Shown: in pieces, positions 1 to 64,000 of the stretch
How positions within the stretch are numbered: position 1 is the first letter of the stretch
How the letters are laid out: the number at the start of each line of letters is the position of its first letter
DNA from: an uncultured Candidatus Saccharibacteria bacterium
GTDB lineage: Bacteria > Patescibacteriota > Dojkabacteria > J137
Assembly: GCA_964561155.1 (NCBI GenBank)
Contig: CAZLOI010000003.1
Span: forward strand, 16,832 to 80,831
Length of the DNA: 64,000 nucleotides
Direction: 5' to 3'
Position numbers and translations under genes: made by a program
The notes under the pieces: generated by a model
The model's database searches: none
Told to the model about the DNA's origin: nothing
The model's input: the letters and a program-made list of their open reading frames with translations, nothing else

Positions 1-171
1 AACGATTCTAATTGGAATTAATACCAAGATAGCTGTAGCAAAGAACTTAAGTTCCTCATCTGTAGTTAGATTTTGGGATTGGTAACTTGAATATACATGT
101 GCAAAATATGGAACAGATATTAATATTGTAGAGATTAAACCAACTATATTTTCCTTTTCTTTGTGTGTCAT
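1..171 (-). CDS. Partial CDS (N-terminus only; continues beyond window start): hydrophobic N-terminal segment, probably a membrane protein
   Basis: ATG at complement 171..169 gives MTHKEKENIVGLISTILISVPYFAHVY..., open to the window edge. Confidence 0.25.
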   Translation of the reverse strand, partial: MTHKEKENIVGLISTILISVPYFAHVYSSYQSQNLTTDEELKFFATAILVLIPIRIV

Positions 172-303
172 ATTGATAATAATAAAATAATACTATGAAT
201 AGTAACCTAAACTATACACCGTGTCAAGTCTTCTTTACATCTACTTGAACATAATACATTCATGATATATAAATATATGTACACTACATTTTAGAAATAC
301 AAT

Positions 304-645
304 ATGGATACTCAAGGAACAGATACAAGAGTTACAAAACCAATACCTACAGTTGGGGACAAAGAAAAACAACAGCCGGAAAACCCAGAACTAGTTAATC
401 CTGAAGTGTTTTTCGCTCCCAAGGAGCTAGATTACATTAAAAGACAAACTACAGAGCTCGAGTCTGAGGAAAGAGAAGCGGTCTTAAGTTTAATTCACAA
501 TCTAAACTCCGGAACTTTCATAGAGGCAGCAAATATAATGTCTTTGGTTAGTCGATTTGGGGTTGTGAATCAGACTAGAGCTATGGAATTGTACTCAGTA
601 GCAAAAGATATAAGAATTAGATTAAAGACACCACAACTACAATAA
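304..645 (+). CDS. Hypothetical protein (113 aa), co-transcribed with the EVE-domain gene
   Basis: ORF ends TAA at 643-645 and the next ATG is at 648 (2-nt spacer); no recognisable motif. Confidence 0.45.
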   Translation: MDTQGTDTRVTKPIPTVGDKEKQQPENPELVNPEVFFAPKELDYIKRQTTELESEEREAVLSLIHNLNSGTFIEAANIMSLVSRFGVVNQTRAMELYSVAKDIRIRLKTPQLQ

Positions 646-647
646 CT

Positions 648-1061
648 ATGAACTATTGGTTAATAAAATCAGAGCCTGAGGAATATTCTTGGGACGATCT
701 CGTTAAAGATGGTAAATGTGTCTGGACTGGAATTAGAAACTATAGAGCAAGAAATAACTTGAAGTTAATGAAGGTAGGAGACCTCGCTTTCTTCTATCAT
801 AGCAATACCGGAAAAGAGATTGTAGGTATAGCCAAAGTTACAAAGGAATACTTCCAAGACCCAACTACTAAGGAAGAAGCGTGGGTGGCGGTTGAATTTG
901 AACCTGTAAAGAAAATGCATAAACCAGTTGGTTTACAAGTAGCCAAGGAAACACCTGCTCTAAAAGATATGGAACTAGTAAAGCTTTCAAGATTATCTGT
1001 ATCATCAGCTACAGATGCAGAGTTTAAGTTAATTCTTAAGATGGGTGAAACTACGCTATAG
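648..1061 (+). CDS. EVE domain (PUA-like, DUF55) protein
   Basis: MNYWLIKSEPEEYSWDDL...GIRNYRARNNLKLMKVGDLAFFYHS is the classic EVE/thymocyte-nuclear-protein-like N-terminus and core. Confidence 0.8.
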   Translation: MNYWLIKSEPEEYSWDDLVKDGKCVWTGIRNYRARNNLKLMKVGDLAFFYHSNTGKEIVGIAKVTKEYFQDPTTKEEAWVAVEFEPVKKMHKPVGLQVAKETPALKDMELVKLSRLSVSSATDAEFKLILKMGETTL

Positions 1062-1158
1062 TAAAATCATATATTGATTAAAACAACTACTCATATTATC
1101 ATCTCGTAGTTATACCAAATAAGTGATCTATTCAAACAATACAGACAAAAGACTTTAG

Positions 1159-1183
1159 GAGCCAAGTGGCTCTTTTTTTTTAT
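1159..1183 (+). terminator. Rho-independent terminator after the EVE gene
   Basis: GAGCC-aagt-GGCTC hairpin followed by T9 tat T6. Confidence 0.5.
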
Positions 1184-1199
1184 TTTTTAAATACACTAC

Positions 1200-2180
1200 A
1201 TGATTCAAGATTCAAACATTCTAGATGCAGAACAAGAACAAAAAGCTATACGAGAAGCCCTGGATGCTATGGGATTAAAGGGATACGAACTAGACCCGAA
1301 AGCTCACATAACTTTGGAAGTACTACAGTCCCTACGTGATGCTGAAGTTGTTGGTGCTCCAAAAACATGGATGACAAACAACTTTGAGAATACAAATCCG
1401 TTGCCTAACGAAGCTATTCACCCAGAGTTACTTGCAATACTTAGAAAGATAAATGATATTTCAGAAGGACAAGCAGAGGAACACATAGCTCGTATTACCG
1501 AGCTTGCGAATACGAAAGACCCTCAATTTGCTGAACCTTCGGACAATCCCGAATTAAGGAAAGAATATCAAGATCACGAATGGGACTTAATGAATCTAGT
1601 TGTTAGTGCTATTGAAGAAGATATTGTTCAAATACCTAGTGAGCAAACACTTCTTTGGATTGTACTTAGAGGAGCAAAGTTTCACCAAGCAGCCTTCGAA
1701 GAGTTTGCTTCTTGTTTAGTTGAGAATGAATCGAAGCGACTAAAGCTGAAAGATGGTATTTTTGCTATGGCACATAGATTTTCCTCTATGGCAGGTGACC
1801 TTGGAAACAGGAATATAAGGCAGGTGATCATTCCCGATGATTGCCTAAGTACAGGTATGAGTCAGGCAGAGAATATTAAAATGATTTTTGAACTGGGATT
1901 TAGACCAGAAAGAATCGTTGTTCCTGTAACAGTTGCTACAACTGATGGATTTAACCATCTAAAGAATCTTGAAAGAGAACTAAAGATAAGATTTGGAGGC
2001 GAATTAGTCGATGATTTCTGTATTCTAATTGCTACTGCTGCTACATGCGAATCTGTGAATGAAGAAATGTACCTACAAGCCCTAGATGGAAGAGCTCTCG
2101 TTGGTGATATGGGTAACTGGAACAGAGCTGTTGGTGGTGATACAGGTTTTGATTCAGAGAAGGATTCAGCTGAACAATAG
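1200..2180 (+). CDS. Hypothetical protein with C-terminal phosphoribosyltransferase (PRTase type I)-like PRPP-binding motif
   Basis: VIIPDDCLSTGMSQ matches the hydrophobic4-DD-hydrophobic-(S/T)G PRTase signature; N-terminal 170 aa have no recognisable motif. Confidence 0.45.
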   Translation: MIQDSNILDAEQEQKAIREALDAMGLKGYELDPKAHITLEVLQSLRDAEVVGAPKTWMTNNFENTNPLPNEAIHPELLAILRKINDISEGQAEEHIARITELANTKDPQFAEPSDNPELRKEYQDHEWDLMNLVVSAIEEDIVQIPSEQTLLWIVLRGAKFHQAAFEEFASCLVENESKRLKLKDGIFAMAHRFSSMAGDLGNRNIRQVIIPDDCLSTGMSQAENIKMIFELGFRPERIVVPVTVATTDGFNHLKNLERELKIRFGGELVDDFCILIATAATCESVNEEMYLQALDGRALVGDMGNWNRAVGGDTGFDSEKDSAEQ

Positions 2181-2224
2181 GAAGTTTTGATATATACTAA
2201 CGTATAGCAAATATATAAAGAAAT

Positions 2225-2848
2225 ATGCCAGAAATTGATCCAGAAAAACTAGAAATTGTTCAGGGCAGTGTATCCGATTCAGATATTGCTCCATTCCTTA
2301 TGGAAATGGCAATGGATGAATCAGCTCAATATATCTTTGGAACAAGAGATATCAAAAGGATAACGGAGTATCTGAGAGAGATGTGGGTGCACGAGAACAA
2401 CCGCATGAGCATGAAATACAGCAAGGTTATTAGATTCAAAGACAAAACTATTGGTCTTTTGACTGCGTATCCTGGTAGTCAGAACTCAAAGTTATTCCTT
2501 CCATCGTTTTTTAAGCTAGTTAGTATTCACCCAGGACTTCTTTGGTATATAAATATGCACTTGAATCATTTGTACCATGTGTTGTTTACCAAGGAAGCTG
2601 AGCTAGATGAATATTACGTATTCATGCTTGCAGTTCTTCCTGAATATAGGAATTTAAAACTTGGAACAAAGTTATTGAGTTATGCTGAATCCGAAGCAAG
2701 GAGACTAGGATACAAGAAGTGTTCTTTGCTTGTAAGGATCGCTAATGTAGCTGGTATACGTTTCTACGAAAGAAATGGCTATGTAAAGGTAAAGAAACTA
2801 CATATGAAGCCTTTTGAATCCTACAAAGTAGTTAAGGTTTTAGATTAG
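2225..2848 (+). CDS. GNAT family N-acetyltransferase
   Basis: YVFMLAVLPEYRNLKLGTKLLSYAESEARRLGYKKCSLLV...RFYERNGY acetyl-CoA binding motif A-like. Confidence 0.6.
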   Translation: MPEIDPEKLEIVQGSVSDSDIAPFLMEMAMDESAQYIFGTRDIKRITEYLREMWVHENNRMSMKYSKVIRFKDKTIGLLTAYPGSQNSKLFLPSFFKLVSIHPGLLWYINMHLNHLYHVLFTKEAELDEYYVFMLAVLPEYRNLKLGTKLLSYAESEARRLGYKKCSLLVRIANVAGIRFYERNGYVKVKKLHMKPFESYKVVKVLD

Positions 2849-3087
2849 TTACTTCTATTAACTTCATCCACTACTCTTTGTATTCTATCTCTGTAGTCTG
2901 TCATTTCTCTCTTTAATCTCTCTGTTCTATCGATAATGTCTTGCTTATATTCTCTTGCTAGCTTATCACTTGTTTCTCTTAATGCTTGTATCTCCTGCAA
3001 TCTATTTGGGGGGAAACTTGGGTTTGCAGTTGCACCTGTAATCTGAGAATTAATTTGGGATTGTATATTTGTTACTTCTGGGTCCAT
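2845..3087 (-). CDS. Small coiled-coil hypothetical protein (80 aa)
   Basis: ORF convergent with the GNAT gene; charged heptad-like C-terminal half. Confidence 0.35.
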   Translation of the reverse strand: MDPEVTNIQSQINSQITGATANPSFPPNRLQEIQALRETSDKLAREYKQDIIDRTERLKREMTDYRDRIQRVVDEVNRSN

Positions 3088-3202
3088 ATTCTATTCTTAA
3101 TAAGTATGCTCTCTATATTTTACTACACTATGCCTAATAACGAAGAATTGACGAGGCTAGGGTTAAGTAATAAGCTAATATCATACCTATTATCTTCAAC
3201 AT

Positions 3203-3469
3203 ATGGATAATTTCAAACAACAATGCCAGTCTTGCGGAATGCCACTTCAAAAAGGCAAGAAAAGCGGTACAGAAGCAGATGGATCATTGAGCAAGACCTA
3301 TTGTGTGCTTTGTTACCAAAATGGTAGCTTTATACAGCCAGATCAAACTCTCGATGAAATGAGAGTTATAGTGGACAATGCACTTAAGGAAGCTGGTTGG
3401 TGGCTCCCCTTACGATGGATGGCAAAGAGCCAGCTGCCTACTCTTGAGAGATGGAAGCCTGCTAAATAG
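3203..3469 (+). CDS. Zinc-ribbon domain small protein
   Basis: CxxC...CxxC pairs (CQSCG...CVLCY) in an 88-aa protein. Confidence 0.5.
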   Translation: MDNFKQQCQSCGMPLQKGKKSGTEADGSLSKTYCVLCYQNGSFIQPDQTLDEMRVIVDNALKEAGWWLPLRWMAKSQLPTLERWKPAK

Positions 3470-3505
3470 TAGGGTGTATAATAGATACAATCAGCATTTC
3501 ACAAT

Positions 3506-4348
3506 ATGAGTACAACTCCAAGCTTAAAACTTACAAACCTTCAGCTTTACGTTAAAGATCTAAATTCTCAGAAGGAATTCTATACAGATCTTGTTGGGCT
3601 AGGAGTTATCCAAGAATCGAATACGACTGTTAAACTAGGCACGAATACAGAAGTAGTTATTGAGCTGATTAAAGAAGATTCTTATCAGTTTCCATCAACC
3701 CGAGAAGCTGGTTTATATCATTCAGCATTTGTGTATAAAACAAGACCACAGCTAGCGGCGACGATTGCCAACATATTAGAGATTAGACCTGACCTTTATG
3801 AAGGAAGTTCAGATCACGGAGCGACAGAAGCTTTCTACTTTCATGATCTTGAGGAGAATGGCGTAGAACTGTATTTTGATAAGCCACTGTCTGAAGTATC
3901 TTTTGACGAGTCAGGTAAGCCAATCATGCGTAGTTTGTATATTAACGAACAAGCATATGTACAGACACATTCAAAAGAAACCGATACAGTTCCAGAGTTG
4001 CGAATTGGTCATATTCATTTAAGAGTTGGGAATATTGCCGAAGCAAAATCATTCTATATAACTACTCTCAAGTTTGATTTAATAATTGAAATGCCCACTG
4101 CTCTATTTGTATCTCGTGACAACTATCACCATCACTTTGGAATGAATACTTGGGAGAGCCTTGGATCAAAGAAAAGATCTGGTTCTAAATACGGACTGAA
4201 GAGTTTTAAAATAGTGTATCTAGATAAGACACTATTCAATGATGTTATTAAATCTATTCAAGAAAACAGCCACAGTATTGAGCAAATATCTGACTCCTCA
4301 TTCCTAACACTAGACCCTTGGGGCAACGAAATAGTGCTTGAATTCTGA
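3506..4348 (+). CDS. VOC/glyoxalase-family two-domain protein (extradiol dioxygenase-like fold)
   Basis: Two repeats of a glyoxalase-like module (LQLYVKDLNSQKEFY... and IGHIHLRVGNIAEAKSFY...). Confidence 0.55.
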   Translation: MSTTPSLKLTNLQLYVKDLNSQKEFYTDLVGLGVIQESNTTVKLGTNTEVVIELIKEDSYQFPSTREAGLYHSAFVYKTRPQLAATIANILEIRPDLYEGSSDHGATEAFYFHDLEENGVELYFDKPLSEVSFDESGKPIMRSLYINEQAYVQTHSKETDTVPELRIGHIHLRVGNIAEAKSFYITTLKFDLIIEMPTALFVSRDNYHHHFGMNTWESLGSKKRSGSKYGLKSFKIVYLDKTLFNDVIKSIQENSHSIEQISDSSFLTLDPWGNEIVLEF

Positions 4349-4648
4349 ATTTACTAGAATCTATATAGATGTAAAAAGCATTGTTTTAGCTCCATATAAG
4401 CGATATATAAGAGGTATAGGAATCGTATAACCCATATAGGTAACCTGTTCTGCGGATCGCAACCATAGTTATTATAGGGTAGATATGATATAATAGTTGT
4501 ATAACTTCAAAGTAGCTCTCTGCGATTAGTATTTTGGTTAATTGGTTCTCGCAGTCTATTTTGATTATTCCACACTTTTTAGTGTGAAGGGTCAAATAAC
4601 ATTAGCACGAGTTGCTCGACCGAGAATTAATTATTAACAAAAAATACT

Positions 4649-6178
4649 ATGTTCACAAAACGTAAATATCCTACGTCCGGCCACCAAAAACGGACTAGCT
4701 CTAGCGAGTTTAAGCCTAGAAGAGAAGGCTCTAGTGATAGAGGAAATACATCAAGACCTGAAAGGGATACAAGAACCTGGAGTAAATCTACAGGTAATAT
4801 TCCTGCGGGCAATAGATCAGAAGGATCTGACAGACCAAGTTACGCTGCTAGACCAAGCAGAGATGACTCAAGATCTGGAAGTTCTTTTGGATCAAGATCA
4901 AGCTATTCAGCTGACAGAGGAAGCAGAGGTTCATCTTCAAGCTCATATGGAAATAGGAGTGGAGGAAGTCGATACGGAGGCTCTAATGACAGAGGAGGTA
5001 GATCTGGAGGATTTAATCGAGGAAGATCAGGCGGAGGCAGATCTGGAGGAGGAAGGGGTAATAGATTCGAAGGTAAGAAAATTGGCCATGAGAAGTATAT
5101 TGCTAAATCTGAAACTATGGAACAAATAAACCATTATGTTCCTAGTACTTCATTTGACGCACTACCAATTGATTCTAAGATTAAGATCAATATCGCTGAA
5201 AAGGGATACACTCATCCTACAGAGATTCAAGACAAGACTATCAAGCATATTATGGCTGGAAAAGATGTTGTTGGATTGGCAGGAACAGGACAAGGTAAGA
5301 CTGCAGCATTCTTGATTCCATTGATGCAAAAAGCATTGGATAATCAAGAGACACAAGTTCTAATCATTGTTCCAACTAGAGAACTAGCTACTCAGATATA
5401 TGAAGAGTTCAGAACTTTAAATAATGGTACTTTCCTAAGGGCAGAGACTGTTATTGGAGGAGCTTCTGCATATAGACAGATTTCTGGATTAAGGAGAAAT
5501 CCTCAGTTCGTTATCGGAACCCCTGGTAGACTTAAGGATCTAGAAGACAGAAAGGTACTAAGGCTTGAAAACTTTAATACTATTGTTCTAGACGAGGTTG
5601 ATAGAATGTTGGATATGGGATTCGTTGATGAGATTAAGGCTTTGATTTCAAAGTTAAGATCAAGTAGACAGTCACTATTCTTCTCTGCAACTATGGATGG
5701 ACCTGCTGAAAAGATAGCTCACTCATTGTTACACGATCCTGTAACTATTGAAATCGCAAGAACATCACCTGCAAAGAGTGTTGATCAAGATATCATTAAG
5801 ATAGGAAGAGATGGAAGCAAGATAGACGAGTTAGTAAAGATTATTGAAAAGGAAGCTAATCAGAAGATTCTTGTGTTTACAAAAACAAAGAGAGAAGCAG
5901 ACAGAGTTTCAGACAATTTATACGACAGAGGAATCAAAGTTGAAGCAATTCACGGAGATAAGTCTCAGTATATTAGAAACAAAGTTATTTCTAAGTTTAA
6001 ACACGATGAGATTCATATTCTAATTGCAACAGACGTTGCAGCTAGAGGATTAGATATCCCTGATATAACTTTGGTTATCAACTACGATGAACCTATGACT
6101 TATGAAGACTATATTCACAGAATCGGAAGAACTGGAAGATATGGTAAGAAAGGTAAGGCTTTAACGTTTGTAGATTAA
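4649..6178 (+). CDS. DEAD-box ATP-dependent RNA helicase with about 165-aa N-terminal Arg/Ser/Gly-rich low-complexity tail
   Basis: Q motif GYTHPTEIQ, motif I AGTGQGKT, motif II DEVD (variant of DEAD), SAT, HRIGRTGR; N-terminus full of RSGG/SRGS repeats. Confidence 0.9.
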   Translation: MFTKRKYPTSGHQKRTSSSEFKPRREGSSDRGNTSRPERDTRTWSKSTGNIPAGNRSEGSDRPSYAARPSRDDSRSGSSFGSRSSYSADRGSRGSSSSSYGNRSGGSRYGGSNDRGGRSGGFNRGRSGGGRSGGGRGNRFEGKKIGHEKYIAKSETMEQINHYVPSTSFDALPIDSKIKINIAEKGYTHPTEIQDKTIKHIMAGKDVVGLAGTGQGKTAAFLIPLMQKALDNQETQVLIIVPTRELATQIYEEFRTLNNGTFLRAETVIGGASAYRQISGLRRNPQFVIGTPGRLKDLEDRKVLRLENFNTIVLDEVDRMLDMGFVDEIKALISKLRSSRQSLFFSATMDGPAEKIAHSLLHDPVTIEIARTSPAKSVDQDIIKIGRDGSKIDELVKIIEKEANQKILVFTKTKREADRVSDNLYDRGIKVEAIHGDKSQYIRNKVISKFKHDEIHILIATDVAARGLDIPDITLVINYDEPMTYEDYIHRIGRTGRYGKKGKALTFVD

Positions 6179-6199
6179 TCAACAACTATAGAGTTTAGA

Positions 6200-6226
6200 A
6201 CGCACCAGAAATGGTGCGTTTTTTTA
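6200..6226 (+). terminator. Rho-independent terminator after the helicase gene
   Basis: ACGCACC-agaaat-GGTGCGT hairpin followed by T7. Confidence 0.7.
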
Positions 6227-6232
6227 TACTTA

Positions 6233-6802
6233 ATGTATAATTCTTACATGGTAGATTACGCAGAAGTCGAAACTCAACCAAGTAGGGAAGCAATTAGGTT
6301 CTCAAAGTTGCCTAGGAAGATTGATTTACTAGATAAACATGAGGACAACTTTGTTGCTACTGCATGCATGGTTGTATCTGAAGATATGTCTAGAATGGTA
6401 ATGGTAAATAAACCTAAGTACCCAGGAAGTGATTCATATTACAGAGCTTTCGTTGGAGGAAGCAAACAAGGATCTGAATCGAGCCTGGAGAGTGCAATAC
6501 GTACATGCTTTGAAGATATTGATCTTCAAGAAGATGAAATCAAAAACATATACCCATTTCTATGTGTGAAAAAAAGTGAGGATCCACTACAATACACTAT
6601 CTACTATTGCATTGTTACAAATGGAACTCCTCCTATTGAGGCTCCTTCTTCAAAGAATATTAAGCCTGCTTGGTATTCACCCTTTGCACTTGGTAAGTTC
6701 GAAACTGAACTATTTATGCCTCACGTAACCAAGCAAATACTAGCCGGTGCAGGTGTATCATTCAACAATCCTTCTTCTAGAGCTCAAGAAAGAATATCCT
6801 AA
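6233..6802 (+). CDS. NUDIX-fold protein with degenerate NUDIX box
   Basis: FVGGSKQGSESSLESAIRTCFEDIDL aligns to GX5EX7REUXEEXGU but reads RT..ED instead of RE..EE. Confidence 0.4.
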   Translation: MYNSYMVDYAEVETQPSREAIRFSKLPRKIDLLDKHEDNFVATACMVVSEDMSRMVMVNKPKYPGSDSYYRAFVGGSKQGSESSLESAIRTCFEDIDLQEDEIKNIYPFLCVKKSEDPLQYTIYYCIVTNGTPPIEAPSSKNIKPAWYSPFALGKFETELFMPHVTKQILAGAGVSFNNPSSRAQERIS

Positions 6803-6825
6803 CTTGTGTTGTATAATACAGCACT

Positions 6826-7347
6826 ATGGATAAACTAAGACTTCCTGACAGGATACAGTTTTCAGAGGAAATTGAAAGAAACACATTTGGTTGCGTAGCT
6901 ATTATATATTGCAGAGCCACCGGAAGAGTCGTTATGTAGCACAGACAATGTCGTGATGGCAAGGTAACATTCGCTCTCCCAGGTGGGAAAAAGGCTGAAG
7001 GTGAGAAATCGAACGAGTGTATAGTTAGAGAGATCAAAGAAGAGACAGGATTAGATGTGATAGATATCTACCCATATCTTTATAGATTCGAGTTTGCTAA
7101 GGAGCCACAGCACGAAATGAAACCTGATCGCAGACATTTAGTAATTCAGTATTTTCTTGCCATAGTAGATCAAGAATCTGACCTGCAAAATACATTACCC
7201 GACGGGAAAGAATTCGATCCCAAATGGTTCTCATTCACTGATATACAAACGATTGCAGATAGTTTCCTCTTGTATAACGCTCGTAGTATGAAAGAGGCAT
7301 TTAGATACATTGGATTCAATATCCAATTAAGAGCAAGAGAAGCTTAA
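6826..7347 (+). pseudogene. NUDIX hydrolase interrupted by an in-frame TAG (6937-6939)
   Basis: ATG 6826 ...GCVAIIYCRATGRVVM-TAG-HRQCRDGKVTFALPGGKKAEGEKSNECIVREIKEETGL (canonical NUDIX box) continues in the same frame to 7347. Confidence 0.5.
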
Positions 7348-7410
7348 CTTCTCTTTTACTAAACCGCCCTTATCGCATATAATAAGTTACTAACTGTTAA
7401 AAACATAATT

Positions 7411-7875
7411 ATGTTTGGAGATCTAAACGAAGTCACAATATTGGGTAACATTACAAAAGATCCAGATTTGAGATTTACACCTAGTGGAGCAGCTGTTGTT
7501 TCATTTAGCGTTGCAACTAATAGAAGATACAAGAAAGGAGAAGAATGGGTAGATGAGCCTTCATTCCACAACGTTGTTGTTTGGAACAATGCTGAAAGTC
7601 TTGCTCAGAGAATAAGAAAGGGTACAAGAATATTAATCCAAGGAAGAGTTCAGACTAGAAGTTGGGACGGACAAGATGGAAAGAAACAATACAAAACAGA
7701 AATTGTTTCAGAGAAGATAATATTGGTATCTAGATTTGAAGGAGATACAAATGAACCTGGAAATGCAGGTGGTGGTTTCGAAAAGAAAGCAAAAGCAAAG
7801 CCTTCTGAAGATATGCCAGAGGAATCAGGTAGTGCTGCTGAAGAAGACATTGATCCATCAGATCTACCTTTTTAA
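7411..7875 (+). CDS. ssb: Single-stranded DNA-binding protein
   Basis: OB-fold SSB core (ILGNITKDPDLRFTPSGAAVVSFSVATNRRYK...VVVWN) and acidic C-terminal tail DIDPSDLPF. Confidence 0.9.
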   Translation: MFGDLNEVTILGNITKDPDLRFTPSGAAVVSFSVATNRRYKKGEEWVDEPSFHNVVVWNNAESLAQRIRKGTRILIQGRVQTRSWDGQDGKKQYKTEIVSEKIILVSRFEGDTNEPGNAGGGFEKKAKAKPSEDMPEESGSAAEEDIDPSDLPF

Positions 7876-7896
7876 TCTCCTTAAGATTTAAAGTAA

Positions 7897-7926
7897 AAGA
7901 TCCCAAGAAATTGGGATCTTTTTGTT
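7897..7926. terminator. Bidirectional rho-independent terminator between convergent ssb and the TrmH-like gene
   Basis: AAGATCCCAA-gaaa-TTGGGATCTT 10-bp perfect hairpin flanked by A-run and T-run. Confidence 0.75.
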
Positions 7927-7951
7927 ACGCGCTTGTTAGATAAAACTGGAT

Positions 7952-8458
7952 TTACTTTATCTGATAAAGTATCACTGCAAGATCATTAACGATTCCTGCA
8001 TCTGAATACTTTCTAAACTTTGTAGTTGATACGCTAAAGTCACAAGCTTTAACTGTTTCCTTAGATAAATTCTGATTCTCGTCTGTAACTACAATTAATA
8101 GGTTTTCACCTAGTTCTAGTTCCTGAATAGGTTGTGTATCATCGTTAACTGTCATTGCCAAAGATATAAATCCTTTTGGACTATAGTTTGATATTAGCTT
8201 CTTTGTACTAACACTTGTTCTAATATCAAGCTTTGTCTCAGCACTGTCTGAAAGAGCCTGTAGCTCCTTTCCAAATGGTGGTTGAGCAGTTGATCCTACA
8301 AGATATACCCTATCTACTCCGTATGCGTATGCAACTCTAAGTACCTGAGCAACATGAGTTGCACTTTGGAAGTTATCCAAAACTAATACAATCTTTGTTT
8401 CTCTTCTTTTGAGCAAATTGTTTCTAAACTCTTTCTGCCTTCCTATATATTTTTTCAT
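7952..8458 (-). CDS. SpoU/TrmH-family RNA 2'-O-methyltransferase-like protein with atypical motif II
   Basis: LVLDNFQSATHVAQVLRVAYAYGVDRVYLVG matches SPOUT motif I; motif II reads VTDENQNLS in place of GNEGxGLS. Confidence 0.5.
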   Translation of the reverse strand: MKKYIGRQKEFRNNLLKRRETKIVLVLDNFQSATHVAQVLRVAYAYGVDRVYLVGSTAQPPFGKELQALSDSAETKLDIRTSVSTKKLISNYSPKGFISLAMTVNDDTQPIQELELGENLLIVVTDENQNLSKETVKACDFSVSTTKFRKYSDAGIVNDLAVILYQIK

Positions 8459-8489
8459 TAGGTATAATCATTAAATACATCGTAATTAT

Positions 8490-9152
8490 ATGCAAAGAGT
8501 CACGAAAATCATAGTCAGTCTGGTATTATTCTCAATATTCCTAATTCTGTGTCTTGTACTCACTATAGGAGGATATACAGCTCTGCTTCTAAGAACATAC
8601 AATGTCTTTACTCAAAGAGAGGAAATAGCCCAAGTAACTATATCTGAAATGAAGGAGGATACTTTTGGAACCTATGCAGATGTGTATTTAAAGGTAGTTA
8701 AGAATGAGAATACAGCTCTTGGATATATATTTGGAGCAAAGGAAACACCAGAGGAAGAAAGAACCTTAAACGAATTCAGCTTTAAGATATATGGAGATAC
8801 CGTTCATCTTTCAGGTCCTGTTATTAAGTTCCATAATGGTTTAATCTTCATTAACTTCCAAACTATATTCAAACTTGGGCAAGTATATGGAAGGTATAAC
8901 TTTAATAATGAGAAGGAGAAGAATAGACCACTAGAGGCTTTCTCTTCGTTTGATATCAATGGTGGAATCTCTGATTGGCAGAGTGTATTTGAACTATACC
9001 AAAATGATGGTGGTTTAAGAGGTTGGTTTGTTAGAGGATTAGTTGATTCTATGCAGATATCATCAGAAGGCCAACCAATTACTTCCCAACCACAGCAATA
9101 TACTGTATTCATGACAAATGAAGGTTTTCTTTGGGTATTAGAACGGATTTAA
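8490..9152 (+). CDS. Hypothetical membrane-anchored protein (single N-terminal TM)
   Basis: Hydrophobic N-terminus IVSLVLFSIFLILCLVLTIGG followed by a soluble domain. Confidence 0.4.
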   Translation: MQRVTKIIVSLVLFSIFLILCLVLTIGGYTALLLRTYNVFTQREEIAQVTISEMKEDTFGTYADVYLKVVKNENTALGYIFGAKETPEEERTLNEFSFKIYGDTVHLSGPVIKFHNGLIFINFQTIFKLGQVYGRYNFNNEKEKNRPLEAFSSFDINGGISDWQSVFELYQNDGGLRGWFVRGLVDSMQISSEGQPITSQPQQYTVFMTNEGFLWVLERI

Positions 9153-9202
9153 CTTCCTATCGTTACAAAGTAGTCCAAACACGATATAATTCGTGAGTCT
9201 CT

Positions 9203-9274
9203 GGTGACGTGGCCAAGTGGTAAGGCGAGAGTCTGCAAAACTCTTATTCGCGGGTTCGAATCCCGCCGTTACCT
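9203..9274 (+). tRNA. tRNA-Cys (anticodon GCA), no encoded CCA
   Basis: Cloverleaf folded by hand: acceptor GGTGACG/CGTTACC, anticodon stem AGAGT/ACTCT with loop CTGCAAA, T-arm GCGGG-TTCGAAT-CCCGC. Confidence 0.85.
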
Positions 9275-9318
9275 TAATAATAACTTTAAATATCCAACTA
9301 CCCTCTACTTAATCCCTA

Positions 9319-10995
9319 TCAATCTCCTTTTTTCTTTGTAACGTAATACTCTAGATACTTACCAAATATAAGCCTTGTATGAGCCTCTAGACCTGGTAGG
9401 ACGGTTAATAGGAAGCCAACGAAGGGTTGGACTATCCATTCGAATAAATGCTTTATTCTAGTAATTACATTGTTACTCGTATTTGGTTTTAGGAATATAT
9501 CTAGGATAATGACAGGAATCATGCAGAATATCGTTAACTGAATGATACTCGAAGATACTCTTGGTAGATTTGCTCCAAACACTGTGAATGCAAACTCAGG
9601 TCTAATTAGTGCTGGAATATTACCTCCAACCAAGATCATTAAAGATCCCACTGGTCCAAATATATGGTCGAATATTGTGTGAACAGACATATATATCATT
9701 CTAGGTCTTAACTTTCTAATTGGTGTAGAAAACAAGTTCTTAAGAACCCATCCATCATCTGAAATACCCCACTGCCATCTTCGTTCCTGTAAATAGTTGT
9801 TCCTGATTGTTTGCCAATGTGATTCTCCTTCAGCAGCATCAGACATAATCTTTATGAACATTGGAATCGTTTGTACTTTTTCTGGGTATTTAAATAATCC
9901 TTTAAAGAACATGTGGAAATCTTCAGGAGTAACCCAAGGAGTCCAGTATCCAATCTCTTCAATTAACCACAAAGTTGTTGTGTATGTAGAAAATGGAACT
10001 AGCTTATCTGTTCGAATTAATCTTCCTACGTTATATATACTAGACATTGAATTCTTAACTCTTGCATAGAAAGGTAATCTCCAAATATTGTTGTATAGAA
10101 CTAAAGCTCCGTTAAAGTATTTGTATTCACTGTCAGCAATTGTTGAGAATAGATATGTTTGATATGAGAAATATTCTGCTGGTAGCTTTGAATCGGCATC
10201 GCAACTAGTTAATGTTACTCTCTTCTTGTTCCAGCCGAGTAGATTAACCTGCTTTGTAACTTCTCTACCTGCCCATGCCATATTCGCAGATTTACCCACT
10301 GCTTCACCTTCTTGTAGAACATGATTTGTTATCCATATGTTATTAAATACATCTTTGTATTCTTCGCGTAGCTTTTCCGAAACAATAACACCGTTTGGGT
10401 CTGCAGCCTCTGCTGCAAGTACTACATTAATCTGTTTAACTGGAAAGGTTTGATTCTTAAGGTGCTCCATCGTTGCCCTAAGGATTGATTCTGGTTCCTT
10501 AACATGAGGAACAACTACGATATGTTGAATATCACTCCAGTTTGTAATATTGTTTCTAACTCTTTTTATTTCTCCTATCTCTATACCCAAGAACCTTATC
10601 GTTTCATACTTATGGAACATGAATGCAAGACGACCAAACCATTTTCTTGCATTTGGATTCTCTGCTCTATAGGTTTCATAGCTCATGCTTCGAACACCTG
10701 CGATACTGCTTTGAATATTTGAAATGAATTCATCAGGATTCAATGTACTATCCAATCTTTTCCTCCATTGTACTGACTCTTCTCTTCGTATCTTTGCTAA
10801 CGATATAGCGAAGAGTACTGCGAATGAGAATGATTTATACAGAAAATATACGTTTAGTAGGATTATTAATATTGCTGCTAGTTCTGGATTTATAAGACTT
10901 ATTAATAGTGGAAGTATTAAAAGTGAAACTCCAATTATTGGTGGAACCTTTTCTAGAATTACATCGAGATTAGTTTTATTTATATTTTTGGCCAT
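9319..10995 (-). CDS. Membrane-integrated family-2 glycosyltransferase (processive synthase-like)
   Basis: N- and C-terminal TM segments, DxD-type TSCDADS, QERRWQWG (QxxRW) motif. Confidence 0.7.
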   Translation of the reverse strand: MAKNINKTNLDVILEKVPPIIGVSLLILPLLISLINPELAAILIILLNVYFLYKSFSFAVLFAISLAKIRREESVQWRKRLDSTLNPDEFISNIQSSIAGVRSMSYETYRAENPNARKWFGRLAFMFHKYETIRFLGIEIGEIKRVRNNITNWSDIQHIVVVPHVKEPESILRATMEHLKNQTFPVKQINVVLAAEAADPNGVIVSEKLREEYKDVFNNIWITNHVLQEGEAVGKSANMAWAGREVTKQVNLLGWNKKRVTLTSCDADSKLPAEYFSYQTYLFSTIADSEYKYFNGALVLYNNIWRLPFYARVKNSMSSIYNVGRLIRTDKLVPFSTYTTTLWLIEEIGYWTPWVTPEDFHMFFKGLFKYPEKVQTIPMFIKIMSDAAEGESHWQTIRNNYLQERRWQWGISDDGWVLKNLFSTPIRKLRPRMIYMSVHTIFDHIFGPVGSLMILVGGNIPALIRPEFAFTVFGANLPRVSSSIIQLTIFCMIPVIILDIFLKPNTSNNVITRIKHLFEWIVQPFVGFLLTVLPGLEAHTRLIFGKYLEYYVTKKKGD

Positions 10996-11064
10996 CTGTA
11001 TAGCTTAATTAGGTAATAGAATCAGGATATTATATCACTATACAGTCTACTAGTTTAACTGTAA

Positions 11065-12225
11065 CTATTGAAGCACTTCTTCTATAACTTTGAATATTTT
11101 CTTAGGTGAGTCCAGATCTACAAGGCTTCCTGCAAAGTCCTTGCACTTATCTAACGAGTCTCCATTGAAGCCTTTGTTCGATTTCTTCTGATTTAATCCA
11201 ATAAGAATTGTTTGATACAAAGTTTCTGATCTTAACTTGTCATTTTGTAACAGAGTATATCCAAGTCCTGTCTTCTCTACATACTTTGCATTGATAACTT
11301 GCTCATCATGCGATGTATTTGGAATTGGGATAATGATTGAAAGCTTTCCTAAAGCTAGAATTTCTGTGATAGTATTGGCTCCACCTCTAGACACAAGTAA
11401 ATCTGCATAGTGGAATACTTCTCCAATATATTCTGAAGCAATGTAGTCTGTAACAACGTATCGATTTCTTTTCTCCATTGGAAGATTATTCTTAATTTCT
11501 TTTGCTTTAGCAAAGTCTCCAGTTACTGAAGAACTTCCTGTCTGATGAATTATATTTACATCTTCCAACAACTTATCTAGTACTTCAAAAACTCTTGAAT
11601 TAATAAAGTGGGAACCTTGGTTACCTCCCATAATTAATACTGTTGGTCTCTTTGTATCTAAGTCTTTGGTAAAGAAATCTGTTTTAGAAACCAAAACTTC
11701 TCTTCTAATTGGATTCCCAACTAGTATAGTTTTCTTCTCTGAATAGTATTTAAGTGAAGTATCCCAAGAAACTAGTACCTTATTAGCAAATCTAGCAATT
11801 ATCCTATTAGATAGTCCTGCAACAACTGTTTGCTCATGTGTAATGATTCTTTTTCTAAACAACCAACCCATTATCGCTACAGGAACAGCAGTGTAGCCAC
11901 CAAAGGATATTATCATCCTTGGTTGATGCCACCCTACAATGAAGAATGCCTTTATAATACCAACAAGAACCATGAATAGATCCCAAAAGAGTCTATAGAA
12001 CTTAGTTATGGGTAGATGTCTATTTAGTTTTCCTGAGTTTAGGTTAACGAATGGTATTCCAAGTTTTGAAACTGTAATATATTCAGCTGAATTTGTTGTA
12101 TTACCAAGTTGATTGTACTTCTGTCCTACCCAAACGATATTAGTATAGCCATTTTTTCTTAGCTCAGAAAGAACCGCCAAAGCAGGAGTTAGATGTCCGC
12201 CTACAATCATTATCTTACTTTTCAT
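11065..12225 (-). CDS. murG: MurG-like UDP-GlcNAc:lipid I N-acetylglucosaminyltransferase (GT28)
   Basis: MIVGGHLTPALAVLSELRKNGY... ISFGGYTAVPVAI... and a C-terminal UDP-sugar binding half (GGNQGSHFIN). Confidence 0.75.
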   Translation of the reverse strand: MKSKIMIVGGHLTPALAVLSELRKNGYTNIVWVGQKYNQLGNTTNSAEYITVSKLGIPFVNLNSGKLNRHLPITKFYRLFWDLFMVLVGIIKAFFIVGWHQPRMIISFGGYTAVPVAIMGWLFRKRIITHEQTVVAGLSNRIIARFANKVLVSWDTSLKYYSEKKTILVGNPIRREVLVSKTDFFTKDLDTKRPTVLIMGGNQGSHFINSRVFEVLDKLLEDVNIIHQTGSSSVTGDFAKAKEIKNNLPMEKRNRYVVTDYIASEYIGEVFHYADLLVSRGGANTITEILALGKLSIIIPIPNTSHDEQVINAKYVEKTGLGYTLLQNDKLRSETLYQTILIGLNQKKSNKGFNGDSLDKCKDFAGSLVDLDSPKKIFKVIEEVLQ

Positions 12226-14453
12226 ATATCTGATTTCGAATCAAATTTTAAAAGATTCCTTCTTCTAATATACTGCCTAGCCACCGCCATTGCTATGATA
12301 GAAGCAACAGGAATTCCAATCGAGCTAATAAACAAGGTTGTAATCTGGCTTGAGTCTGGTGTAAATCTAACAGTTTGTCTAATCTTGCTTCGTAATTCAG
12401 AAATACTTTGTTCTTTAGACAACCATTCTAGAGAGTTAATCATGAATGTTAGAACTAGTTGATCTTGTCCATCTCTTGATTGCAATGAACTTAATATTTC
12501 ATCTGAGAACACATCAGAGTCCCCTAGTACTATAGCTCTTGAGTCACCCTTTTCAATTGATGCAGCAACTGTAATTTGCCTGTCATCTTCGCGCTCGTTA
12601 TAGTTTCGCTGTAAAGAAATATTTAATACTTCTTTTCCTTCAGTATTAGAACTATTTGATGTTACATAAAGTGGTTTAACATTAACACCTGCTGATTGTC
12701 CTATTGTTAATGCATTTGCCCAAAGCAATGAAATATTCTGAGCACCCTTAGTTATTGGATCATTCAAATCTGATTGTGCTGGAAGTATCCAGAAAGGATA
12801 ATCTACAGGAACTTGGAATAGTCCGTTACTAATACCTACTACATTATTTTGTACCATATCGTATACAATTTCAGACTCTACACTTACTCCATATTCCGAG
12901 AACAGATCTGCGAGTGTGAAAGCTACTTCTTCACCTCCTGTTTCAGATGTTGTACTTGGTTCAAGTGTATCTTGAAGTAACATAACCGATCCTCCATTAT
13001 CAAAGTATGCTTTAATTGTTTCTACAACACTTTCTTCAAGTACCTGATTCGCACCAGGAATTAATAGAACCTTGATATCTTCTGGAATAGTTAGTGTGCC
13101 CTCCTCCGTTGATAGTTCAACGAAGCTAAACAAAGATCCAGCTTCTGTATTAAGAGTTGTGTATGTTGTATCTAGTGTATTCTTAACACCCTTTGCTAGC
13201 ACTCCAATTTTTTGAGTTTGTAATCCTGCTAGTTTCCTAATCTTTGTTGTTATCTGATATTCTAAATCTTCTGTACCTGCTGTTAGATTAATTACTTCTT
13301 TTTGATCTCCATAGTTAATTACAATTCCAAAGAAACCTACAACGCTTTGTGAAGAATCTTCAGAACTTACTTGGAATAGGATTTCTTGTAAACCATCGGC
13401 TTGTGCTTCTGATCTTGCATCTTCTGAACCAGAAGTATTTATTCTTTCATACTTAACTTTATTAGGAATGAATCTAGAATATTCTGTGAGTAGATCATTA
13501 ATATTCTTATGTACCGATTGCAGTTCTCCTGGTAGGTTGCTTGAAGTGTATAGTTTGATATAAACCTCCCCTTCAACAGAACCAACAATATTCTTGCTTG
13601 CATCTGTTAGTGTGTATCTTTTGTCTGACGTTAAATCTAGTTTTAGATATACGTTTTGGAACAAGAAAATAATACTTAGGGCAAGTACAATTGTTAGGAA
13701 AAGGTTTGTATATAGTGTCTTAAACTCTTTGCTCTTTCTAGAAAATATCTCAGCCTTTATAGCAAAGTGAGCTAGAGTCAAGAATACTATAATGAAGCCT
13801 ACAAAAAATGAAACATCCTTTACATCGAATACTCCATTTGAAAGACTTTGATAGTGGAACAAGATACCAAATGTTTGAAATAGGTCTCTTAAAGCTAGTG
13901 GAATAATATTCAACATATCTGTTCCACCTACAATAAGAATCAATCCTAGTATTAATGAGATTAAGAATGTTGGGATTTCTGAGCTAAAATTTGTTGATAC
14001 CCAGATACCTAAAGCTATAAGGGCAGATGCATAGAAGTATATTCCAATGTATTGTGCAATTACCTGACCAAAGTCTAAAGGCGTTATCGTTCCTATAGAT
14101 AGAACAAATGGTAGAGTTAATGCTAGTAAGATTCCTGTAAATGAAAGGTATGCAAAAAACTTTCCTAGAATAATATCTCTAACTCTTAAAGGTGAAGTTA
14201 ATAGATATTCATAAGTACCGGCTCCTTTCCCCTTGGAAAAAGCTCCCATTGTTATGGCTGGTAGTATGAATGTTAGAGTTATTGCTACCGCATTAAAAAG
14301 CTGCGTAGTATCTCCTGATCCAAATTTAATGAATTGAAATACAAAGAATAGTAGAAGAAATGTTACTAGAAAAAATACAATACCGATTACATAAAATGTA
14401 GGGGTATTTATAAATGATCTTAGTTCTTTTTTTGTGACTGCGAATGACTTCAT
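12222..14453 (-). CDS. ABC-2 type permease fused to a GldG-like extracytoplasmic domain
   Basis: Six N-terminal TM helices, a large soluble domain, a C-terminal TM; 4-nt overlap with the upstream ATPase gene. Confidence 0.55.
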   Translation of the reverse strand: MKSFAVTKKELRSFINTPTFYVIGIVFFLVTFLLLFFVFQFIKFGSGDTTQLFNAVAITLTFILPAITMGAFSKGKGAGTYEYLLTSPLRVRDIILGKFFAYLSFTGILLALTLPFVLSIGTITPLDFGQVIAQYIGIYFYASALIALGIWVSTNFSSEIPTFLISLILGLILIVGGTDMLNIIPLALRDLFQTFGILFHYQSLSNGVFDVKDVSFFVGFIIVFLTLAHFAIKAEIFSRKSKEFKTLYTNLFLTIVLALSIIFLFQNVYLKLDLTSDKRYTLTDASKNIVGSVEGEVYIKLYTSSNLPGELQSVHKNINDLLTEYSRFIPNKVKYERINTSGSEDARSEAQADGLQEILFQVSSEDSSQSVVGFFGIVINYGDQKEVINLTAGTEDLEYQITTKIRKLAGLQTQKIGVLAKGVKNTLDTTYTTLNTEAGSLFSFVELSTEEGTLTIPEDIKVLLIPGANQVLEESVVETIKAYFDNGGSVMLLQDTLEPSTTSETGGEEVAFTLADLFSEYGVSVESEIVYDMVQNNVVGISNGLFQVPVDYPFWILPAQSDLNDPITKGAQNISLLWANALTIGQSAGVNVKPLYVTSNSSNTEGKEVLNISLQRNYNEREDDRQITVAASIEKGDSRAIVLGDSDVFSDEILSSLQSRDGQDQLVLTFMINSLEWLSKEQSISELRSKIRQTVRFTPDSSQITTLFISSIGIPVASIIAMAVARQYIRRRNLLKFDSKSDI

Positions 14454-15362
14454 GCTGTTTCTTTTAATTTAATGAATAATTGCTCAAGACTTGAACTACA
14501 TTGGTGGAAACTTAAAATATTAAGTTTATTCGATCTAATCGTTTCATTCACCATTTTTATAGCAATCTCTAGATCTCCCTTTATCTCAATTTCAAATAAT
14601 GTTCCAATACTAGATTCTTTCTTAACTACATCGTATCCCTTTAGTAGATCTTGCTTAACGTCTTGTTCTAGGAAATGTAGTTCGTATTTAACAGTCTTGT
14701 CTTTCAGATCCTTTATACTTCCATCTGCTACTATCTTTCCTTTGTGGATAAGGATAATCTTTGAACAAATAGCTTCAACTTCTTGTAGAACATGAGTACT
14801 AATTAAGACTAAGCTGTCACTAGCCAATGATTTAATTAATCCTCGAATCTCATTTCTTTGAATTGGGTCTAATCCTTCTGTTGGTTCATCAAGTATTACA
14901 ATCTTAGGTTTACCAATAATTGCTATAGCAAGACCAAGTCTTTGTTTGTAACCTTTAGATAGTTCGGAAACTCTTTTGTAGTACACTTCCTTTATTCCTG
15001 TTGCATCAACTACTCTCTTTATTTCAGCTTTTCTTTCTCCCTTGTCGTTAATTGATTTAAAATCTAAAGCAGTATCGAGACTCTCTTTTACAGATAGCTC
15101 AGCATATAGTGGATTGCTTTCAGGCATAAACCCTACGTTTGTTTTGTATGCATCGAAGTCTTCATATATAGATTTACCATCTATTTGAATAGTTCCTTCA
15201 TCTGGAAAGAAGAAACCAGCTAGAGCTCTCATAGTCGTTGTTTTTCCCGCTCCGTTTGGACCAAGCAACCCAACTACTTCACCTTTATGTAATTCGAAAG
15301 AAATTTCATCTAAAACCTTTTTTTCTCCTAAGTATTTTGTAACTTTTTCTAGTTTAAGCATA
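14450..15362 (-). CDS. ABC transporter ATP-binding protein
   Basis: Walker A GPNGAGKTT, signature LSKGYKQRL, Walker B IVILDEPTEGLD; start taken as MLKLEKV at complement 15362 rather than the longer ORF-track start that would overlap the YhaM gene. Confidence 0.85.
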
Positions 15363-16403
15363 TTAGAATAATGATTGAATATCTTCTGGATTAGATTCTG
15401 GTTTGCTCTCTGCTCCCTTATCGCTAGTTGTTTTTGTATCTGAGTTTGTATTTGTTTTTGGATTCTTCCAAACCTTAACTCCTCCAAGCCATCTGTTGTA
15501 GTCTGAAAACTCTTGTCCTTCCGCTATTCTACTAGTTGCTGAATCTACACTTCGTGCTTTAGACGAAAGATTATCAATGTTGCTTAAGATAACAGCTTCA
15601 GTAGTACTTGGAAGCACTGGACTACCAAATTCATGTGTACCGTGATGAGAAAGAATTAAGTGACAGATATGATTGTACGTACCTTCATCAATTGTTTCAT
15701 CTGCGAACTGAGTGAATATAATCACTCCTAGGTTTATATGTCCTATTAACATTCCTTTTGTAGAATAATTGGCACCTATGTTTGAACTATCTAACTCTTC
15801 AACTTTTCCAATATCGTGTAAAACTATACCTGCTGTTAATACATCGTAATCAATTCCTGGATAGAATCTAGCAAGTGATTTTTTTATTTCTAACATCTCT
15901 AATATATGCTGTAGAAGACCTGATCTAAATTCATGATGAACAGTTTTTCCTGCTGGCCAGAACTTTAGCTTAGCGTTTATCTCTTTGTCATTAACTATCT
16001 TTAGAAGAACCTTCTTTAACTTTGCATCTTTAATCGTTTCTATCTCTTCTAGAAGCTCCTTCATCATGTCTTCTGGTGAATAGATACTTGTTTCCAAAAA
16101 ATCATCCATATCAGCAGCAGTTGATTCTATAACTTCCGTTATATTTAACTGAGGAACACCACGAAACTCTTCAACTCTTGCATTAATACTTACAATTGTT
16201 CCTGGAGCAAGTAATGATTTATCTATATTAAGAAGTTTGTCTCCCCAAATCTTTCCCTCAACCTTTCCTGTCTTATCTCCAATAACTACTTTGAAATATT
16301 CCGATCCATTCTTGTCTAATGCCTTTTCGGCCTCAACCAATAAAAAGTTTTCGAAGTTAATTGAAGCTCCTTTTTTCAGATCTTTAACGTATGTATTTTT
16401 CAT
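15363..16403 (-). CDS. yhaM: YhaM-like 3'-5' exoribonuclease (OB-fold + HD domain)
   Basis: HHEFRSGLLQHILEM, GIVLHDIGK and LSHHG HD-domain motifs with an N-terminal OB-fold region. Confidence 0.7.
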   Translation of the reverse strand: MKNTYVKDLKKGASINFENFLLVEAEKALDKNGSEYFKVVIGDKTGKVEGKIWGDKLLNIDKSLLAPGTIVSINARVEEFRGVPQLNITEVIESTAADMDDFLETSIYSPEDMMKELLEEIETIKDAKLKKVLLKIVNDKEINAKLKFWPAGKTVHHEFRSGLLQHILEMLEIKKSLARFYPGIDYDVLTAGIVLHDIGKVEELDSSNIGANYSTKGMLIGHINLGVIIFTQFADETIDEGTYNHICHLILSHHGTHEFGSPVLPSTTEAVILSNIDNLSSKARSVDSATSRIAEGQEFSDYNRWLGGVKVWKNPKTNTNSDTKTTSDKGAESKPESNPEDIQSLF

Positions 16404-16410
16404 TTGAAAT

Positions 16411-16794
16411 TTATCTTATGTATATAAAATAGTATAACCAGTATAGCACTACTGATACTATTTCGAACACGATAGAGAAGATCTGAACAATAACTCTACC
16501 ACCTCGTAGCGTTAGAGCGTTACCGAAGATTTTGAGTAATTGTATGAAGATTGAAAGTACATTAACTATTGTTAGAACAATAACTACTGCAAGGAATGCT
16601 CCTTGTAATCCTAGAGCTGTTTGGGACAATAAAAAGATTGCAGCTATTGGAACTCCTATCGTTCTTAGTAATAATCCAAACATATTTTTTAAGTTTATAT
16701 TTAATCTATCTCTAGTATACACAGCTGTACTAAAAGTTCCAAGGATAAACTTTGTAGAGTATGTGCCTACGACTAACGTGATAAAATTATTCAA
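16411..16794 (-). CDS. Small multi-TM membrane protein
   Basis: 127-aa ORF that is almost entirely hydrophobic. Confidence 0.35.
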   Translation of the reverse strand: MNNFITLVVGTYSTKFILGTFSTAVYTRDRLNINLKNMFGLLLRTIGVPIAAIFLLSQTALGLQGAFLAVVIVLTIVNVLSIFIQLLKIFGNALTLRGGRVIVQIFSIVFEIVSVVLYWLYYFIYIR

Positions 16795-17804
16795 TGCAAT
16801 TCCAGATAAACAACAAAACTAGATACTTTCTTATCGTCCTCATTCTTGGTTTTATTCTATATAGAGTACTTAACGTTGAAAGCTTTCTACAATTTGATCC
16901 AAATGGAATTCAAATCGGATACAAATTAAATGATCTAGTTACTACTTTTAGAAGTATCCTTATACAATCTTTCCCATTCCTGGTAATAGGATCTCTAGTC
17001 TCTGCTATAGTTGCAGCATTTGTTAAAGAAACCTGGCTCTTAAGCATTATTCCAAAGAATAGATTCCTATCTCACTTCCTTGTTTCTCTCCTTGGGTTCC
17101 TAATGCCTGTATGTGAATGCGGGAATGTTCCAGTAGCAAGAAGATTCATGCTACAAGGGTTTAAAGTATCCCACGCTGTTACCTTTCTAATGTCCGCACC
17201 AATTCTAAACCCTATTACTCTTTGGAGCACTTACGAAGCATTTAGAGGTGTGTATCAGAACGATATTATGCTGTGGGCTAGAATAATTGCGTGCTTAGTA
17301 GTAGCAAATGGACTTGGTTTGATAATTAGTTACAAAAGAAATCAATACTCTTTGCTTACAGATTCATTCTACAAAGAAGTATGTGAACATAAGCCGGAAG
17401 AAAAGAAAGACGGATTCCGAAACTTTATTGGAATCTTTTCAAAAGAATTTACAGTGGTAGCTACAACTTTAATTATGGGAGCTGCTATTGCAACACTGTT
17501 CCAATTAATTCCAAGGGATATTATTCTTGGTGTTGGCCAGAATGTAATACTATCTATTTTCGCAATGATTCTATACTCATTTATAATTTCTGTTTGTTCT
17601 AACGTAGATTCATTCCTTGTTATTAGGTATACATCAACATTCACACCAGGTTCAATTGCTGCTTACCTTTCATTTGGTCCATTGATTGATATAAAGGTAC
17701 TGACAATGCTTAGATCATCATTTAAAACAAAAACACTGTTATTCTTTACTGCATTCATATTCCTAACTTCTGTACTAACAGGTTTAATAGTTAACTTACT
17801 GTAA
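16794..17804 (+). CDS. DUF318/UPF0718 family permease
   Basis: Multi-TM protein with MPVCECGNVPVARRF motif typical of the DUF318 permease family. Confidence 0.65.
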   Translation: MQFQINNKTRYFLIVLILGFILYRVLNVESFLQFDPNGIQIGYKLNDLVTTFRSILIQSFPFLVIGSLVSAIVAAFVKETWLLSIIPKNRFLSHFLVSLLGFLMPVCECGNVPVARRFMLQGFKVSHAVTFLMSAPILNPITLWSTYEAFRGVYQNDIMLWARIIACLVVANGLGLIISYKRNQYSLLTDSFYKEVCEHKPEEKKDGFRNFIGIFSKEFTVVATTLIMGAAIATLFQLIPRDIILGVGQNVILSIFAMILYSFIISVCSNVDSFLVIRYTSTFTPGSIAAYLSFGPLIDIKVLTMLRSSFKTKTLLFFTAFIFLTSVLTGLIVNLL

Positions 17805-18610
17805 TGTTTGGATACGTATTTTCGATAATATTTGGTGGTTGGATTCTTTCAGCACATTTCCTACAACGAAATTTAAGTATCTATACATCTGACAGATACT
17901 ATGGATTAATACTGGTTGCTGCTTTCGTATCCGTTTTAATAGGAGTAGCAGGTATATATATAAATCGTAACTCATTCAAACAATCAAGCGACTCAACTAC
18001 ATATCTTGGAACATTCATAGCAACGCTAATCGGCGGACTCATCTTTTCACCAATACTCCTTCTATTCTCTATCTTTATGCTCGTATATTCTCAGTTCAAT
18101 TTGAAAATAAGCATGAACTTTATCTTTGCAGGAGTTCTCTTAACCAGTATCATCTTCCCTTCAAAAGGAATATCTCCGGCACTTGCAGAAGAACGTGCAG
18201 ATGAAATTAATACTGTGAACATTCAAACAGGAGTTAAGATACTTAACAACTTTGCTGTAGCTACAGATGAATACAGTATTGGAGACTGGGCTGCTTCTAT
18301 TTCATACAATCCAGATCCAGAATTCTATAAAGGAAAGAAAGTGAACTTAGATGGATTCATATTTAAACCTTCAAACCTAGAAAGTGATGAATTCTATATT
18401 GCTAGATACACAATTCGTTGTTGTGTTGCAGATGCAGCTCCTACTGGAATAAAGGTGAAGTATGACATTACAGATGAATTCCGAGTTGGAGACTGGGTAC
18501 GAGTTAGCGGTGAATTTGATATAGATGATTCAAAAGGTTACCAAGATATAGTAGTAAAGACTGAAAGTGTAGAAGCAATAGATATTCCAGAGAAACAGTA
18601 TATTTTCTAA
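17804..18610 (+). CDS. TIGR03943 (DUF1980) family protein, usual partner of the DUF318 permease
   Basis: Two N-terminal TMs followed by a soluble domain with ARYTIRCCVADAAP (the conserved CCxxDA motif); start overlaps the stop of the permease gene. Confidence 0.65.
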   Translation: MFGYVFSIIFGGWILSAHFLQRNLSIYTSDRYYGLILVAAFVSVLIGVAGIYINRNSFKQSSDSTTYLGTFIATLIGGLIFSPILLLFSIFMLVYSQFNLKISMNFIFAGVLLTSIIFPSKGISPALAEERADEINTVNIQTGVKILNNFAVATDEYSIGDWAASISYNPDPEFYKGKKVNLDGFIFKPSNLESDEFYIARYTIRCCVADAAPTGIKVKYDITDEFRVGDWVRVSGEFDIDDSKGYQDIVVKTESVEAIDIPEKQYIF

Positions 18611-18613
18611 CAT

Positions 18614-19984
18614 ATGAGAAAAAGCCTTGAGTTAATTACAATTATTGCCCTAATAATATCAACAGTCTTGGTAGGTATTGTATCGCTACAAAGTAGCTTT
18701 AGAGTTTCAGGAACAGAAAGGAATGATGATACAAACGTTATTAGCATCTACTTTAATAAACCAATTCCAAGAGACCTTGATCTTACAAAGTATATAAGCT
18801 CCATTCCTTCTAGCAATCTATCGTTTAACAACGTTGGAAACAGAATTGAGATATTACTGAGTAACCTAAGTTTAGGTGAAACATACAACGTTAAGGTAGA
18901 TAGAAGTCTTCCAAATCTATTCAATGAAACGCTTAATCAAGATACGATTGTAGAATTTAGTACAAAGAATCCAAAGTTTGCATACCTTAGAAACAAAGAT
19001 GGCTCCTTTGCAATACATACGTACGATCTAAAGACACAGGAAGATGTGCTTCAATACGCTACTTCTAATGAAATTAGAAGCTATTCGATTACAAGAAAAT
19101 ATCTACTTGTTGCAGAACTACAAACACTAACAGATATCAAAGTATCTTTAATAGATATAGCTACAAAAGATGTTGTAGAAGAAATAAATTTAAGTCAAAG
19201 CAACTTGTTTAAAGTAGAACTATCAGACAACAATGATTTTTTCATATATATCAGTCAGGATGCAAAGTCAGAAAGCGGTTTTGTAATACCTTTGGGATCA
19301 AGTAAGTTAACGCGTGTAGAAATTGATACTCTCGAAACAATTAACTTTAGCTACAATGAATTTACCAATGATATTCTCGATGCGTATATTACACCAGACA
19401 ACGAGGCTATGCTTCTACGAGGATTTGATTCAACATTCTATATAAAATCATTCCTAACAGATGACGAACCAATTACATTAGCGAAGTTTATAGGGACAGG
19501 TGGCTTTAATAGCAAAGGAAGCCAAATAATCTTTACAGCATTCGATCCAACGCTTGCATTCTCATCATTCCCATATATATCAATATACAACTCAGATCGA
19601 TCAACTGAGGATATAAAGATAGAAGGTTCATACGTAATAGATTCAGTGTTTGGTGGAGATTCTTCGATATACTACGCGAAGAAAGTAAAGGAACTTTTAG
19701 GAACACCAGGTTTCTTTGGAATATATAACTACAAAGACAATGCAGAGAAAGTAGTTATTCAAGATGACAACCTAGATACAAGCTTTGAATTACCTATACT
19801 CAGTCAAGACGACAACTATCTTTGCTACGAATCATATAGCGAAGCTGCAATGATGGATAACAGTAATCAAAGAAGTTTTATTAATCAAAGAAAACCTAAA
19901 AATGCATCTGTAAATATTTTCGAATTTCAAAGAAAAGGAAATGTAATTGAAATCCCGAATTCATATGACTGTAGGTGGATCTAG
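18614..19984 (+). CDS. Hypothetical N-terminally anchored beta-rich extracytoplasmic protein (456 aa)
   Basis: ATG 3 nt after the upstream stop; one N-terminal TM then a long Ser/Thr/Asn-rich beta-type sequence. Confidence 0.45.
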   Translation: MRKSLELITIIALIISTVLVGIVSLQSSFRVSGTERNDDTNVISIYFNKPIPRDLDLTKYISSIPSSNLSFNNVGNRIEILLSNLSLGETYNVKVDRSLPNLFNETLNQDTIVEFSTKNPKFAYLRNKDGSFAIHTYDLKTQEDVLQYATSNEIRSYSITRKYLLVAELQTLTDIKVSLIDIATKDVVEEINLSQSNLFKVELSDNNDFFIYISQDAKSESGFVIPLGSSKLTRVEIDTLETINFSYNEFTNDILDAYITPDNEAMLLRGFDSTFYIKSFLTDDEPITLAKFIGTGGFNSKGSQIIFTAFDPTLAFSSFPYISIYNSDRSTEDIKIEGSYVIDSVFGGDSSIYYAKKVKELLGTPGFFGIYNYKDNAEKVVIQDDNLDTSFELPILSQDDNYLCYESYSEAAMMDNSNQRSFINQRKPKNASVNIFEFQRKGNVIEIPNSYDCRWI

Positions 19985-20019
19985 GCAATAACACCCTTAA
20001 TCAAATTTAAACTAATATT

Positions 20020-20055
20020 CTTGACACCGATCTTTGGAAATGTTTCAATATACTC
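20020..20055 (+). promoter_or_regulatory. Conserved upstream element (copy A) containing TTGACA, about 65 nt upstream of surface-protein paralog 1
   Basis: CTTGACACCGATCTTTGGAAATGTTTCAATATACTC; near-identical element at 22479. Confidence 0.35.
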
Positions 20056-20121
20056 TGAGGTTGCACTCATAACTATATCGCCTAAGTTTTATATTTAAAG
20101 CACATTAACTAGGACTATTTT

Positions 20122-21234
20122 ATGACAACCAATTCACGATCTCTAGTCTCAGCACTAACAATATTATTCGTTCTAGCATCACCTCTACTTGGATTTTCAG
20201 AAGTATCTGCAGCTGCGTTAACAAACATGGCAATTGCTGGTACTGGTATTACAGCATCATCTTCTGCAGTAAGTGCAGCAATTACACCAACTATTTCATT
20301 TCAACTTCAAACAGCAGTAGCATCAACTGATACTATAAGAATACTATTCACAGGTAACGGCTCAAATAACGGAGTCACTGTATCTGGTGCAGGACTTGCA
20401 TCAGCAGATATAACAGTTTCAGGGGCATGCTCGGGAACAGTCACACTTGCTGGTACTCCAATAGCTACATCAACCGATAACCCAACATTGTCATTAACAG
20501 GCATTACAGGAACAACAGGTAGTGTTTGCAATGTAATAATTGCTGCATCTGAGCTATCTACAGACTCTGCTGCTGGAAATGTTTCTGTAGCAGTTGCAAC
20601 AAGCGTTGGAGACTTTGGAGCATTCATGTACTACATTGGAGATGCAAACGATGTTTCTGTAACAGCAATTGTTCCACCAACACTTTCATTCGTATTAAGA
20701 AATGCAGCAGATACTGCTGATTTATCACCTGGAGCTACTACTGGAAACAGAGTATGCAGCCTTGGAATCTTACAACTAGCAACAACTCCTGTACCTAGTA
20801 CTGGTGTTAATGGTTGCCAATACCGAATAAGAATTGCTACAAACGCTACTTCTGGATACGCAGTTAACTATCTATCAGATTCTGCAGATACCTCCGGCGG
20901 AGGCTTCGAAAGACTTGCTAAGAGTACAACTGTAAATATCCCAAATGTTTCAAATGATCCATTAACATCTAACAATGGTTATGGAGCTAGACTAACTCAA
21001 GTTTCAGCTGGACACACTAGAGGCGCTACTTTCACAGGTACTGCTGCTAACTATTTCCCAATAACCGCTAGTACTTCTACCGCAATGTATTCAAGTTCAG
21101 GACCACTAGCTCCTGGTGCTGCTCCAGATACAACTAACACCTCTCTAATTGAGCATGGTGCAAGAATAGCAGCCTCTCAAGAAGTAGGTAACTATGCTCA
21201 CGTTGTTACTTACACAGTCACAGCAACTTTCTAG
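20122..21234 (+). CDS. Secreted Thr/Ser/Ala/Gly-rich surface protein, paralog 1 of 3
   Basis: Signal peptide ...GFSEVSAA/ALT; conserved blocks DSAAGNVS, YYIGDANDVSVTAIVPPTLSFV, NRVCSLGILQLATTP, C-terminus EVGNYAHVVTYTVTATF. Confidence 0.6.
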   Translation: MTTNSRSLVSALTILFVLASPLLGFSEVSAAALTNMAIAGTGITASSSAVSAAITPTISFQLQTAVASTDTIRILFTGNGSNNGVTVSGAGLASADITVSGACSGTVTLAGTPIATSTDNPTLSLTGITGTTGSVCNVIIAASELSTDSAAGNVSVAVATSVGDFGAFMYYIGDANDVSVTAIVPPTLSFVLRNAADTADLSPGATTGNRVCSLGILQLATTPVPSTGVNGCQYRIRIATNATSGYAVNYLSDSADTSGGGFERLAKSTTVNIPNVSNDPLTSNNGYGARLTQVSAGHTRGATFTGTAANYFPITASTSTAMYSSSGPLAPGAAPDTTNTSLIEHGARIAASQEVGNYAHVVTYTVTATF

Positions 21235-21343
21235 TATAAGTATCAATTGATCATCAATTTATTACTAGAAAGACTAGCAAAGTAGTAGTATTAAAATAGA
21301 AAAAGAGTAAACTAAAATTGATATAAAACAACTTATAAAAAAC

Positions 21344-22468
21344 ATGAAAAACTATCAAGGAAAGGCAATTAATACATTAGTAATAGCATTCACATTGCTT
21401 AGTCCATTTACTGGATTCTTTAATGTATCTGCTGCTGCCCTAACTGCAATGAGTATATCTGGAACTGGTATTACAACTAACTCGTCTGCTGTAAGTGCTG
21501 CAATTACTCCAACATTCAACTTCACATTGGCAACAGCTGTTGGACCAACAGAAACAATTCAGATTACTTTCGTTGGTAACGGATCAAATAATGGAATAAC
21601 AGTTTCAGATGTTACAGGTCTTGCCTCAGCAGATATAACAGCAGGCGGAGTATGTTCTGGTTCAGTTACACTAGCTGGATCACCAATAGCTCAAAATACA
21701 GATAATCCAACTCTTTCTATAACTGGAGTTACTTGTACTACAGGTGCTGCAACATTAGCTATAGCAGCTTCCCAAGTATCTACAGATAGTGCTGCTGGTA
21801 ATGTTTCAATAGCAATTCTTGTAACAAGTGCCACTGGTGACTACGGTACATTTCTTTACTACATTGGAGATTCAAACGATGTTTCTGTAACAGCTATTGT
21901 TCCTCCAACTCTATCTTTTGTTATTCGAAATGGTGCAGATACATCTGATCTTTCACCAGGTGCAACAACAGGAAACAGAGTATGTAGTTTGGGTATCTTA
22001 CAATTAGCAACAACACCAACCCCATCCTCAGGTATAAACGGTTGTCAGTATAGATTTAGAATTGCTACTAACGCTACCTCAGGTTACGCTGTTTCATATC
22101 TCTCAAACTCTGCAGATACTGGTGGAGGTGCTTACGATAGACTTGCAAAGAATACAACTGTAAGTATTGCTAATGTCGCTGGTGGAGGAGATCCCTTATC
22201 TTCAAACGCAGGTTACGGAGTAAGATTGACTCAAGTTTCAGCAGGTCATGCAAGAGGTGCAACATTTACAGGTACAGCATCAAACTACTTCATAATTACA
22301 GCTAACACTGCAACTGCAATGTATAATAGTACTGGACCATTGGCTCCAGCTACTGCACCAGACACTACAAATACTTCTCTTATTGAACACGGTACTAGAA
22401 TAACCGCAGCTCAAGAAGTAGGTAACTATTCACACATAGTGACCTATACGGTAACAGCAACCTTCTAA
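21344..22468 (+). CDS. Secreted Thr/Ser/Ala/Gly-rich surface protein, paralog 2 of 3
   Basis: Same architecture and conserved blocks as paralog 1; C-terminus EVGNYSHIVTYTVTATF. Confidence 0.6.
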   Translation: MKNYQGKAINTLVIAFTLLSPFTGFFNVSAAALTAMSISGTGITTNSSAVSAAITPTFNFTLATAVGPTETIQITFVGNGSNNGITVSDVTGLASADITAGGVCSGSVTLAGSPIAQNTDNPTLSITGVTCTTGAATLAIAASQVSTDSAAGNVSIAILVTSATGDYGTFLYYIGDSNDVSVTAIVPPTLSFVIRNGADTSDLSPGATTGNRVCSLGILQLATTPTPSSGINGCQYRFRIATNATSGYAVSYLSNSADTGGGAYDRLAKNTTVSIANVAGGGDPLSSNAGYGVRLTQVSAGHARGATFTGTASNYFIITANTATAMYNSTGPLAPATAPDTTNTSLIEHGTRITAAQEVGNYSHIVTYTVTATF

Positions 22469-22478
22469 ATTCATGCTA

Positions 22479-22514
22479 CTTGACACCGACATTTAGAAAT
22501 GATTGAATGTTAAG
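22479..22514 (+). promoter_or_regulatory. Conserved upstream element (copy B), about 57 nt upstream of paralog 3
   Basis: CTTGACACCGACATTTAGAAATGATTGAATGTTAAG. Confidence 0.35.
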
Positions 22515-22570
22515 TAAGCCGATTTGGAAAATACTATTTACCTATTCCGAAATCTGATACACTAAAATAT

Positions 22571-23671
22571 ATGAAAAAATCAGTTGCACTCTTTACTATA
22601 GTTACGCTCTTCTTAACTCCATTTGCAGGATTCTTTAATGTCTCTGCTGCTGGAATTACATCAATGAGTATCACAGGAACTAATATTACATCTAACTCAT
22701 CTGCAGTCAGTACTGCAATTACACCTACTATAAACTTTACCTTAGCAACAGCTGTTGGACCAACTGAACCAATTCAACTTACATTTGCAGGTAACGGATC
22801 AAACAATGGAATTACAGTCTCAGATGCTGCAGGTCTTGCTTCAGCAGATATTACAGCTGGTGGTGTATGTTCAGGAACAGTCACACTAGCAGGTACTCCA
22901 ATTGCACAAAATACAGATAACCCAACACTTTCACTGACTGGAATAACATGTACAACAGGAGCAGCTACAATAACAATTGCAGTTTCAAATGTTTCAACAG
23001 ATTCTGCAGCTGGAAACCTTTCTGTAGGAATTACTACTGGATCTGGAGACTTCGGATCATTTCTCTACTACATTGGAGATGCTAACGATGTTTCAGTTAC
23101 AGCAATCGTTCCACCTACACTATCATTCGTTTTAAGAAACTCAGCAGATACAGCAGATCTAACACCAGGTACAACTGCAGGTGTTAGAGTTTGTAGTCTT
23201 GGTATCTTACAATTAGCTACAACTCCTGACCCAGGTACTGGTGTTAACGGTTGTATGTATAGATTAAGAATCGCAACAAACGCTACTTCTGGCTATGCAG
23301 TAAGCTATCTATCTGACTCTGCAGACACTCAAGCTGGTGGTTTTGAAAGACTTGCTAAAGATACAGATACAAATATCCCAAATGTTTCTAATGACCCACT
23401 AACAGCAACTAATGGTTATGGTGCTAGATTAACTCAAGTCTCAGCTGGACACACTAGAGGTGCTACCTTCACTGGTACTGCAGCTAACTATTTCCCAATA
23501 ACTGCTAGTACTGCTACAGCAATGTACAATAGCTCAGGTCCATTAGCTCCTGGAAACCCTCCAGACACTACAAATACATCACTTGTAGAACACGGAGCAA
23601 GGATTTCTGCGTCGCAGGAAGTAGGTAACTATGCTCATGTTGTTACATATACTGTAACTGCTACATTCTAA
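22571..23671 (+). CDS. Secreted Thr/Ser/Ala/Gly-rich surface protein, paralog 3 of 3 (mosaic of 2 and 1)
   Basis: N-terminal half matches paralog 2 (FNFTLATAVGPTE, ITAGGVCSG, PIAQNTDNPTLS, TCTTGAAT); C-terminal half matches paralog 1 (GGFERLAK, NIPNVSNDPLT, GYGARLTQVSAGHTRGATFTGTAANYFPITAST). Confidence 0.6.
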   Translation: MKKSVALFTIVTLFLTPFAGFFNVSAAGITSMSITGTNITSNSSAVSTAITPTINFTLATAVGPTEPIQLTFAGNGSNNGITVSDAAGLASADITAGGVCSGTVTLAGTPIAQNTDNPTLSLTGITCTTGAATITIAVSNVSTDSAAGNLSVGITTGSGDFGSFLYYIGDANDVSVTAIVPPTLSFVLRNSADTADLTPGTTAGVRVCSLGILQLATTPDPGTGVNGCMYRLRIATNATSGYAVSYLSDSADTQAGGFERLAKDTDTNIPNVSNDPLTATNGYGARLTQVSAGHTRGATFTGTAANYFPITASTATAMYNSSGPLAPGNPPDTTNTSLVEHGARISASQEVGNYAHVVTYTVTATF

Positions 23672-23765
23672 TATGGAGAATAAATACTAATCGCCTTGCT
23701 CATTCGCAATTAATTTTGTAAACTTATGAGCACAATATACTCTCTTATTTAGAAGCAGTTAAAAT

Positions 23766-24872
23766 ATGAAGTCTTTAAATATAGGTTTGTTGGTTCTCGT
23801 ACTAACTTCAACCGTTTCCCCATTTATCCAATTAGTATCAGCTCAAGAAGGTGTTTATGGTCCAATTATCAATGCAACTACATTTGAGTATGTTGTAGAG
23901 AAAGGTTCGACTATTACCGATTCATTTGAAGTACGGCATGACTATCAGGATGCAAATTTTATTGCAACTTTCTACCCAACAGCTGTAGATTTCACTGCAG
24001 ATGGAGAAAGTGGAACACCTGTATTCCTAGACAAGACAAGATCTAAGGGTAAATCATCATTAGAAGACTGGATTACACCAATAACAAGATCTATTACAAT
24101 ATCTGAACTTGGAGATACAGCACTTGTTGAATTTGAAATTACCGTCCCAATCGATGCAGAACCTGGATCATATACAGCAGGTCTTTTGCTTTCAGACTCA
24201 GAGTTTGACCCTCAAGCAGGACCAAACCAAGTAGCATTGGAATCAAGATTAGGTCCGTTAATCTTTGTAACAGTACCTGGAAACATTCAATCAAATCTAG
24301 AAGTTCTTAGCTTTGAAGCTGTAGATATATATGGAAATGCTCCTTTCTTAGGAATTTTTGAATACCACCCTATCGATTTCAAGCTTACACTAAAGAATGG
24401 TGGTAACGTATACATGACACCAGGAGGAACAATCTCTGTTCACCAAGGTGATCTTGCAAAGTCATCTTTTGTTATTCCAAATCTAAATGAAGACAAAGGT
24501 TCTATTTTAGCTGGTACAACTAGATCATATTTGAATCAATGGAATGATTCTGCATTTAGAATGAAATCTGAAATAGATACCAGCACAGGTCAAACAAACT
24601 ATAGCTTCGATTTCCACCCTGAATCATTAAACAAGATACGAGTTGGTAGATATACAGCTACTCTGCAACTATTCTATCGAGACAAAGCTACTGGTGAGAA
24701 TATTAGAATGGATTATGATATTCATTTCTGGATTATTCCTTGGAAAGCAATCCTATTAATCATTGCCCTAATCGTAGGATACTTCTTAATCAAGAAAGCA
24801 ATTAGGAACAGAAGAAACTCTCTTAAGAAATCTAAGAACGGACAGAGAATGATTGGTCAACGTGTTGTCTAA
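23766..24872 (+). CDS. DUF916-like cell-surface protein with C-terminal TM anchor and basic tail
   Basis: Signal peptide, about 300-aa beta-rich ectodomain, TM WKAILLIIALIVGYFLI, then KKAIRNRRNSLKKSK. Confidence 0.45.
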   Translation: MKSLNIGLLVLVLTSTVSPFIQLVSAQEGVYGPIINATTFEYVVEKGSTITDSFEVRHDYQDANFIATFYPTAVDFTADGESGTPVFLDKTRSKGKSSLEDWITPITRSITISELGDTALVEFEITVPIDAEPGSYTAGLLLSDSEFDPQAGPNQVALESRLGPLIFVTVPGNIQSNLEVLSFEAVDIYGNAPFLGIFEYHPIDFKLTLKNGGNVYMTPGGTISVHQGDLAKSSFVIPNLNEDKGSILAGTTRSYLNQWNDSAFRMKSEIDTSTGQTNYSFDFHPESLNKIRVGRYTATLQLFYRDKATGENIRMDYDIHFWIIPWKAILLIIALIVGYFLIKKAIRNRRNSLKKSKNGQRMIGQRVV

Positions 24873-24929
24873 TTCTTCGTAATATTTAGATCTTGCTCTT
24901 TGTACTACTAACTATTAAACTAGGTTAGT

Positions 24930-26495
24930 ATGAAGAGCAATTTCTATAAATTTAAAATCACATTCGCAATTATTTTCGGTACCCTACTTTCTATATCCCC
25001 ATTCAATCCAGTTAGATTAACAAATCCTAAAGATACGCTTGAGGTTTGTGCTCAGGATATTGGCTGGGAGGACTTAGGAACTGGTGTAAGTTGTGTTCCA
25101 AACTATTCAAGCTGTGGTTCAGGATTTAACATACTTGAAAGTGCTCTAGGAGCTAGATATGTAAATGGAATATCTCAATCACAACTTATTTCAAGTCTAG
25201 AAGCTAGTTATGGCACTGATATCAATCGAATTTGTACAACAGAGAACTTTTCTGACATAACTATACGTTGGATGACTGGGGGTGAATACAATGCTGCTCA
25301 GACGCAGAATATACCTAGCGTTGGTGATACACTTTCTGGTAAAGCAATACCTAGATTTTGTCCTGCAGGCTGGCAGGCACAGATTGGAACACAAAGATTC
25401 AACTTTGCTACTGGATACCCTAGTGGATGTTGTCCAACAGGATTTAAATTTGTAAACGTTGCAGAGCAACAAGACCCCAGTGCTTCACAAAATGGAGTTT
25501 GTTGTCGACTTCCTACTGTTTCAGGAGTAGGTACGCCTCACAAATATGCAACATCTGAATTTGGAGGTACGCTTGAAATTGCAGGCTGTTACGACGAAAA
25601 TGAAAACTTGATCTATGCAGTAGATGATGCTGAAAGCCAATCACCTTCCAGAGACTACAGTACTCTTGCTGATGCTATAGAAGCTGCTGAAGAAGGAAAT
25701 ATTATTGTTGGAATTAAGCAGACTGCAGGAGGGTACAACCCAAGTGTTAGTTTTGCAGAATCAAGTGGAAATAGCACAACAGTAGTTAAGCCACAACTTG
25801 GATTAGGCTTTGGGTTGGCATTCCCTGGGAATATAAACACTATTGCAGAAAGCAAACTTAGTAAAGAAAGATGTAGAAATAATGTTGGTTGTTTTATCTC
25901 GTCTGCAGGCATAGTGTCACCTAGAAATATAGTTGGCAGCGATGGTGTTAATGTTTTTGATAATCCTAGTAATAGCTCACTGACTTGTGAGAGATGCTTC
26001 AGTCCTGGAGAACCAGTAGAAGTTGATACTACAACGAACCTTCTAAGTATTTGTGATCCAACAGCACCGAATGCAATTCGAGAACAACCACTATGTAACT
26101 CCTCAGTTATAGACACCATAGCTTGTCTTGGTGGATCCAATTCTACTAGTCAAAATGCTAACTCCGATGGAGTCGGTAGTACAAACTACGATCTTTGTTG
26201 TGCTTGTAGAGTACAAGGAGGCGTGTGGACTGGAATAGGTTGTACCGATACAACTCCTGCAGGCTTAATTACAGGCCTGATCCGAATCGTCTACGGAGTC
26301 ATGGGTGGTGTTGCTTTAATCATGCTAATCTATGCAGGTATTATGTACCAAACAGGAAATGAAGCTAACGTAAAGCAAGCTAGAGAGAGTATTATAAGAA
26401 CTATCACGGGATTAATCGTACTAACATTTAGTATCTTGATATTAAGGATCATTGGAATCAATGTTCTAGATATATTACCTTCTGGGAGTATTTAA
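24930..26495 (+). CDS. Cys-rich secreted protein (about 30 Cys) with C-terminal two-helix membrane hairpin resembling VirB2/TrbC pilin topology
   Basis: N-terminal signal/TM; CC, CxxC and CxC clusters (GCCPTGFKF, GVCCRLP, LCCACRV) with no CxxCH; C-terminus LIRIVYGVMGGVALIMLIYAGIMY-QTGNEANVKQARESIIR-TITGLIVLTFSILIL. Confidence 0.5.
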   Translation: MKSNFYKFKITFAIIFGTLLSISPFNPVRLTNPKDTLEVCAQDIGWEDLGTGVSCVPNYSSCGSGFNILESALGARYVNGISQSQLISSLEASYGTDINRICTTENFSDITIRWMTGGEYNAAQTQNIPSVGDTLSGKAIPRFCPAGWQAQIGTQRFNFATGYPSGCCPTGFKFVNVAEQQDPSASQNGVCCRLPTVSGVGTPHKYATSEFGGTLEIAGCYDENENLIYAVDDAESQSPSRDYSTLADAIEAAEEGNIIVGIKQTAGGYNPSVSFAESSGNSTTVVKPQLGLGFGLAFPGNINTIAESKLSKERCRNNVGCFISSAGIVSPRNIVGSDGVNVFDNPSNSSLTCERCFSPGEPVEVDTTTNLLSICDPTAPNAIREQPLCNSSVIDTIACLGGSNSTSQNANSDGVGSTNYDLCCACRVQGGVWTGIGCTDTTPAGLITGLIRIVYGVMGGVALIMLIYAGIMYQTGNEANVKQARESIIRTITGLIVLTFSILILRIIGINVLDILPSGSI

Positions 26496-26496
26496 T

Positions 26497-27750
26497 ATGA
26501 AAAAACTGTTCTTTGTCAGTATTCCGCTTACTGCTGTAATCGTATGGTTTATGGAAGGCTTTCTACTTAGCTACTTTCAGGATTCATCTATTCAATCAAA
26601 TCTTGCAAAGCTAACTGGATTACTAGGTATCGCCTTTATGACGACTAGCTTTGTAACATCTTCAAGACTTGATCTCATTGAGAAACTATTTGGAGGATTA
26701 GATATAGCATACAAATACCACAAACTTGCAGGCAAGATTGCATATGTATTCATATTCATGCATCCAGTGCTTCTTGTTTTAAGAAGAGCTGTGAGTGTAG
26801 ATTCCATAAAGACATTCTTCGTAGCTGGAACAACACAAAGTACAACACTTAATACTGGTATCGTTGCATTCTACGTACTATCACTTTTAATACTGTTCAC
26901 ATTGGTTCTTAAACTACCATATCAATTCTGGAAGAAGACACATAGATTCATGATTGTAGTATTCCTACTCTCTTCTTGGCATATAATCGTTGCGGGAAAC
27001 GATATATCTAAAGTATACGGAGGTATATTACTTGTAGTTGGAGTATTTGCTTTTATCTACAGAGACTACATATATGGTCACTTTGTAAAAAAAAAACTCT
27101 ATCAGGTAGTTGATATTAAAAAGCTTTCTATTTCTACTACCGAAATCTTCCTTAAACCAGTAGGAAAAAGACTTGAATTCAAACCAGGACAATTCGTATT
27201 CATGAAGTTCATGAATTCAAAAACTATTCCTAGTGAAGCTCATCCATTCTCAATGGCTTCAGACAACTCCAAGGATATAATAAGGTTTTCGATTAAGGAA
27301 CTAGGTAACTACTCAGAGATTCTAGATTCAGCAAAGCCTGGCGATATGGTCAAACTAGTAGGACCACACGGTAAGTTCACCCTAGATACATCGATCAAGA
27401 AACAACTATGGATATCAGGAGGTATAGGTACTACTCCATTTCTTTCAATGCTACACGATGCAGAAGATACAGATATTGTCTTCATTCATTCTAATAGGGA
27501 AGAATCAGATGCTGTATATATTAGAGAGATCAGTGGTCTTCTAAATTCGAATTCAAAACTAATTACACATATGTCTGATATCGAAGGATTCATAGATGCA
27601 GAATACTTTAAGAAACATGTACCAGATTACCTAGAACGAACCATATACATATGTGGACCATTTGTAATGATGCATTCCCTAAGCAAAATACTACAAGGGC
27701 TAGGAGTACCAAAGGAGAACATTAGGTTTGAGGATTTCAACTTTAAGTGA
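26497..27750 (+). CDS. NOX/ferric-reductase-like transmembrane flavocytochrome (FRD heme domain + FAD + NAD(P)H binding)
   Basis: His pairs HKLAG...FMH (H-x13-H) and HRF...SSWH (H-x12-H) in TM helices, HPFS FAD motif, GGIGTTPF NAD(P)H motif; ATG 1 nt after the upstream TAA. Confidence 0.75.
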   Translation: MKKLFFVSIPLTAVIVWFMEGFLLSYFQDSSIQSNLAKLTGLLGIAFMTTSFVTSSRLDLIEKLFGGLDIAYKYHKLAGKIAYVFIFMHPVLLVLRRAVSVDSIKTFFVAGTTQSTTLNTGIVAFYVLSLLILFTLVLKLPYQFWKKTHRFMIVVFLLSSWHIIVAGNDISKVYGGILLVVGVFAFIYRDYIYGHFVKKKLYQVVDIKKLSISTTEIFLKPVGKRLEFKPGQFVFMKFMNSKTIPSEAHPFSMASDNSKDIIRFSIKELGNYSEILDSAKPGDMVKLVGPHGKFTLDTSIKKQLWISGGIGTTPFLSMLHDAEDTDIVFIHSNREESDAVYIREISGLLNSNSKLITHMSDIEGFIDAEYFKKHVPDYLERTIYICGPFVMMHSLSKILQGLGVPKENIRFEDFNFK

Positions 27751-27751
27751 T

Positions 27752-28699
27752 CTAAACAGCAACCATTATCTGACTGATAATCATTGCGACATATACTGTT
27801 ACTAACAGTATACCCTCTGTCCTATTCAAGCTTCTTTCAGAAAGCATAAAGAATATAAAGAGAACTAATGCAAAGAATAAGAAGAATATACCAAGTAGGA
27901 GTGCTGTAGTATCGGCTATCAATACTCCGTTTGCTAGCAGCGCTAGGAGCCCTAATATACCAACATTCACACATGCACTACCAAAGAAGTTACCTAGAGC
28001 TAGTTCCTCTTCAGAGCCTTGTTTGGCGGTAAGTAGAATAGTAATCTCTGGTAAGTTGGTACCAATAGATAGAAGCACTAATCCCACAAATGTTCCAGAT
28101 ATTCCTAGAGCTTCAACAATCACTTCTAGATTGTTAACTATCTGGCTTGAAGAAAATAGTAACAAGAATATTCCAACTATCACCAAAACAATTAACCTAT
28201 ATATCGAAGTATTTTCTAGTGTTAAATAGAAAACCTGTCTTCCAAGCTTCCACATCTTCCTATTCAAGAATACCAAGTATGCAAAGTATGAAAGAATTAG
28301 TAACAAACCTTCGAATACACCTAGATATCCATCGAGAAGAGTAAAGACCATAACAAACATAGTAGCTATACCACCAAGGATCTCTAATGCAGAGAAACTA
28401 CTTTGAAACTTAATCAGCTTGTACTTAACCGCAGACAATCCAATAATTAATGCAAGAATAACCGTAGATGCTCCAACAAGGTTTCCTACAGATATTTCTG
28501 GATGATGATCACTTGAGAATACAGCAATACTAATTTCAGGGAGAGATGTAACAATACCAAGCACAACAAATCCTAAGAAGAATTCATTAATCCTAAACAT
28601 TTGTCCAAACTTCACAAAAGAATTCTCGACAAGCTTTGCTGAATAGATAAGAAGAATTAAGAAAAATCCTGAAAGAATAATATTACCTGCAATATTCAT
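27752..28699 (-). CDS. CaCA-family cation (Na+/Ca2+) antiporter
   Basis: Two alpha-repeat motifs GIVTSLPEISIAV and GTNLPEITILLTA in a 10-TM protein. Confidence 0.7.
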   Translation of the reverse strand: MNIAGNIILSGFFLILLIYSAKLVENSFVKFGQMFRINEFFLGFVVLGIVTSLPEISIAVFSSDHHPEISVGNLVGASTVILALIIGLSAVKYKLIKFQSSFSALEILGGIATMFVMVFTLLDGYLGVFEGLLLILSYFAYLVFLNRKMWKLGRQVFYLTLENTSIYRLIVLVIVGIFLLLFSSSQIVNNLEVIVEALGISGTFVGLVLLSIGTNLPEITILLTAKQGSEEELALGNFFGSACVNVGILGLLALLANGVLIADTTALLLGIFFLFFALVLFIFFMLSERSLNRTEGILLVTVYVAMIISQIMVAV

Positions 28700-28705
28700 A
28701 TATTT

Positions 28706-29653
28706 TTAGTTACTAGGTATCATTTTGTAAGATTTTGTTCTTCTTTGCAACTTCTTCTTCAAGAATCTCGATAATACATACAGAATAACAACAGATGCAG
28801 TTCCTCCAGCGACTGTATAGAAGGTTCTGTTCTGAGTTGGGATATCAATTCTAAATACTTGTGACTTTCCAGTGAACGTATCAGTTAGCTGAAGCTCCAC
28901 AACTTTGTTAGGTGAAAGAACTGTATCCAAAAAATCAAACTCATATTTAAAGCTCTCTTCAACAACCTTGTCTGGAGAAAGGTATCTTAGATTTTCATTG
29001 ATAACTTTCTGAAGATATACATTTCCTCGGTTATCTATAACCTGAACTCTAGCTAATATCTTACTTGGGAATAATCCTGAGTTCTTGTATCCAATATTGA
29101 TATCAATTATTCCATCGTATTGGCTTTCATCTGTATAATCAAAGCTATACATTTCAATTTCAGATTCGTATGATTGATTGCCAGAAACGAATAGATTAAT
29201 TCTATGCCCAATAGCAGCCTTAAGTGTTGTACCCTCCCCTAATCCAATATTTCTAAGAATAATTAGTGGAACATAGAATCCATCATTTAAATTGGCAGGA
29301 ACTATGAAGTTAAAATATATTAGCTGTTCTTCGTTAGGTAATACAATGAATTCACGAACACTTGATTGAAGAAAGCTCTCTTCATCACTTAATTCTCTAA
29401 TCTCTTCACCATATACTTCACCAAAGCTTAGTTCAAACCCGAATGCTGTATCGTAGTTATTCTTAAGAATAAAACTTCCAGTAACAGTTTCTCCTTGCTT
29501 TGCTCTTATCTCTGTTTCAAATGGATACATACTCATACCTTCAATCTCTTGAGCCTGAATTGGGTTTAGATTGGAAAACAATGATGAAGATATCAGAACA
29601 AGGATCACGAAAAGCGATCTTAGAAGTAATCCTTTAGATAGAAATCTTTGCAT
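28706..29653 (-). CDS. DUF916-like cell-surface protein with C-terminal TM anchor, distant paralog of 23766..24872
   Basis: Signal peptide, beta-rich ectodomain with colinear motifs (FETEIRAKQGETVTGSF versus FEYVVEKGSTITDSF), C-terminal TM and KKKLQRRTK tail. Confidence 0.45.
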   Translation of the reverse strand: MQRFLSKGLLLRSLFVILVLISSSLFSNLNPIQAQEIEGMSMYPFETEIRAKQGETVTGSFILKNNYDTAFGFELSFGEVYGEEIRELSDEESFLQSSVREFIVLPNEEQLIYFNFIVPANLNDGFYVPLIILRNIGLGEGTTLKAAIGHRINLFVSGNQSYESEIEMYSFDYTDESQYDGIIDINIGYKNSGLFPSKILARVQVIDNRGNVYLQKVINENLRYLSPDKVVEESFKYEFDFLDTVLSPNKVVELQLTDTFTGKSQVFRIDIPTQNRTFYTVAGGTASVVILYVLSRFLKKKLQRRTKSYKMIPSN

Positions 29654-29714
29654 TAATGTAAGTTAATCGACTTACTCAGTATATCGGAGAGAGGATTTAA
29701 GGACAAGGATGAAC

Positions 29715-30611
29715 CTAGTTAGTGGAAGTATTTAAATTCGCAGGTTGTAACTTATATCTTGAGTTTGATTTACAATCTTCACAGCAACCTCCTTCAAACT
29801 TAGCATCGCATTCCTCACAGCAGATAAATTGCTTGTTACACTTTGCATTGCAGCAGTTAATATATCTAAGTGTCTTAGTATTACAGTGTAAACATTCAGA
29901 TATTATTTCTGGATTAACGCTATTAACAGGAACATGAATTCGATTGTCGAAAACATAGCATGCACCTTCGAAATCCTTTCCCCCTGTTTCTTCTCCGTAT
30001 CTAACTATACCTCCATGCAACTGTCTGACATTTTTAAAACCCTGTTCTACAAGATATGCAGAAGCTTTCTCGCATCTAATACCACCCGTACAATATGTAA
30101 CAACAGGTTTGTCTTTTAAATCTTTAATAGATTCTACAAATGTAGGCCAGTCTCGGAAGTTATTAATATCTGGAGTAATTGCATTCTTGAATTTACCAAT
30201 CTTTGATTCGTAGTTATTTCTTGCATCGATAATGATAACGTCATCAGGGGACTCATCTAATATCTTTCTTAGCTCCTTTGGTTCAATATACTCCGCTCTA
30301 TTTTTTACATCTACAGAATAACGAAGTGTTACAACTTCTTCTCGAACTACAACTCTAAGCTTTGGGAAAGGGTCAATTTCCGATGTGCTAATCTTCCATT
30401 CCATATCACTAAACTCAGGATAGCTTTCTGTAACTCTCATGTATTCCTCTACAGCTTCCTCGGATCCACCAACAGTACCATTAAGGCCTTCAGAAGATAT
30501 AAGGATTCGACCCTTTAGATTTAATCTAGAGCATAGCTCAAACTGCTCATCTCTGAATTTATCAGGATTAGCTAATTCGACGTATTTGTAATACAAAAGA
30601 ACTTTAAACAT
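29715..30611 (-). CDS. trhO: Rhodanese-domain tRNA uridine(34) hydroxylase TrhO/YceA-like, with extended Cys-rich C-terminal tail
   Basis: UPF0176 N-domain, rhodanese active-site CTGGIRCEKAS, and a C-terminal tail with more than 12 Cys. Confidence 0.7.
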   Translation of the reverse strand: MFKVLLYYKYVELANPDKFRDEQFELCSRLNLKGRILISSEGLNGTVGGSEEAVEEYMRVTESYPEFSDMEWKISTSEIDPFPKLRVVVREEVVTLRYSVDVKNRAEYIEPKELRKILDESPDDVIIIDARNNYESKIGKFKNAITPDINNFRDWPTFVESIKDLKDKPVVTYCTGGIRCEKASAYLVEQGFKNVRQLHGGIVRYGEETGGKDFEGACYVFDNRIHVPVNSVNPEIISECLHCNTKTLRYINCCNAKCNKQFICCEECDAKFEGGCCEDCKSNSRYKLQPANLNTSTN

Positions 30612-30653
30612 GTGCTAATTATACTATATGACTAAAAGAAGATGATAATGCTA

Positions 30654-31214
30654 TTAAGCCTCAATAGTTTCGAAAGGTACCATTTCAGCACTCCCTACTG
30701 CAAATCTTGAAGAACCACCATCAACATTGTGTGGCTGACAAAGTATTCCTTCAATTCCTGCGGATTTAGCAGCTTCAAGAACTATTTCAAGGGATTTAAT
30801 AAAGTCAGATTCATAACCAAAAGGAACATAGTTTGTACTAGAAAAGTCTGCTCGCAAAATAGAAACTGGTAAATGTTCAGATTGTGATAGGTGCAAAGTC
30901 ATTACAGAATCTTGATCAAATTGTACTGTAGCAGAAATACTATTACTTTTAATATCGTTCCGCTTCCAAAATACCACTCCTCCGTATATTTTTACATGTT
31001 GTTCGATAGCTCTAATCGCTGGTCCGTAGGATTTTGAATTTCGATCCCTAGATACAACACTTTCATCAAGAATTAGTGGATCTTCGTAAGTCATACACCC
31101 TTGTAACCAAAGAAATGCGTCCTTCAAAGAATTAGCATCTTCACTTGCTTCATACCACGCGAATGCTGCTAACGATCTTCTTGTACTGTGCTGCTTTTCA
31201 AAATTATTATCCAT
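30654..31214 (-). CDS. Hypothetical protein (186 aa)
   Basis: ORF with no recognisable motif. Confidence 0.4.
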   Translation of the reverse strand: MDNNFEKQHSTRRSLAAFAWYEASEDANSLKDAFLWLQGCMTYEDPLILDESVVSRDRNSKSYGPAIRAIEQHVKIYGGVVFWKRNDIKSNSISATVQFDQDSVMTLHLSQSEHLPVSILRADFSSTNYVPFGYESDFIKSLEIVLEAAKSAGIEGILCQPHNVDGGSSRFAVGSAEMVPFETIEA

Positions 31215-31318
31215 ATATAATTATATCATGACTATATCCTCCGTACAATTATCTCCCTCAATGGAGTTTTTTTGCGTACTTTCTATTATAATAAGTAGTT
31301 ATTTAAGTATTCAAAAAT

Positions 31319-33142
31319 ATGTGCGGAATAGTTGGATTCACTGGAAAGCCCGATAATAATACCCTAAAGAGGATGACTGATTGTATCGAACACCGAGGTC
31401 CGGATGATGATGGTTTTATCGAAACAAGTGCTTTCTCTGTTGGATTTCGAAGACTTGCCATAATTGATCTTACCGATGATATGTACCCTCTTCAAAACGA
31501 AAGTGGTACAGTGCGCGTTGTTTTGAATGGAGAAATATATAACTACAAGGAACTTAGACAAGTTCTAATTGAAAAGAACCATAAGTTTAGAACTAACTCA
31601 GACACTGAAGTTATTGCTCATGGTTATGAAGAATGGGGAACAGATGTTGTTAACTATCTTCGAGGTATGTTTGTTTTCGTACTTCATGATGATGCAAAAG
31701 ATCTATTGTTTATAGCAAGAGATAGGATTGGAATTAAGCCATTCTATTACACTCAGGTCGATGGAAGACTTGTATTCTCTTCCGAAATCAAAGGAATACT
31801 TTCGGGATACAACGTAGATACAACCCCTGACGAAGCTGCAGTATACAAGTTCCTAGCTTATAGAATTCACGATACCAACAAGGATACTTTCTTTGAAAAT
31901 ATAAAGAGATTGCTTCCAGGACACTTCATGCTTATAGAGAAGGATGGAAACTTTAGAACAGAAAAATACTGGAACCCAAGTTTCAATCCTAATTTTTCGT
32001 CAACAAAGAAAGATGAAGAATACGCTGGTGAATTTAGAGAGCTTTTCCTAGATACAGTAGATAGGCACTTAATAGCAGATGTTCCTGTAGGAACAACTCT
32101 TTCAGGGGGTCTTGATTCTAGTGGAATTACATCTTTAGCTGCAAAGATTTACAAAGACAAGAATAATCCTGCTCCACTATATTCATTCTCTGCGGTACAC
32201 CCTGGAGAAACTGTAAACGAAGAAGAGTTTATTGATGAGGTTGTTAATTTTACAGGTGTTGAAAGTATTAAGGTTACACCAAGTGTAGACAAGTTCTGGG
32301 AGGAACTAGATACTTGGACTTATTATCAAGAAGAACCTGTTATTTCTGCAGCTCCTTATGCATATTACGTTGTTATGCGAGAAGCTAGAAAGAAGGTGAC
32401 AGTAATTCTGTCAGGACAAGGAGGAGATGAGCTATTGGCTGGATACATTCCATACTTTATGAGCTATTGGCAGTCTGCAATGGATCAAGGTAAACCAATT
32501 AAAGCTTTAAGCGAAGCATTTGCAGGAAAGGATTTGTACTTTAAGTATCTGTTACACAAGATGGATGATTATCTTCACAAGGGTAATCAGATTAAGGGTG
32601 CAATGTTCTTAAACAAACCAGCAGGATTTGAGTTACCTGAGTTTAAACACAAAAGAAATTTAAATGAGAGGTTATTCGAAGATGTAACTTCTACTACAAC
32701 TCCTTGTCTATTAAGGTATGAAGACAAGAACTCTATGGCTAATTCATTAGAATCTAGAGTTCCTTTCTACGATCATGTTATGGCTGAGTTCATCTTTAAT
32801 CTACCAATTGATCAGAAGATCAAACATGGTTGGAATAGATGGGTATACAGAAATGCAATGAAAGGCCTTATGCCAGAAAAGAATAGGACTAGACGAAGCA
32901 AGATTGGTTTCACTAATCCTGAATGGGAATGGATTGAAAGAAAGAAGGAGAAGTTCCTAGAGATATTTGAGTCAGATATATTTAAATCAAGAAAGTTCTG
33001 GGATGCAGAAAAGGTTCTAGAAGGATTTAAGTTGGCTCTAGACAACAAGATGAGAGGAGATATTCTTTTCTTCTGGAGAGTGTTCTCTGTAGAAATGTGG
33101 ATGAGAACTTATGTAGATAAGTTTGAGGTGTTGAAAAAGTAA
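31319..33142 (+). CDS. asnB: Asparagine synthetase B-like glutamine amidotransferase
   Basis: N-terminal nucleophile MCGIVGF, class II GATase domain, SGGLDSS PP-loop. Confidence 0.8.
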   Translation: MCGIVGFTGKPDNNTLKRMTDCIEHRGPDDDGFIETSAFSVGFRRLAIIDLTDDMYPLQNESGTVRVVLNGEIYNYKELRQVLIEKNHKFRTNSDTEVIAHGYEEWGTDVVNYLRGMFVFVLHDDAKDLLFIARDRIGIKPFYYTQVDGRLVFSSEIKGILSGYNVDTTPDEAAVYKFLAYRIHDTNKDTFFENIKRLLPGHFMLIEKDGNFRTEKYWNPSFNPNFSSTKKDEEYAGEFRELFLDTVDRHLIADVPVGTTLSGGLDSSGITSLAAKIYKDKNNPAPLYSFSAVHPGETVNEEEFIDEVVNFTGVESIKVTPSVDKFWEELDTWTYYQEEPVISAAPYAYYVVMREARKKVTVILSGQGGDELLAGYIPYFMSYWQSAMDQGKPIKALSEAFAGKDLYFKYLLHKMDDYLHKGNQIKGAMFLNKPAGFELPEFKHKRNLNERLFEDVTSTTTPCLLRYEDKNSMANSLESRVPFYDHVMAEFIFNLPIDQKIKHGWNRWVYRNAMKGLMPEKNRTRRSKIGFTNPEWEWIERKKEKFLEIFESDIFKSRKFWDAEKVLEGFKLALDNKMRGDILFFWRVFSVEMWMRTYVDKFEVLKK

Positions 33143-33143
33143 T

Positions 33144-33602
33144 ATGGAAATACGTTCCGCAACAATAGATGATTTTGAAAATTTAGTAGAAATAAATAAA
33201 TCAATATACATAAATAACCCATCCTTTGATGACGATCTAAATCCAGACTTCATGGACACAAATGAAGGGAAGGAATATATAAAGGAATCAATCACAGACC
33301 CTAATGGAATATGCCTTATAGCTGAAGAAGGGGGTAAGTTCCTTGGATATACTTCTGGTAGCCGAAAACCTATTCCGTGGAGAAGGAGTAAATACTTCGA
33401 ATTAATCAATTTAGGTATTATTCCTGAGGCTAAGGGAAAAGGACTTGGCAAAGCTCTTTTGGTTGAAATAGAAAAGGCAGCTAAAGCTGCTGGTTATGAA
33501 AAGATCTATCTAGATTGCTATGCAAAGAATATCGAGGCTTTAGATTTTTATAGAAGGAATAGTTTTGTGGAAATTGATGTTTCTTTGGAAAAGAAACTTT
33601 AA
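33144..33602 (+). CDS. GNAT family N-acetyltransferase, translationally coupled to the asnB-like gene
   Basis: GKGLGKALLVEIEKAAKAAGYEKIYLDCYAKN; ATG 1 nt after the upstream TAA. Confidence 0.65.
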   Translation: MEIRSATIDDFENLVEINKSIYINNPSFDDDLNPDFMDTNEGKEYIKESITDPNGICLIAEEGGKFLGYTSGSRKPIPWRRSKYFELINLGIIPEAKGKGLGKALLVEIEKAAKAAGYEKIYLDCYAKNIEALDFYRRNSFVEIDVSLEKKL

Positions 33603-34753
33603 ACTAAGTTTAAGAATGCCTCTGCGTTTGGTACAAGACAGTTAAATCTCTTGTGCTTTACCTTCAACTTGTTTATAGCTACAAGTGTTGAAGTACCCAG
33701 TGCAAGTTTTATACAGTCTTTACTTGCTGATAGTGCTATGTATTCTCCAATACTTTCTGTTCCTCTGTTAAACGCCTCTATTTCGAACTTTCCTACAGGA
33801 CCATACCAAACTACTGTCTTGGCACTTTCGATGACTTCTCGGAACAGTACAAGCGTTTTTTCGCCTATATCTACAACATACTTAGATTCAGGTACAACTT
33901 GAACATCTACATCTACTCCAGATTCACTATCAAGTTCTTGAGATACTATATGGTCTACTGGTAGAACAAGCTCTATCTTCTTTGATGCTATTAGTTTTAT
34001 TAACTCTTTAACCTTCTTTAATATCTTTTCATCAAGTACAGTCTTACCAATTCCAACACCTTGCGATGCAAGGAAATATAGGGCGATTTCTCCTCCTACA
34101 AGAACGTAGTTAAACTGAGGCAATACTTTCTTGATACCATTCAACTTAGTTAAATCTGCACTTCCTCCAAGTACCAATACAGCAGGGGAGCTTAATCCTT
34201 TTGAAAAGCTTTCTATGCATGAAAGATTCTTTAAGTATCCAAGTCCGTAGTATGAAGGCAGTTCCTTTGAACTTACACTGATTGATGAGAAAGTCTCATC
34301 TACACCAAATGCTTCGTTTATGAAGTAATCACCATATTGTGTAATATGGGTTATTAATTCCTTTCTATCAGCATCCTTACCTTTGTATTCTTCCTTATGA
34401 AAGAAAAGGTTTTCGATTAAAAGGATATCTCCAAATTCCATAAACTTAATCGAATTATCACATCTATCAAGATCTACGAATTTAATTGGTTTCTCCAAAA
34501 GGTTACCAATTTGGAACCTAACCTGCATTAATGAGCTCTCATCTGAGTATTCACCTGTTTGTGAACCTAGAGATGCAAGGATTATTACTTTTGCCTGAGC
34601 CTTTATTAGTTCTTGAAGAGTTGGGATTAGGTTTCTGATTTTTGTATCATCAAGCACTTCTCCGTTAAGTGTTGGAACTTCTAAATCAGCTCGAAGTACA
34701 ACGACTTTCTTTTGAAAGTTACCATCTGAAAACTTTTTATATCCCGTTGACAT
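33599..34753 (-). CDS. pgk: Phosphoglycerate kinase (divergent)
   Basis: KKVVVLRADLEVP...DDTKIRNLIPTL...KVIILASLG resembles the PGK N-terminal signature; C-terminal LVLGGSADLTK...VLVGGEIAL resembles the GGGAS/GGG region. Confidence 0.65.
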   Translation of the reverse strand: MSTGYKKFSDGNFQKKVVVLRADLEVPTLNGEVLDDTKIRNLIPTLQELIKAQAKVIILASLGSQTGEYSDESSLMQVRFQIGNLLEKPIKFVDLDRCDNSIKFMEFGDILLIENLFFHKEEYKGKDADRKELITHITQYGDYFINEAFGVDETFSSISVSSKELPSYYGLGYLKNLSCIESFSKGLSSPAVLVLGGSADLTKLNGIKKVLPQFNYVLVGGEIALYFLASQGVGIGKTVLDEKILKKVKELIKLIASKKIELVLPVDHIVSQELDSESGVDVDVQVVPESKYVVDIGEKTLVLFREVIESAKTVVWYGPVGKFEIEAFNRGTESIGEYIALSASKDCIKLALGTSTLVAINKLKVKHKRFNCLVPNAEAFLNLV

Positions 34754-34849
34754 ATACCTATTATATCATGCGGGAATCCTTTACGCAAGGGGGTTACGGG
34801 AGTTTTGGAGGGTGATTAAGAGTTGACTATTCGTGGTTATCCACAAATA

Positions 34850-34920
34850 TTGCGGGACTAGGATTCGAACCTAGACAAGCAGCTTCAAAGGCTGCGGTCC
34901 TACCATTAGACGATCCCGCA
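34850..34920 (-). tRNA. tRNA-Gln (anticodon TTG), U1-A72 pair, no encoded CCA
   Basis: Hand-folded cloverleaf: acceptor TGCGGGA/TCCCGCA, anticodon stem GCAGC/GCTGC with loop CTTTGAA, T-arm CTAGG-TTCGAAT-CCTAG. Confidence 0.8.
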
Positions 34921-35034
34921 TTAGCAGATGAATTTTATCAGGAAAATCCTTAAGTATAAAGGGTTTATTGTATACTTCAACTTTACCTCAGTATATAGCT
35001 TTACTCTTGATTTTATTCCTTATAGGATCTGATA

Positions 35035-35649
35035 TTATTGTCTGGAAACCAGGGTCACAAGACCATTATAGACTGGTACTAAATCATGACTACCTATGCT
35101 TGTAGAGTGACTTCCTTTCGGGAACAAAGGATCAACACAGAAATACTTATTCTTTGCGCTATCAAAATATACAACCACTAGATGCCTGCTTTCACTAGGT
35201 AACATTACTGATACCATTGCATACTCGAATTCACCATCCTTCAATTTGTTAAAAACTTCTTCCAATGATATATCTTCAAAGTATTTTGCTTTTAAATCAT
35301 ATAGTCTAAATAGGATCTCGGATATTCTATGGTCATAACCTGCTTTCAAGCTGAACGCAGGCTGGAAAGTTTGATCAGGACCACAAATATAAAATGGTTC
35401 AGAATAAACTTCTTCTGCAGCGCCAAGAGTTATAGGTAAGGTGATCCCACTCTCTAAGTAGTCTCTTTTAGCTACTGCTAGACGATTTTTATGAAGTGCA
35501 CTTAGAAGCTCTACTATTTGTAATGGTAACACTGCAGTCTGAGTCAATTCAGTAACTATCATTGCTACACAGCAAACACCACAGGTAGCTTTTTTCAGAT
35601 CATCATTTTCGAAACTGTCATGTTGATTATAGAAGCTTGATTCTTTCAT
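35035..35649 (-). CDS. Standalone papain-fold C39-like cysteine peptidase domain protein
   Basis: KKATCGVCCVAMIV resembles the C39 Cys motif (DCGxAxLxMI); RHLVVVY...FCVDP resembles the C39 His motif (HFVVL...ADP). Confidence 0.5.
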   Translation of the reverse strand: MKESSFYNQHDSFENDDLKKATCGVCCVAMIVTELTQTAVLPLQIVELLSALHKNRLAVAKRDYLESGITLPITLGAAEEVYSEPFYICGPDQTFQPAFSLKAGYDHRISEILFRLYDLKAKYFEDISLEEVFNKLKDGEFEYAMVSVMLPSESRHLVVVYFDSAKNKYFCVDPLFPKGSHSTSIGSHDLVPVYNGLVTLVSRQ

Positions 35650-36535
35650 CTTTATCTAGTTGATTAAGAATATAATTTGCTAAATGCTTATTGGCCTCGT
35701 GTCCTGGTTTAAGAACCTCGAATCTTCCGATTAAGGCTGCACCTACAAGACCTAAATCTCCAATCATGTCGAGTATCTTATGCCTCACTAACTCTGTATC
35801 ATTTTTTAACGGAGTGATGAATTTATCTTTATTGAATACTATTATGGGTGAGAGCGATGGATCATCCGAAATACCTGGAAATATCTTCTTAACATTCTGC
35901 CAGGCTACACCTTCGTCATCCAATTCAGATCTCATAAAAGATCTTGAAGGAGATATATACCCCAAGTAATTTTCTTTATTAACAACTACTGAATATGATT
36001 GTTTTCCAATTATATTATTAAAATCGATAGTAGCGTTAATTTCATAATAGTCCGAAGGTATTACACGAATATGGGTATCTGTGCTTTCATAGGTAATTTC
36101 TACCTCGTTTGTACAAACAATAGAATGCCGAGCTTGCTCCTGTTGTTTAAGTCCTGCATTTGCTATGAATCTACAGAACTCTTCGGAACTGCTACTTAGA
36201 AATGGTACTTGTCCATTACATAGATCAATGTAGATATTGTCTATGCCCATTCCTCTAATTGCCGAGATAATGTGTTCAATCGTTTTCACCTCTATACCAT
36301 TGGAAGTAAGAGAGGTAGTGTGTGTATATCCATCATCTTTTAGATTTCCGATTACCGCTTTTATTTCCATATTATTAACACTGAAGACAATCCCAGTATC
36401 ACAAGGTGCCGGGCTAAATATAGCCTTACACGTTTCTTTTGAATAAGCAGAGAACCCTGACATCTCAATTGCTAGATCTATCGTCATCTGCTTGGTATTT
36501 GTTTCAATTAATTTGAAAGATTTCATATTATGCAT
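35627..36535 (-). CDS. LpxC-like zinc-dependent N-acetylglucosamine deacetylase
   Basis: TIEHIISAI, VRHKILDMIGDLGLVG and PGHEANKH match the LpxC zinc-ligand and active-site motifs (HKxLD, GH). Confidence 0.75.
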   Translation of the reverse strand: MHNMKSFKLIETNTKQMTIDLAIEMSGFSAYSKETCKAIFSPAPCDTGIVFSVNNMEIKAVIGNLKDDGYTHTTSLTSNGIEVKTIEHIISAIRGMGIDNIYIDLCNGQVPFLSSSSEEFCRFIANAGLKQQEQARHSIVCTNEVEITYESTDTHIRVIPSDYYEINATIDFNNIIGKQSYSVVVNKENYLGYISPSRSFMRSELDDEGVAWQNVKKIFPGISDDPSLSPIIVFNKDKFITPLKNDTELVRHKILDMIGDLGLVGAALIGRFEVLKPGHEANKHLANYILNQLDKDERIKLL

Positions 36536-37424
36536 CTATAAAACATAGTGGGTTTGGGTGTACTAATCTAATACCTACTGTATCTACTATTGCTGTCACA
36601 TCGAATAATCCTCTGGTGACAACTCGACCACCATAATCACATTGCCTAAATCCTCCTCCAAGTGCAATAGAATATGCTCCATCCGTAGCAGACCCCCATT
36701 GGCCTCCAGGATTCCTAGTATGTCCCAGAGCAAAAATAGAAACATTACCTGTTGCGTGATGTAGACCCAGATGATTAGTTGGAACTTCATTAGAATCTAC
36801 AGGTAAAGTTCCTCCTTCGTCTCCATATTCTTTGTCGAATGCGTTAAAGCTGTTCTGTTTACCTTTGATAGGTTTGCCATCTTGTTGATATGGATACTTC
36901 CAATGTTCAGGAGCAGCAAAGGCGACATATTCTGGCTCGGTCGGTAGACGGAAATTCAATCCAGATCGTTTATTCAACCACATACAATATGATATTGCTT
37001 TGCCATAAGTAAGACAAGTTACTGGATGTCTATCACCAGGTGATGTTGATGGTCGTTTATGACCTGGATCGAACTGTTCGAATTCCTCGTTTGTAACAGT
37101 AAACTTACTTACATAAAAGCTTGGGATATTAATTATCTCTCTAACTGGCGTTTCATTTGCTCGACTTCCCTCCAGTTTACATGGCAAGCCTTTATCTTCA
37201 CCCATGTGAACTTTTGAAGGAGAACATAATACAAAGCCTTGTGCTGTTAAAGCTTCTGCTATTTTATGGGCTTCTTGTGTTGAAGTTAATTCCAAAGTTC
37301 TTAGTAGTTGTTGCTCTCTCCAACTCAATCTTTGAGCAAAAACATTAATTTGCTCTGCATAGTCTAATAGATTTGGCTTACTGGTTACTTCATTCATGAG
37401 ATGATAATACATCTCTAAATGCAA
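36528..37424 (-). CDS. FGE-sulfatase (SUMF1/EgtB/PvdO) fold protein
   Basis: VTNEEFEQF, HPVTCLTYGKAISYCMWL and RLPTEPEYVAFAA match formylglycine-generating-enzyme family motifs. Confidence 0.7.
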   Translation of the reverse strand: MHLEMYYHLMNEVTSKPNLLDYAEQINVFAQRLSWREQQLLRTLELTSTQEAHKIAEALTAQGFVLCSPSKVHMGEDKGLPCKLEGSRANETPVREIINIPSFYVSKFTVTNEEFEQFDPGHKRPSTSPGDRHPVTCLTYGKAISYCMWLNKRSGLNFRLPTEPEYVAFAAPEHWKYPYQQDGKPIKGKQNSFNAFDKEYGDEGGTLPVDSNEVPTNHLGLHHATGNVSIFALGHTRNPGGQWGSATDGAYSIALGGGFRQCDYGGRVVTRGLFDVTAIVDTVGIRLVHPNPLCFIDA

Positions 37425-37470
37425 TTATTCATTGTATTACAATACAAATTTATGGAGATTTTTGCGACTA

Positions 37471-38424
37471 TTAAGTTATCCATATAACTACGTTTCCTTT
37501 CTTGTGACCCGTATCTACATGTTTATGAGCTTCTACTATCTCCTCTAGCTTGTAAACTCTATCTATAACCACTTTCAATTTCCCAGAAGTAACTAATTCT
37601 AGTAAAAAAACTAAATCTTCTTTTCTTTCTGGTGCAGTTCCTTGTACTACATTTTTCCCAGAGAAGATCATGTCCCTTAAACCTGCTACAACAAGAAGCA
37701 AAAGTCCATTTTCATTTAAGCGTTCTTTTGTTTCCCTTATTGGGAGACTTCCAATGGTATCTAGTATTAAGTCATATTTCTGATCCTTTTCAAGAAAGTT
37801 CTCTTTATTGTAATCAATCACATAATCTGCACCCAAGGATTTAACTAGCTCATGATTAGTAGATGAGCAAACCGCAGTAACTTCAGCACCGTAGTATTTT
37901 GCTAATTGTATAGCATTTGTACCAACTGCTCCTGAAGCACCGTTTATCAAAATCTTTTGTCCTTCTTTAATTTTGGCGAGATCTCGAAGGTAGTAAAGAG
38001 CTGTAGTACCACCGAAAGGTAAACCTGCAGCTTCGTTAAAACCTAAGTTTTCAGGCATTTTGACAATCGCCTTGTTCTCAGAAACACTAATATACTCTGC
38101 ATGAGCAGCCATCTTCATACCAGTCATTCCAAATACCGTATCGCCAACTTGAAAACTTTTCACATCCATTCCAACTGCTTCTACGGTACCTGCAAAAGTA
38201 CCTCCTAGTATCTTCTTTCTTGGTTTGAATAACCCAAATACTAGTCTAGCAGGCAAGCTAAAACCTGGTGGGAATTTCGCTCCTCTAACTCTAGAATCAG
38301 ATGTGTTAACTGATGTTGCTGAAATTTTAACAAGTACCTCATCGTCTTTTATTATTGGTTTCTCTACTTCAGAAACATTTACTGCTTCAGGTGGACCATA
38401 GTTTTCGTAAACGGCTGCTTTCAT
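37471..38424 (-). CDS. MDR-superfamily NAD(P)H-dependent quinone oxidoreductase / alcohol dehydrogenase-like
   Basis: GroES-like N-domain, Rossmann motif INGASGAVGTNAIQLAK. Confidence 0.75.
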   Translation of the reverse strand: MKAAVYENYGPPEAVNVSEVEKPIIKDDEVLVKISATSVNTSDSRVRGAKFPPGFSLPARLVFGLFKPRKKILGGTFAGTVEAVGMDVKSFQVGDTVFGMTGMKMAAHAEYISVSENKAIVKMPENLGFNEAAGLPFGGTTALYYLRDLAKIKEGQKILINGASGAVGTNAIQLAKYYGAEVTAVCSSTNHELVKSLGADYVIDYNKENFLEKDQKYDLILDTIGSLPIRETKERLNENGLLLLVVAGLRDMIFSGKNVVQGTAPERKEDLVFLLELVTSGKLKVVIDRVYKLEEIVEAHKHVDTGHKKGNVVIWIT

Positions 38425-38498
38425 TTGTGATTAGGAAAAAAATCTAATTATTAATATTACTTAATGGGAAATCTGGTGTCAAACTGTATGAGTGTATA

Positions 38499-38569
38499 AG
38501 CGAGATACGAGGTTCGAACTCGTGCCATATCCTTGGGAAGGACACGTACTACCACTATACTAATCCCGC
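38499..38569 (-). tRNA. tRNA-Gly (anticodon CCC), discriminator U, no encoded CCA
   Basis: Hand-folded: acceptor GCGGGAT/ATCTCGC, anticodon stem TGTCC/GGATA with loop TTCCCAA, T-arm ACGAG-TTCGAAC-CTCGT. Confidence 0.8.
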
Positions 38570-38622
38570 GTATTAGGATTATATCGTTGTTGAAAGAAAA
38601 GAGAAAGAAGAAGCCGGTGGGT

Positions 38623-38730
38623 TATTAGAGACTTCTAATAACACTTATGCACAACTTACCTCCGCCCCACGAGACGTAGGAATTGTTGGACCGTTTTACC
38701 GTAATATGTTGAAGTTCTATGGCCACCGGC
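38623..38730. ncRNA. Candidate structured small RNA (GC-rich, bounded by an 8-bp inverted repeat, with an internal perfect 9-bp hairpin)
   Basis: GCCGGTGG (38623-38630) pairs with CCACCGGC (38723-38730); internal GTTATTAGA-gact-TCTAATAAC hairpin; locally GC-rich within AT-rich non-coding DNA next to tRNA-Gly. Confidence 0.25.
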
Positions 38731-38859
38731 TACATAAATTATAAGACCTAACATTTAATTTCGTCTACTATTACCTTGAGATTCCTTGTTATGTATATGA
38801 AATTTATTAGTAGTACGTTAGTTTTAATTTATATATAATGAACTGTTTAGAACTAACTT

Positions 38860-39378
38860 ATGAATCCTGCAATTATTTCTGTTTTAATTTGTGAAGTATT
38901 ATTAATTGTCTTTGCTGTATACCTTATCATTTCTTGGATTAGTCAAACCCCATTCTACCCTTCTTCTACGAAACAGTTGGACAATCTACTTTCTGACCCT
39001 AGTATTTCCTTACCATCAACTATACGTTTTGTTGATATTGGTTCAGGAGATGGACGTTTTGTTATCTGGGCTGCGAGGAAAGGTTTTGAAGCTAGCGGTA
39101 TTGAATACAACCCTTTCTTGAGTATCTGGAGCAAGTTTAAGATATTCGTTAGAAGGTTAAACAATGCGAAGATATATAACGCGGACTTCTATAAGCATGA
39201 TTTCAGTAGTTACAATTTTGCATATATGTATATCTTCTCGGAGCATATGGACAAGATTAAAGACAAGCTTCTTAAGGAGATGGATAAGGGTAGTATTATA
39301 GTTACGAATTCATTTAAATTCAGTAATTTGGAGCCAGATGCTAAAATAGGCAAGTATAATATTTACTACATTAAGTAA
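38860..39378 (+). CDS. Class I SAM-dependent methyltransferase with N-terminal TM segment
   Basis: Motif I VDIGSGDGRFV. Confidence 0.55.
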   Translation: MNPAIISVLICEVLLIVFAVYLIISWISQTPFYPSSTKQLDNLLSDPSISLPSTIRFVDIGSGDGRFVIWAARKGFEASGIEYNPFLSIWSKFKIFVRRLNNAKIYNADFYKHDFSSYNFAYMYIFSEHMDKIKDKLLKEMDKGSIIVTNSFKFSNLEPDAKIGKYNIYYIK

Positions 39379-39411
39379 TAGCGATTAGCTAGCACTTGTT
39401 AAGTATAGAAA

Positions 39412-39993
39412 ATGAGATTATTTATAGCGTTGTATCCACCGCAAAGCTACCTTAAGTACATTACTTCGGTAATGCGGGAGTTTGACAAAGAGAAGAGAAA
39501 TCTTAGGAATGTTGCGTTGGAACAGATCCACGTTACTCTAAAGTTTATTGGTTCTGAAGTTAGTGTTCATAGCTACGAAGCTATATTAGACATGCTTAAG
39601 AAGTTCGAAGGACAATATACAAAGCCTGAGATTAAGAGTCATGCAATTAGACTAGGGTTTCCAGGGCAGATTGATCCTAGACACCTTCTAGTTGAGATTG
39701 AATCTACAGATACTCTATTAGAGCTTTCAGATTCTATTCACAAGCTAATTAAGCACTTGGCTCTACGGGATACTATTAAGTGGAAGGACAAGCAGTTTAA
39801 TGAATTCCATGTTTCTATAGCGAAGTTAAAGGACAGTGCATCTTCAACTAAAGGAAAGGATATAAAGAAGATGGCTGCAGCTCTTAGAACAAAGATGCAT
39901 GAACCTTTCTTTCCTGAGGAGATGGTATTGGTTGAAAGTGTGTTTGAAGACAACGTTCCAAAGTACAAGAAACTAGCTAGTATTAGGCTTTAA
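39412..39993 (+). CDS. thpR: RNA 2',3'-cyclic phosphodiesterase (2H family, LigT/ThpR)
   Basis: Two H-x-T/S-x motifs (HVTLKF and HVSIAKL). Confidence 0.7.
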   Translation: MRLFIALYPPQSYLKYITSVMREFDKEKRNLRNVALEQIHVTLKFIGSEVSVHSYEAILDMLKKFEGQYTKPEIKSHAIRLGFPGQIDPRHLLVEIESTDTLLELSDSIHKLIKHLALRDTIKWKDKQFNEFHVSIAKLKDSASSTKGKDIKKMAAALRTKMHEPFFPEEMVLVESVFEDNVPKYKKLASIRL

Positions 39994-40375
39994 AGTTACT
40001 TAGCTCTACTGCATAGTGGGCTATTTTCTCAGCAACTATTTCCCAGTCTACACTCGAATGGTCTTCACTATGTCTATAGATTACTTCACTTGAATACTCT
40101 AAGAGATCGAAGAATGGTTTGTATGTAAATGCACCAAGATTTAGTTCCTTCGGTAGCTTTCTTATTTGTAATTTACTACCAATCTGAATTAGTTCTTTAA
40201 GAGACAATAGCCCTTTATGGAAGAGCTTGTAGGACCTCAACCAAACACTGCCATACAATGCTTGATCGAAAGTTTGTGTATCTGGTAAGAGTAGTTCGAA
40301 TACAAGATGGACTTTATCTGTATTGAATGGCTTACTATTTATTAGTTCAACTTTTGGCTTATTCAACTTCGTCAT
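39983..40375 (-). CDS. Hypothetical protein (130 aa), last gene of the minus-strand cluster
   Basis: ORF overlaps the histidine kinase stop by 17 nt; no receiver-domain motifs. Confidence 0.35.
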   Translation of the reverse strand: MTKLNKPKVELINSKPFNTDKVHLVFELLLPDTQTFDQALYGSVWLRSYKLFHKGLLSLKELIQIGSKLQIRKLPKELNLGAFTYKPFFDLLEYSSEVIYRHSEDHSSVDWEIVAEKIAHYAVELSNFKA

Positions 40376-42035
40376 CTTCTACTTTTCTCTGTTCCTGCAT
40401 ATTTAGTTGTCCGTTATACAGTGGTAGTCTAATTATGAACTTACTACCCTTCCCTAGTTCACTTTGAACTTCGTAACTACCATCCATAATCTTGGTTAGA
40501 CTGAATGCAACATACAATCCTAATCCAGTTCCTCCTGGCCTTATTACCTGCTTAGTTTCTTCTGGTTTCTCATTTGCTTTAGTTATATATTGATCAACTC
40601 TGTAGAATTTCTTACCAAGTTTCTTTATATCATCTTCTGTCATACCTATACCTGTATCAGCAACTTCAATAGTTAAGTTGTTTTCATCTTTAATCAAGGA
40701 AACCTCTACCTTACCCTTATCAGTATATTTAACAGCATTACTTAGCAAGTTATCTACAATCTCTTGTGTTCTTATCCTATCTGCATATGCCAAGAACTCA
40801 CCAGTAGTATTAAAGAGTACATCGACTCCTTTCTTTGCACCTTCTTTTTTAAATAGTTCTAATGAATCATTAACCACATCCAAAACATCTACTTTTTCAA
40901 ACATAAGTTGGAACCCTCTACTATCTGCTTTTGCTGAAGAAAGTAGTGTTTCAACAAGTCTAACTTCTCGTCTTGCTGATTCCATTGCTATATCTAGATA
41001 CCTTGCCAGTTTTTCTTGAGGAATAGTTCCATTCTTCTTGAACTCCATTTCCATAACACCCAATGAGTTTCTAACAATTGTAATTGGTGTTCTAAGTTCA
41101 TGCCCCATGATATCGATCATATCTTGTTCGTGCTGACGTAAACCTTGCACCTGTTTGTATGCTTTTTCTAATTCTTCTCTCTGTTTTATCTCTTTTACGA
41201 CACCTCTTACAAGTAATACAGATATACCTACAAAGAATACAAGAATTATCAGTTTAATTGCCTGTTCCAGTAGATTATTGCTAAGTGCTAGTATATCTAC
41301 TACTAGTAGCATTCCAACAATTCCTATAAGGAACGATGTTAAGGCAATTTTGACATTCATAAATTTCCTACGGAGAATTGCAACGGCTGTAAATATTATG
41401 AAGAAAATAGCAGCGTAATCACCAAAATGCTGATATCGTACTGTTCCTAAAATATCCGGTAGTAAAATATTGAAGACTATATTCAAGAAAATTGCTAGGA
41501 AAGTTCCAACAAGAAAGTAAGCCACTTTACGTCTCTCAATTGAAGGTAACTTGAAGTATCTTGTGATTAGTAGAATCACAACAACTAGATTAATTAATAG
41601 AACTAATGTACTAAATAACTCATAGCCGGGGCCAAATGTAAACTCATTCCCCCACTCCTGACGTGTTACTGTGACAATCATTAGATCAGTCAACAGGAAT
41701 AATATTGAAAATGTTAAACATATCACAAATAATGCAGCTCTGAAAATCCTATTTACAATTTTTAGGAAAGATTCAATATAAAGCATGTATTCAGCAAATA
41801 GAAAGAACGCGACAAATGCCCCATTGATATTGTAGAAAAGAAGCGCTAAGGAAGAATTTGGTTCAACGTAGCCCAGATAAGCAAAATTTACCCATCCTAA
41901 AATTGTTACTGTCATTACACTGAGCCAGCGATGCACAGGATCTTTAGTAGAATTGGCCACTATAATGATTAACAGAAATATACTTCCTGTATTAATTACT
42001 GTTAACACAATTATATCTATAATATTTTGAAACAT
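40359..42035 (-). CDS. Sensor histidine kinase with about 270-aa multi-TM (7TM-type) N-terminal sensor domain
   Basis: HisKA H-box MGHELRTPIT, HATPase_c N/G boxes (LLSNAVKYT, EVADTGIGM, GGTGLGL); no response regulator nearby. Confidence 0.8.
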   Translation of the reverse strand: MFQNIIDIIVLTVINTGSIFLLIIIVANSTKDPVHRWLSVMTVTILGWVNFAYLGYVEPNSSLALLFYNINGAFVAFFLFAEYMLYIESFLKIVNRIFRAALFVICLTFSILFLLTDLMIVTVTRQEWGNEFTFGPGYELFSTLVLLINLVVVILLITRYFKLPSIERRKVAYFLVGTFLAIFLNIVFNILLPDILGTVRYQHFGDYAAIFFIIFTAVAILRRKFMNVKIALTSFLIGIVGMLLVVDILALSNNLLEQAIKLIILVFFVGISVLLVRGVVKEIKQREELEKAYKQVQGLRQHEQDMIDIMGHELRTPITIVRNSLGVMEMEFKKNGTIPQEKLARYLDIAMESARREVRLVETLLSSAKADSRGFQLMFEKVDVLDVVNDSLELFKKEGAKKGVDVLFNTTGEFLAYADRIRTQEIVDNLLSNAVKYTDKGKVEVSLIKDENNLTIEVADTGIGMTEDDIKKLGKKFYRVDQYITKANEKPEETKQVIRPGGTGLGLYVAFSLTKIMDGSYEVQSELGKGSKFIIRLPLYNGQLNMQEQRKVEDDEVE

Positions 42036-42039
42036 ATGG

Positions 42040-42906
42040 TTATGTTAATAATCTTCCAATAAATATAATGATGGGCCAGAAGGTGGATTCACCATCTACA
42101 ACTATATAAGAGAATAATCTTAAGTTCTCTGCCTGTGCAGATAGCCCTTTATTTAGGTAAATGATACCACTAATAAATGTAAATCCAAGAAATATTGCAA
42201 CTGTAGGTAAGTAACCTAGGTATACACCAAGTAGTATAGGTAACAAAGACAATAGATTTATAATGTGCAACAGCTTTATTGTTTTCTCTCTTCCTAGGTA
42301 TACAGGAACTGTTCTTACGTCATCTGCTTTATCGCTTTCAATATCCTTTATGTCGAAGAAAATATTATTCACAACTTCGCGCATAAAAACGAATAGCGAG
42401 ACAAAGATAAAAGGCGTTAGAGAGTCAATTACGTAGGCCAGAGGTACTACTAGAACTAGAATAGCCCAAAAGAATGCAGTATAGAAATTTTTAAACCCGA
42501 GTACCTGTACCCATTTGAAGTACTCTGTATACAGTATCCCGCTAAACACTATTACCAGCACAAGAATTGATGTCATCCAGTTTGTAAAAACTAATAATAT
42601 CCCAAGCAGCACAATACATAAATAGAATACGAATTTCATTCGAGTCTTCTTTTCGATTACATGTTTTACTCTTTCTGGGTTACTAATAGCATCTGCGTTT
42701 AGTTCACGCAAATAGTTATATCTATATACGATCTGGGGGATTAGATAGACAATAAATAGTAGAGCAGTATTAATCCAAAGTCCAAAGATCATTATAGTTC
42801 CTAATACTATACCAACTGTCCCTAAAGAGACTAGATGCGCACCATACAATAGTTCTAGTCCAATTCCTCCTAACTTCTTCCTTATGTAGCTTTGCTGTAT
42901 CTTCAT
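42040..42906 (-). CDS. UbiA-family aromatic/polyprenyl prenyltransferase (membrane)
   Basis: Multi-TM protein with Asp-rich FDIKDIESDKADD motif. Confidence 0.55.
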   Translation of the reverse strand: MKIQQSYIRKKLGGIGLELLYGAHLVSLGTVGIVLGTIMIFGLWINTALLFIVYLIPQIVYRYNYLRELNADAISNPERVKHVIEKKTRMKFVFYLCIVLLGILLVFTNWMTSILVLVIVFSGILYTEYFKWVQVLGFKNFYTAFFWAILVLVVPLAYVIDSLTPFIFVSLFVFMREVVNNIFFDIKDIESDKADDVRTVPVYLGREKTIKLLHIINLLSLLPILLGVYLGYLPTVAIFLGFTFISGIIYLNKGLSAQAENLRLFSYIVVDGESTFWPIIIFIGRLLT

Positions 42907-42987
42907 TGATCCAATTTATCAAAAAAGTTAGAAATTAACAATGTATACGACTTCCTTAGATCGATTTCTAAGATTGCAATTGTATTG

Positions 42988-43791
42988 TTATAGTTGAACT
43001 CTTTTTTCCAATACATTAATTTTATTCTCTAGTTCCCTGTACTTCAAGGCATTCATTATTGATGATGAAACATGTTCAACAAAAGAACTTAAAATCTCAA
43101 ACTCATTATTGAAATTATCTCCGTTATTCTTTGAGAATATTATTGCCCCAATAGCGGTGTTATCAACAATCATTGGAAATGAGATTACGCAACTAGTACC
43201 ATTAAATCTTTGTATTGTATCTGATATTTTGTCTGAAAAAACTTTCTTTGAAAAATCGCGCAACAATTTACTTGTTAGTGGTTGCCTCTCAATGATAGAT
43301 TTAACAACAAAATTCTCTATTTCTCTTAGTGAGATCTTTAAAGTGTTGAACGCCTGAGGAAGGATCTGATTTACAAATTTGGTATACCAAGTATCTGTCT
43401 GTGTCTTAGCATATACATACTGATCATCACAAAGGAATACTAAACAGCCAAATAAATTCAGATCGTAGGCAATTTGATTAGCAGCATTCTGAAGCAAATG
43501 ATCGATATCTAGAGAACTGCTAAGCTTTTTTGCCAGCTCTACAAGTCCGGGTAGTTCATTAACTTCCAGCTCAAATAATGACATTGCGTCATAAGATTTA
43601 AGTTCTAACGCATCAATTATTTTTCTCAATGTTTCCTTTGTTGGATTAACTTGTCCACTCTCAATTCTTGACATACTACCAGGCGAAGCTTCAATTTCAA
43701 GCTCTAGCTCAAACTGACTTTTCCCAGCCCTTTTCCTAAAGTTCCTAATTTTCTCGCCTATTTCTGTTTCTAGTTGCTTATTTGTTTCCAT
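42988..43791 (-). CDS. XRE-family HTH + GAF-like sensor domain transcription regulator (paralog 1)
   Basis: IGEKIRNFRKRAGKSQFELELEIEASPGSMSRIESGQ HTH; C-terminal domain with AIGAIIFSK and FVEHVSSSIMNA GAF-like motifs. Confidence 0.55.
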   Translation of the reverse strand: METNKQLETEIGEKIRNFRKRAGKSQFELELEIEASPGSMSRIESGQVNPTKETLRKIIDALELKSYDAMSLFELEVNELPGLVELAKKLSSSLDIDHLLQNAANQIAYDLNLFGCLVFLCDDQYVYAKTQTDTWYTKFVNQILPQAFNTLKISLREIENFVVKSIIERQPLTSKLLRDFSKKVFSDKISDTIQRFNGTSCVISFPMIVDNTAIGAIIFSKNNGDNFNNEFEILSSFVEHVSSSIMNALKYRELENKINVLEKRVQL

Positions 43792-44563
43792 ATTTTAGTA
43801 CATTAACCTCTGCTTGTAAGACTTCATATCTTTTCGCATTCATAATCGCTATTCCAACATGCTCTGCAAACACCTTGAGTACATTAATCTCTGCTTCAAA
43901 TTTATCAATAATCCCTTTAGAAAACAGTATTGCACCTATTGCCCTAGAATTGACTTCAATGGGAAAACAAAGCGTACATTTGGTACCATTCAGCTTCTGA
44001 ATCAAGTCCGCAACTTGATTTGGAATGAAACCTGAAGTGAAATTATTAAATACTGTACTGTACTGTGGAACCTTCTCTCTAATAGACTTGATGACGTAGT
44101 TATTGGGATTTTTTAACATCGATGCCTTTAGTTTTTTTAGAGGAATTGGCAACATATCCTGTATCTTTTTTGTGTGTACATTCTGTGACATCGCTTCAGC
44201 ATAGACATAATCACCTTCACACAGTAGTAATACACTTCCTAAGAAACCTAATTCATTAGTTATTTCATTAACTGCATATTGAAGTACTTCTTCAAAATCT
44301 AAGCTGCTACTTAACTTTTTTGCTAGATTAACCATTTTTGGGAACTCATCAAAATTCAGATTAAAGAGGGACCCAGCTTCAAAAACCTTGAGATCCAGAA
44401 CTTCAATTACCTTTTGAAGCGTTTCCTTCGTAGGATTAACCTGACCTGATTCAATCCTAGAGATACTTCCAGGTGACGCATTTATTCTAAGCTCAAGTTC
44501 GAACTGGCTTACTCCAGCTCTTTTCCTGAATCTCCTTATTTTCTCCCCTACTGCATTGTCCAT
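43778..44563 (-). CDS. XRE-family HTH + GAF-like regulator (paralog 2); start taken at MDNAVGEK by alignment to paralog 1
   Basis: VGEKIRRFRKRAGVSQFELELRINASPGSISRIESGQ; colinear with paralog 1 along the whole length (AIGAILFSK, FAEHVGIAIMNA). Confidence 0.55.
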   Translation of the reverse strand: MDNAVGEKIRRFRKRAGVSQFELELRINASPGSISRIESGQVNPTKETLQKVIEVLDLKVFEAGSLFNLNFDEFPKMVNLAKKLSSSLDFEEVLQYAVNEITNELGFLGSVLLLCEGDYVYAEAMSQNVHTKKIQDMLPIPLKKLKASMLKNPNNYVIKSIREKVPQYSTVFNNFTSGFIPNQVADLIQKLNGTKCTLCFPIEVNSRAIGAILFSKGIIDKFEAEINVLKVFAEHVGIAIMNAKRYEVLQAEVNVLKYGNK

Positions 44564-44590
44564 ATATACTGACAAAATTTCTAAGATTAT

Positions 44591-44618
44591 ACACAATAAA
44601 TGCTCAAAAACATTGTGT
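44591..44618. promoter_or_regulatory. Inverted repeat ACACAAT-N14-ATTGTGT overlapping an extended -10 (TGTGTATAAT on the minus strand) upstream of HTH-GAF paralog 2; candidate operator
   Basis: Palindrome read directly from the sequence; TGTGTATAAT on the minus strand about 25 nt before the ATG. Confidence 0.3.
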
Positions 44619-44630
44619 CGTAATACAAAT

Positions 44631-45707
44631 TTATCTATCTCTAGAAATAATGTAGTCACTTAAACCTATGAAGAACTCAATTGAAGAGTGTTTACTGTCA
44701 AAATTACTTAGTAACGAATCCTTAGCTACTTCAACAGAAGCTCTCGCCATCTTTCTTGCATATGCCAATGCGCCTGAATCTTCGACAATTTTTTGTGCTA
44801 TTAACCACTCTTCTTTCCCAATATCTTGATTTCCTAGTATCCACTCTAACTTAGATCTACTATCTTCATCTGTGTTGTAACTAGCATAAACAACCAGCAA
44901 GGTTCTCTTTCCTTCCTTTAAATCTGAAAGTACAGGCTTTCCAAGGGTTGCTTCATCTCCGTATAATCCCAATATGTCATCTACGATTTGGTATGTAATA
45001 CCGCATGGTGTAGCAAACATCGATAGACCTTTAAGATCTTCTTCAGAAGCACCACCTAATATAGCTCCTACGACCATGGGATTTTCAAATGTATACTTTC
45101 CTGTTTTGTATCTATATATTTGAAGAACATCTTCTTCTTCGAGCTTGTCATGAACACCTCCCCAGACATCAATAAATTGTCCGTAACAAGTATTTATTAT
45201 AGTTCTCTGGATATGATGAGAAACTAGAAGCTTTCTCTTGTCATCAAACTTCGTTTCTAGAATTAACTTGTTCGCTAAGTGCGCTATGGCGTCCCCTACA
45301 ACAACAGCGATTGAGTTTCCAAAATGTATCCATTCAGGTTGAGAAAAATCTAAGTTTGAATTTCCATTGGCGTACATCCAATGTATCGTCTTCTTTCCAT
45401 GTCTAGTATCCGCTCTGTCCATGACATCATCGTGAATGAGCAAGTATAGATGATATAGTTCAATTGCTGCAGCTATCTTGTATATATCTTCCTCCTCTTT
45501 GTCTGTGAAAAGCTTGTATGAATAATACACGAGGGCTCCTCTTAGACCTTTACCGCCAGTCGCTATCGACAAAAGGTTGTCGTATAAATCTTTAAAAAGC
45601 GGGGAGATTTCTGAAGCTACAATAGCCTCATTACGTAGAGTCTCTAAGACGATTGCCTCTACCTTGGTAGCCACCTCTTTTAACCCTTTCTTGATATCCA
45701 TTGTCAA
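44631..45707 (-). CDS. Polyprenyl (isoprenyl) diphosphate synthase
   Basis: First Asp-rich motif LIHDDVMD, second Asp-rich motif VDDILG, conserved FQ...D.. and GK residues. Confidence 0.8.
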   Translation of the reverse strand: MTMDIKKGLKEVATKVEAIVLETLRNEAIVASEISPLFKDLYDNLLSIATGGKGLRGALVYYSYKLFTDKEEEDIYKIAAAIELYHLYLLIHDDVMDRADTRHGKKTIHWMYANGNSNLDFSQPEWIHFGNSIAVVVGDAIAHLANKLILETKFDDKRKLLVSHHIQRTIINTCYGQFIDVWGGVHDKLEEEDVLQIYRYKTGKYTFENPMVVGAILGGASEEDLKGLSMFATPCGITYQIVDDILGLYGDEATLGKPVLSDLKEGKRTLLVVYASYNTDEDSRSKLEWILGNQDIGKEEWLIAQKIVEDSGALAYARKMARASVEVAKDSLLSNFDSKHSSIEFFIGLSDYIISRDR

Positions 45708-45820
45708 TTCTAATTGTTTGTCAACGAATTATAGCAGTAAATATGAAAGAAACCAAGAGATAGACAATCCCATTAGGACTACAAGAGAAGAGGATTAAGG
45801 ATATAGATAGTATATATTGA

Positions 45821-46888
45821 TCAATATGGAATGTAACCGTAAGGATCAACAGCGAACCCATTTTTGAAAAGAGATATATGAAGGTGAACTCCAGTACTGT
45901 TACCAGACGTACCCATCATCATAATATTCTGCCCTTGCGATACCCTGTCTCCACTCTTTACCCAGAACTCACCACTTCCATGATAGTAGTGGCTAACAAT
46001 ACCTCCTCCGTGATCAATCTTTACATGATACCCTTCACCAAAGTTTCCCCATCCAGCATAGCTGACTACACCATTGGCGATAGCCTGAATTGGGCACCCA
46101 GGGTACCTAGAAAGGTCTACTCCATTGTGATATGACAAGTAGCCCCTCTGCCAAATATAACCTGCACAATCGGGGCTAGCTAAAGGATTGCTAAATACGC
46201 CTCTTGGAATATCGATAATTTGTCCTACATTGTCTGTACTCTTTAGGTTTCCATTAGGAATGAATAACTTCTGCCCAGGAGTTAACGCATATGGAGGAGT
46301 GAGGGTATTAAGTTCAATAACATTAAACCTGTTTGCCTCATCATTTGAAAGACTGGTAAACGATATAATACTATCGACCGTATCCCCTGCCTTAACTTCA
46401 TACAACACACCGTTGATCTCTGGAACTGTTAATACCATCCCCTCATCTATTTGATTCGTAAATGGATTAATAACATCGGTACTCGCCCAACGTATCGTAT
46501 CGGTAGTGACTCCATGGGTATCTGCAATTTCCTGCAAAGATTCACCTGCCTTAACAGTGTATTTTTCAGTAGCAATATTAATACCTCTTTCTGCATTCAA
46601 AAGAACTGTTTCAATAGAGCTTCCTTGATACAAAAGATCGCTAGTAGAAGCAAGCGTTGGCTCTGACGCTATTTGAGATGAACCTGCAACAAGATTAACC
46701 CTGTAAACAAGTCCTGAAATAGCAACAAAGGAGGTAACAGAGATGATTATTAAATGGATAATGTTTTTGTAGAGATAGCTTCGTCCCCAGAATAGTCTAC
46801 TTACGAACTTTGCCTGTACGTTGTACAAAGCATCGCTCCTTCTACGATTAGAAGGAGCAGGAAAAAGACTCGTCTGAGGAGATGCCAT
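45821..46888 (-). CDS. LysM-domain M23 family metallopeptidase
   Basis: Two LysM-like repeats (YTVKAGESLQEIA, YEVKAGDTVDSII); M23 motifs HNGVD and GNSTGVHLH. Confidence 0.75.
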   Translation of the reverse strand: MASPQTSLFPAPSNRRRSDALYNVQAKFVSRLFWGRSYLYKNIIHLIIISVTSFVAISGLVYRVNLVAGSSQIASEPTLASTSDLLYQGSSIETVLLNAERGINIATEKYTVKAGESLQEIADTHGVTTDTIRWASTDVINPFTNQIDEGMVLTVPEINGVLYEVKAGDTVDSIISFTSLSNDEANRFNVIELNTLTPPYALTPGQKLFIPNGNLKSTDNVGQIIDIPRGVFSNPLASPDCAGYIWQRGYLSYHNGVDLSRYPGCPIQAIANGVVSYAGWGNFGEGYHVKIDHGGGIVSHYYHGSGEFWVKSGDRVSQGQNIMMMGTSGNSTGVHLHISLFKNGFAVDPYGYIPY

Positions 46889-46898
46889 ACAACACTCC

Positions 46899-47474
46899 TT
46901 AGAAGCTAACCTTTACGTTCTCTCTTTCAGCAGCATCTGCTATTTCAAAGAACTCTCTTTCTTTAATACCAAACATACCAGCTATAAAGCTGTTAGGGAA
47001 AACAACAATCATTCTGTTCAAATCTCGTACAGCACCGTTATAGTATCTTCTTGCAGACTCTAGTTCATCTTCAATTTGCTGCAATGATCTTTGTAGAGAT
47101 AAGAAATTCTCATTTGATTTTAATTCAGGGTAACTTTCAGCAACAGCAAACAATGTTTTAAGAGTAGATCTTAATTCACCTTCCATCTTTCCTAACTCTT
47201 CTGGATTAGAAGTATTCATCATTCCAGATCTTAGGGCTGCAACTTTTTCAAAGATTCCACTCTCCTGTTTTGCATAACCTTTTACAGTTTCTACAAGGTT
47301 AGGAATAAGATCGAATCTCTTCTTTAATTGAACGTCGATTCCGCTCCAAGCTTCATCAACTAATACATTCTGAGATCTTAGACTGTTGTATATTGAAAGA
47401 ACGTATAGTCCTACTGCTAAGGCTATAGCACCAAGAACACATAAGCAAACTAATAAAATTATACCTGCTGACAT
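46899..47474 (-). CDS. LemA family protein
   Basis: N-terminal TM followed by the LemA core (NVLVDEAWSGIDVQLKKRFDLIPNLVETVKGYA). Confidence 0.75.
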   Translation of the reverse strand: MSAGIILLVCLCVLGAIALAVGLYVLSIYNSLRSQNVLVDEAWSGIDVQLKKRFDLIPNLVETVKGYAKQESGIFEKVAALRSGMMNTSNPEELGKMEGELRSTLKTLFAVAESYPELKSNENFLSLQRSLQQIEDELESARRYYNGAVRDLNRMIVVFPNSFIAGMFGIKEREFFEIADAAERENVKVSF

Positions 47475-47535
47475 ATTGTGAAAGTAAATAAGTATTAAGT
47501 AAATTATATGAAAGTAGAGTCAAATAGTAAAGGAA

Positions 47536-48810
47536 TTACTGTTCATCATCAAAACCAGGTCCATCCTCGAAATTATCGTTCGGATCTTCAGAATCTTCAT
47601 CTGAGTCATCATCTTCTAGCGAGAATAAGCTTTTAAGTGCTACTCGTAGCCCCAAAGAATCTATAAATTCTAGCTCTCGCAAGATTGCATATCTTCTTAA
47701 ACAGTTTATATATTCGTAGAACTGAGCTTCATCTACAACTCTCAATCTTTCATATAAATACTCTAGATTTTCATCTAAGTGAAGCACATCATGCAGTAAA
47801 TCCATTGTTTTCTCATACTCAGGATCTGGATCCTCATTTCCCAAATAATATAAACCTTGCTTGAATATATCTTCATCTGTAACTATCAAGGAATCCCAAG
47901 GAGTAAACTCCAACTCTTCATCTATGAGTCTTCTTTTAAGTAACTTCGCTGATTCCAAAGATATGCTTAATCCAAGTCCCATGACAGCTTCTACAATTAG
48001 TTCAGATTCATCCCAGAATAGCATCATGATTTCAGAAATAGCCGCCATGTATTCGGCAACCAATCCTGGAATGATATCTTGTATTTCTGCTTCATCGCCT
48101 CCTTCCAAAGTATTAAAGTATCTAATTCGATTCTTTAAAAAATTGTTTACGTATATATAAACCTGAACATCTGACTGAGCATTATTACTCGGATCTATGG
48201 TGAATTCTGAGAATCTTGTTTCATTTCCATCCCGTAACTCATCTACCAAGTTCTGAAAGTATGTGTAGTTTAAGCCCATTAGTATTGGTGATAGCTCCTC
48301 GGGTTCTATATGTAAAGAATGGAGTATTATTTCATCATCTCCTTCTGCATAGACTGCCTCTGCAGCCTGTTTAGCTAACTCAGCTTCTTTTATATTCTGC
48401 TGCTCAATAATAAAGTCCTCAATAAACCTCTCCTTCCTCTTTTGAATCTTGAGTGCTCCGCTCTCACCAAAATTCATTCCTAGCTTTTCTGTATTAGCTA
48501 ATATCTGCCTAATCACTTCTTCTGGGGCATTAATCAGCTGTGACAATATATGGTGGAGTATCTCTGTAATCTTTTTGTTATTCAAAGCTACAATTTTTGT
48601 ATGAATCCACTTCTCTATTCCAGAACCTTTCTCGGTATCTTTCAATCTTTGTTTTAATTCTGTGATCTGAGACCTAAGGTTTAATTGATCTTGTTTTATG
48701 ATTTCTGGGATATCGTAGGCGGCGAATTGGAAGAAGTAGTTTTCAAAGAGATCAAGTATTTCACTTGAAGGTATAGCTTCGATTAAGTTCAACATAACGG
48801 ATAATATCAT
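47536..48810 (-). CDS. Hypothetical acidic cytoplasmic protein (424 aa) with poly-Asp/Glu C-terminus
   Basis: ORF; C-terminus LEDDDSDEDSEDPNDNFEDGPGFDDEQ. Confidence 0.45.
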   Translation of the reverse strand: MILSVMLNLIEAIPSSEILDLFENYFFQFAAYDIPEIIKQDQLNLRSQITELKQRLKDTEKGSGIEKWIHTKIVALNNKKITEILHHILSQLINAPEEVIRQILANTEKLGMNFGESGALKIQKRKERFIEDFIIEQQNIKEAELAKQAAEAVYAEGDDEIILHSLHIEPEELSPILMGLNYTYFQNLVDELRDGNETRFSEFTIDPSNNAQSDVQVYIYVNNFLKNRIRYFNTLEGGDEAEIQDIIPGLVAEYMAAISEIMMLFWDESELIVEAVMGLGLSISLESAKLLKRRLIDEELEFTPWDSLIVTDEDIFKQGLYYLGNEDPDPEYEKTMDLLHDVLHLDENLEYLYERLRVVDEAQFYEYINCLRRYAILRELEFIDSLGLRVALKSLFSLEDDDSDEDSEDPNDNFEDGPGFDDEQ

Positions 48811-48876
48811 AATTCGCCTATTTATATTTAATCATTCAGAAGATATAATCAGAGCAATAATATTTACCAATTCTAT

Positions 48877-50286
48877 ATGGAAAGAACGCTAGTAAAGGAC
48901 ACTCTGCAAAAGGTAGGTGAAACAGTTATGTTATCCGGATGGGTAGATAATATTAGGGATATGGGTAAAATTGGTTTCATTGACCTTAGAGATAGAACTG
49001 GAAAGATACAGTGTTTCGTAGCTAAAGCTGAAGATCTTAAACAACTTTCTGTTGAAAGTGTAGTTGAAGTAACAGGCCTAGTTAAACAACGACCTGAAAA
49101 GATGATTAATGCGAATGTAGCTACTGGAACTATAGAATTAGAAACAGTATCAATTAAGCTTTTAAATAGAGCAGAAGCTCTACCAATTCCTGTAGAGGGA
49201 GATGGTTATGATATTAACGAAGATGCTAGATTACAATACAGATACTTAGACTTAAGACGAGAAAGACTAGCAAAGGTTGTAAGACTTAGATCTAAGTTCA
49301 TTCGAGCTTTGAGAGAAGCACTTTATGAGCAAGATTTTGTTGAAGTTGAAACACCTATTCTAACTTCATCAACAAAGGAAGGTGCTAGAGACTTTGTTGT
49401 ACCTTCAAGAGTTAATCCAGGAAAGTTCTATGCACTTCCTCAGAGTCCTCAACAGTACAAACAGTTACTTATGGTTGGAGGTGTAGAAAACTATTTTCAA
49501 GTAGCAAGATGTATTAGAGATGAGAACTTGAGAGCAGATAGAGGTTTTGAATTTACTCAACTCGATGTTGAAACAAGTTTTAGAACTCAGGAAGAAGTTA
49601 GAGCTCTAATGGAGAAGGTTGTAACTGATGCAGTTCTTGCAGTTGATGGGAAACTAAAAAAAGGTCCTTTTGCGACATATACGTTTGCAGAAGTAATTGA
49701 GAAATTCGGAGATGACAAGTTTGATATTCGAACAGAGGAAGAGAAAGCTGAAGGTGTTTTGGCATTCGCTTGGGTGACAAGATATCCAATGTTTAAGAAG
49801 GTAGACAAGGAAGATGCAGCAGAGGTTATGGATGGGAAAAGTGGTTGGACATTTACTCATAACCCTTTCTCAGGAATAATTGAGGAACACTGGGATATGC
49901 ATTTAAAAGGAGAGAATATTGATCAAATAGAAGCAACTCAATATGACTTGGTATGTAACGGATATGAGATTGGAAGTGGAAGTATCCGAAACTATAGACC
50001 AGACCTACTAAGAGCTACATACAAGACAATGGGATATTCAGATGAAGAAACTGAGGAGAGTATAGGGCATATGCTAAAGGCGTTTGAGCTTGGAGCACCA
50101 CCACACGGAGGAATTGGACTAGGAATCGAAAGATTAATTATGCTTTTGTCTCAGGAAAAGTCTCTAAAAGAAACTGTAGCTTTCCCAATGACTTATACAG
50201 GAAAGACAGCAGTTATGAATGGACCTTCTGAATTACCCGAACAAGTCCTAAAAGACCTTCACTTAGTCGTTACAAATAAAAAATAA
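48877..50286 (+). CDS. aspS: Aspartyl-tRNA synthetase, short archaeal/non-discriminating type
   Basis: N-terminal OB anticodon-binding domain (LSGWVDNIRDMGKIGFIDLRD), class II motif 2 FTQLDVETSF, motif 3 GGIGLGIERL. Confidence 0.75.
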   Translation: MERTLVKDTLQKVGETVMLSGWVDNIRDMGKIGFIDLRDRTGKIQCFVAKAEDLKQLSVESVVEVTGLVKQRPEKMINANVATGTIELETVSIKLLNRAEALPIPVEGDGYDINEDARLQYRYLDLRRERLAKVVRLRSKFIRALREALYEQDFVEVETPILTSSTKEGARDFVVPSRVNPGKFYALPQSPQQYKQLLMVGGVENYFQVARCIRDENLRADRGFEFTQLDVETSFRTQEEVRALMEKVVTDAVLAVDGKLKKGPFATYTFAEVIEKFGDDKFDIRTEEEKAEGVLAFAWVTRYPMFKKVDKEDAAEVMDGKSGWTFTHNPFSGIIEEHWDMHLKGENIDQIEATQYDLVCNGYEIGSGSIRNYRPDLLRATYKTMGYSDEETEESIGHMLKAFELGAPPHGGIGLGIERLIMLLSQEKSLKETVAFPMTYTGKTAVMNGPSELPEQVLKDLHLVVTNKK

Positions 50287-50287
50287 T

Positions 50288-50668
50288 ATGGAATTACAAA
50301 CATATGTAGAGCTTTCACCAGAGTTATTGGAGGATGTAACAAATCAGATAGCAGGTATTGTAGCTAGAGATAGGAATGCTATTGTCGTCATTGTCTCTAC
50401 TGCTCAGAGTGAATCTGAAGTGGGGGTAACAAAAATGCAAGTATTAAAAGATGCGATTGGGAAGATTCTAGATATGTACTTTGGAAATAGTGAAAACAAC
50501 TATTCATTTGAGAATTACTCGCCTGAGGATTTGCTAACGTTGTACAAGATTGTTGGACCAGCAATATCTGAGGCTTTTGGTGCTCCAAGGAGAGAATCTA
50601 CAGAGTTAGCCGCAGAAAGTCTCTTGAATGCTATTCTTCTGGAATATAGTCCAGAGCTAGAGAACTAG
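50288..50668 (+). CDS. Hypothetical small acidic protein (126 aa)
   Basis: ATG 1 nt after the aspS stop. Confidence 0.4.
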   Translation: MELQTYVELSPELLEDVTNQIAGIVARDRNAIVVIVSTAQSESEVGVTKMQVLKDAIGKILDMYFGNSENNYSFENYSPEDLLTLYKIVGPAISEAFGAPRRESTELAAESLLNAILLEYSPELEN

Positions 50669-50713
50669 ACCCACAAATATTAAAGGATTTAAGTTTAGAA
50701 ATAGTTAAGAAGA

Positions 50714-50746
50714 AGTAGGGACTAAAATGTCTCTACTCTTTTTTTG
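50714..50746. terminator. Bidirectional terminator hairpin between convergent genes
   Basis: AGTAGGGAC-taaaat-GTCTCTACT (9 bp, one G-U) followed by CTTTTTTTG; overlaps the last codons of the minus-strand gene. Confidence 0.4.
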
Positions 50747-51168
50747 AATCTAGCAATAGATTCCTTAGCTTCAGGTATATCTAGATGATCTCTAAAGAAA
50801 TTGTCCCATCCTTTGCCGTTATTTAGACCAGGTGCAAAGTGAGTGAAATCTTCTGGTATAAAATCACTAAAATCTAACTTAAGATATCCCCACAATGTAA
50901 AACCTTCTGTATCATCAGTTTTCGTATATCCGTGTTTTGCTGCTTTATCCTCAATGATATTAAAGACTACATGTACGTTCATGAATCTATATTCATGCAA
51001 AGCCTCATATCTGGATGCAGTGTTTGAACAACTAATCTGTACCCGCGAATTGTCGAAATCTCTTGCAAGATCCATACGTCCAGTCTCAGGAAACTTGGAT
51101 ATTTCTAAAAGAGTGAATATCTTGAGAACAACCTCGTGTAATGTTTTATTATAGATCTCCTTTATCAT
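50722..51168 (-). CDS. Hypothetical protein (148 aa)
   Basis: ORF with no recognisable motif. Confidence 0.4.
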   Translation of the reverse strand: MIKEIYNKTLHEVVLKIFTLLEISKFPETGRMDLARDFDNSRVQISCSNTASRYEALHEYRFMNVHVVFNIIEDKAAKHGYTKTDDTEGFTLWGYLKLDFSDFIPEDFTHFAPGLNNGKGWDNFFRDHLDIPEAKESIARFKKRVETF

Positions 51169-51187
51169 AATATTATTATACTAGGTA

Positions 51188-51213
51188 GGAGAGGGGTACG
51201 AATATCCCTCTCC
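51188..51213. terminator. GC-rich hairpin GGAGAGGG-N10-CCCTCTCC immediately 3' of the GC-rich small ORF
   Basis: 8-bp perfect inverted repeat; composition atypical for the window. Confidence 0.3.
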
Positions 51214-51238
51214 AGGTATTTATGACCGTACAGCCTTC

Positions 51239-51514
51239 TTACCTATTTGGCCAGTTCGGATCGTCGACGTTGTCGCCACGACGCGTGTCATATTGGGCAT
51301 CCTCTTTCGAGGTTCCTTCACCGCGAATATACACGACATCGCCACCCTTATCGTAGACGATATGACCGTGGTTGGAATCATTGTCCTTTCCGATGATCAC
51401 GGCTCGGGCATCGTCACTTGAGCGGGTGTAATGTTTATCCACCTCACCAGTGTTGCGATCATCCCTCTGCTTGTCATTCGAATCCGACTTCTGATTACCC
51501 TTCGGGTCACTCAT
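51239..51514 (-). CDS. Small hydrophilic protein (91 aa from the ATG) in a compositionally foreign, GC-rich (about 52%) cassette; only gene in the window with a strong SD
   Basis: AGGAGG 6 nt upstream of ATG 51514 (complement); protein MSDPKGNQKSD...GHIVYDKGGDVVYIRGEGTSKED...; codon usage rich in GAC, CGC and ATC unlike neighbours. Confidence 0.5.
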   Translation of the reverse strand: MSDPKGNQKSDSNDKQRDDRNTGEVDKHYTRSSDDARAVIIGKDNDSNHGHIVYDKGGDVVYIRGEGTSKEDAQYDTRRGDNVDDPNWPNR

Positions 51515-51626
51515 TGTGAGCCTCCTCACACTATTACCAGGCCAATATACACTGGTACAAAGAGTTTACTCTGGAAGAATCATTTCAACATTGTCATGCA
51601 ATACAAATTTTGGGACTTTTTTTAAT

Positions 51627-52106
51627 CTACCTCTCTAGTACAGAATTAAGGTATATCTCTACCTTTTCAAGTTCTTCGACCAAAGAATCTAGCTGATCTT
51701 GAGTCATCGTTTCAGTTAATATACTTCCTTCAATAAAGGATAGCTCATCATATGCTTGCAGAACTGGAGTCATTAAATGCATATCCTCATCTGGCATATT
51801 CTCTAGGATATAGGTAATATTGTGTAAATACCAACGTACCGCCTCAAGTAAATCAGAAGTTGTATACAACTCTCTTCCATCAAATATTTCAGATACAGGT
51901 CTAATGGTATTCTTGAAATCATCCGATTTCCTCTGCTTTTCTGTAATATTTCTTGAAGTGTAAATTGAAACACAAATAACGGCCACTATTGCCAGAGTGC
52001 TAATTCCTAGAAGCAGAAACTCTTTCAGCTCTTGCTTGAAAGTAGTCCTATTGTACCTATACCTTGGTCTTTCTCTACCAACAGTATACGTGTAGGTATT
52101 CTTCAT
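51627..52106 (-). CDS. Hypothetical single-TM protein (159 aa)
   Basis: ORF with a central TM segment LLGISTLAIVAVICVSIY. Confidence 0.4.
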   Translation of the reverse strand: MKNTYTYTVGRERPRYRYNRTTFKQELKEFLLLGISTLAIVAVICVSIYTSRNITEKQRKSDDFKNTIRPVSEIFDGRELYTTSDLLEAVRWYLHNITYILENMPDEDMHLMTPVLQAYDELSFIEGSILTETMTQDQLDSLVEELEKVEIYLNSVLER

Positions 52107-52210
52107 AAATAAATTATAGCGCCAAGGTGTAATTTGAGGAAGAAATTTGTACTAAGTATCAAGAATATTGAAAGCAATAAATATAGAAGCAATTAAGAAC
52201 AAGAATAACT

Positions 52211-52687
52211 TTAGTTGGAGCAGTCTACCCATTCTCCAACTACAACCTCTTTAAATCCATTAACCTTCATATCTATGCTCTGTGACTTCGTACCACAATT
52301 GAAAGATACATTCTCATTTTTTAATATAGCTGTATCGTAGAAGGTTTGGATATCAAATAGAAACCCAAAAGGTGGTACTCCACCAATAACTAGTCCGTAC
52401 TTTTCATATATCACCTCTGGCTTCTCAAAAGAAAAGTTCTCTCCTATAACCTCTTTTAATTTCTTTGAATCAATCTTCCTGTCCCCTGGCAATACAACCA
52501 TGTAGTTAGCATTGCTCTTTGAAGTACGAAGAATTAAAGCCTTGGCTCCTTCATGTAGCGGTGTACCTCTAACCCTTGCAGAATCGATACTAGTTGGAGT
52601 TGGTTCGTGTTCAAGATATTTAAAAGGAATAGATTTAGAGGAAAGCAATGATCTTATTTGTTCTGATATTTGAATACCTTTGTCCAT
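52211..52687 (-). CDS. YbaK/ProX-type aminoacyl-tRNA deacylase
   Basis: GAKALIL...GLVIGGVPPFGF matches the YbaK-domain signature. Confidence 0.7.
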   Translation of the reverse strand: MDKGIQISEQIRSLLSSKSIPFKYLEHEPTPTSIDSARVRGTPLHEGAKALILRTSKSNANYMVVLPGDRKIDSKKLKEVIGENFSFEKPEVIYEKYGLVIGGVPPFGFLFDIQTFYDTAILKNENVSFNCGTKSQSIDMKVNGFKEVVVGEWVDCSN

Positions 52688-52700
52688 TGAAGTTAAATAA

Positions 52701-52784
52701 TACTGAGGGAGGGAGTCGAACCCTCACGCCCATTACGAGCAACGGATTTTAAGTCCGTAGTGTCTACCATTCCACCACCCCAGC
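52701..52784 (-). tRNA. tRNA-Leu (anticodon TAA), long variable arm, no encoded CCA
   Basis: Hand-folded: acceptor GCTGGGG/CCTCAGT (two G-U), anticodon stem ACGGA/TCCGT with loop CTTAAAA, 16-nt variable arm, T-arm GAGGG-TTCGACT-CCCTC. Confidence 0.8.
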
Positions 52785-52820
52785 ATGTTTGTGAATTATA
52801 TCGCAAAATAAGTATCTGGG

Positions 52821-53879
52821 CTACTTTTCCCTGAACTTAAATCCAGTAGGATTACCCTCTGCAATAACTATCTTGTATGTATGAAACCTCAAACTTGGGT
52901 GAGATATCCTAACATCATATGTTCCCAAAGGAATTGGTGATGACAAAGAGAACTTACCTTCCTGAGATGTAGATACCCTTGCTACAACTCTGTCTGTAGA
53001 AATAAAATCAATTATTGCATTCGGAACTGGGACATCTTTCTTGCTAACAACAATACCAACAATCATCTTTCCAGCTGTAGCCATTCTTTCAAGCTTGTTC
53101 TGCACAGGAGCATTGTTCTTAAACTGATTGTCATTCATGATTAGCTTCACTTCCATGAATAGCTCATTAATCTCCTCAGTTATCCTTCTTTCACTAACTG
53201 GATCCTTTCCAGAATACTTCGAAAGCTCATACTTCAATCTTTCGATCTCCCTTTTGTATTCCTCCATAGAAGCAAACTTCCTTCCTTCTGGTCTTGAACC
53301 CATTGTTTGCTTTGGAGCTACATTCACCTTCTGCTTAGCCACAGTTTCAAATACAGGAACATTTCTTTGAGTATTAATCACCTCTTTCCCGAATACGTCT
53401 TCATATATTGCATTCACATTCTCCTTAGGAGCATCTAGTGTATCCACTGTTTCTGTTACTGGATCTACAACCTTTGGACTACCGAAAAGCTTTTCTAAAG
53501 GTAGTTTGTCTATATCTATCATTTTCTTGTCTAAGGCAGATTCAAGACTTTCATCCTTGGTATCACTTTTAACCATAGGAGAGAAGAGAGTGTCTGTTGA
53601 AACACGTTGCTTCTGCCATACGTATCTTGGGGAAACAAAGATTGCTTTAATATATCCAAAGACCCATTTCTCAAACCCCGGTATTATCGCTGTCATTACA
53701 CCAATACCAATAGCTGCAAGTATTAACGGAATCTTGATTAAAAGGTTAATATTGATTACAAAAATACCAATAGCTACAAGTACACCGACAAGAATTCTTA
53801 CGAATTGCTTAAGTGTAAAGGCACCGAATAGTTTAAATTCTGTGCTTAAAAAGTTTTGTGGTACTGGATGCGGTTCCAT
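52821..53879 (-). CDS. Membrane protein with PrgI/VirB3-like N-terminal motif and C-terminal carboxypeptidase-regulatory-like beta-sandwich domain
   Basis: N-terminus VPQNFLSTEFKLFGAFTLKQFVRILVGVLVAI plus 2 TMs; C-terminus GKMIVGIVVSKKDVPVPNAIIDFIST...GTYDVRISHPSL. Confidence 0.4.
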   Translation of the reverse strand: MEPHPVPQNFLSTEFKLFGAFTLKQFVRILVGVLVAIGIFVININLLIKIPLILAAIGIGVMTAIIPGFEKWVFGYIKAIFVSPRYVWQKQRVSTDTLFSPMVKSDTKDESLESALDKKMIDIDKLPLEKLFGSPKVVDPVTETVDTLDAPKENVNAIYEDVFGKEVINTQRNVPVFETVAKQKVNVAPKQTMGSRPEGRKFASMEEYKREIERLKYELSKYSGKDPVSERRITEEINELFMEVKLIMNDNQFKNNAPVQNKLERMATAGKMIVGIVVSKKDVPVPNAIIDFISTDRVVARVSTSQEGKFSLSSPIPLGTYDVRISHPSLRFHTYKIVIAEGNPTGFKFREK

Positions 53880-53910
53880 AGATACATGTTACAACCAATA
53901 GACTTCAGTC

Positions 53911-54222
53911 TCAAGGGATTAAGTATTGCTGAATTCTCTGTACATTAGTTCCATGCTCAGATTCAAAGACAGCAGACATATCTGTCCCACACTCATATAC
54001 GTCTCCTCCAGAATGCGTACTACGAAGCTCTGTAACATCATATTGATTATCAAATATTGTAACTATACACTCCCCTTCCTTGTTTCCTACAGAGTTTGCA
54101 ACTATTATTGCTATTACTACTACAACAATTACTCCTGGGATAGCTAATATTCCTTTGTTCATTTCTATATTATAAAATGTATATCTACATTCTAATAGAA
54201 AAACGATAAAAAAATACCCCAT
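53911..54222 (-). CDS. Small membrane/secreted protein (true start probably the internal MNKGIL...)
   Basis: ORF with hydrophobic segment GVIVVVVIAIIVANS. Confidence 0.3.
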   Translation of the reverse strand: MGYFFIVFLLECRYTFYNIEMNKGILAIPGVIVVVVIAIIVANSVGNKEGECIVTIFDNQYDVTELRSTHSGGDVYECGTDMSAVFESEHGTNVQRIQQYLIP

Positions 54223-54252
54223 TTCTGGGGTATTTCAAATTCTTTTATAAAA

Positions 54253-54618
54253 TTATTCACCCTTAGCTTTCTTTGCAACAGCCTTCTTTGCTGGTTTCTT
54301 AACCTCTGCTACAACTTCTTCTTTCTTAGCCTTTGGAGCTACTACAGCTTCAGCTGCCTTTGCAACAATATCTACATACTTCTGAGTTCTTTTATGTCCT
54401 GTCATCCTTCTGAATGCAACAAATCCTTCAGACTTAGCGAATATTGTAAAGTCCTTGCCCATAGCTGCATTTGTACCTGGGTGAAAGCTTGAGCCTCTCT
54501 GTCTTACGATAATTTCGCCAGACTTAACGTACTCACCTCCGTATCTTTTGATACCAAGTCTTTTACCTGCTACATTTACATTTCTTTTGACTGAACCAAC
54601 GGACGCTGAATGTGCCAT
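54253..54618 (-). CDS. rpmA: 50S ribosomal protein L27 with Lys/Ala-rich C-terminal extension
   Basis: MAHSASVGSVKRNVNVAGKRLGIKRYGGE...IIVRQRGSSFHPGTN core, then about 35-aa KAKKEEVVAEVKKPAKKAVAKKAKGE tail. Confidence 0.9.
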   Translation of the reverse strand: MAHSASVGSVKRNVNVAGKRLGIKRYGGEYVKSGEIIVRQRGSSFHPGTNAAMGKDFTIFAKSEGFVAFRRMTGHKRTQKYVDIVAKAAEAVVAPKAKKEEVVAEVKKPAKKAVAKKAKGE

Positions 54619-54629
54619 ATACTATATAT

Positions 54630-54941
54630 TTACTTAATACTAATAACTTTAATTAGAGTGTTTTCTTCTCTTTTTCCTCTTGTTCTTCTATATCTTGATT
54701 TAGCTTTGTATATTCTACTAACTACTTTCTTTCCTTTTTCATGACCTAGTACTTCAATATCTACTGAAACATTTCCAAGATATGGTTTTCCAAACTCTAC
54801 AGAATCATTATCAGTTAATGATAATACCTTGTCTAGCTTTGTTTTTCCTGCTTCCGCAGTGAATTTAGGTAATGTGTATGACTTGCCTTCTGTTAATGAA
54901 AACTGTCTACCTCCTATTTCAATTACTACTGTTTTTGCCAT
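54630..54941 (-). CDS. rplU: 50S ribosomal protein L21
   Basis: MAKTVVIEIGGRQFSLTEGK...KVVSRIYKAKSRYRRTRGKR; immediately upstream of rpmA. Confidence 0.9.
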   Translation of the reverse strand: MAKTVVIEIGGRQFSLTEGKSYTLPKFTAEAGKTKLDKVLSLTDNDSVEFGKPYLGNVSVDIEVLGHEKGKKVVSRIYKAKSRYRRTRGKREENTLIKVISIK

Positions 54942-55018
54942 AAATACGCCTTAAAATTGCTTTTGAATAATACTATAAAAACTCCGGTTAATCAACTAAT
55001 AAAGGCTAAAAGCTAGCT

Positions 55019-56779
55019 CTATATCTCTAACGACTTAGTCGATACTTTTTCTTCTACATAGCTCACAAATTCATCAATACTCATATTTAAGCTATCTCCA
55101 GTTCTTTTCCTGATAGATAGGTTTCCTGATTCAATTTCTTTTTCTCCAATAACAATCATGAATGGAATCTTCTCTGCTTGAGCTTTTCTGATTCTGTTAC
55201 CCAAAGTCTCGTTCGCTGCATCAATCTTAATTCGTAATCCCTTCTTCCTTAATGTCTTTACAAGGTTTTCTGTATATTCCAAGTGATTCTCAGAAGATAT
55301 TGGAATTGCTGTAACTTGAGTAGGGGATAGCCATACTGGGAAAGCACCCATTGTTGATTCCATTAAGTATGCAATAAATCTCTGATATGAACCTAATATT
55401 GCTCTGTGAAGCATAACAGGAGTCTTTTGAGTACCATCGCTATCTGCATATTCCAAACCAAAATTCTTAGGCATAGCAAAGTCAATCTGAACTGTACCTA
55501 GCTGCCTATCATTTCCTAGCGCATCTTTAAGCATGAAGTCTATCTTTGGACCATACAATGCAGCTTCTCCAAGCCTTATCTGTCCATTTAGTCCCAACTC
55601 CTCATTAATCTTTGAAAGCATACTTTGAGCAGTATTCCAGTCTTCTTCAGATCCAATATACTTCTCAGGTGTTTCTGGATCTCTGAATGAAAGAGAAACC
55701 CAATGATTGCCCCACATTCCAAATGCTTTATAGAATTCTTCGATAATCTTAACAATCTTCAAAGCTTCTTCCTTAATCTGATCTGGTCTACAGAAAGTAT
55801 GTCCATCATCAACTTCGAATGAACTTGTTCTGTTAAGACCTCCCATTGATCCTGGTTTCTCGTCTCTATGCTGCTGTGTAGATTCTACATAGGCTATAGG
55901 TAAATCCTTGTAGCTTCTTGGTCTAGATGCGTAGATTTGAGTATGGTGAGGGCAGTTAACAGGCTTTAATACATATTCATTGTCGTAGTGACCTTTAACA
56001 TAGAATAGCTCTTCTCTAAATTTCTTTGCATGTCCTGATTTCTCGTACAGGTCTATTTTTGCCATATGAGGAATGTTTACCTCCATTGCTCCATATTCCT
56101 TACAGATATCCATTAAATGCTCTCGAAGAAGATTCTTGATGATAGTTCCGTTTGGCGTAAACATCACTAATCCCTTTCCAACCAAGTCGGAGAAGGCAAA
56201 AATATCCAACACTTCGTTAAGTTTTCTATGATCTCGTTTCTTTGCTTCTTCCAATGCTACCAAGTATTCATCAAGTTCGGCTTTTGCATTGAAAGCAGTA
56301 GCATAGATTCTTGTTAACATCTTGTTGGCTTCACTTCCTCTCCAATATGCTCCAGCTACAGACAATAGTTTGAAAGCACCAATTTCTTTTGATGGATTCT
56401 CAACATGACCACCTCTACATAGATCTGTATAGTTTCCAGATTTATAGAAAGTTAAGGATTGTCCTTCGCTAGCAAACTCATTAATTAGTTCTACCTTGTA
56501 TTCGTTATCTTTATATTCCTCAAGCGCTTGTTCCTTAGTAACTTCCTGTTTTTCAAAACTATTCCAGCTCTTTAGTATCTCCTTCATCTTTGCTTCAATC
56601 TTTGGGAAATCTTCCTCAGAAATCCTTACGTCTCCAAAATCAAAGTCATAGTAGAAACCATTGTCTATAGCAGGACCAATAGTTCTTTTTGTTTGTGGAT
56701 ATAGCTCCATAACAGCTGCTGCCAATAAATGGGCTGCACTATGTCTTAAATGATCTAAATACTCCTTATCGTTGTTCAT
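55019..56779 (-). CDS. thrS: Threonyl-tRNA synthetase lacking the N-terminal TGS domain
   Basis: Starts directly at the editing-domain motif HLRHSAAHLLAAAV...GFYYDF; class II catalytic core and anticodon-binding domain follow. Confidence 0.9.
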   Translation of the reverse strand: MNNDKEYLDHLRHSAAHLLAAAVMELYPQTKRTIGPAIDNGFYYDFDFGDVRISEEDFPKIEAKMKEILKSWNSFEKQEVTKEQALEEYKDNEYKVELINEFASEGQSLTFYKSGNYTDLCRGGHVENPSKEIGAFKLLSVAGAYWRGSEANKMLTRIYATAFNAKAELDEYLVALEEAKKRDHRKLNEVLDIFAFSDLVGKGLVMFTPNGTIIKNLLREHLMDICKEYGAMEVNIPHMAKIDLYEKSGHAKKFREELFYVKGHYDNEYVLKPVNCPHHTQIYASRPRSYKDLPIAYVESTQQHRDEKPGSMGGLNRTSSFEVDDGHTFCRPDQIKEEALKIVKIIEEFYKAFGMWGNHWVSLSFRDPETPEKYIGSEEDWNTAQSMLSKINEELGLNGQIRLGEAALYGPKIDFMLKDALGNDRQLGTVQIDFAMPKNFGLEYADSDGTQKTPVMLHRAILGSYQRFIAYLMESTMGAFPVWLSPTQVTAIPISSENHLEYTENLVKTLRKKGLRIKIDAANETLGNRIRKAQAEKIPFMIVIGEKEIESGNLSIRKRTGDSLNMSIDEFVSYVEEKVSTKSLEI

Positions 56780-56911
56780 ATTGTTTTATTAAGATTTAAT
56801 GAGATTATATTACAAGCTAAGACATTCCGAAAGCAGCTTTTGTAACTGCAATCCTCGACATTGAAACCTAATGATGTATAATTTTAAAATTAAGTTACCA
56901 AAATTTAACAT

Positions 56912-57655
56912 ATGCATCACGTAGAAGACGACAATACAAACCTAGGATTACAAGAAGTAGCGAAAGAAGGACAAGAACTCTTTTCAGAGCTTAATGGAAA
57001 GAAATACGCAAGATTCCCAGTTAAAACACATTTAATTCTAATCGATGAAGATCTAGACAAAGTAATAGAGAAGTATGCGATTCCTGAATATAGAGCAGGG
57101 GACATATTCTGCATTACATCTAAGGTTGTAAGCATAACTAAAGGTTTCTACGTTAAAGAAAGTGAGCTCAAAGTTACTTGGCTAGCAAGATTCCTTGTTA
57201 GATTCGTAAAGAAGACTCCAAATGATCCTGGATTTGCTCTTCCACAAAAGATTCAAGTTGCTATGAACGAAGTTGGAATTCTACGATTTATTTTCGCAAT
57301 GATTGGAGGAGTGGTGATGAAGTATATTTTTAGAAAACCTGGATATTTCTATATTCTTGCAGGACACAACATCAACGCTATCGATGGCTTTGTTCCTCAT
57401 ATGTATCCAGAACCTTTGAGAGGATATGGTTTCCTTGCTCCAAAGAATCCAGACGGAATCTGCAACGAAATAGAGCAGAAGTTTAGTATGCAAACAGCAA
57501 TGCTAGATGGAAACAATGTAGAAAATATTGTATTGGGGATGAGTGAGGGTCTTAAAAATCGATTTAGCAAAGAAGAGTTACTTCAGATATTAAATGGTAA
57601 CCCTCAAGGACAATCAGGTAATACACCAATATTGTTAGTTAGGGAAGTAGAATAG
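56912..57655 (+). CDS. CofE-like (F420-0:gamma-glutamyl ligase family fold) protein of unknown function
   Basis: GDIFCITSKVVSITKGFYV resembles the CofE family core motif (GD..vvsSKvVSkAEGR). Confidence 0.35.
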   Translation: MHHVEDDNTNLGLQEVAKEGQELFSELNGKKYARFPVKTHLILIDEDLDKVIEKYAIPEYRAGDIFCITSKVVSITKGFYVKESELKVTWLARFLVRFVKKTPNDPGFALPQKIQVAMNEVGILRFIFAMIGGVVMKYIFRKPGYFYILAGHNINAIDGFVPHMYPEPLRGYGFLAPKNPDGICNEIEQKFSMQTAMLDGNNVENIVLGMSEGLKNRFSKEELLQILNGNPQGQSGNTPILLVREVE

Positions 57656-57711
57656 GACGGAATAGCAGTTATCCACAAAGATAACATTGGCTACTCCTCT
57701 ACTTATCCACA

Positions 57712-59484
57712 TTAGTTCCTTGGAACGCCTAGAAGATCTTTGACTTCATTAAACATCTCTAACCATAGTGGCCTTACGTTATAGAAAGCAAGCAAGTCTC
57801 CTTCTGGAATCTGTGGTTTCTCAAGCATCACTATCATAGCGAAACTCCTCTCTGCAGAAATATCGTAACCTACAAATGAAGCGTTAATGTTTCCTGAATA
57901 TTGTCCATTCTCTACAACCAAAGCAGTTCCTGACTTAACACCTAAGTTATAGTTCTTGATACTGTCATATCCTGGTTCCCAAGATACCAAACTCTTTCCA
58001 TAGTTAATACCCATCATCATATCCATAGTATCTGCAGTCTCCTTCTTAATAACTCTTTCAACAACAACTGGTTTATATTCCTGAATAGTTCCATCTGCAT
58101 CGATAATCTTGTCTACAATCCTAGGTCTCATCCTTACACCATGATTCGCTATAGCTCCAACATACTCGATAGCCTGAACTGCGTTAACCTGATATCCGTG
58201 ACCGTATGAATACGCCGCAACATCTCCAAGGTTCCAATCCTCTGGTTTCTTTAAGATACCATATGAATCTCCTACACCAAGGTCAACTCCACTTGCTTTT
58301 CCTATACCAAATCCTGAAAGATAGTTATAGAAATCCTGTTTCTGCATAAGCTTTGAAATATGGTAGAAACATATATTGTCAGACTTGTTAAAACACTCCC
58401 ATGCTTTTAATGGACCTTGTGGCTTCTTGTCCCAAGTACATAGAGCTGCAAGATCTCCTGAAATCTCTTCACAACCATTGTGACCTTCTGGCTGAAGAAT
58501 TGTATCTGGGGTAACAACACCTAGATCTACTGCGGAAGCCAAAGTGATGATCTTTCCAATGGAACCTGCTTCATACGGTCTATTTATAGCAGCATTACCA
58601 AATTCTCCACCGTCTTTTCTGTCATTTGGATTGTAGTCTGGGTAGTTTGCTAAAGCTTTAATAGCACCAGTTTTAGGGTCAATGATAATAACAATTCCTG
58701 ACTGAGCTTCATATTTTTCAACACCTTCTTTAAGCTTTGCTTCAGCTTTTTGCTGTATCTTTTTGTCCAAAGTTAAATATACTGAGCTTCCATTCTTTGG
58801 TTCGATTGTAGGTAACAGTGCAGCTGTAACTGTTTGACCAATAGCGTCCAATTCACTTTGCAAGAAGCCCTTCTGAGGGTTTAAGATACCATTGTAGTAC
58901 TCCTCTACTCCACCTACACCGTAATATTCATCTGAGCCCATATTTGTTAACCCAACAACATGAGCAGCCAAACTTCCTTCTGGGTAGTATCTTTTCGAAG
59001 TTAGAATGTAGTCCCAACCAGATAGTTTTGAATTCGAATCTGACTCCTTCCTTAATTCTTTAATTTTTTTGTAGTTCTCGTAGGAAACTCCTTTTGCAAT
59101 TGGAATCCACGATATTCCTTCGGAATAGTATTCATTTATCTTTCCACTAATCTCGTTTTGTGGAATATTAAGTGTGATTGAAAACTTCTCAAGTAGCTCT
59201 GCTCTAGTTTGATTACCCTTCGTCTCTGCGATAATAAGGTCATTCATGTAGATATATATATCGAAAGATGGTTCGGAATATGCCAAGGTAGAGCCATCAC
59301 TTGAATAGATGGTACCTCGATAACTCTTTAGCTCAAACGTAGCTGCTCTACTCTTTGCATACTCAACAAACTTGGAAGCTTCAGCTACCTGCCACCTGAT
59401 AGAAAAAAGTGCTCCAACTACGAATAGGACTAAAAGGAGGGTGTGTATGAATCTAATTTTCTTCTGTACATTGTCTTTATTCAT
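57712..59484 (-). CDS. ftsI: Class B penicillin-binding protein / peptidoglycan D,D-transpeptidase (FtsI-like)
   Basis: N-terminal TM, dimerisation domain, transpeptidase SxxK SIGK, SGN-like and KSG(T) motifs. Confidence 0.8.
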   Translation of the reverse strand: MNKDNVQKKIRFIHTLLLVLFVVGALFSIRWQVAEASKFVEYAKSRAATFELKSYRGTIYSSDGSTLAYSEPSFDIYIYMNDLIIAETKGNQTRAELLEKFSITLNIPQNEISGKINEYYSEGISWIPIAKGVSYENYKKIKELRKESDSNSKLSGWDYILTSKRYYPEGSLAAHVVGLTNMGSDEYYGVGGVEEYYNGILNPQKGFLQSELDAIGQTVTAALLPTIEPKNGSSVYLTLDKKIQQKAEAKLKEGVEKYEAQSGIVIIIDPKTGAIKALANYPDYNPNDRKDGGEFGNAAINRPYEAGSIGKIITLASAVDLGVVTPDTILQPEGHNGCEEISGDLAALCTWDKKPQGPLKAWECFNKSDNICFYHISKLMQKQDFYNYLSGFGIGKASGVDLGVGDSYGILKKPEDWNLGDVAAYSYGHGYQVNAVQAIEYVGAIANHGVRMRPRIVDKIIDADGTIQEYKPVVVERVIKKETADTMDMMMGINYGKSLVSWEPGYDSIKNYNLGVKSGTALVVENGQYSGNINASFVGYDISAERSFAMIVMLEKPQIPEGDLLAFYNVRPLWLEMFNEVKDLLGVPRN

Positions 59485-59770
59485 ATAAAGCTACTTGATC
59501 TGAAGAATCAATCAAGTAATTAACATTTTTCTCAGTTAACTGATACTTCTCAGACACTGAAATACTTCCTGCTACACTTTTCTGTTTATTAATATCAGAA
59601 ATCAACATCTCGTTTTCTAATCTATAAAGTTCCTTCTGTACCCTTATCCTGTCGATCTCCTGTGATTTCGCACCTAGTACTGAAGTTGCAAGTATTTGAG
59701 ACATGAAGAATACAATACCTAGTATCGCATTAAGAACAATCATATTTTTATTTAGTATTCTAAAGTTCAT
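59477..59770 (-). CDS. ftsL: FtsL-like cell division protein
   Basis: 97-aa single-TM coiled-coil protein between rsmH and ftsI. Confidence 0.5.
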   Translation of the reverse strand: MNFRILNKNMIVLNAILGIVFFMSQILATSVLGAKSQEIDRIRVQKELYRLENEMLISDINKQKSVAGSISVSEKYQLTEKNVNYLIDSSDQVALYE

Positions 59771-60675
59771 GCTTGGTATTCGTAACAGAATAATTTAGCG
59801 CTTCTTGAGCTTAAATTTGCTAACAACTCTTCTACAGTTGGCCTTACTTCGAACGCTACTTCTTTAAACTTATCTGCAGCGGTTCTTTTGAAGTATTCTT
59901 TTACAAGTTTCTCTTCTCCTGAATGGAACGTTATGATCACAACTCTTCCTTTCTCGTTTAGAACCTTTTTTAAATCTTCTAAAGCAAGTTTTAGGTTATA
60001 CATTTCATTGTTAACCGATATTCTTAGAGCCTGATACACTTTAGACAGAAAACTCATTCGTTTAGATTTCTCTCTTACGCTATCAAACTTAAATGTCTTA
60101 TCAATCAGCTTATTTAAATCATCTACCTTGCTAAATAGTTTTCTTTTTCTTTCAATCTTTATAGCTTCAACTAGTTTCTTAAGAATTGATCCTTGGATGT
60201 CTGCATAATCGCTAAACATTTTTTCAAGCTCTTTGTTTCCAAGTCCATTTAATAAATCAGATGCCTTAACTCCATAACTCATATCTAATCGCATATCCAA
60301 TTCATCATCTTTGCTTAAGTAAGACAATCCCTCCATTCTTTCTAGCTGATCTGTTGCCCAGCCTAAATCGAATAGTATTCCATCTACCTTCGTTATTCCA
60401 TCTTCTTTAAGTGAATCTATTATTCTCTCCAGATTAGAAAAGTTCGCATTTCGTGCATAAATATGAACATTTCTAATCTCGGATGTTTCTTTAACAAAGT
60501 CATCTACATGCTTTTGATCTACATCTAAAGCTATTAGATTTCCTGTAGTTAGGTTATTAATTATCTCTTGCGCATGCCCTCCTTCACCAAGTGTACAATC
60601 AACATATGTACCAGAGTCCTTTACGTTAAGCAGCTCAATCGATTCCTTTTTTAATACTGGTATATGTTTTTTCAC
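59767..60675 (-). CDS. rsmH: 16S rRNA (cytosine1402-N4)-methyltransferase RsmH/MraW
   Basis: HIPVLKKESIELLNVKDSGTYVDCTLGEGGHAQEI. Confidence 0.9.
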   Translation of the reverse strand: MKKHIPVLKKESIELLNVKDSGTYVDCTLGEGGHAQEIINNLTTGNLIALDVDQKHVDDFVKETSEIRNVHIYARNANFSNLERIIDSLKEDGITKVDGILFDLGWATDQLERMEGLSYLSKDDELDMRLDMSYGVKASDLLNGLGNKELEKMFSDYADIQGSILKKLVEAIKIERKRKLFSKVDDLNKLIDKTFKFDSVREKSKRMSFLSKVYQALRISVNNEMYNLKLALEDLKKVLNEKGRVVIITFHSGEEKLVKEYFKRTAADKFKEVAFEVRPTVEELLANLSSRSAKLFCYEYQA

Positions 60676-61088
60676 AATCTTTCAGCTAAATCACTAACAT
60701 TGTTTTTTAAATTATCTAACTTCTCTTTCCACAACTCCTCTGACCAAACTTCAGCCCATTCCCCTACTCCTATAAATATTGCGGTGGTTAAAATCTGTGC
60801 AAAATTTATTAAGCTGTCTGGAATCACAAATCTACCTTGCGAATCCGTTTCAACTTCCACCGCTCCTCCTAAAAGATATCTTTTCGTGTCTCTGACACTT
60901 AAGTTTAGTAGTGGCTTGGTATTCATCTCCTTTATCAATACATTCCATCTTGTCTCGTCTACTAGAATAAGACATCCTTCATATCCTCTAGTAATAATCA
61001 TCCTGCCTTTGAGTTCATCCCTTATTTTCTTTGGTACAGCAATCCTATTTTTTTCACCAACTTGTGATGAATATTCTCCTAATAACAT
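60672..61088 (-). CDS. mraZ: Transcriptional regulator MraZ (start taken at MLLGEY...; ORF-track start 61151 is probably an N-terminal over-extension)
   Basis: Duplicated MraZ modules (GEKNRIAVPKKIRDEL and DSQGRFVIPDSL). Confidence 0.75.
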   Translation of the reverse strand: MLLGEYSSQVGEKNRIAVPKKIRDELKGRMIITRGYEGCLILVDETRWNVLIKEMNTKPLLNLSVRDTKRYLLGGAVEVETDSQGRFVIPDSLINFAQILTTAIFIGVGEWAEVWSEELWKEKLDNLKNNVSDLAERL

Positions 61089-61319
61089 TCTGGTGGATTT
61101 AGTCAAAACAGTTAAAAGTGCAATCTTTCTATGTTCACCACTAATCACCACATATCGCCAGTTTATGTGAAAACACTTTGAGTGTCAAGATTAATGCAGG
61201 AAAAATACTACAAGATGAAGGTAATTGAAGTATGAGAAAACATTAAAACTAAATAGAAATTACAAGAAGAATACAATTGTTATGGAGAAAATTAAGGGAT
61301 TTTAATTTTGATGTTGTAG

Positions 61320-63269
61320 CTACAATTCCCAAGTTCCGATATTTCGGAATCTTGTTTCAAGAGAATTAACATCAAACAAATCAATGTTTTTAATTCTGTT
61401 GTTTGCGTAGTATATGAATTCTGGGTGATACAAGAACACTACTGGAACATCATCTGCAAGTAAAGATTGAAATTCAAGATAGTTAGTTTTTCTTCTCTCT
61501 TTGTCTTCCAATGGATCAAGCTTCCTTGTATTCTCTAGAATCGAGTCAACCTTGGATACTCTAACCACAGTTCTATTTCCACTACCATCTGTTCCAACCT
61601 GTACAGTTTCTTCAGTACCTTTGTATCCTGAAAGGTTAAGCCCTGGAGTTTTTTCCTGACTACTATGAAATAGCTCATATCTATCTGGATCTATGAAGGT
61701 ATTCATTCCGTAAAGTATTACATCAAAAAGTCTTGGAGAAAGAAACTGATTATTAATTTCTTCTAGAGACCATCCTTCAGGTGCATCTGTTCCAGTTTCC
61801 TGTCCTGCCATTTCCCTTCTGTCTATAATTACTTTAATTCCAACCTCCTCTAGATCTCTTTGAATACTCTTACCAACGTTTAACCTATCAAAGCTGTCAA
61901 CAAAGTACAAACTAAAGCTCATTGTTTCTCCACTTGAATTTGTTCTATACAAATCATCTTCACCTCGAATTAACCAATCCGATGCATCTAGTAATTCAAT
62001 AGCCTTTTCTTTGTTGTACGTAGCCCAAGGAGCGCTAGCGTTAAAGAACTCTGACTTAGATGCAATTGGACCGAAAGCTTCCTCCCCAGCGCCTTGCAGA
62101 GCGTTTGTTACAAGCTCGCTTCTATCTGTAGCATATGAAATTGCTTTCCTTATATTCTTGTCTTGCAAGAATGCAGGCCCTATTGTACTTCCATCTGGCT
62201 TTGTTCTTAGGTTGAAGTATAACCCCCAGAATTGATTTACAAGAACTGGACTATTGAACTGATTAATGTTCTTGTACTTATCAATATCTTGATTGTACTG
62301 GGTTGTCGATGCAGCAAGTGTGTGAATAGCACCTGTTTCTAAAGCAGTTACTGCTTCCTCAAAACTTCTAAACATTCTAAACTGAATTCTCGAGAATGGT
62401 GGAACCTTTGTATTGTCGTAGTAGTTAGTGTTGTATGAAAGCACAACAGCAGCACTATCTATAGATGCAAATTTAAACAACCCAGTTCCAACAGGAGATC
62501 TAAATAATTCTGGTTGAGAACTATCAATATCTGCTGAATTAACATCGTCTGTTCTATGTGCTGGAATAATCTTAATCGCTATAAGTTCTAAAAAGTTTGA
62601 AAGAATTGGATTGTCGCTTGTTTCATTACAAGTAGAACTATTGTCAGCTCCCTTGGTACAGATTCTAATAGTATAAGGGTCAACAACTTCCCATCTCATC
62701 TGCTTAATAGCTTTAATATAAGCTTCGTTTCTATTTTCAATAGTTGATATTAACTCCAATGTTTTGGCAACATCTTCAGCTGTGAACGGAATACCATCGT
62801 GCCATCTGACAGTCTTTTTAAGACTGAATTGATAGTCTGCTCCTTCTCGAAATCTAATTACTTCAGCAGCCAATACATTTGTAATCTTTGGAACCCACAC
62901 TTCTCCACTTTGTTCATATTCAAACTTAATAAGAGGTTCATAAACAAGTTCAGTAATATCTCTTTCTAACTGAATTCCAGATGGAATTAGCGGGTTAATC
63001 TTATTTAATTTCTGCAAAGCTCCACTTGAATCCGCACCCATGACAACACCTTCAATCAATATCCCCTGTTCTGATCTAACAACACCTACTGAAAATAGGC
63101 CGATAACGAGAACAACAAGTATCGAAGAAAGGAAATGAGAGTTTGGAGTATGCCTTGAATAAATAGTTTCAGTTTTTCTATAGATAGCAGAAAGATAGTC
63201 AGGATAACTCCATACTATCTCCCTTATTCTGTAGAAGATTTTTTCTATAATTAGAAATATCTTAAGCAT
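61320..63269 (-). CDS. ABC transporter substrate-binding protein, family 5 (peptide/nickel type), N-terminally anchored
   Basis: N-terminal TM, about 600-aa SBP_bac_5-like domain. Confidence 0.65.
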   Translation of the reverse strand: MLKIFLIIEKIFYRIREIVWSYPDYLSAIYRKTETIYSRHTPNSHFLSSILVVLVIGLFSVGVVRSEQGILIEGVVMGADSSGALQKLNKINPLIPSGIQLERDITELVYEPLIKFEYEQSGEVWVPKITNVLAAEVIRFREGADYQFSLKKTVRWHDGIPFTAEDVAKTLELISTIENRNEAYIKAIKQMRWEVVDPYTIRICTKGADNSSTCNETSDNPILSNFLELIAIKIIPAHRTDDVNSADIDSSQPELFRSPVGTGLFKFASIDSAAVVLSYNTNYYDNTKVPPFSRIQFRMFRSFEEAVTALETGAIHTLAASTTQYNQDIDKYKNINQFNSPVLVNQFWGLYFNLRTKPDGSTIGPAFLQDKNIRKAISYATDRSELVTNALQGAGEEAFGPIASKSEFFNASAPWATYNKEKAIELLDASDWLIRGEDDLYRTNSSGETMSFSLYFVDSFDRLNVGKSIQRDLEEVGIKVIIDRREMAGQETGTDAPEGWSLEEINNQFLSPRLFDVILYGMNTFIDPDRYELFHSSQEKTPGLNLSGYKGTEETVQVGTDGSGNRTVVRVSKVDSILENTRKLDPLEDKERRKTNYLEFQSLLADDVPVVFLYHPEFIYYANNRIKNIDLFDVNSLETRFRNIGTWEL

Positions 63270-63495
63270 TTGTTAGTGCGATAGCTATCGCCAATCCTGC
63301 GAATAGGAATCCCAATACTAAAGTAGAGTTATATAATAAGCCTTCTAGTCCTCTTCTTGATCTATATGATTCTCCTCCAGATGAACCTCCAAAAACAGTA
63401 CCTAAACCACCGTTTCTGTTTTGTAATAAGATACTGATTGATAATAGCAACGCTACAACCGCTTCAGCATATTTGAATATTGTATTAAGCTCCAT
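63262..63495 (-). CDS. secG: Preprotein translocase subunit SecG
   Basis: 77 aa, two TMs, LLQNRNGGLGTVFGGSS matches the SecG signature. Confidence 0.75.
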   Translation of the reverse strand: MELNTIFKYAEAVVALLLSISILLQNRNGGLGTVFGGSSGGESYRSRRGLEGLLYNSTLVLGFLFAGLAIAIALTNA

Positions 63496-63627
63496 AATTT
63501 ATTTATAACTATCAAGATTTTAACTTAAAGTACTCAAAATGACCATTCTAGAATACTACATCAACTCAAATAGTTTTAGAATATGCATTGTTTGTAATAT
63601 AATCCGATATATTGTTAAAAACTATAT

Positions 63628-64000
63628 ATGCGAAAGGTTGGAGAGATAACATTTATTGCTGATTCAAAGTTTGCCATTGCCAAGACAACTGAGTTCCTAA
63701 TCCTAGGTTCCGAAGTTCTTGTATGCCAAGATATTAAGCTTCCAAATGAAGAGAATACATTTAGAATTCCAAAAGGAAAGCTTAAGGTTGTTATGCTTCA
63801 AGACGAGAACGTATACCTTCTCTCGATTGTAACAAAGAACAAAGCAGAAGATACTCATGACAATCAAACATTGATTCGAAGCTTAAGTATTTTCTCATCT
63901 CTTTTCCCAGAGAACACAGGAAGTACAGTTATTCCAGAGAACGATACCGAACTCGCTGAATACAGCGCGAAGCTTGAAGCTGCCAATCTTTCAGATATTA
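63628..64000 (+). CDS. Partial CDS (N-terminal 124 aa; continues past window end), hypothetical
   Basis: ATG 63628, open to the window edge. Confidence 0.3.
   Translation, partial: MRKVGEITFIADSKFAIAKTTEFLILGSEVLVCQDIKLPNEENTFRIPKGKLKVVMLQDENVYLLSIVTKNKAEDTHDNQTLIRSLSIFSSLFPENTGSTVIPENDTELAEYSAKLEAANLSDI

Follow-up and report, generated by a model that had tools for sequence, protein, structure and literature searches.

Three tandem genes of a presumed Dojkabacteria-like bacterium probably encode divergent Pam-type pilins with an old mosaic history

Introduction

Three neighbouring genes on the forward strand of a 64-kb stretch of DNA (the whole of the DNA analysed, hereafter the window) encode similar proteins that share sequence blocks in a mosaic manner, and the locus thus raises the question of what these proteins build and how the pattern among them arose. 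A first-pass annotation had read them as secreted surface-protein paralogs, a reading that is upheld here, and had named pilin and S-layer-like families among the options. Pam pili, thin adhesive fibres of CPR bacteria that are ultra-small and parasitic, were first described in 2026 (Troman et al., bioRxiv 10.64898/2026.03.03.709456) from one cultivated Saccharimonadia parasite, Candidatus Mycosynbacter amalyticus, in which PamA and PamB are the pilins and PamC and PamD the chaperones. It is through these pili that the parasite is thought to first touch its host cell. The comparative analyses reported below suggest that the three proteins are secreted through Sec and are probably the major subunits of a Pam-type pilus, that the next gene encodes its assembly chaperone, and that the copies were later modified by gene conversion.

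A tandem array of three paralogous genes

The genes for paralogs p1 (20122-21234, + strand, 370 aa), p2 (21344-22468, + strand, 374 aa) and p3 (22571-23671, + strand, 366 aa) are open reading frames with the sizes and shared orientation first described, and they are 73-77% identical in amino acid sequence and 70-74% in nucleotide sequence. Small residues dominate, as had been noted (63-65% of each protein is T, S, A, G, N or V), Trp is absent from all three, and the C-termini read EVGNY(A/S)H(V/I)VTYTVTATF, differing only at the two bracketed positions. Several N-x-S/T sequons are present, and the N-termini resemble Sec-type signal peptides ending in VSAA. Each protein has four Cys, previously described as two conserved pairs. 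The pair in the C-terminal domain (C212/C232 in p1 numbering) is indeed positionally invariant in p1-p3 and across 103 family members, but in the N-terminal domain the second Cys falls in different alignment columns (..GSVCNV.. in p1 and ..TCTTG.. in p2 and p3). No match to p1-p3 was found in Pfam scans or in a sequence search of the PDB.

Family membership and predicted architecture

The three proteins match the NCBIfam model NF058581 (CPR_Pam_pilin_C) at 19.6-20.4 bits (19.6 for p1; E 4e-4 to 8e-4), far under its curated cutoff of 55 bits. The same model is matched by 80 of the 103 family representatives at E <= 1e-3, the best of them at E 7.5e-14. An alignment of the family profile with a PamB-like pilin (48 bits) additionally spans the full length, from the N-terminal domain through the linker to the C-terminal domain. 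On NF058581 this pilin itself reaches 157 bits, and it shares an operon with PamR (377 bits). A profile search recovered 976 clusters at 50% identity. Large members of the family carry adhesin domains (Big_1/invasin, fn3, Laminin_G, FG-GAP) fused to the same C-terminal module. Overall, p1-p3 most likely form a divergent branch within the Pam pilin superfamily of CPR, and pilin is the best fit among the options that had been listed.

The AF2 model of p1 (pLDDT 85) predicts a mature protein that is all-beta. After the signal peptide (aa 1-30) it has an N-terminal beta-sandwich (aa 31-172, with strands through aa 34-172), a flexible stretch of low confidence (aa 173-187), a single strand (aa 188-194), and a C-terminal Ig-like domain (aa 195-370). 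The predicted linker or donor strand, with the consensus ..VPPTLSFV[L/I]RN, occupies aa 176-194 (nt 20647-20703), and family conservation peaks there: over 103 sequences the information content is 2.52 bits in the linker and 2.61 bits in the last strand, versus 1.54 bits in the N-terminal domain.

Two other kinds of pilin were considered and rejected. A sortase-dependent pilin is not compatible with proteins that end in ...VTYTVTATF without LPXTG or a TM tail, and a type IV pilin is not compatible with Sec-type N-termini that lack a prepilin motif (G|F/M-T-L-x-E) or with the all-beta model. Likewise, the S-layer option is unsupported, as domain scans detected no S-layer domains.

The chaperone gene and other neighbours

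The gene that follows p3 (23766-24872, + strand) encodes a 368-aa protein in which a signal peptide is followed by two beta-sandwich domains and, at the C-terminus, by a TM helix (aa 326-367). This protein shares homology with chaperones encoded in a bona fide pam operon (70.7 bits) and with the WxL-interacting protein (WxLIP; DUF916/DUF3324) of Firmicutes, and it is structurally like CfaA, SafB, FimC and EfmWxLIP1. The protein can accordingly be described as a membrane-anchored two-Ig-domain chaperone that is both PamC/PamD-like and WxLIP-like: it is the adjacent PapD-like chaperone with a C-terminal TM helix that characterises Pam systems, and also the neighbouring WxLIP (DUF916 + DUF3324 + TM helix) that characterises WxL clusters. 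The first-pass annotation had missed this gene next door, and with it the membership of the pilin-chaperone pair in the Pam superfamily. A 34-nt likeness is present between the donor-strand-coding segment and positions 24449-24482 of the chaperone gene; mimicry of the donor strand by the chaperone was considered, and the likeness is treated as probable chance because it is short and lies in chaperone domain 2.

When a 22-sequence pilin alignment was used as query, 18 loci were recovered from MAGs of Dojkabacteria, SR1, Uhrbacteria, Parcubacteria and other CPR, and in 17 of them a chaperone gene comes directly after the pilin gene. One related locus (L001) has an orthologous three-gene array (g1, g2 and g3). 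In the same synteny block the closest relatives (L008 and L010) carry a single pilin gene, which shows the triplication to be lineage-specific.

Two further genes keep company with the pair. A 521-aa Cys-rich secreted protein with a C-terminal T4SS_pilin (VirB2/TrbC-like) membrane domain (24930-26495, + strand; Pfam PF18895, 26.9 bits) is encoded in synteny with the pilin and chaperone genes in L001, L008 and L010, and not in distant loci; its place in the pilus system is uncertain. A second, divergent chaperone-like protein of 315 aa (28706-29653, - strand; 33.7 bits against chaperone profile A3) has a signal peptide and a C-terminal TM helix, and its gene keeps its relative position in the same three loci. 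Synteny in the single-copy relatives L008 and L010 does not extend to an upstream ArsP/DUF1980 permease pair or to a 456-aa protein, and these were therefore rejected as components of the system.

A promoter-like element (CTTGACA, 17-nt spacer, TGnTTCAAT) precedes p1 (20020-20049, + strand), and a second copy precedes p3 (22479-22508, + strand), so that the window contains two copies versus 0 expected by chance. Similar TTGACA-N17-extended -10 elements are also present upstream of g1 and g3 in L001 and, in L008 and L010, upstream of the only pilin gene. To judge from their sequence, these elements may function as promoters. Paralog p2 lacks such an element and probably shares a transcript with p1.

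Mosaic history of the array

It had been proposed that p3 is a clean mosaic, with p2-specific blocks in its N-terminal half and p1-specific blocks in its C-terminal half, as a result of recombination or gene conversion within the array. All of the blocks are present as described. A three-sequence max-chi-square test places a breakpoint near nt 447 (aa 149; permutation p = 2e-4), to the left of which p3 has 38 p1-like and 86 p2-like sites and to the right of which it has 98 and 53, respectively. A putative old gene-conversion tract is found at 20844-21078 in p1 and 23281-23515 in p3 (both + strand), on the evidence of nucleotide identity and site counts. Within this tract p1 and p3 are 83.4% identical at the nucleotide level, compared with 69.7% upstream, and the orthologs p1 and g1 are only 68.5% identical; its sites are paralog-like in 42 cases and ortholog-like in 7 (permutation p = 0.003).

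A mosaic history is therefore supported, but with such mixed site counts the mosaic is not clean, and it is not recent. Identical runs shared by any two paralogs reach at most 20-22 nt, and identity in the donor-like segments is only 80-83%, which indicates old exchanges rather than active switching. In addition, some of the blocks described as specific to p1 are present but less specific than was thought: GGFERLAK and SNDPLT also occur in the related genome's array, with p2 as the odd one out.

Alternative explanations

Could the mosaic have formed without recombination, through unequal rates or convergent domain selection in three anciently duplicated genes? The PHI test is significant (p = 0.0005), but its signal comes mainly from first and second codon positions (third positions alone, p = 0.09), and synonymous sites give weak results (max-chi-square p = 0.17; segment tests p = 0.04-0.9), so part of the mosaic could reflect domain-specific selection or saturation. 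Trees of individual domains, built from the six array genes and rooted with single-copy outgroups, are nevertheless difficult to reconcile with this explanation. In the N-terminal domain p1 stands apart from p2 and p3 (100% bootstrap), and p3 groups with p2 and the ortholog g3, whereas in the distal C-terminal domain it is p2 that stands apart from the rest (95%) and is the nearest of the six genes to the outgroups, with p1 and p3 together (75%). This switch of the basal paralog occurs despite similar distances to the outgroups for all paralogs (0.37-0.42 in the N-terminal domain and 0.38-0.45 in the distal C-terminal domain), and a long-branch artefact is thus not evident. Across the linker and proximal C-terminal domain, moreover, the related genome's three genes form one cluster (87.5%), which is a classic signature of concerted evolution, and its g1 and g2 reach 91% nucleotide identity in one 120-nt window versus 71-74% for orthologs. 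An origin without recombination is therefore considered unlikely; the incongruence of the domain trees, the max-chi-square test and the PHI test together favour recombination or gene conversion within the array, and the sequences support a mosaic that is real but ancient.

The same array could also be viewed as a diversifying surface-antigen or S-layer-like family, kept in tandem for ongoing antigenic variation by frequent recombination. Tandem paralogs, a variable N-terminal domain and mosaic relationships would suit such a family, as would T/S/A/G-rich proteins with several sequons. However, a mosaic that is neither clean nor recent does not indicate active antigenic variation, the locus has no silent cassettes, invertible elements or recombinase, S-layer domains are missing, and the fold and the neighbouring gene indicate a chaperone-assembled fibre; of the explanations weighed here, this one is the least probable. 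Only slightly more credible, and still very unlikely, is that p1-p3 are CPR counterparts of the proteins of Firmicute WxL clusters, that is, non-polymerising proteins bound non-covalently to the wall and presented by a WxLIP-type partner. The C-terminus had been said to resemble the WxL motif without being one, and this proved accurate. PF13731 matches neither p1-p3 nor their 103 relatives, a C-terminal WxL-motif HMM scores the pilins no higher than shuffled controls, and hhalign comparisons of pilin with WxL, using full profiles and the C-terminal domain (local, low-MAC-threshold and global), remain under 4% probability, with sensitivity limited by a narrow WxL alignment (16 Enterococcus-type sequences, Neff ~2.8). 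The earlier WxL hunch nonetheless has a real basis one gene downstream, in the homology of the chaperone to WxLIP.

Proposed assembly

As subunits of a Pam-type pilus, p1-p3 would form a chaperone-assisted, usher-less, donor-strand-exchange fibre made by CPR/Patescibacteria with a monoderm cell wall. Each subunit would combine an N-terminal beta-sandwich, which varies, with a highly conserved linker strand (NDVSVTAIVPPTLSFV[L/I]RN) and, at the C-terminus, an incomplete Ig-like domain whose last residues are GNYxHxVTYTVTATF. If the subunits join as PamA and PamB do in their cryo-EM structures, one subunit's linker strand may fill the groove in the C-terminal domain of its neighbour, giving a linear filament. 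The PapD-like and WxLIP-like chaperone, held in the membrane by its C-terminal helix, would cap this groove after Sec export and pass subunits to the growing fibre. Polymerisation by donor-strand exchange is inferred here from homology with PamA and PamB, and chaperone binding is likewise an inference.

The pilin gene was probably triplicated in this lineage after its split from the single-copy relatives, and the copies have probably swapped segments by gene conversion since then, which gives different histories to the variable N-terminal domain and the assembly-competent C-terminal domain. The N-terminal domain is probably exposed at the surface of the fibre. Two roles for the paralogs appear likely: they may be co-polymerised in blocks, as PamA and PamB are reported to be, or they may offer alternative binding or antigenic surfaces for contact with host cells.

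Comparison with known systems

Other donor-strand fibres of monoderm cells, namely those of TasA-like proteins and the archaeal bundling or thread pilins, have no detectable sequence similarity or Pfam match to the proteins described here, and no PapD-like or WxLIP-like chaperone gene is known from their systems. The chaperone-usher pili of Gram-negative bacteria, classical and archaic alike (Pap, Fim, CFA/I, Saf and Csu), differ in having an outer membrane and an usher, neither of which is present here; no usher-like Pfam match was obtained among the flanking ORFs. Their chaperone is soluble, whereas here it is membrane-anchored, and their donor strand is an N-terminal extension rather than an interdomain linker. 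Additionally, each subunit here has an extra N-terminal domain, and sequence homology to chaperone-usher pili is undetectable by Pfam.

In Firmicutes, WxL clusters encode WxL proteins together with a WxLIP (DUF916/DUF3324 and a TM helix) (Hassan et al. 2023, PMC10599100; PDB 9i1y, 9i25). The helper proteins of the two systems are homologous and share one architecture, in which two Ig-like domains lie between a signal peptide and a C-terminal TM helix; in both, the helper gene adjoins at least one gene for a small secreted beta-rich protein, and large variants carry N-terminal adhesin domains. AF2 models in the literature predict that a strand of WxLIP inserts into the WxL domain, in a manner that resembles donor-strand complementation. 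In contrast, p1-p3 have no Trp, WxL motifs, PF13731 match or profile-profile similarity, and the LPXTG partner gene is absent here. WxL proteins have been described as bound to peptidoglycan, and no filaments built from them are known. The chaperone's homology to WxLIP is the most novel lead of this locus and offers a testable bridge between a structurally solved pilus and long-enigmatic Gram-positive surface proteins with roles in adhesion and virulence.

The closest likeness is to Pam pili. Both systems have paired cysteines, an adjacent PapD-like chaperone with a C-terminal TM helix, no usher, several pilin paralogs per locus, and a distribution largely restricted to CPR; both are also most conserved in the linker and C-terminal domain, as reported for the Pam pilins (Troman et al., bioRxiv 10.64898/2026.03.03.709456). 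The differences are nevertheless considerable. Sequence likeness is remote (about 20 bits on NF058581 versus the 55-bit cutoff), and the organism here is probably Dojkabacteria-like whereas the Pam source belongs to Saccharimonadia. The three paralogs are of one type, at 73-77% identity, whereas PamA (55 kDa) and PamB (39 kDa) are very different and are reported to be co-polymerised in blocks. Furthermore, the locus is minimal: the PamT tip, PamR anchor and PamE are unrecognisable within 64 kb, and PamT and PamR could be encoded elsewhere in the genome. Nine neighbouring ORFs gave no match to the NCBIfam models NF058579 and NF058578, phmmer found no match between the window ORFs and either a PamR-like protein of another locus (L005) or a PamB-like pilin that matches the PamT model, and a Pfam scan of 19 window ORFs detected no ATP synthase.

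The locus is best regarded as a divergent form of a system that has been recognised only very recently, and not as wholly new. It suggests that a much more divergent and simpler version of Pam, with one pilin type and one membrane-anchored chaperone, is widespread in other CPR classes, where it sits under current annotation thresholds. Triplication followed by domain reshuffling is the pattern expected if an exposed N-terminal domain adapts to hosts while the assembly domain stays compatible.

A tandem array of three divergent, probable pilin genes

The co-directional paralogs p1 (20122-21234, +), p2 (21344-22468, +) and p3 (22571-23671, +) encode proteins of 370, 374 and 366 aa, pairwise 73-77% identical in amino acid and 70-74% in nucleotide sequence. 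Each lacks Trp, has four Cys, consists of T, S, A, G, N and V to 63-65%, and begins with a Sec-signal-peptide-like N-terminus ending in VSAA; neither an LPXTG signal nor a type IV prepilin motif is present in the three proteins. The array had been rightly noticed from sequence by the first-pass annotation: the ORFs, the composition, the shared C-terminus EVGNY(A/S)H(V/I)VTYTVTATF and every paralog-specific block that it listed were confirmed. The rest of the window reads as ordinary chromosomal DNA of low GC (34-39%), in which tRNAs, tRNA synthetases and a PBP2-type transpeptidase are encoded.

A promoter-like element (TTGACA, 17-nt spacer, TGnTTCAAT) precedes p1 at 20020-20049, and a second copy precedes p3 at 22479-22508, with leaders of ~60-70 nt; no such element was found before p2. 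Similar elements (TTGACA, 17 nt, TGnTT[C/G]AAT) lie before g1 and g3 of the counterpart array in a related metagenomic genome (L001, upstream of 8885 and 11217), where only 3 nt separate g1 from g2, and before the single pilin genes of the closest single-copy relatives, L008 and L010. The placement of these elements suggests two transcription units in the array.

Pilin relatives point to the Pam system

No Pfam family matched p1-p3. Their sole NCBIfam match was NF058581 ("CPR_Pam_pilin_C, Pam pilus system pilin subunit"), which spans the final ~135 residues of each paralog at ~20 bits (cutoff 55). This model goes back to a 2026 preprint reporting cryo-EM structures of the pilins PamA and PamB of the CPR parasite Ca. 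Mycosynbacter amalyticus, in whose fibre each subunit's linker occupies the next one's C-terminal groove (10.64898/2026.03.03.709456). A word-indexed search returned just 22 pilin relatives, one labelled Ca. Dojkabacteria; an exhaustive profile search returned 976 clusters (50% identity) at E <= 1e-3 and 444 at E <= 1e-10. From a representative set of 103 sequences (330-410 aa), 80 matched NF058581 at E <= 1e-3, and none had a match to an informative Pfam family, WxL included. Some family members lie on MAG contigs labelled Gammaproteobacteria, "bacterium" or Ca. Methylomirabilis (L021, CAYQCK010000004.1; L018; protein P0021).

A further connection came from a bona fide pam operon (L005), recovered via the chaperone and encoding PamA-like (62 bits), PamB-like (157 bits) and PamR (377 bits) proteins and two chaperones. 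Its PamB-like protein and the family profile of the window's pilins could be aligned over the full length (48 bits), with the landmark pairs VtAtVaPtLsFaIrn / VNIETQVPPMLVFCLAQ, TNAxxGY / TNATAGF and GnYsqtvtYtV / GVYTTTITYIA. In the confident AF2 model built from the family alignment (pLDDT 85), a signal peptide (aa 1-30) is followed by a predicted beta-sandwich (31-172), a flexible segment (173-187), a single strand (188-194) and a beta-rich C-terminal domain extending to residue 370. Across the 103 sequences, conservation peaks in the linker and terminal strands (2.5-2.6 bits, vs 1.5 in the N-terminal domain), the same pattern as reported for Pam pilins (10.64898/2026.03.03.709456), and C212, C232 and Y234 are invariant. 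The window locus fits best as a divergent and minimal form of the CPR Pam pilus system, itself described only recently.

A conserved pilin-chaperone unit

The 368-aa product of the ORF at 23766-24872 combines a signal peptide with two beta-sandwich domains and, at aa 326-367, a long C-terminal helix (AF2 pLDDT 78). Its scores against the L005 operon's two chaperones were 70.7 and 41.3 bits. The proposed Pam chaperones, PamC and PamD, are PapD-like, yet held by a C-terminal TM helix (10.64898/2026.03.03.709456). In 17 of 18 loci from GTDB species representatives (Dojkabacteria, SR1, Uhrbacteria, Parcubacteria and other Patescibacteria MAGs), a chaperone homologue directly follows the pilin gene on the same strand; pilin and chaperone therefore form the conserved functional unit. 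Variations on this unit include two successive pilin-chaperone pairs in a Dojkabacteria MAG (L013, 5389-10417) and, in an SR1 MAG (L020, 7572-13772), one 332-aa pilin, a chaperone and two pilin-like proteins (511 and 520 aa).

A second, divergent chaperone-like gene (28706-29653, -; 315 aa, signal peptide, C-terminal TM helix, 33.7 bits against the chaperone profile) keeps its relative position in L001, L008 and L010, and the two genes together recall the PamC/PamD pair. No PamT or PamR homologue was detectable in the window. Directly 3' of the first chaperone gene lies the gene for a Cys-rich secreted protein (24930-26495, +; 521 aa) whose C-terminal membrane domain is of the T4SS_pilin (VirB2/TrbC-like) type; its synteny is limited to close relatives, and the protein may be an anchor or have nothing to do with the pilus. 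The genes upstream of the array (16794-19984, +), for an ArsP_1 permease, a permease subunit of the TIGR03943/DUF1980 type and a family-less 456-aa secreted protein, show synteny in L001 but not in L008 or L010, and thus probably lie outside the pilus locus. Within the chaperone gene, 34 nt (24449-24482) are 76% identical to the pilin linker-strand coding segment (DLAKSSFVIPN vs VPPTLSFVIRN); this match is probably due to chance, although it could reflect strand mimicry.

Triplication and old gene conversion

The three-gene array recurs, with its surroundings, in the related metagenomic genome (L001-L004). Next in relatedness are L008 and L010 (~60% identical), which share the block of pilin, chaperone, 521-aa protein, ferric reductase, Na/Ca exchanger and second chaperone, but with one pilin gene each, so the triplication is lineage-specific.

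When trees were rooted with L008 and L010, the domains gave different histories. The N-terminal domain placed p1 and its ortholog g1 apart from all other copies (100% bootstrap), while the distal C-terminal domain placed p2 with the outgroups (95%) and p1 with p3 (75%). Outgroup distances differ little among the copies, which speaks against an artefact of unequal rates. In nucleotide trees of the linker and proximal C-terminal domain, copies clustered by genome (g1+g2+g3, 87.5%), a sign of concerted evolution. Identity between p1 and p3 is not uniform, rising from 69.7% upstream to 83.4% in a tract (20844-21078 and 23281-23515, respectively) where the orthologs p1 and g1 are only 68.5% identical. 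Sites in this tract are mostly paralog-like rather than ortholog-like (42 vs 7, p = 0.003), and both the three-sequence max-chi-square (p = 2e-4) and PHI over six genes (p = 0.0005) were significant. Synonymous-only tests were weak (p 0.04-0.9; PHI at third positions p = 0.09) and paralogs share identical runs of 20-22 nt at most, so the exchanges are old. The recombination proposed at first pass thus stands, but not p3 as a "clean" chimera, and the locus does not resemble an active antigenic-variation cassette system. Overall, the array shows old inter-paralog gene conversion and lineage-specific triplication, and conversion has uncoupled the histories of the variable N-terminal domain and the assembly domain.

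Proposed assembly and comparison with WxL systems

Most likely, the three pilins would be exported by Sec and, by homology, the incomplete C-terminal domain of each would be capped by the membrane-anchored chaperone and then undergo donor-strand exchange with the next subunit's conserved linker, giving an usher-less linear fibre growing from the monoderm cell membrane. The paralogs probably co-assemble or provide alternative surfaces. Elsewhere in the family, the C-terminal module is fused to Big_1/invasin, fn3, Laminin_G or FG-GAP domains, which is consistent with an adhesive role and with subunits that act at the tip or as adhesins. Four metagenomic proteins (P0064, P0090, P0095 and P0097; 850-3368 aa) carry the whole pilin module C-terminally behind Big_1/invasin, fn3, Laminin_G_3 or FG-GAP domains; these candidate tip adhesins parallel "large WxL" proteins.

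The comparison set for the pilins was a WxL protein of an E. faecium cluster together with 16 relatives, each carrying PF13731. The hhalign probability was <= 3% in every mode, and WxL proteins scored no higher than shuffled sequences against the pilin C-terminus profile. By these tests the pilins are therefore not WxL proteins, as the first-pass annotation had held for their C-terminus. The E. faecium comparator cluster (plasmid pDMEA1, L007) also encodes a lytic polysaccharide monooxygenase with fn3 repeats (3220-4587), flanked by the WxL/LPXTG genes on one side and the WxLIP gene on the other.

The chaperone differs in this respect: PF06030 (WxLIP_PGBD, formerly DUF916) matched 9 of its 23 sequence relatives, an annotated DUF916/DUF3324 protein of the E. 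faecium plasmid WxL cluster scored 46.1 bits against its family profile, and EfmWxLIP1 was, weakly (E 0.06), among the top matches in a profile search of the PDB. Only the helper proteins, chaperone and WxLIP, are thus demonstrably homologous between Pam-like and WxL systems. Within the literature searched, this link is made neither in WxL publications nor in the Pam preprint. The complex that an E. faecium WxL domain protein forms with EfmWxLIP1 has been solved (PDB entries 9i25, chains A and C, and 9i1y, the latter released in January 2026); no paper on it was found in the same literature. In the WxL system, a WxLIP strand is predicted in published work to insert into the WxL domain, which is formally donor-strand complementation, and the homology between chaperone and WxLIP is the lead most worth following.

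Follow-up and report, generated by a model that had tools for sequence, protein, structure and literature searches.

A probable Pam-type pilus locus with membrane-tethered, WxLIP-related chaperones in a CPR bacterium

What do the secreted proteins and membrane anchors encoded side by side in this locus build at the cell surface? In the window, as we call the whole 64,000-nucleotide stretch of DNA analysed, two genes 4 kb apart encode related membrane-anchored proteins, here termed anchors 1 and 2. A sequence-only reading of the DNA had taken them for DUF916/CscA-like parts of a Csc-type surface complex that also involves a family of three similar genes (Table 1). We arrive at a different product: the locus probably (at roughly 0.78) encodes a pilus of the Pam type, comprising three pilins and two membrane-tethered chaperones, in a variant with no detectable PamR or PamT.

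Table 1. Positions of the locus features within the window
Feature	Position	Strand	Remarks
Promoter-like motif TTGACA-17 nt-TTCAAT	20021..20049	+	upstream of pilin 1; read from intergenic sequence; putative function
Pam-type pilin paralog 1	20122..21234	+	370 aa; ORF; NF058581 E 7.6e-4, under cut-off
Pam-type pilin paralog 2	21344..22468	+	374 aa; ORF; weak NF058581 match; 72-75% identical to its paralogs
Promoter-like motif TTGACA-17 nt-TTGAAT	22480..22508	+	upstream of pilin 3
Pam-type pilin paralog 3	22571..23671	+	366 aa; ORF; modelled copy
Anchor 1, PamC/PamD-family membrane-tethered chaperone-like protein	23766..24872	+	368 aa; remote DUF916/WxLIP homolog
Anchor 2, divergent anchor 1 paralog	28706..29653	-	315 aa; 6 nt upstream of Na/Ca exchanger gene, minus strand

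Both anchor ORFs were confirmed, and the two proteins are distant paralogs, as the sequence-only reading had proposed. BLASTP aligns them over their full length at 25% identity (E 4e-4), and anchor 2 receives 30.1 bits from an HMM of 98 relatives, with both window sequences left out, whereas none of 200 shuffles exceeds 3.9 bits. The architecture they were said to share is also borne out. Anchor 1 comprises an N-terminal hydrophobic signal at residues 3-26 (...VSA followed by QE), a beta-rich ectodomain, a transmembrane (TM) segment at 318-348 and a basic tail with 9 K/R in the last 25 residues; its AF2 model shows two beta-sandwich domains and a helix spanning residues 326-366. Anchor 2 is laid out likewise, its basic tail carrying 8 K/R among the last 25 residues, and its C-terminal TM segment (FYTVAGGTASVVILYVLSRFL) was read from the sequence because it falls under the hydropathy threshold used. 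Scanned directly against Pfam and NCBIfam, neither anchor produced an informative match, and only scans at the family level were productive. A profile search matches 21,164 clusters (50% identity), the best 150 of which nearly all align along the whole profile. A word-indexed profile search added few further relatives, and the anchor alignments A3 and A1 contain no conserved stretch of 7-10 residues.

The triplicate proteins, three tandem paralogs with pairwise identities of 72-76% and 4 Cys each, proved to resemble pilins. [quoted passage not shown] In the AF2 model of pilin 3 (pLDDT 85.8), the N-terminal domain (NTD) occupies residues 28-168, the linker strand residues 184-190 and the C-terminal domain (CTD) the remainder to residue 366, so that the modelled window pilin is predicted to combine an NTD beta-sandwich and a linker strand with an incomplete C-terminal Ig domain. 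Conservation peaks in the linker; a strand of the CTD core and the C-terminal strand also rank among the most conserved windows. Two-domain pilins with a conserved linker (donor) strand and an incomplete C-terminal Ig domain also make up the Pam pilus, a donor-strand-exchange pilus of CPR bacteria from Ca. Mycosynbacter amalyticus, in whose pilins an NTD, a linker strand and a CTD follow one another, the linker, CTD core and C-terminal strand are conserved, and cysteines are paired in PamA and PamB (Troman et al. 2026, bioRxiv 10.64898/2026.03.03.709456).

Sequence comparisons point the same way. The three window pilins score 19.6-20.4 bits on NF058581 (CPR_Pam_pilin_C; E 4e-4 to 8e-4), below its cut-off of 55 bits, and 15 of 21 members of the pilin family match this model, with a best E of 3.1e-10. 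By hhalign, the family aligns with the PamB-like pilin of a related locus, L007, at a probability of 84.5% (E 6.9e-6), over stretches that cover DFG, the VPPxLxF linker and TNATxG[FY]. By sequence, the window pilins are thus homologs of Pam pilins. The family occurs in several CPR lineages, its records carrying the labels Dojkabacteria, Uhrbacteria, SR1 and Parcubacteria. Sequence searches of the PDB gave no useful match, whether a single protein or the pilin profile served as query, PamA and PamB being either too distant or missing from the copy searched. The idea that the triplicate genes encode WxL proteins was ruled out: PF13731 (WxL) matches no protein of the island and none of the 21 pilin-family members, hhalign of the pilins against two genuine WxL proteins gave at most 1.5%, and a fold search found no WxL domain in the triplicate proteins. 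Promoter-like motifs precede pilins 1 and 3; the bases flanking the pilin 3 motif resemble those of the pilin 1 copy (CTTGACACCGA..TTT.GAAATG.TT.AAT), and a consensus scan missed the latter because it demands A at position 2 of the -10 hexamer.

The anchors are tied to the Pam system by L007, a genuine Pam operon, whose PamR scores 377 bits (NCBIfam cut-off 300), its PamA-like pilin 62 bits (cut-off 55) and its PamB-like pilin 157 bits on NF058581. The two remaining L007 genes with a signal peptide and a TM segment are both members of the anchor family: the A1 HMM matches them at 7.5e-69 and 8.4e-104, the latter score not being independent because that protein, P0023, was in the A1 alignment. 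With the two L007 anchors as phmmer queries, window anchor 1 was matched at E 6.9e-22 and 6.7e-13. PamC and PamD are described as PapD/FimC-like proteins with a C-terminal TM helix (10.64898/2026.03.03.709456), and it is these two chaperone slots that the anchor family fills in L007, an equation drawn from position in the L007 operon and matching architecture. The full set of PamC/PamD features, namely a signal peptide, two beta domains, a C-terminal TM helix and a place in the operon, is present in the window.

The remaining Pam components are PamR, an RbmA-like protein with 2 x FnIII and a TM segment that serves as terminator and anchor, and PamT, a single-domain tip pilin (10.64898/2026.03.03.709456). 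As a phmmer query, the L007 PamR found nothing among the window ORFs or the 18 GTDB loci. A pilin HMM run on the window retrieved only the three full-length pilins, and NF058579 was unmatched by the island proteins, to which the NCBIfam scan was applied. Most related loci likewise have no detectable PamR or PamT homolog and usually hold a minimal pair of pilin and chaperone.

How, then, do the anchors relate to the DUF916 proteins named by the sequence-only reading? WxLIP/CscA proteins consist of DUF916, DUF3324 and a TM segment and are encoded in Lactobacillales csc/WxL clusters (Hassan et al. 2023, PMC10599100; PDB 9i25, 9i1y). The HMMER check that the reading had suggested gave a divided answer: PF06030 (DUF916, WxLIP_PGBD) matches neither window anchor at E<=1 and is matched by 65 of 100 anchor relatives at E<=0.01, PF11797 (DUF3324, WxLIP_HBD) is matched by none of the 100, and the triplicate family, as described above, is free of WxL matches. 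Family-level comparison was clearer. The anchor family aligns with genuine Enterococcus WxLIPs at hhalign probabilities of 96.5% and 93.9%, and an HMM test between the family and DUF916 gave 43 bits, with shuffles reaching at most 9.8. The alignment with the E. gilvus WxLIP extends over 216 columns, running through the second domain. Structure prediction, also suggested by the reading, gave the same picture: the three best PDB matches to the anchor 1 model are E. faecium WxLIP (Foldseek; top 9i25_C, 9i1y), the fold match to 9i25_C covering about 300 columns, followed by RbmA and then by CfaA, CupB2, PapD and FimC (these four at E 2e-7 to 2e-5). The anchor N-domain is therefore homologous to DUF916 at the superfamily level, and the PamC/D-type chaperones and the Firmicute WxLIPs form one superfamily. 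What survives of the DUF916/CscA assignment is this remote homology, carried by relatives, hhalign and fold, and not a direct Pfam match of the window anchors. The link is unmentioned in Troman et al. 2026 and Hassan et al. 2023, and a literature search found none.

Given this kinship, the anchors might instead display the triplicate proteins as monomers or small complexes by strand insertion of the kind suggested for WxLIP-WxL, in a non-filamentous Csc/WxL-like assembly with no polymerised pilus. The best sequence and structure matches of the anchor are indeed WxLIPs, and the undetected PamR and PamT and the sub-threshold scores of the pilins would fit such a complex. The anchors also share with WxLIPs a signal peptide, two tandem Ig-like domains, a C-terminal TM helix, a basic tail and a homologous N-terminal domain, and their genes lie beside those for secreted surface proteins that they are predicted to bind by strand insertion. 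However, those partners carry the Pam pilin CTD and conserved linker strand, whereas a WxL domain was found by none of Pfam, hhalign and fold search; the anchor family is also found in a genuine Pam operon, and Pam filaments have been solved by cryo-EM (10.64898/2026.03.03.709456). DUF3324 is undetectable by sequence, and a WxL platform for binding peptidoglycan is lacking. Phylum and envelope context are also different, and what is built is likely a filament, not a wall-bound complex. WxLIP partners are, to our knowledge, not known to polymerise. We regard the non-filamentous assembly as unlikely; of the proposed Csc-type complex, the relation of the anchors to WxLIP holds, while their partners are Pam-like pilins and not WxL proteins.

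A classical chaperone-usher system was likewise considered. The anchors are two-Ig-domain, chaperone-like proteins encoded beside pilins, consistent with the logic of donor-strand complementation. Unlike PapD and FimC, though, they are membrane-tethered and not soluble, the envelope has no outer membrane, and the similarity of anchor 1 to PapD is weaker than that to WxLIP. No island protein matches the usher, PapD_N or PapD_C in Pfam, and the lack of an usher ruled this candidate out.

Gene order across related loci, gathered with the pilin alignment, separates the core of the system from its surroundings. In 17 of 18 GTDB loci, which span several CPR lineages, the gene next downstream of a pilin gene is an anchor gene in the same orientation, as in the window, where anchor 1 starts 94 nt downstream of pilin 3. 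Pilin and anchor are the only recurring families, each present in 20 of 21 loci, and two anchor paralogs occur in the window, L001, L004 and L007. A search for pilin-anchor fusions turned up double-length proteins that proved to be anchor-anchor fusions, which thus exist naturally. Chance adjacency of unrelated Ig-fold envelope proteins, their similarity being generic beta-sandwich noise, could draw on the many generic matches with low TM-scores that Ig-like fold searches give, but it is effectively refuted already, and very improbable, in view of sequence statistics clearly above shuffled controls, the whole-profile anchor matches and this conserved pairing.

The sequence-only reading had correctly named the other neighbours, a Cys-rich secreted protein (521 aa, 21 Cys), a NOX-like reductase (Ferric_reduct/FAD/NAD) and a cation antiporter (Na_Ca_ex). 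It erred in having the anchors flank the triplicate family: the pilin genes (20122..23671) lie upstream of anchor 1, outside the interval it covered, and the anchors bracket only these three neighbours. Could all eight genes of the 'envelope island' form a single system, such as a redox- or ion-coupled surface assembly? In L011 and L013 the gene order within the block from the pilins to anchor 2 is conserved, with anchor 2 at the same position, and the block as a whole is inverted with respect to the shared flanks; short inverted repeats at its borders were matches at chance level only. Anchor 2 is also encoded close to the antiporter gene on the same strand, and transporters are reported near pam operons (10.64898/2026.03.03.709456). 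Against this, the Cys-rich protein, antiporter and anchor 2 are limited to the two closest relatives, a reductase homolog occurs in one further locus (L012), though about 5 kb distant and on the opposite strand, and the Cys-rich protein, reductase and antiporter are absent near the pilin-anchor pair in at least 15 other CPR loci. Synteny accordingly upholds the pair and not the wider island; restriction to close relatives excludes the three extra genes as core components, and we consider an eight-gene system improbable.

A Pam-type pilus remains our preferred reading. Like the Pam system, the locus pairs its pilins with paralogous chaperone-like proteins bearing a signal peptide, two beta domains and a C-terminal TM helix, is CPR-restricted, lacks an usher and draws on the same families as L007. 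It differs in its three tandem PamB-size pilins with no PamA-size pilin, in having no detectable PamR or PamT, in a second chaperone encoded on the opposite strand beside an antiporter, in pilin scores under the NCBIfam cut-off, and in its lineage, which has its nearest named relatives among the Dojkabacteria and not among the Saccharimonadia or Microgenomatia.

From these comparisons we infer roles in strand donation, polymerisation and anchoring for the locus proteins. The three pilins would be exported by Sec, and both anchors, with their two Ig domains, would be fixed in the cytoplasmic membrane by the C-terminal helix. By analogy with PapD/FimC and the predicted WxLIP-WxL complex, an anchor would fill the open groove of a pilin fresh from secretion with a beta-strand of its own, keeping the pilin at the membrane surface and releasing it once this chaperone strand is displaced by the linker strand of the following pilin. 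Because of this displacement, the fibre could grow with neither usher nor outer membrane; and since PamR and PamT are undetectable, the tethered chaperone may itself hold the fibre base.

CPR bacteria live as obligate epibionts and probably attach to the host by means of their surface fibres. Recognising the locus as a Pam-type pilus therefore gives five 'hypothetical' genes a likely function. The homology between the chaperones and DUF916/WxLIP joins two literatures that do not cite each other, and it suggests that the WxL/Csc complexes of enterococci, listeriae and lactobacilli, surface complexes linked to virulence and adhesion, may work through a chaperone-like mechanism, which can be tested. 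We speculate, with the odds leaning against it, that PamC/PamD-type anchors and Firmicute WxLIPs make up a very large superfamily, whose members are tethered to the membrane of single-membrane envelopes and act as strand-donating chaperones, and in which the pilin-anchor module is a self-sufficient, usher-free pilus machine whose chaperone also anchors the fibre base, and the Lactobacillales Csc/WxL system a non-polymerising relative. If true, WxLIP would have to be seen as a chaperone and no longer as a host-binding protein.

Both open reading frames that the sequence-only reading took for surface anchors are present, with the architecture it described: an N-terminal signal peptide precedes the beta-rich body, and a C-terminal hydrophobic stretch leads into a basic tail. 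Nine (anchor 1) and eight (anchor 2) of the last 25 residues are lysine or arginine. The C-terminal segment of anchor 2 lies below the hydropathy threshold used and was assigned by reading the sequence. For anchor 1, AlphaFold2 predicts two beta-sandwich domains and, after them, a helix at residues 326-366 (mean pLDDT 79). The anchors align end to end with 25% identity (E 4e-4), and an HMM of 98 relatives that omits the two window anchors scored anchor 2 at 30.1 bits, against at most 3.9 bits for 200 shuffles; the two are therefore true, distant paralogs, as had been proposed. They do not flank the triplicate family, as had been thought: all three copies lie upstream of anchor 1, and between the anchors are genes for a Cys-rich protein, a Ferric_reduct/FAD/NAD reductase and an Na_Ca_ex antiporter.

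Features of the probable pilus locus and of related loci (window positions unless a locus is named)
Feature	Position	Strand	Description
456-aa protein	18614-19984	+	N-terminal membrane anchor; no informative Pfam match
Promoter-like motif	20021-20049		upstream of pilin 1
Six-gene block	20122-29653		pilin to anchor 2
Pilin 1	20122-21234		triplicate paralog
Pilin 2	21344-22468		triplicate paralog
Promoter-like motif	22480-22508		upstream of pilin 3
Pilin 3	22571-23671		triplicate paralog
Anchor 1	23766-24872	+	368 aa
Cys-rich secreted protein	24930-26495	+	521 aa, 21 Cys; after anchor 1
Anchor 2	28706-29653	-	315 aa
Cys-rich protein homolog	L001 11177-13450		757 aa, same C-terminus
Wzy_C genes	L004 12281-19579		three in tandem, each Wzy_C + TPR
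Fn3/CarboxypepD_reg protein	L018 11806-15345; L024 11745-15248		~1,150 aa
Pilin locus	L022 2518-3564		no detectable anchor-family gene near pilin
Additional pilin-family genes	L025 12630-15769		two, ~510-530 aa

Direct scans of the window anchors against Pfam and NCBIfam gave no match. A word-indexed search with anchor 1 found 23 relatives, every one from metagenomes or CPR MAGs, and an exhaustive profile search with the family returned 21,164 clusters (50% identity) at E<=1e-3 and 3,851 at E<=1e-30. PF06030 (WxLIP_PGBD, formerly DUF916) matched 15 of 24 family members and later 65 of 100, with no match to PF11797 (DUF3324) in either set. The top PDB sequence match of the family profile was EfmWxLIP1, and the three best Foldseek matches of the anchor 1 model in the PDB were solved E. 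faecium WxLIP (9i25_C, E 5.7e-11, then 9i1y), followed by RbmA and the chaperone-usher chaperones CfaA, CupB2, PapD and FimC. Reference proteins were taken from two genuine Enterococcus WxL loci in a plasmid collection; hhalign aligned the family with the E. faecium WxLIP (probability 96.5%, E 8e-10, confined to the N-terminal domain) and the E. gilvus WxLIP (93.9%, E 1.6e-7, 216 columns spanning both domains), which a CPR-only HMM scored at 43.0 and 13.9 bits (shuffle maxima 9.8 and 4.2). Given these family-level matches, the architectural guess of DUF916/CscA homology is correct at the superfamily level, with PF06030 detectable in relatives only.

The triplicate proteins, mutually 72-76% identical, had been suggested as WxL partners. 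Neither they nor any of 21 family members matched WxL (PF13731), and hhalign to two genuine WxL proteins gave <=1.5% probability, so we rejected this assignment. They match NCBIfam NF058581 'CPR_Pam_pilin_C' weakly (about 20 bits, below the cut-off of 55), a profile matched in 15 of the 21 family members (best E 3.1e-10). The AlphaFold2 model of pilin 3 (pLDDT 85.8) has an NTD at residues 28-168, a linker strand at 184-190 and a CTD up to residue 366, the layout that the preprint gives for Pam pilins (10.64898/2026.03.03.709456). Conservation across the family is highest in the linker; the top three windows are a core strand of the CTD (YRLRIATNATSG), the linker strand (LSFVLRNSADTA) and the strand at the C-terminus (GNYAHVVTYTVT), the same pattern as reported for Pam pilins (10.64898/2026.03.03.709456). 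Whole-pilin fold searches told little beyond modest matches to subunits of donor-strand fibres (a TasA-like protein, CsuA/B, a Pyrobaculum bundling pilin, CfaE/CfaB and CupE). A promoter-like motif, TTGACA-17-TT[C/G]AAT (~30 nt), precedes pilins 1 and 3, whose upstream regions share CTTGACACCGA..TTT.GAAATG.TT.AAT; pilin 2 lacks it, and this distribution suggests that the paralogs are transcribed separately. With three paralogs, at least two of which have a promoter-like motif of their own, subunit composition or antigenicity could vary within one fibre or from fibre to fibre.

Pam donor-strand pili were described for Ca. Mycosynbacter amalyticus in a 2026 preprint, with PamT as tip pilin, PamR as RbmA-like membrane anchor and two PapD/FimC-like chaperones, PamC and PamD, which, unlike their classical counterparts, carry a C-terminal TM helix; a single filament contains PamA and PamB stretches (10.64898/2026.03.03.709456). 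L007, the locus of a distant anchor homolog with a PF06030 match (P0023), is a genuine Pam operon by NCBIfam scan, encoding PamA-like (62 bits, cut-off 55), PamB-like (157 bits) and PamE-like (30.8 bits) pilins and PamR (377.5 bits, cut-off 300). Its other two genes are both anchor-family and, searched against the ORFs of the window, directly match anchor 1 (E 6.9e-22 and 6.7e-13), and the window pilin profile matches its PamB-like pilin (84.5% probability, E 6.9e-6). By the place of these two relatives in the operon and by matching architecture, the window anchors are PamC/PamD-type components. Two anchors per locus (the window, L001, L004 and L007), together with natural double-length proteins in which two full anchor units, both with a TM segment of their own, are joined head to tail (P0055, P0056, P0058 and P0070, from the exhaustive search), are consistent with a paired PamC/PamD-like function; the fusions may be covalent versions of the pair or gene-calling read-through.

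The pilin alignment, scanned against GTDB species representatives, gave 18 loci, labelled Dojkabacteria, Uhrbacteria, SR1, Parcubacteria, 'Saccharibacteria' or Patescibacteria group, except for two MAGs (Gammaproteobacteria and 'bacterium'). In 17, the next gene after the pilin, in the same orientation, is an anchor-family member; the exception is L022, the MAG labelled only 'bacterium'. All-against-all clustering of neighbouring ORFs recovered only pilin and anchor as recurrent families, each in 20 of 21 loci, which leaves the reductase, antiporter and Cys-rich protein, once counted as system parts, as bystanders. Conservation of the Cys-rich protein, the antiporter and anchor 2 goes no further than L013 and L011, the two closest relatives (L011 and L001 are one contig). 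In both, the six-gene block keeps its internal order, with one pilin copy versus three in the window, and sits in reverse orientation between identical flanks, with the ArsP/DUF1980/456-aa gene set at one end and rhodanese/Asn synthase at the other; a search of its borders turned up no inverted repeats. In relatives, the 456-aa gene always accompanies the ArsP/DUF1980 permease pair, not the pilus block. The C-terminal ~90 residues of the Cys-rich protein form a two-TM T4SS_pilin domain (PF18895, VirB2/TrbC-like), just over the Pfam cut-off; the position of the protein directly after anchor 1 is conserved in close relatives only.

Other loci vary further. L018, L024 and six more loci of one CPR subclade encode, after the pilin-anchor pair, a protein that has a signal peptide, Fn3 domains, CarboxypepD_reg domains at the C-terminus and, close to that end, hydrophobic segments that are probably TM; it could act as fibre base anchor, as a functional counterpart of PamR. 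In the Nealsonbacteria-like L004, the O-antigen ligase-like Wzy_C + TPR genes start ~1.3 kb past the second anchor, with a 307-aa gene between, and hint at pilin glycosylation; extra density at PamA Ser356 is consistent with post-translational modification (10.64898/2026.03.03.709456). L025, an SR1 MAG, carries two additional PamA-size pilin genes downstream of its pair, so pilin repertoire size is highly variable across CPR lineages.

The locus is a real, coherent feature, best filed as a reduced Pam pilus system. Neither PamR nor PamT, both described in M. amalyticus, was detected in the window; among the loci compared, PamR is confined to L007 and L008. From the Csc/WxL reading, the DUF916/WxLIP kinship of the anchors survives; the WxL cargo and the accessory genes do not. 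Pilins would be exported by Sec, and the tethered two-Ig anchor would insert a strand into the open CTD groove, keeping the subunit on the surface of the membrane. The incoming pilin would then displace that strand with its linker strand, by donor-strand exchange, and the fibre would grow without an usher; with no PamR or PamT detected, the chaperone may serve to retain the base of the fibre too. The WxLIP paper predicts that the WxL beta-sandwich is completed by a DUF916 strand, with no mention of chaperones or PapD (PMC10599100), and the Pam preprint mentions neither WxL nor DUF916 (10.64898/2026.03.03.709456); we found no paper in the searchable literature linking the two. What the locus adds to both sources is that PamC/D-type chaperones and WxLIP are homologous.

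Follow-up and report, generated by a model that had tools for sequence, protein, structure and literature searches.

The flavocytochrome encoded at this locus has its closest described counterpart in SpNOX (PDB 8qt6, 8qq7; PMC5676040, PMC11564096, PMC11031084). [quoted passage not shown] As a possible analogy the SpNOX authors have cited MsrQ-MsrP, in which a membrane haem protein of the FRD family feeds an extracytoplasmic protein. The protein encoded immediately upstream of our flavocytochrome ends in a module of the VirB2-like pilin family PF18895, whose members are widespread and variable in Patescibacteria and are encoded close to virB4 in 1135 of 1948 assemblies (PMC12102498). The genes upstream of that protein resemble in some respects the Pam pilus operon of Ca. 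Mycosynbacter amalyticus (bioRxiv 10.64898/2026.03.03.709456) and the WxL/DUF916 surface-protein loci of Firmicutes (PMC10599100).

The window, by which we mean the whole 64,000-nucleotide stretch of DNA that was analysed, carries these features in close succession (Table 1). The gene for the Cys-rich protein and the NOX gene are separated by a single nucleotide (...ATT TAA T ATG...), as the preliminary description of this DNA had stated, and a Shine-Dalgarno-like GGGAG lies 8 nt upstream of the NOX ATG; this spacing makes it likely that NOX shares a transcript with the genes for surface proteins upstream of it. A scan for promoters and terminators was uninformative, returning fewer sites than in shuffled sequence. 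The preliminary description had read the pair as an undescribed extracytoplasmic redox module. We consider it rather more probable that these are two functionally separate genes, adjacent through lineage-specific gene order, and we regard a dedicated redox machine made of the two proteins as unlikely. The first gene would encode a Sec-exported surface protein, for which the best reading that its sequence affords is a role of the ectodomain in host recognition. The product of the second would be a solo SpNOX-type flavocytochrome; by way of FAD and a pair of haems, electrons from NAD(P)H in the cytoplasm would reach an external acceptor, with O2, a metal or a protein as candidates, and electrons presumably do not pass between the two proteins. 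Since the two genes together probably make up no system, the pair as such is of small direct importance.

Table 1. Features of the locus, in window coordinates.
Feature	Coordinates	Strand	Basis or description
ArsP_1 permease, DUF1980/TIGR03943 permease subunit and 456-aa secreted protein (putative metal-permease operon)	16794..19984	+	Pfam, NCBIfam, synteny
Three tandem Pam-pilin-like secreted paralogues, 370/374/366 aa, 74-77% identical	20122..23671	+	ORFs, weak CPR_Pam_pilin_C match
368-aa protein, candidate PamC/PamD-like chaperone or DUF916 (WxLIP)-like	23766..24872	+	Signal peptide and C-terminal TM anchor
Cys-rich secreted protein, 521 aa	24930..26495	+	ORF; N-terminal signal-like segment, ~400-aa ectodomain with 21 Cys, C-terminal VirB2-like pilin module
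Hypervariable central ectodomain cassette, ~aa 54-355	25089..25994	+	Comparison of window with L011
PF18895 T4SS_pilin (VirB2-like) match, aa 442-506	26253..26447	+	Two TM helices around loop QTGNEANVKQARESIIR
SpNOX-type flavocytochrome b, 417 aa	26497..27750	+	~6-TM ferric-reductase domain, two bis-His haem sites, FAD- and NAD(P)H-binding domains
Na+/Ca2+ exchanger family protein	27752..28699	-	Pfam Na_Ca_ex 6e-38; convergent with NOX
315-aa protein, same architecture as 368-aa protein	28706..29653	-	Signal peptide; C-terminal TM then KKKLQRRTK

The complete ferric-reductase/NADPH-oxidase-like protein announced in the preliminary description is indeed homologous to SpNOX over its full length (E 5.5e-34; residues 41-417 on residues 35-399 of the chain in PDB 8qt6/8qq7). 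Profile searches, which had been suggested as a check, matched Ferric_reduct (1.1e-12, aa 40-158), FAD_binding_8 (2.8e-07; FAD_binding_8/6 at aa 217-294) and NAD_binding_1 (3.1e-09, aa 306-395), as well as T4SS_pilin in the upstream protein, and the motifs named for the flavocytochrome are all in place: the bis-His pairs, HPFS at residue 249 and GGIGTTPF at residue 308. About six hydrophobic segments fall within aa 1-197. The haem ligands, His75/His89 (H-x13-H) and His149/His162 (H-x12-H), align with those of SpNOX; three of them (His75, His89 and His162) are invariant among the aligned NOX homologues, and His149 is present in 23 of 25. By the features that Hajjar et al. (2017, PMC5676040) used to define bacterial NOX proteins, the window protein has the two bis-histidyl motifs (His-x12/14-His, in TM3 and TM5 of a 6-TM ferric-reductase domain) and the FAD motif H[PSA]F[TS][LIMV] (HPFSM, aa 249-253), and it departs from the nucleotide-binding motif by one residue, Thr312 in G-I-G-T-T-P (aa 309-314) lying outside [VIAF]. 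The same kind of deviation occurs in five of the 25 aligned homologues, the window protein included, and the other 20 have I or V. The protein is like SpNOX in length class, in aligning over its full length, in its roughly six TM segments, in haem-ligand spacing, HPFSM and GGIGTTPF, and in the absence of regulatory domains; it differs in that its host is a CPR bacterium.

Elsewhere this NOX family has a recurrent extracytoplasmic partner, which is a cytochrome b5 protein: at 16 NOX loci, in CPR and DPANN genomes, a gene for an N-terminally anchored cytochrome b5 protein directly follows NOX. A link between NOX and cytochrome b5 brought up only matches to cytochrome b558 in the literature searched. 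In concept this pair is what the preliminary description had imagined, a transmembrane NOX electron carrier with a translationally coupled extracytoplasmic partner; there, however, the partner binds haem and is encoded downstream of NOX, whereas the neighbour in the window lies upstream and has no haem motif. The outward-facing, anchored cytochrome b5 that is frequently encoded after SpNOX-type genes of CPR and DPANN genomes gives a concrete candidate for what has long been sought, the physiological acceptor of bacterial NOX homologues. The window NOX is without this partner, which follows NOX in many CPR/DPANN genomes: no ORF in the 64-kb window contains HPGG, and on that ground we rejected a hidden cytochrome b5 domain. 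The likeness to MsrQ-MsrP is also one of concept. An MsrP-like molybdoenzyme is absent here, no motif for a redox cofactor occurs in the Cys-rich protein, and the two genes do not co-occur in a conserved manner.

The Cys-rich protein contains 21 cysteines, fewer than the approximately 30 first reported, which amounts to a Cys content of 4.0% against about 0.8% in the window ORFs. They include the clusters that had been noted (CC three times, CxxC twice and CxC once), and, again as noted, a motif scan found no CxxCH. The search brought up only 14 full-length homologues, from Dojkabacteria; the named ones are from Candidatus Dojkabacteria, which bears out the CPR origin that had been assumed. 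In an alignment of 14 homologues each of the 21 cysteines is kept in at least 11, and 14 cysteines are invariant; the ectodomain of about 400 residues would be held together by this conserved scaffold, presumably of disulfides. Searches of the PDB by sequence gave no match to the protein, and the ectodomain has no structural match and no recognisable fold. We found no sign of a redox cofactor site, be it CxxCH, HPGG or a Pfam redox domain; a multihaem or cytochrome c role was rejected because CxxCH is absent. In principle the cysteines themselves could take part in redox chemistry. A metallothionein-like metal sink, prompted by the putative metal-permease operon nearby, we think unlikely, given that the ectodomain is hypervariable and only its Cys scaffold is kept.

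That hypervariability is seen in the comparison of the window with a close relative, L011. By blastn, 23374-25088 and 25995-30628 align at about 90% nucleotide identity, and the cassette between these flanks has no match at all. At the protein level the identity is 7-33% within the cassette and 93-100% at both ends of the Cys-rich protein, with 92-98% amino acid identity in the neighbouring genes and 96% in NOX. The centre of the ectodomain is exchanged wholesale between close strains, and swapping of this kind between near-identical strains fits a host-recognition or phage-evasion determinant in host-attached bacteria. We suspect that the ectodomain serves recognition on the side that faces host or phage, and that diversifying selection acts on it; an adhesin role is what variability and topology together suggest.

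At its C-terminus the protein has the two-helix hairpin that had been described, in the form of hydrophobic stretches at aa 443-476 and 485-521 on either side of a loop, QTGNEANVKQARESIIR, that contains K and R; a further hydropathy segment is at aa 4-30, and AF2 predicts helices at aa 443-475 and 478-508. A Sec signal followed by two hydrophobic helices with a short positive loop is what hydropathy and AF2 indicate, with a predicted orientation in which the N-terminus is outside, the loop cytoplasmic and the C-terminus outside. The VirB2/TrbC pilin topology ascribed to this region stands as far as VirB2-like PF18895 is concerned, which scores a borderline 26.9 bits on the whole protein and 31.0 bits on the isolated C-terminal 101 aa (gathering score 26.6 bits) and also matches 11 of 15 related proteins; the classical TrbC/VirB2 family PF04956 gives only sub-threshold matches (E 0.01-0.7), in five of 10 members. 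A search of PDB sequences with the pilin profile gave no match. The C-terminal 101 aa find 6184 representative clusters at E<=1e-3, always as the C-terminus of a protein of 109-773 aa, with N-terminal parts of many sizes fused to it; among the best 150 of the matches the lengths run from 64 to 773 aa. Long forms are common: of 184 pilin-domain ORFs, about one in four is longer than 250 aa. The PF18895 module is a very widespread CPR domain and was known from the literature beforehand.

Like the VirB2-like pilins of Patescibacteria (PMC12102498), the Cys-rich protein has C-terminal 65-100 aa that fit the family model, with two TM helices and a short charged loop, a Sec signal, a conserved Cys pair before the helices, a highly variable exposed part and a CPR-restricted distribution. 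Those pilins, however, are small and have a short mature N-terminus, whereas this protein has 521 residues and a 21-Cys ectodomain; its gene is single, lies outside any pilin array and adjoins a Pam-like cluster, with no virB4 found in the window. What the protein adds is that the VirB2-like module of Patescibacteria also carries large ectodomains that are probably scaffolded by disulfides.

Adjacency of the Cys-rich gene and NOX occurs in only four Dojkabacteria lineages, which are syntenic with one another: the window, L001-3, L011 and L004/5. The spacing is 1 nt in the window and L011 and 5 nt in L001; in L004 the two stand about 570 nt apart with a 23S_rRNA_IVP gene between them, so translational coupling is dispensable. 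The four loci also have in common ArsP_1, DUF1980, the 456-aa protein, the Pam-like genes, Na_Ca_ex, rhodanese, AsnB and PGK, and since they share this whole gene order, the adjacency needs no explanation beyond general synteny. Six lineages have the Cys-rich family with no adjacent NOX (L006, L007, L008, L009, L094 and L096). In L006, L007 and L009 the start of the Cys-rich gene overlaps the gene for an 815-aa secreted protein instead, in L008 the Na+/Ca2+ exchanger gene comes directly after the Cys-rich gene with no NOX between, and in L094 and L096 the family members sit among housekeeping genes. From the other side, 79 of 80 NOX loci from other species have no match to the Cys-rich or pilin profile within 6 kb, the one locus with a pilin-domain neighbour belonging to the same clade as the window, and none of 80 metagenome pilin-domain loci includes NOX. 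The redox module had been made contingent on the pair being kept together in relatives, and this co-occurrence check found that it is not. Still, adjacency is kept across lineages in which NOX is only 50% identical, and together with spacings of 1 and 5 nt that favour co-expression this makes some functional coupling within the window clade conceivable; such coupling may exist.

If the two proteins did form a dedicated redox module, NOX would pass NAD(P)H electrons to the Cys-rich protein, which would replace the cytochrome b5 acceptor, or would make ROS beside it. The tight spacing in three lineages and the adjacency that persists as NOX diverges to 50% identity would accord with this, as would the lack of a cytochrome b5 gene downstream of NOX in the window clade and the room that the literature leaves for a protein acceptor of SpNOX-type enzymes. 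We nevertheless hold it to be very unlikely: the pair is missing from most loci of either gene family and is split by an inserted gene in L004, the Cys-rich protein offers no motif of the CxxCH kind for a haem or metal cofactor, and the centre of its ectodomain is swapped between strains whose NOX proteins are 96% identical, which is hard to square with a specific docking interface. We know of no precedent among FRD proteins for one-electron haem-to-disulfide chemistry, and count this against the module as well. Very unlikely too, by our reckoning, is a redox-armed attachment organelle, in which the NOX of this Dojkabacteria sub-lineage lost its cytochrome b5 acceptor and acts on or beside the co-expressed Cys-rich protein, for example in thiol/disulfide control or by releasing superoxide where a host-contact filament has its base. 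An unlikely proposal, although one with a better claim than either of these, makes NOX a surface metalloreductase (Fe(III)/Cu(II)) serving the ArsP_1-DUF1980-456-aa operon, after the manner of eukaryotic Fre/STEAP and permease, with the Cys-rich gene and Pam-like cluster inserted between. In Saccharibacteria L013 a gap of 77 nt separates NOX from ArsP_1, DUF1980 and the 456-aa homologue downstream of it on the same strand, and in a rough tree the NOX of L013 and L014 is sister to that of the window clade; in Anaerolineales L063 the downstream distance from NOX to ArsP_1 and DUF1980 is about 600 nt; and in each of the four lineages of the window clade no more than about 7 kb separates the operon from NOX. 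A Cu/Zn efflux transporter family is matched weakly by ArsP_1, and Zip, FUR and CobW genes lie beside the operon in L008. Outside the clade, however, the link between NOX and the operon is found at only two of 79 NOX loci, in Dojkabacteria L006-L009 the operon is retained with no NOX beside it, there is almost no literature on the operon, and the poor ferric reductase activity of SpNOX (PMC11564096) speaks against such a role.

We give a similarly small chance to the view that the hairpin is a membrane anchor only and the Cys-rich protein a static surface protein that stays bound to the cell, is neither extracted nor polymerised and has no connection with either pilus system. A Pfam scan of 54 of the window ORFs found no VirB4, VirB6 or VirD4, and the single match to PrgI (VirB3-like), at 52821-53879, is sub-threshold and 27 kb off. 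The members among housekeeping genes in L094 and L096, and an ectodomain of 400 aa that is far larger than in the small Patescibacteria pilins, would likewise suit an anchor. On the other hand, the hairpin is 73-100% identical among homologues whose ectodomains are about 30% identical, a constraint far above what lipid anchoring needs; its invariant Cys pair, GG and G motifs are common to stand-alone pilins of 100-150 aa; and short members of the family occur in tandem arrays of two to seven, as pilins would. With two functionally separate genes as our preferred reading, this conservation of the hairpin beyond the needs of a simple anchor leads us to infer that there is a conserved envelope machine into which it docks or through which it polymerises. 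Two candidates for such a machine are the T4SS-type pilus apparatus that Patescibacteria are known to have and, upstream of the gene, the Pam-like filament cluster.

The Cys-rich gene lies downstream of Pam-like genes in seven of 10 lineages, and the ArsP_1-DUF1980-456-aa operon is near it in the eight Dojkabacteria lineages examined. Like the Pam pilus operon, the cluster in the window has tandem secreted paralogues with weak CPR_Pam_pilin_C matches, the first paralogue reaching E 7.6e-4 and 19.6 bits against a cutoff of 55; seven of nine family members match this NCBIfam model at E<=0.01 (best 2.3e-8), all under the curated cutoffs, and a PDB sequence search with the Pam-like subunits gave no match. 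No PamT- or PamR-like protein was identified in the cluster, and no PF18895 Cys-rich component has been described in the Pam operon. The 368-aa protein, encoded 58 nt upstream of the Cys-rich gene with hydrophobic segments at aa 3-26 and 318-348, matches the architecture of PamC/PamD (bioRxiv 10.64898/2026.03.03.709456), and it shares with the 315-aa protein their signal peptide and C-terminal TM anchor topology. Its family profile finds EfmWxLIP1 (DUF916; PDB 9i25/9i1y, E 3.7e-5) rather than PapD, a likeness to the WxL/DUF916 loci; the resemblance of these anchored proteins to DUF916/WxLIP hints that the newly described Pam pili of CPR bacteria may be connected with the WxL loci of Firmicutes. 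NOX and the convergent Na+/Ca2+ exchanger gene have 1 nt between their stop codons, and in L006 and L007 the Pam-like cluster itself includes an orthologue of the 315-aa protein.

The Cys-rich gene and the NOX gene are the last two in a string of ten genes, all on the same strand, that occupies window 16794-27750. The junction between them reads ATT TAA T ATG, with GGGAG 8 nt upstream of the NOX ATG, and because the intergenic spacing is so short the two are likely to be co-transcribed; a scan for transcription signals around the pair was uninformative. The preliminary description of both reading frames and their features was correct except in one number: the Cys-rich protein has 21 cysteines rather than about 30. 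These make up 4.0% of its residues, about five times the proportion in the window's ORFs overall, and include three CC, two CxxC and one CxC clusters, with no CxxCH. The C-terminal sequence quoted earlier is exact; two hydrophobic segments (aa 443-476 and 485-521) flank a K/R-containing loop. The NOX carries HPFSM (aa 249), GGIGTTPF (aa 308) and His75, His89, His149 and His162.

Features discussed in the text (positions in the window unless a locus from another genome is named)
Feature	Location	Strand	Remarks
Three tandem paralogues	20122-23671	+	366-374 aa; weak NCBIfam CPR_Pam_pilin_C matches
Anchored protein preceding the Cys-rich gene	23766-24872	+	368 aa; signal peptide, C-terminal TM anchor
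Cys-rich ORF	24930-26495	+	521 aa
Segment divergent from L011	25089-25994		within the Cys-rich ORF
NOX ORF	26497-27750	+	417 aa
Second anchored protein	28706-29653	-	signal peptide, C-terminal TM anchor (topology)
Second strain-variable spot	30629-31208		gene 30654-31214 (-), 186 aa; no family match
LpxC homologue	35627-36535	-	UDP-3-O-acyl-GlcNAc deacetylase; Pfam 3.2e-58
Neighbour of LpxC	36528-37424		like formylglycine-generating-enzyme/PvdO-type proteins
PrgI-like protein	52821-53879	-	352 aa; also a CarboxypepD_reg domain
815-aa secreted protein gene	L006 5548-8001; L007 4758-7205; L009 3-1040		no family match
23S_rRNA_IVP gene	L004 10373-10711		112 aa; four-helix-bundle
NOX and three following genes	L013 5986-10429		Saccharibacteria
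NOX, ArsP_1, DUF1980	L063 1707-5221		Anaerolineales MAG
NOX then Cyt-b5	L015, L016, L019, L020, L021, L023, L030, L035, L037, L041, L043, L044, L045, L050, L055, L070		16 loci

Judged by sequence, the window NOX is an SpNOX-type flavocytochrome. Its earlier assignment to the NOX type held up in Pfam searches, which matched Ferric_reduct, FAD_binding_8/6 and NAD_binding_1, and among solved structures it is closest to those of Streptococcus pneumoniae NOX, 8qt6 and 8qq7 (E 5.5e-34, aa 41-417). The haem ligands have H-x13-H and H-x12-H spacing, kept in 23-25 of 25 homologues, and the FAD and bis-His motifs of a published bacterial-NOX filter (PMC5676040) are both present. In SpNOX the outer haem is exposed and cytochrome c is reduced directly; the authors of the structure suggest that a protein acceptor may exist (PMC11564096).

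The preliminary description proposed that this enzyme and the Cys-rich protein form a redox module, and took in advance a failure of the two genes to occur together in relatives as the observation that would count against it. The distribution of the genes does not support the proposal. The Cys-rich gene directly precedes NOX in the window and in the homologous locus L011, 1 nt apart in both, and in L001-3, with 5 nt between; in L004/5 the two are separated by a 23S_rRNA_IVP gene and about 570 nt. (In L004, from the KLAP211 genome, the Cys-rich protein is 757 aa long and starts with an additional domain of about 240 aa.) In these four pair-bearing lineages almost the whole surrounding gene order is shared as well, so general synteny accounts for the adjacency. 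Six other lineages have a Cys-rich orthologue without an adjacent NOX: it lies amid housekeeping genes in L094 and L096, between the genes for a 456-aa protein and a Na/Ca exchanger in L008, and in L006, L007 and L009 its 5' end overlaps a gene for an 815-aa secreted protein, a different partner to which it is translationally coupled. Profiles of the complete Cys-rich protein, the ectodomain and the pilin module were run against 80 NOX loci of different GTDB species; the one locus to score was L012, from the same genome as L004. NOX was found in none of 80 pilin loci. With adjacency limited to four syntenic lineages, we consider a true NOX/Cys-rich redox module very improbable. It seems reasonably likely instead that the locus juxtaposes two independent functions, a displayed variable ectodomain and a solo NOX.

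The most frequent neighbor of NOX is a Cyt-b5-domain protein, present in 24 of the 80 loci by clustering (Pfam Cyt-b5 1.4e-54). In 16 loci from CPR, DPANN and some other MAGs, among them Saccharibacteria, Paceibacterota, Staskawiczbacteria, Pacearchaeota and Woesearchaeota, its gene comes right after NOX in the same orientation and either overlaps it or leaves almost no gap. These proteins (128-361 aa) have one or two HPGG domains and a single N-terminal TM anchor, from which the haem domain is predicted to lie outside the cell; they are candidate physiological protein acceptors of bacterial NOX homologues. A literature search found no paper describing the NOX-Cyt-b5 pair, which may be a more valuable lead than the proposed redox module. 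The window contains no HPGG-containing ORF, and in a rough NJ tree its clade of NOX sequences joins two sequences from Saccharibacteria, neither with Cyt-b5.

Other neighbors raise the possibility that NOX is a metalloreductase for an ArsP_1-DUF1980 permease operon. In L013, the source of one of these two Saccharibacteria sequences, NOX is followed at once by genes for an ArsP_1 permease, a DUF1980/TIGR03943 protein and a homologue of the secreted 456-aa protein, the same three found at window 16794-19984; in L063, NOX lies 600 nt upstream of ArsP_1 and DUF1980, and in L008 the operon adjoins Zip, FUR and CobW genes. This neighborhood may reflect a metalloreductase-permease link, an explanation that we nevertheless regard as unlikely for NOX.

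Only 14 full-length homologues of the Cys-rich protein were found, and the named ones belong to Candidatus Dojkabacteria. In their alignment each of the 21 cysteines is kept in at least 11 of the 14 and 14 cysteines are invariant; ectodomain identity drops to about 30%, and the final 100 residues are 73-100% identical. An AF2 model (pLDDT 68.6) yielded no fold match for the ectodomain, either in the PDB or among viral predictions. The VirB2-like hairpin described earlier was recovered as PF18895 (T4SS_pilin; 26.9 bits for the whole protein, 31.0 bits for the isolated module, cutoff 26.6); the link to classical TrbC/VirB2 stayed below threshold, and the module matched no solved pilin. PF18895 proteins have been described in Patescibacteria as VirB2-like pilins that occur in 1,948 assemblies, often as hypervariable tandem arrays (PMC12102498); a similar picture came from 80 metagenome pilin loci, with 184 pilin-domain ORFs, of which many form arrays of 2-7. 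Searched exhaustively, the 101-aa module matched 6184 representative clusters (E<=1e-3). Among the best 150 matches listed, it forms the C-terminus of proteins 64 to 773 aa long, and the invariant Cys pair, GG and G positions recur in short members (100-160 aa). That the hairpin is merely a membrane anchor strikes us as improbable. Both gene families were already known; what is new is the combination of a pilin module with a large, hypervariable ectodomain on a scaffold of cysteines, beside a Pam-like cluster. The Patescibacteria T4SS survey does not discuss such a combination.

The variability is most evident against the near relative L011, which shares 92-98% identity with the window in neighboring proteins and 96% in NOX. 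The DNA on either side of the divergent segment aligns at about 90%; the segment itself has no nucleotide match in L011, and protein identity there is 7-33%, with 93-100% at the protein ends. Because the central part of the window protein is nearer to more distant lineages (27-57%) than to L011, its history suggests cassette exchange or the maintenance of old alleles. A conserved disulfide scaffold with a replaceable surface would mark an exposed determinant of recognition or evasion. Elsewhere in the window, the 186-aa protein shares just 26% identity with its equivalent in L011, between flanks of 90-93% DNA identity.

The genes at 20122-24872 and 28706-29653 appear to form a Pam-like cluster, which would add Dojkabacteria relatives to the carriers of the recently described CPR Pam pilus. 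Seven of nine family members of the tandem paralogues match CPR_Pam_pilin_C at E<=0.01, all below cutoff, and tandem subunits with anchored proteins like PamC and PamD match the architecture described for the pam operon of Ca. Mycosynbacter amalyticus. Comparable genes lie ahead of the Cys-rich gene in L006, L007 and partly in L009, bringing the total to seven of ten lineages. A profile of the anchored Pam-like proteins (A5) matches the E. faecium WxL-interacting protein EfmWxLIP1 (DUF916; PDB 9i25, 9i1y; E 3.7e-5), and the Pam-like subunits terminate in a WxL-like strand, YTVTATF. Both points hint at a shared ancestry of the WxL surface-protein loci of Firmicutes and the Pam loci of CPR.

We favor a reading with two functions side by side. 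The Cys-rich protein would be a Sec-exported, disulfide-stabilized, strain-variable ectodomain, displayed via a strongly constrained VirB2-like hairpin that would interact with a conserved envelope machine, either the Patescibacteria T4SS-type apparatus or the adjoining Pam-like cluster. The solo SpNOX-type enzyme would take electrons from NAD(P)H and pass them, via FAD and two haems, to an acceptor outside the cell.

The sole T4SS-related signal found elsewhere in the window is a sub-threshold N-terminal match to PrgI (VirB3-like; 23.5 bits, cutoff 27). The window also encodes a clear LpxC homologue, whose neighbor resembles neither LpxA nor LpxD; in an apparent CPR genome, LpxC would be surprising if the organism lacks lipid A.
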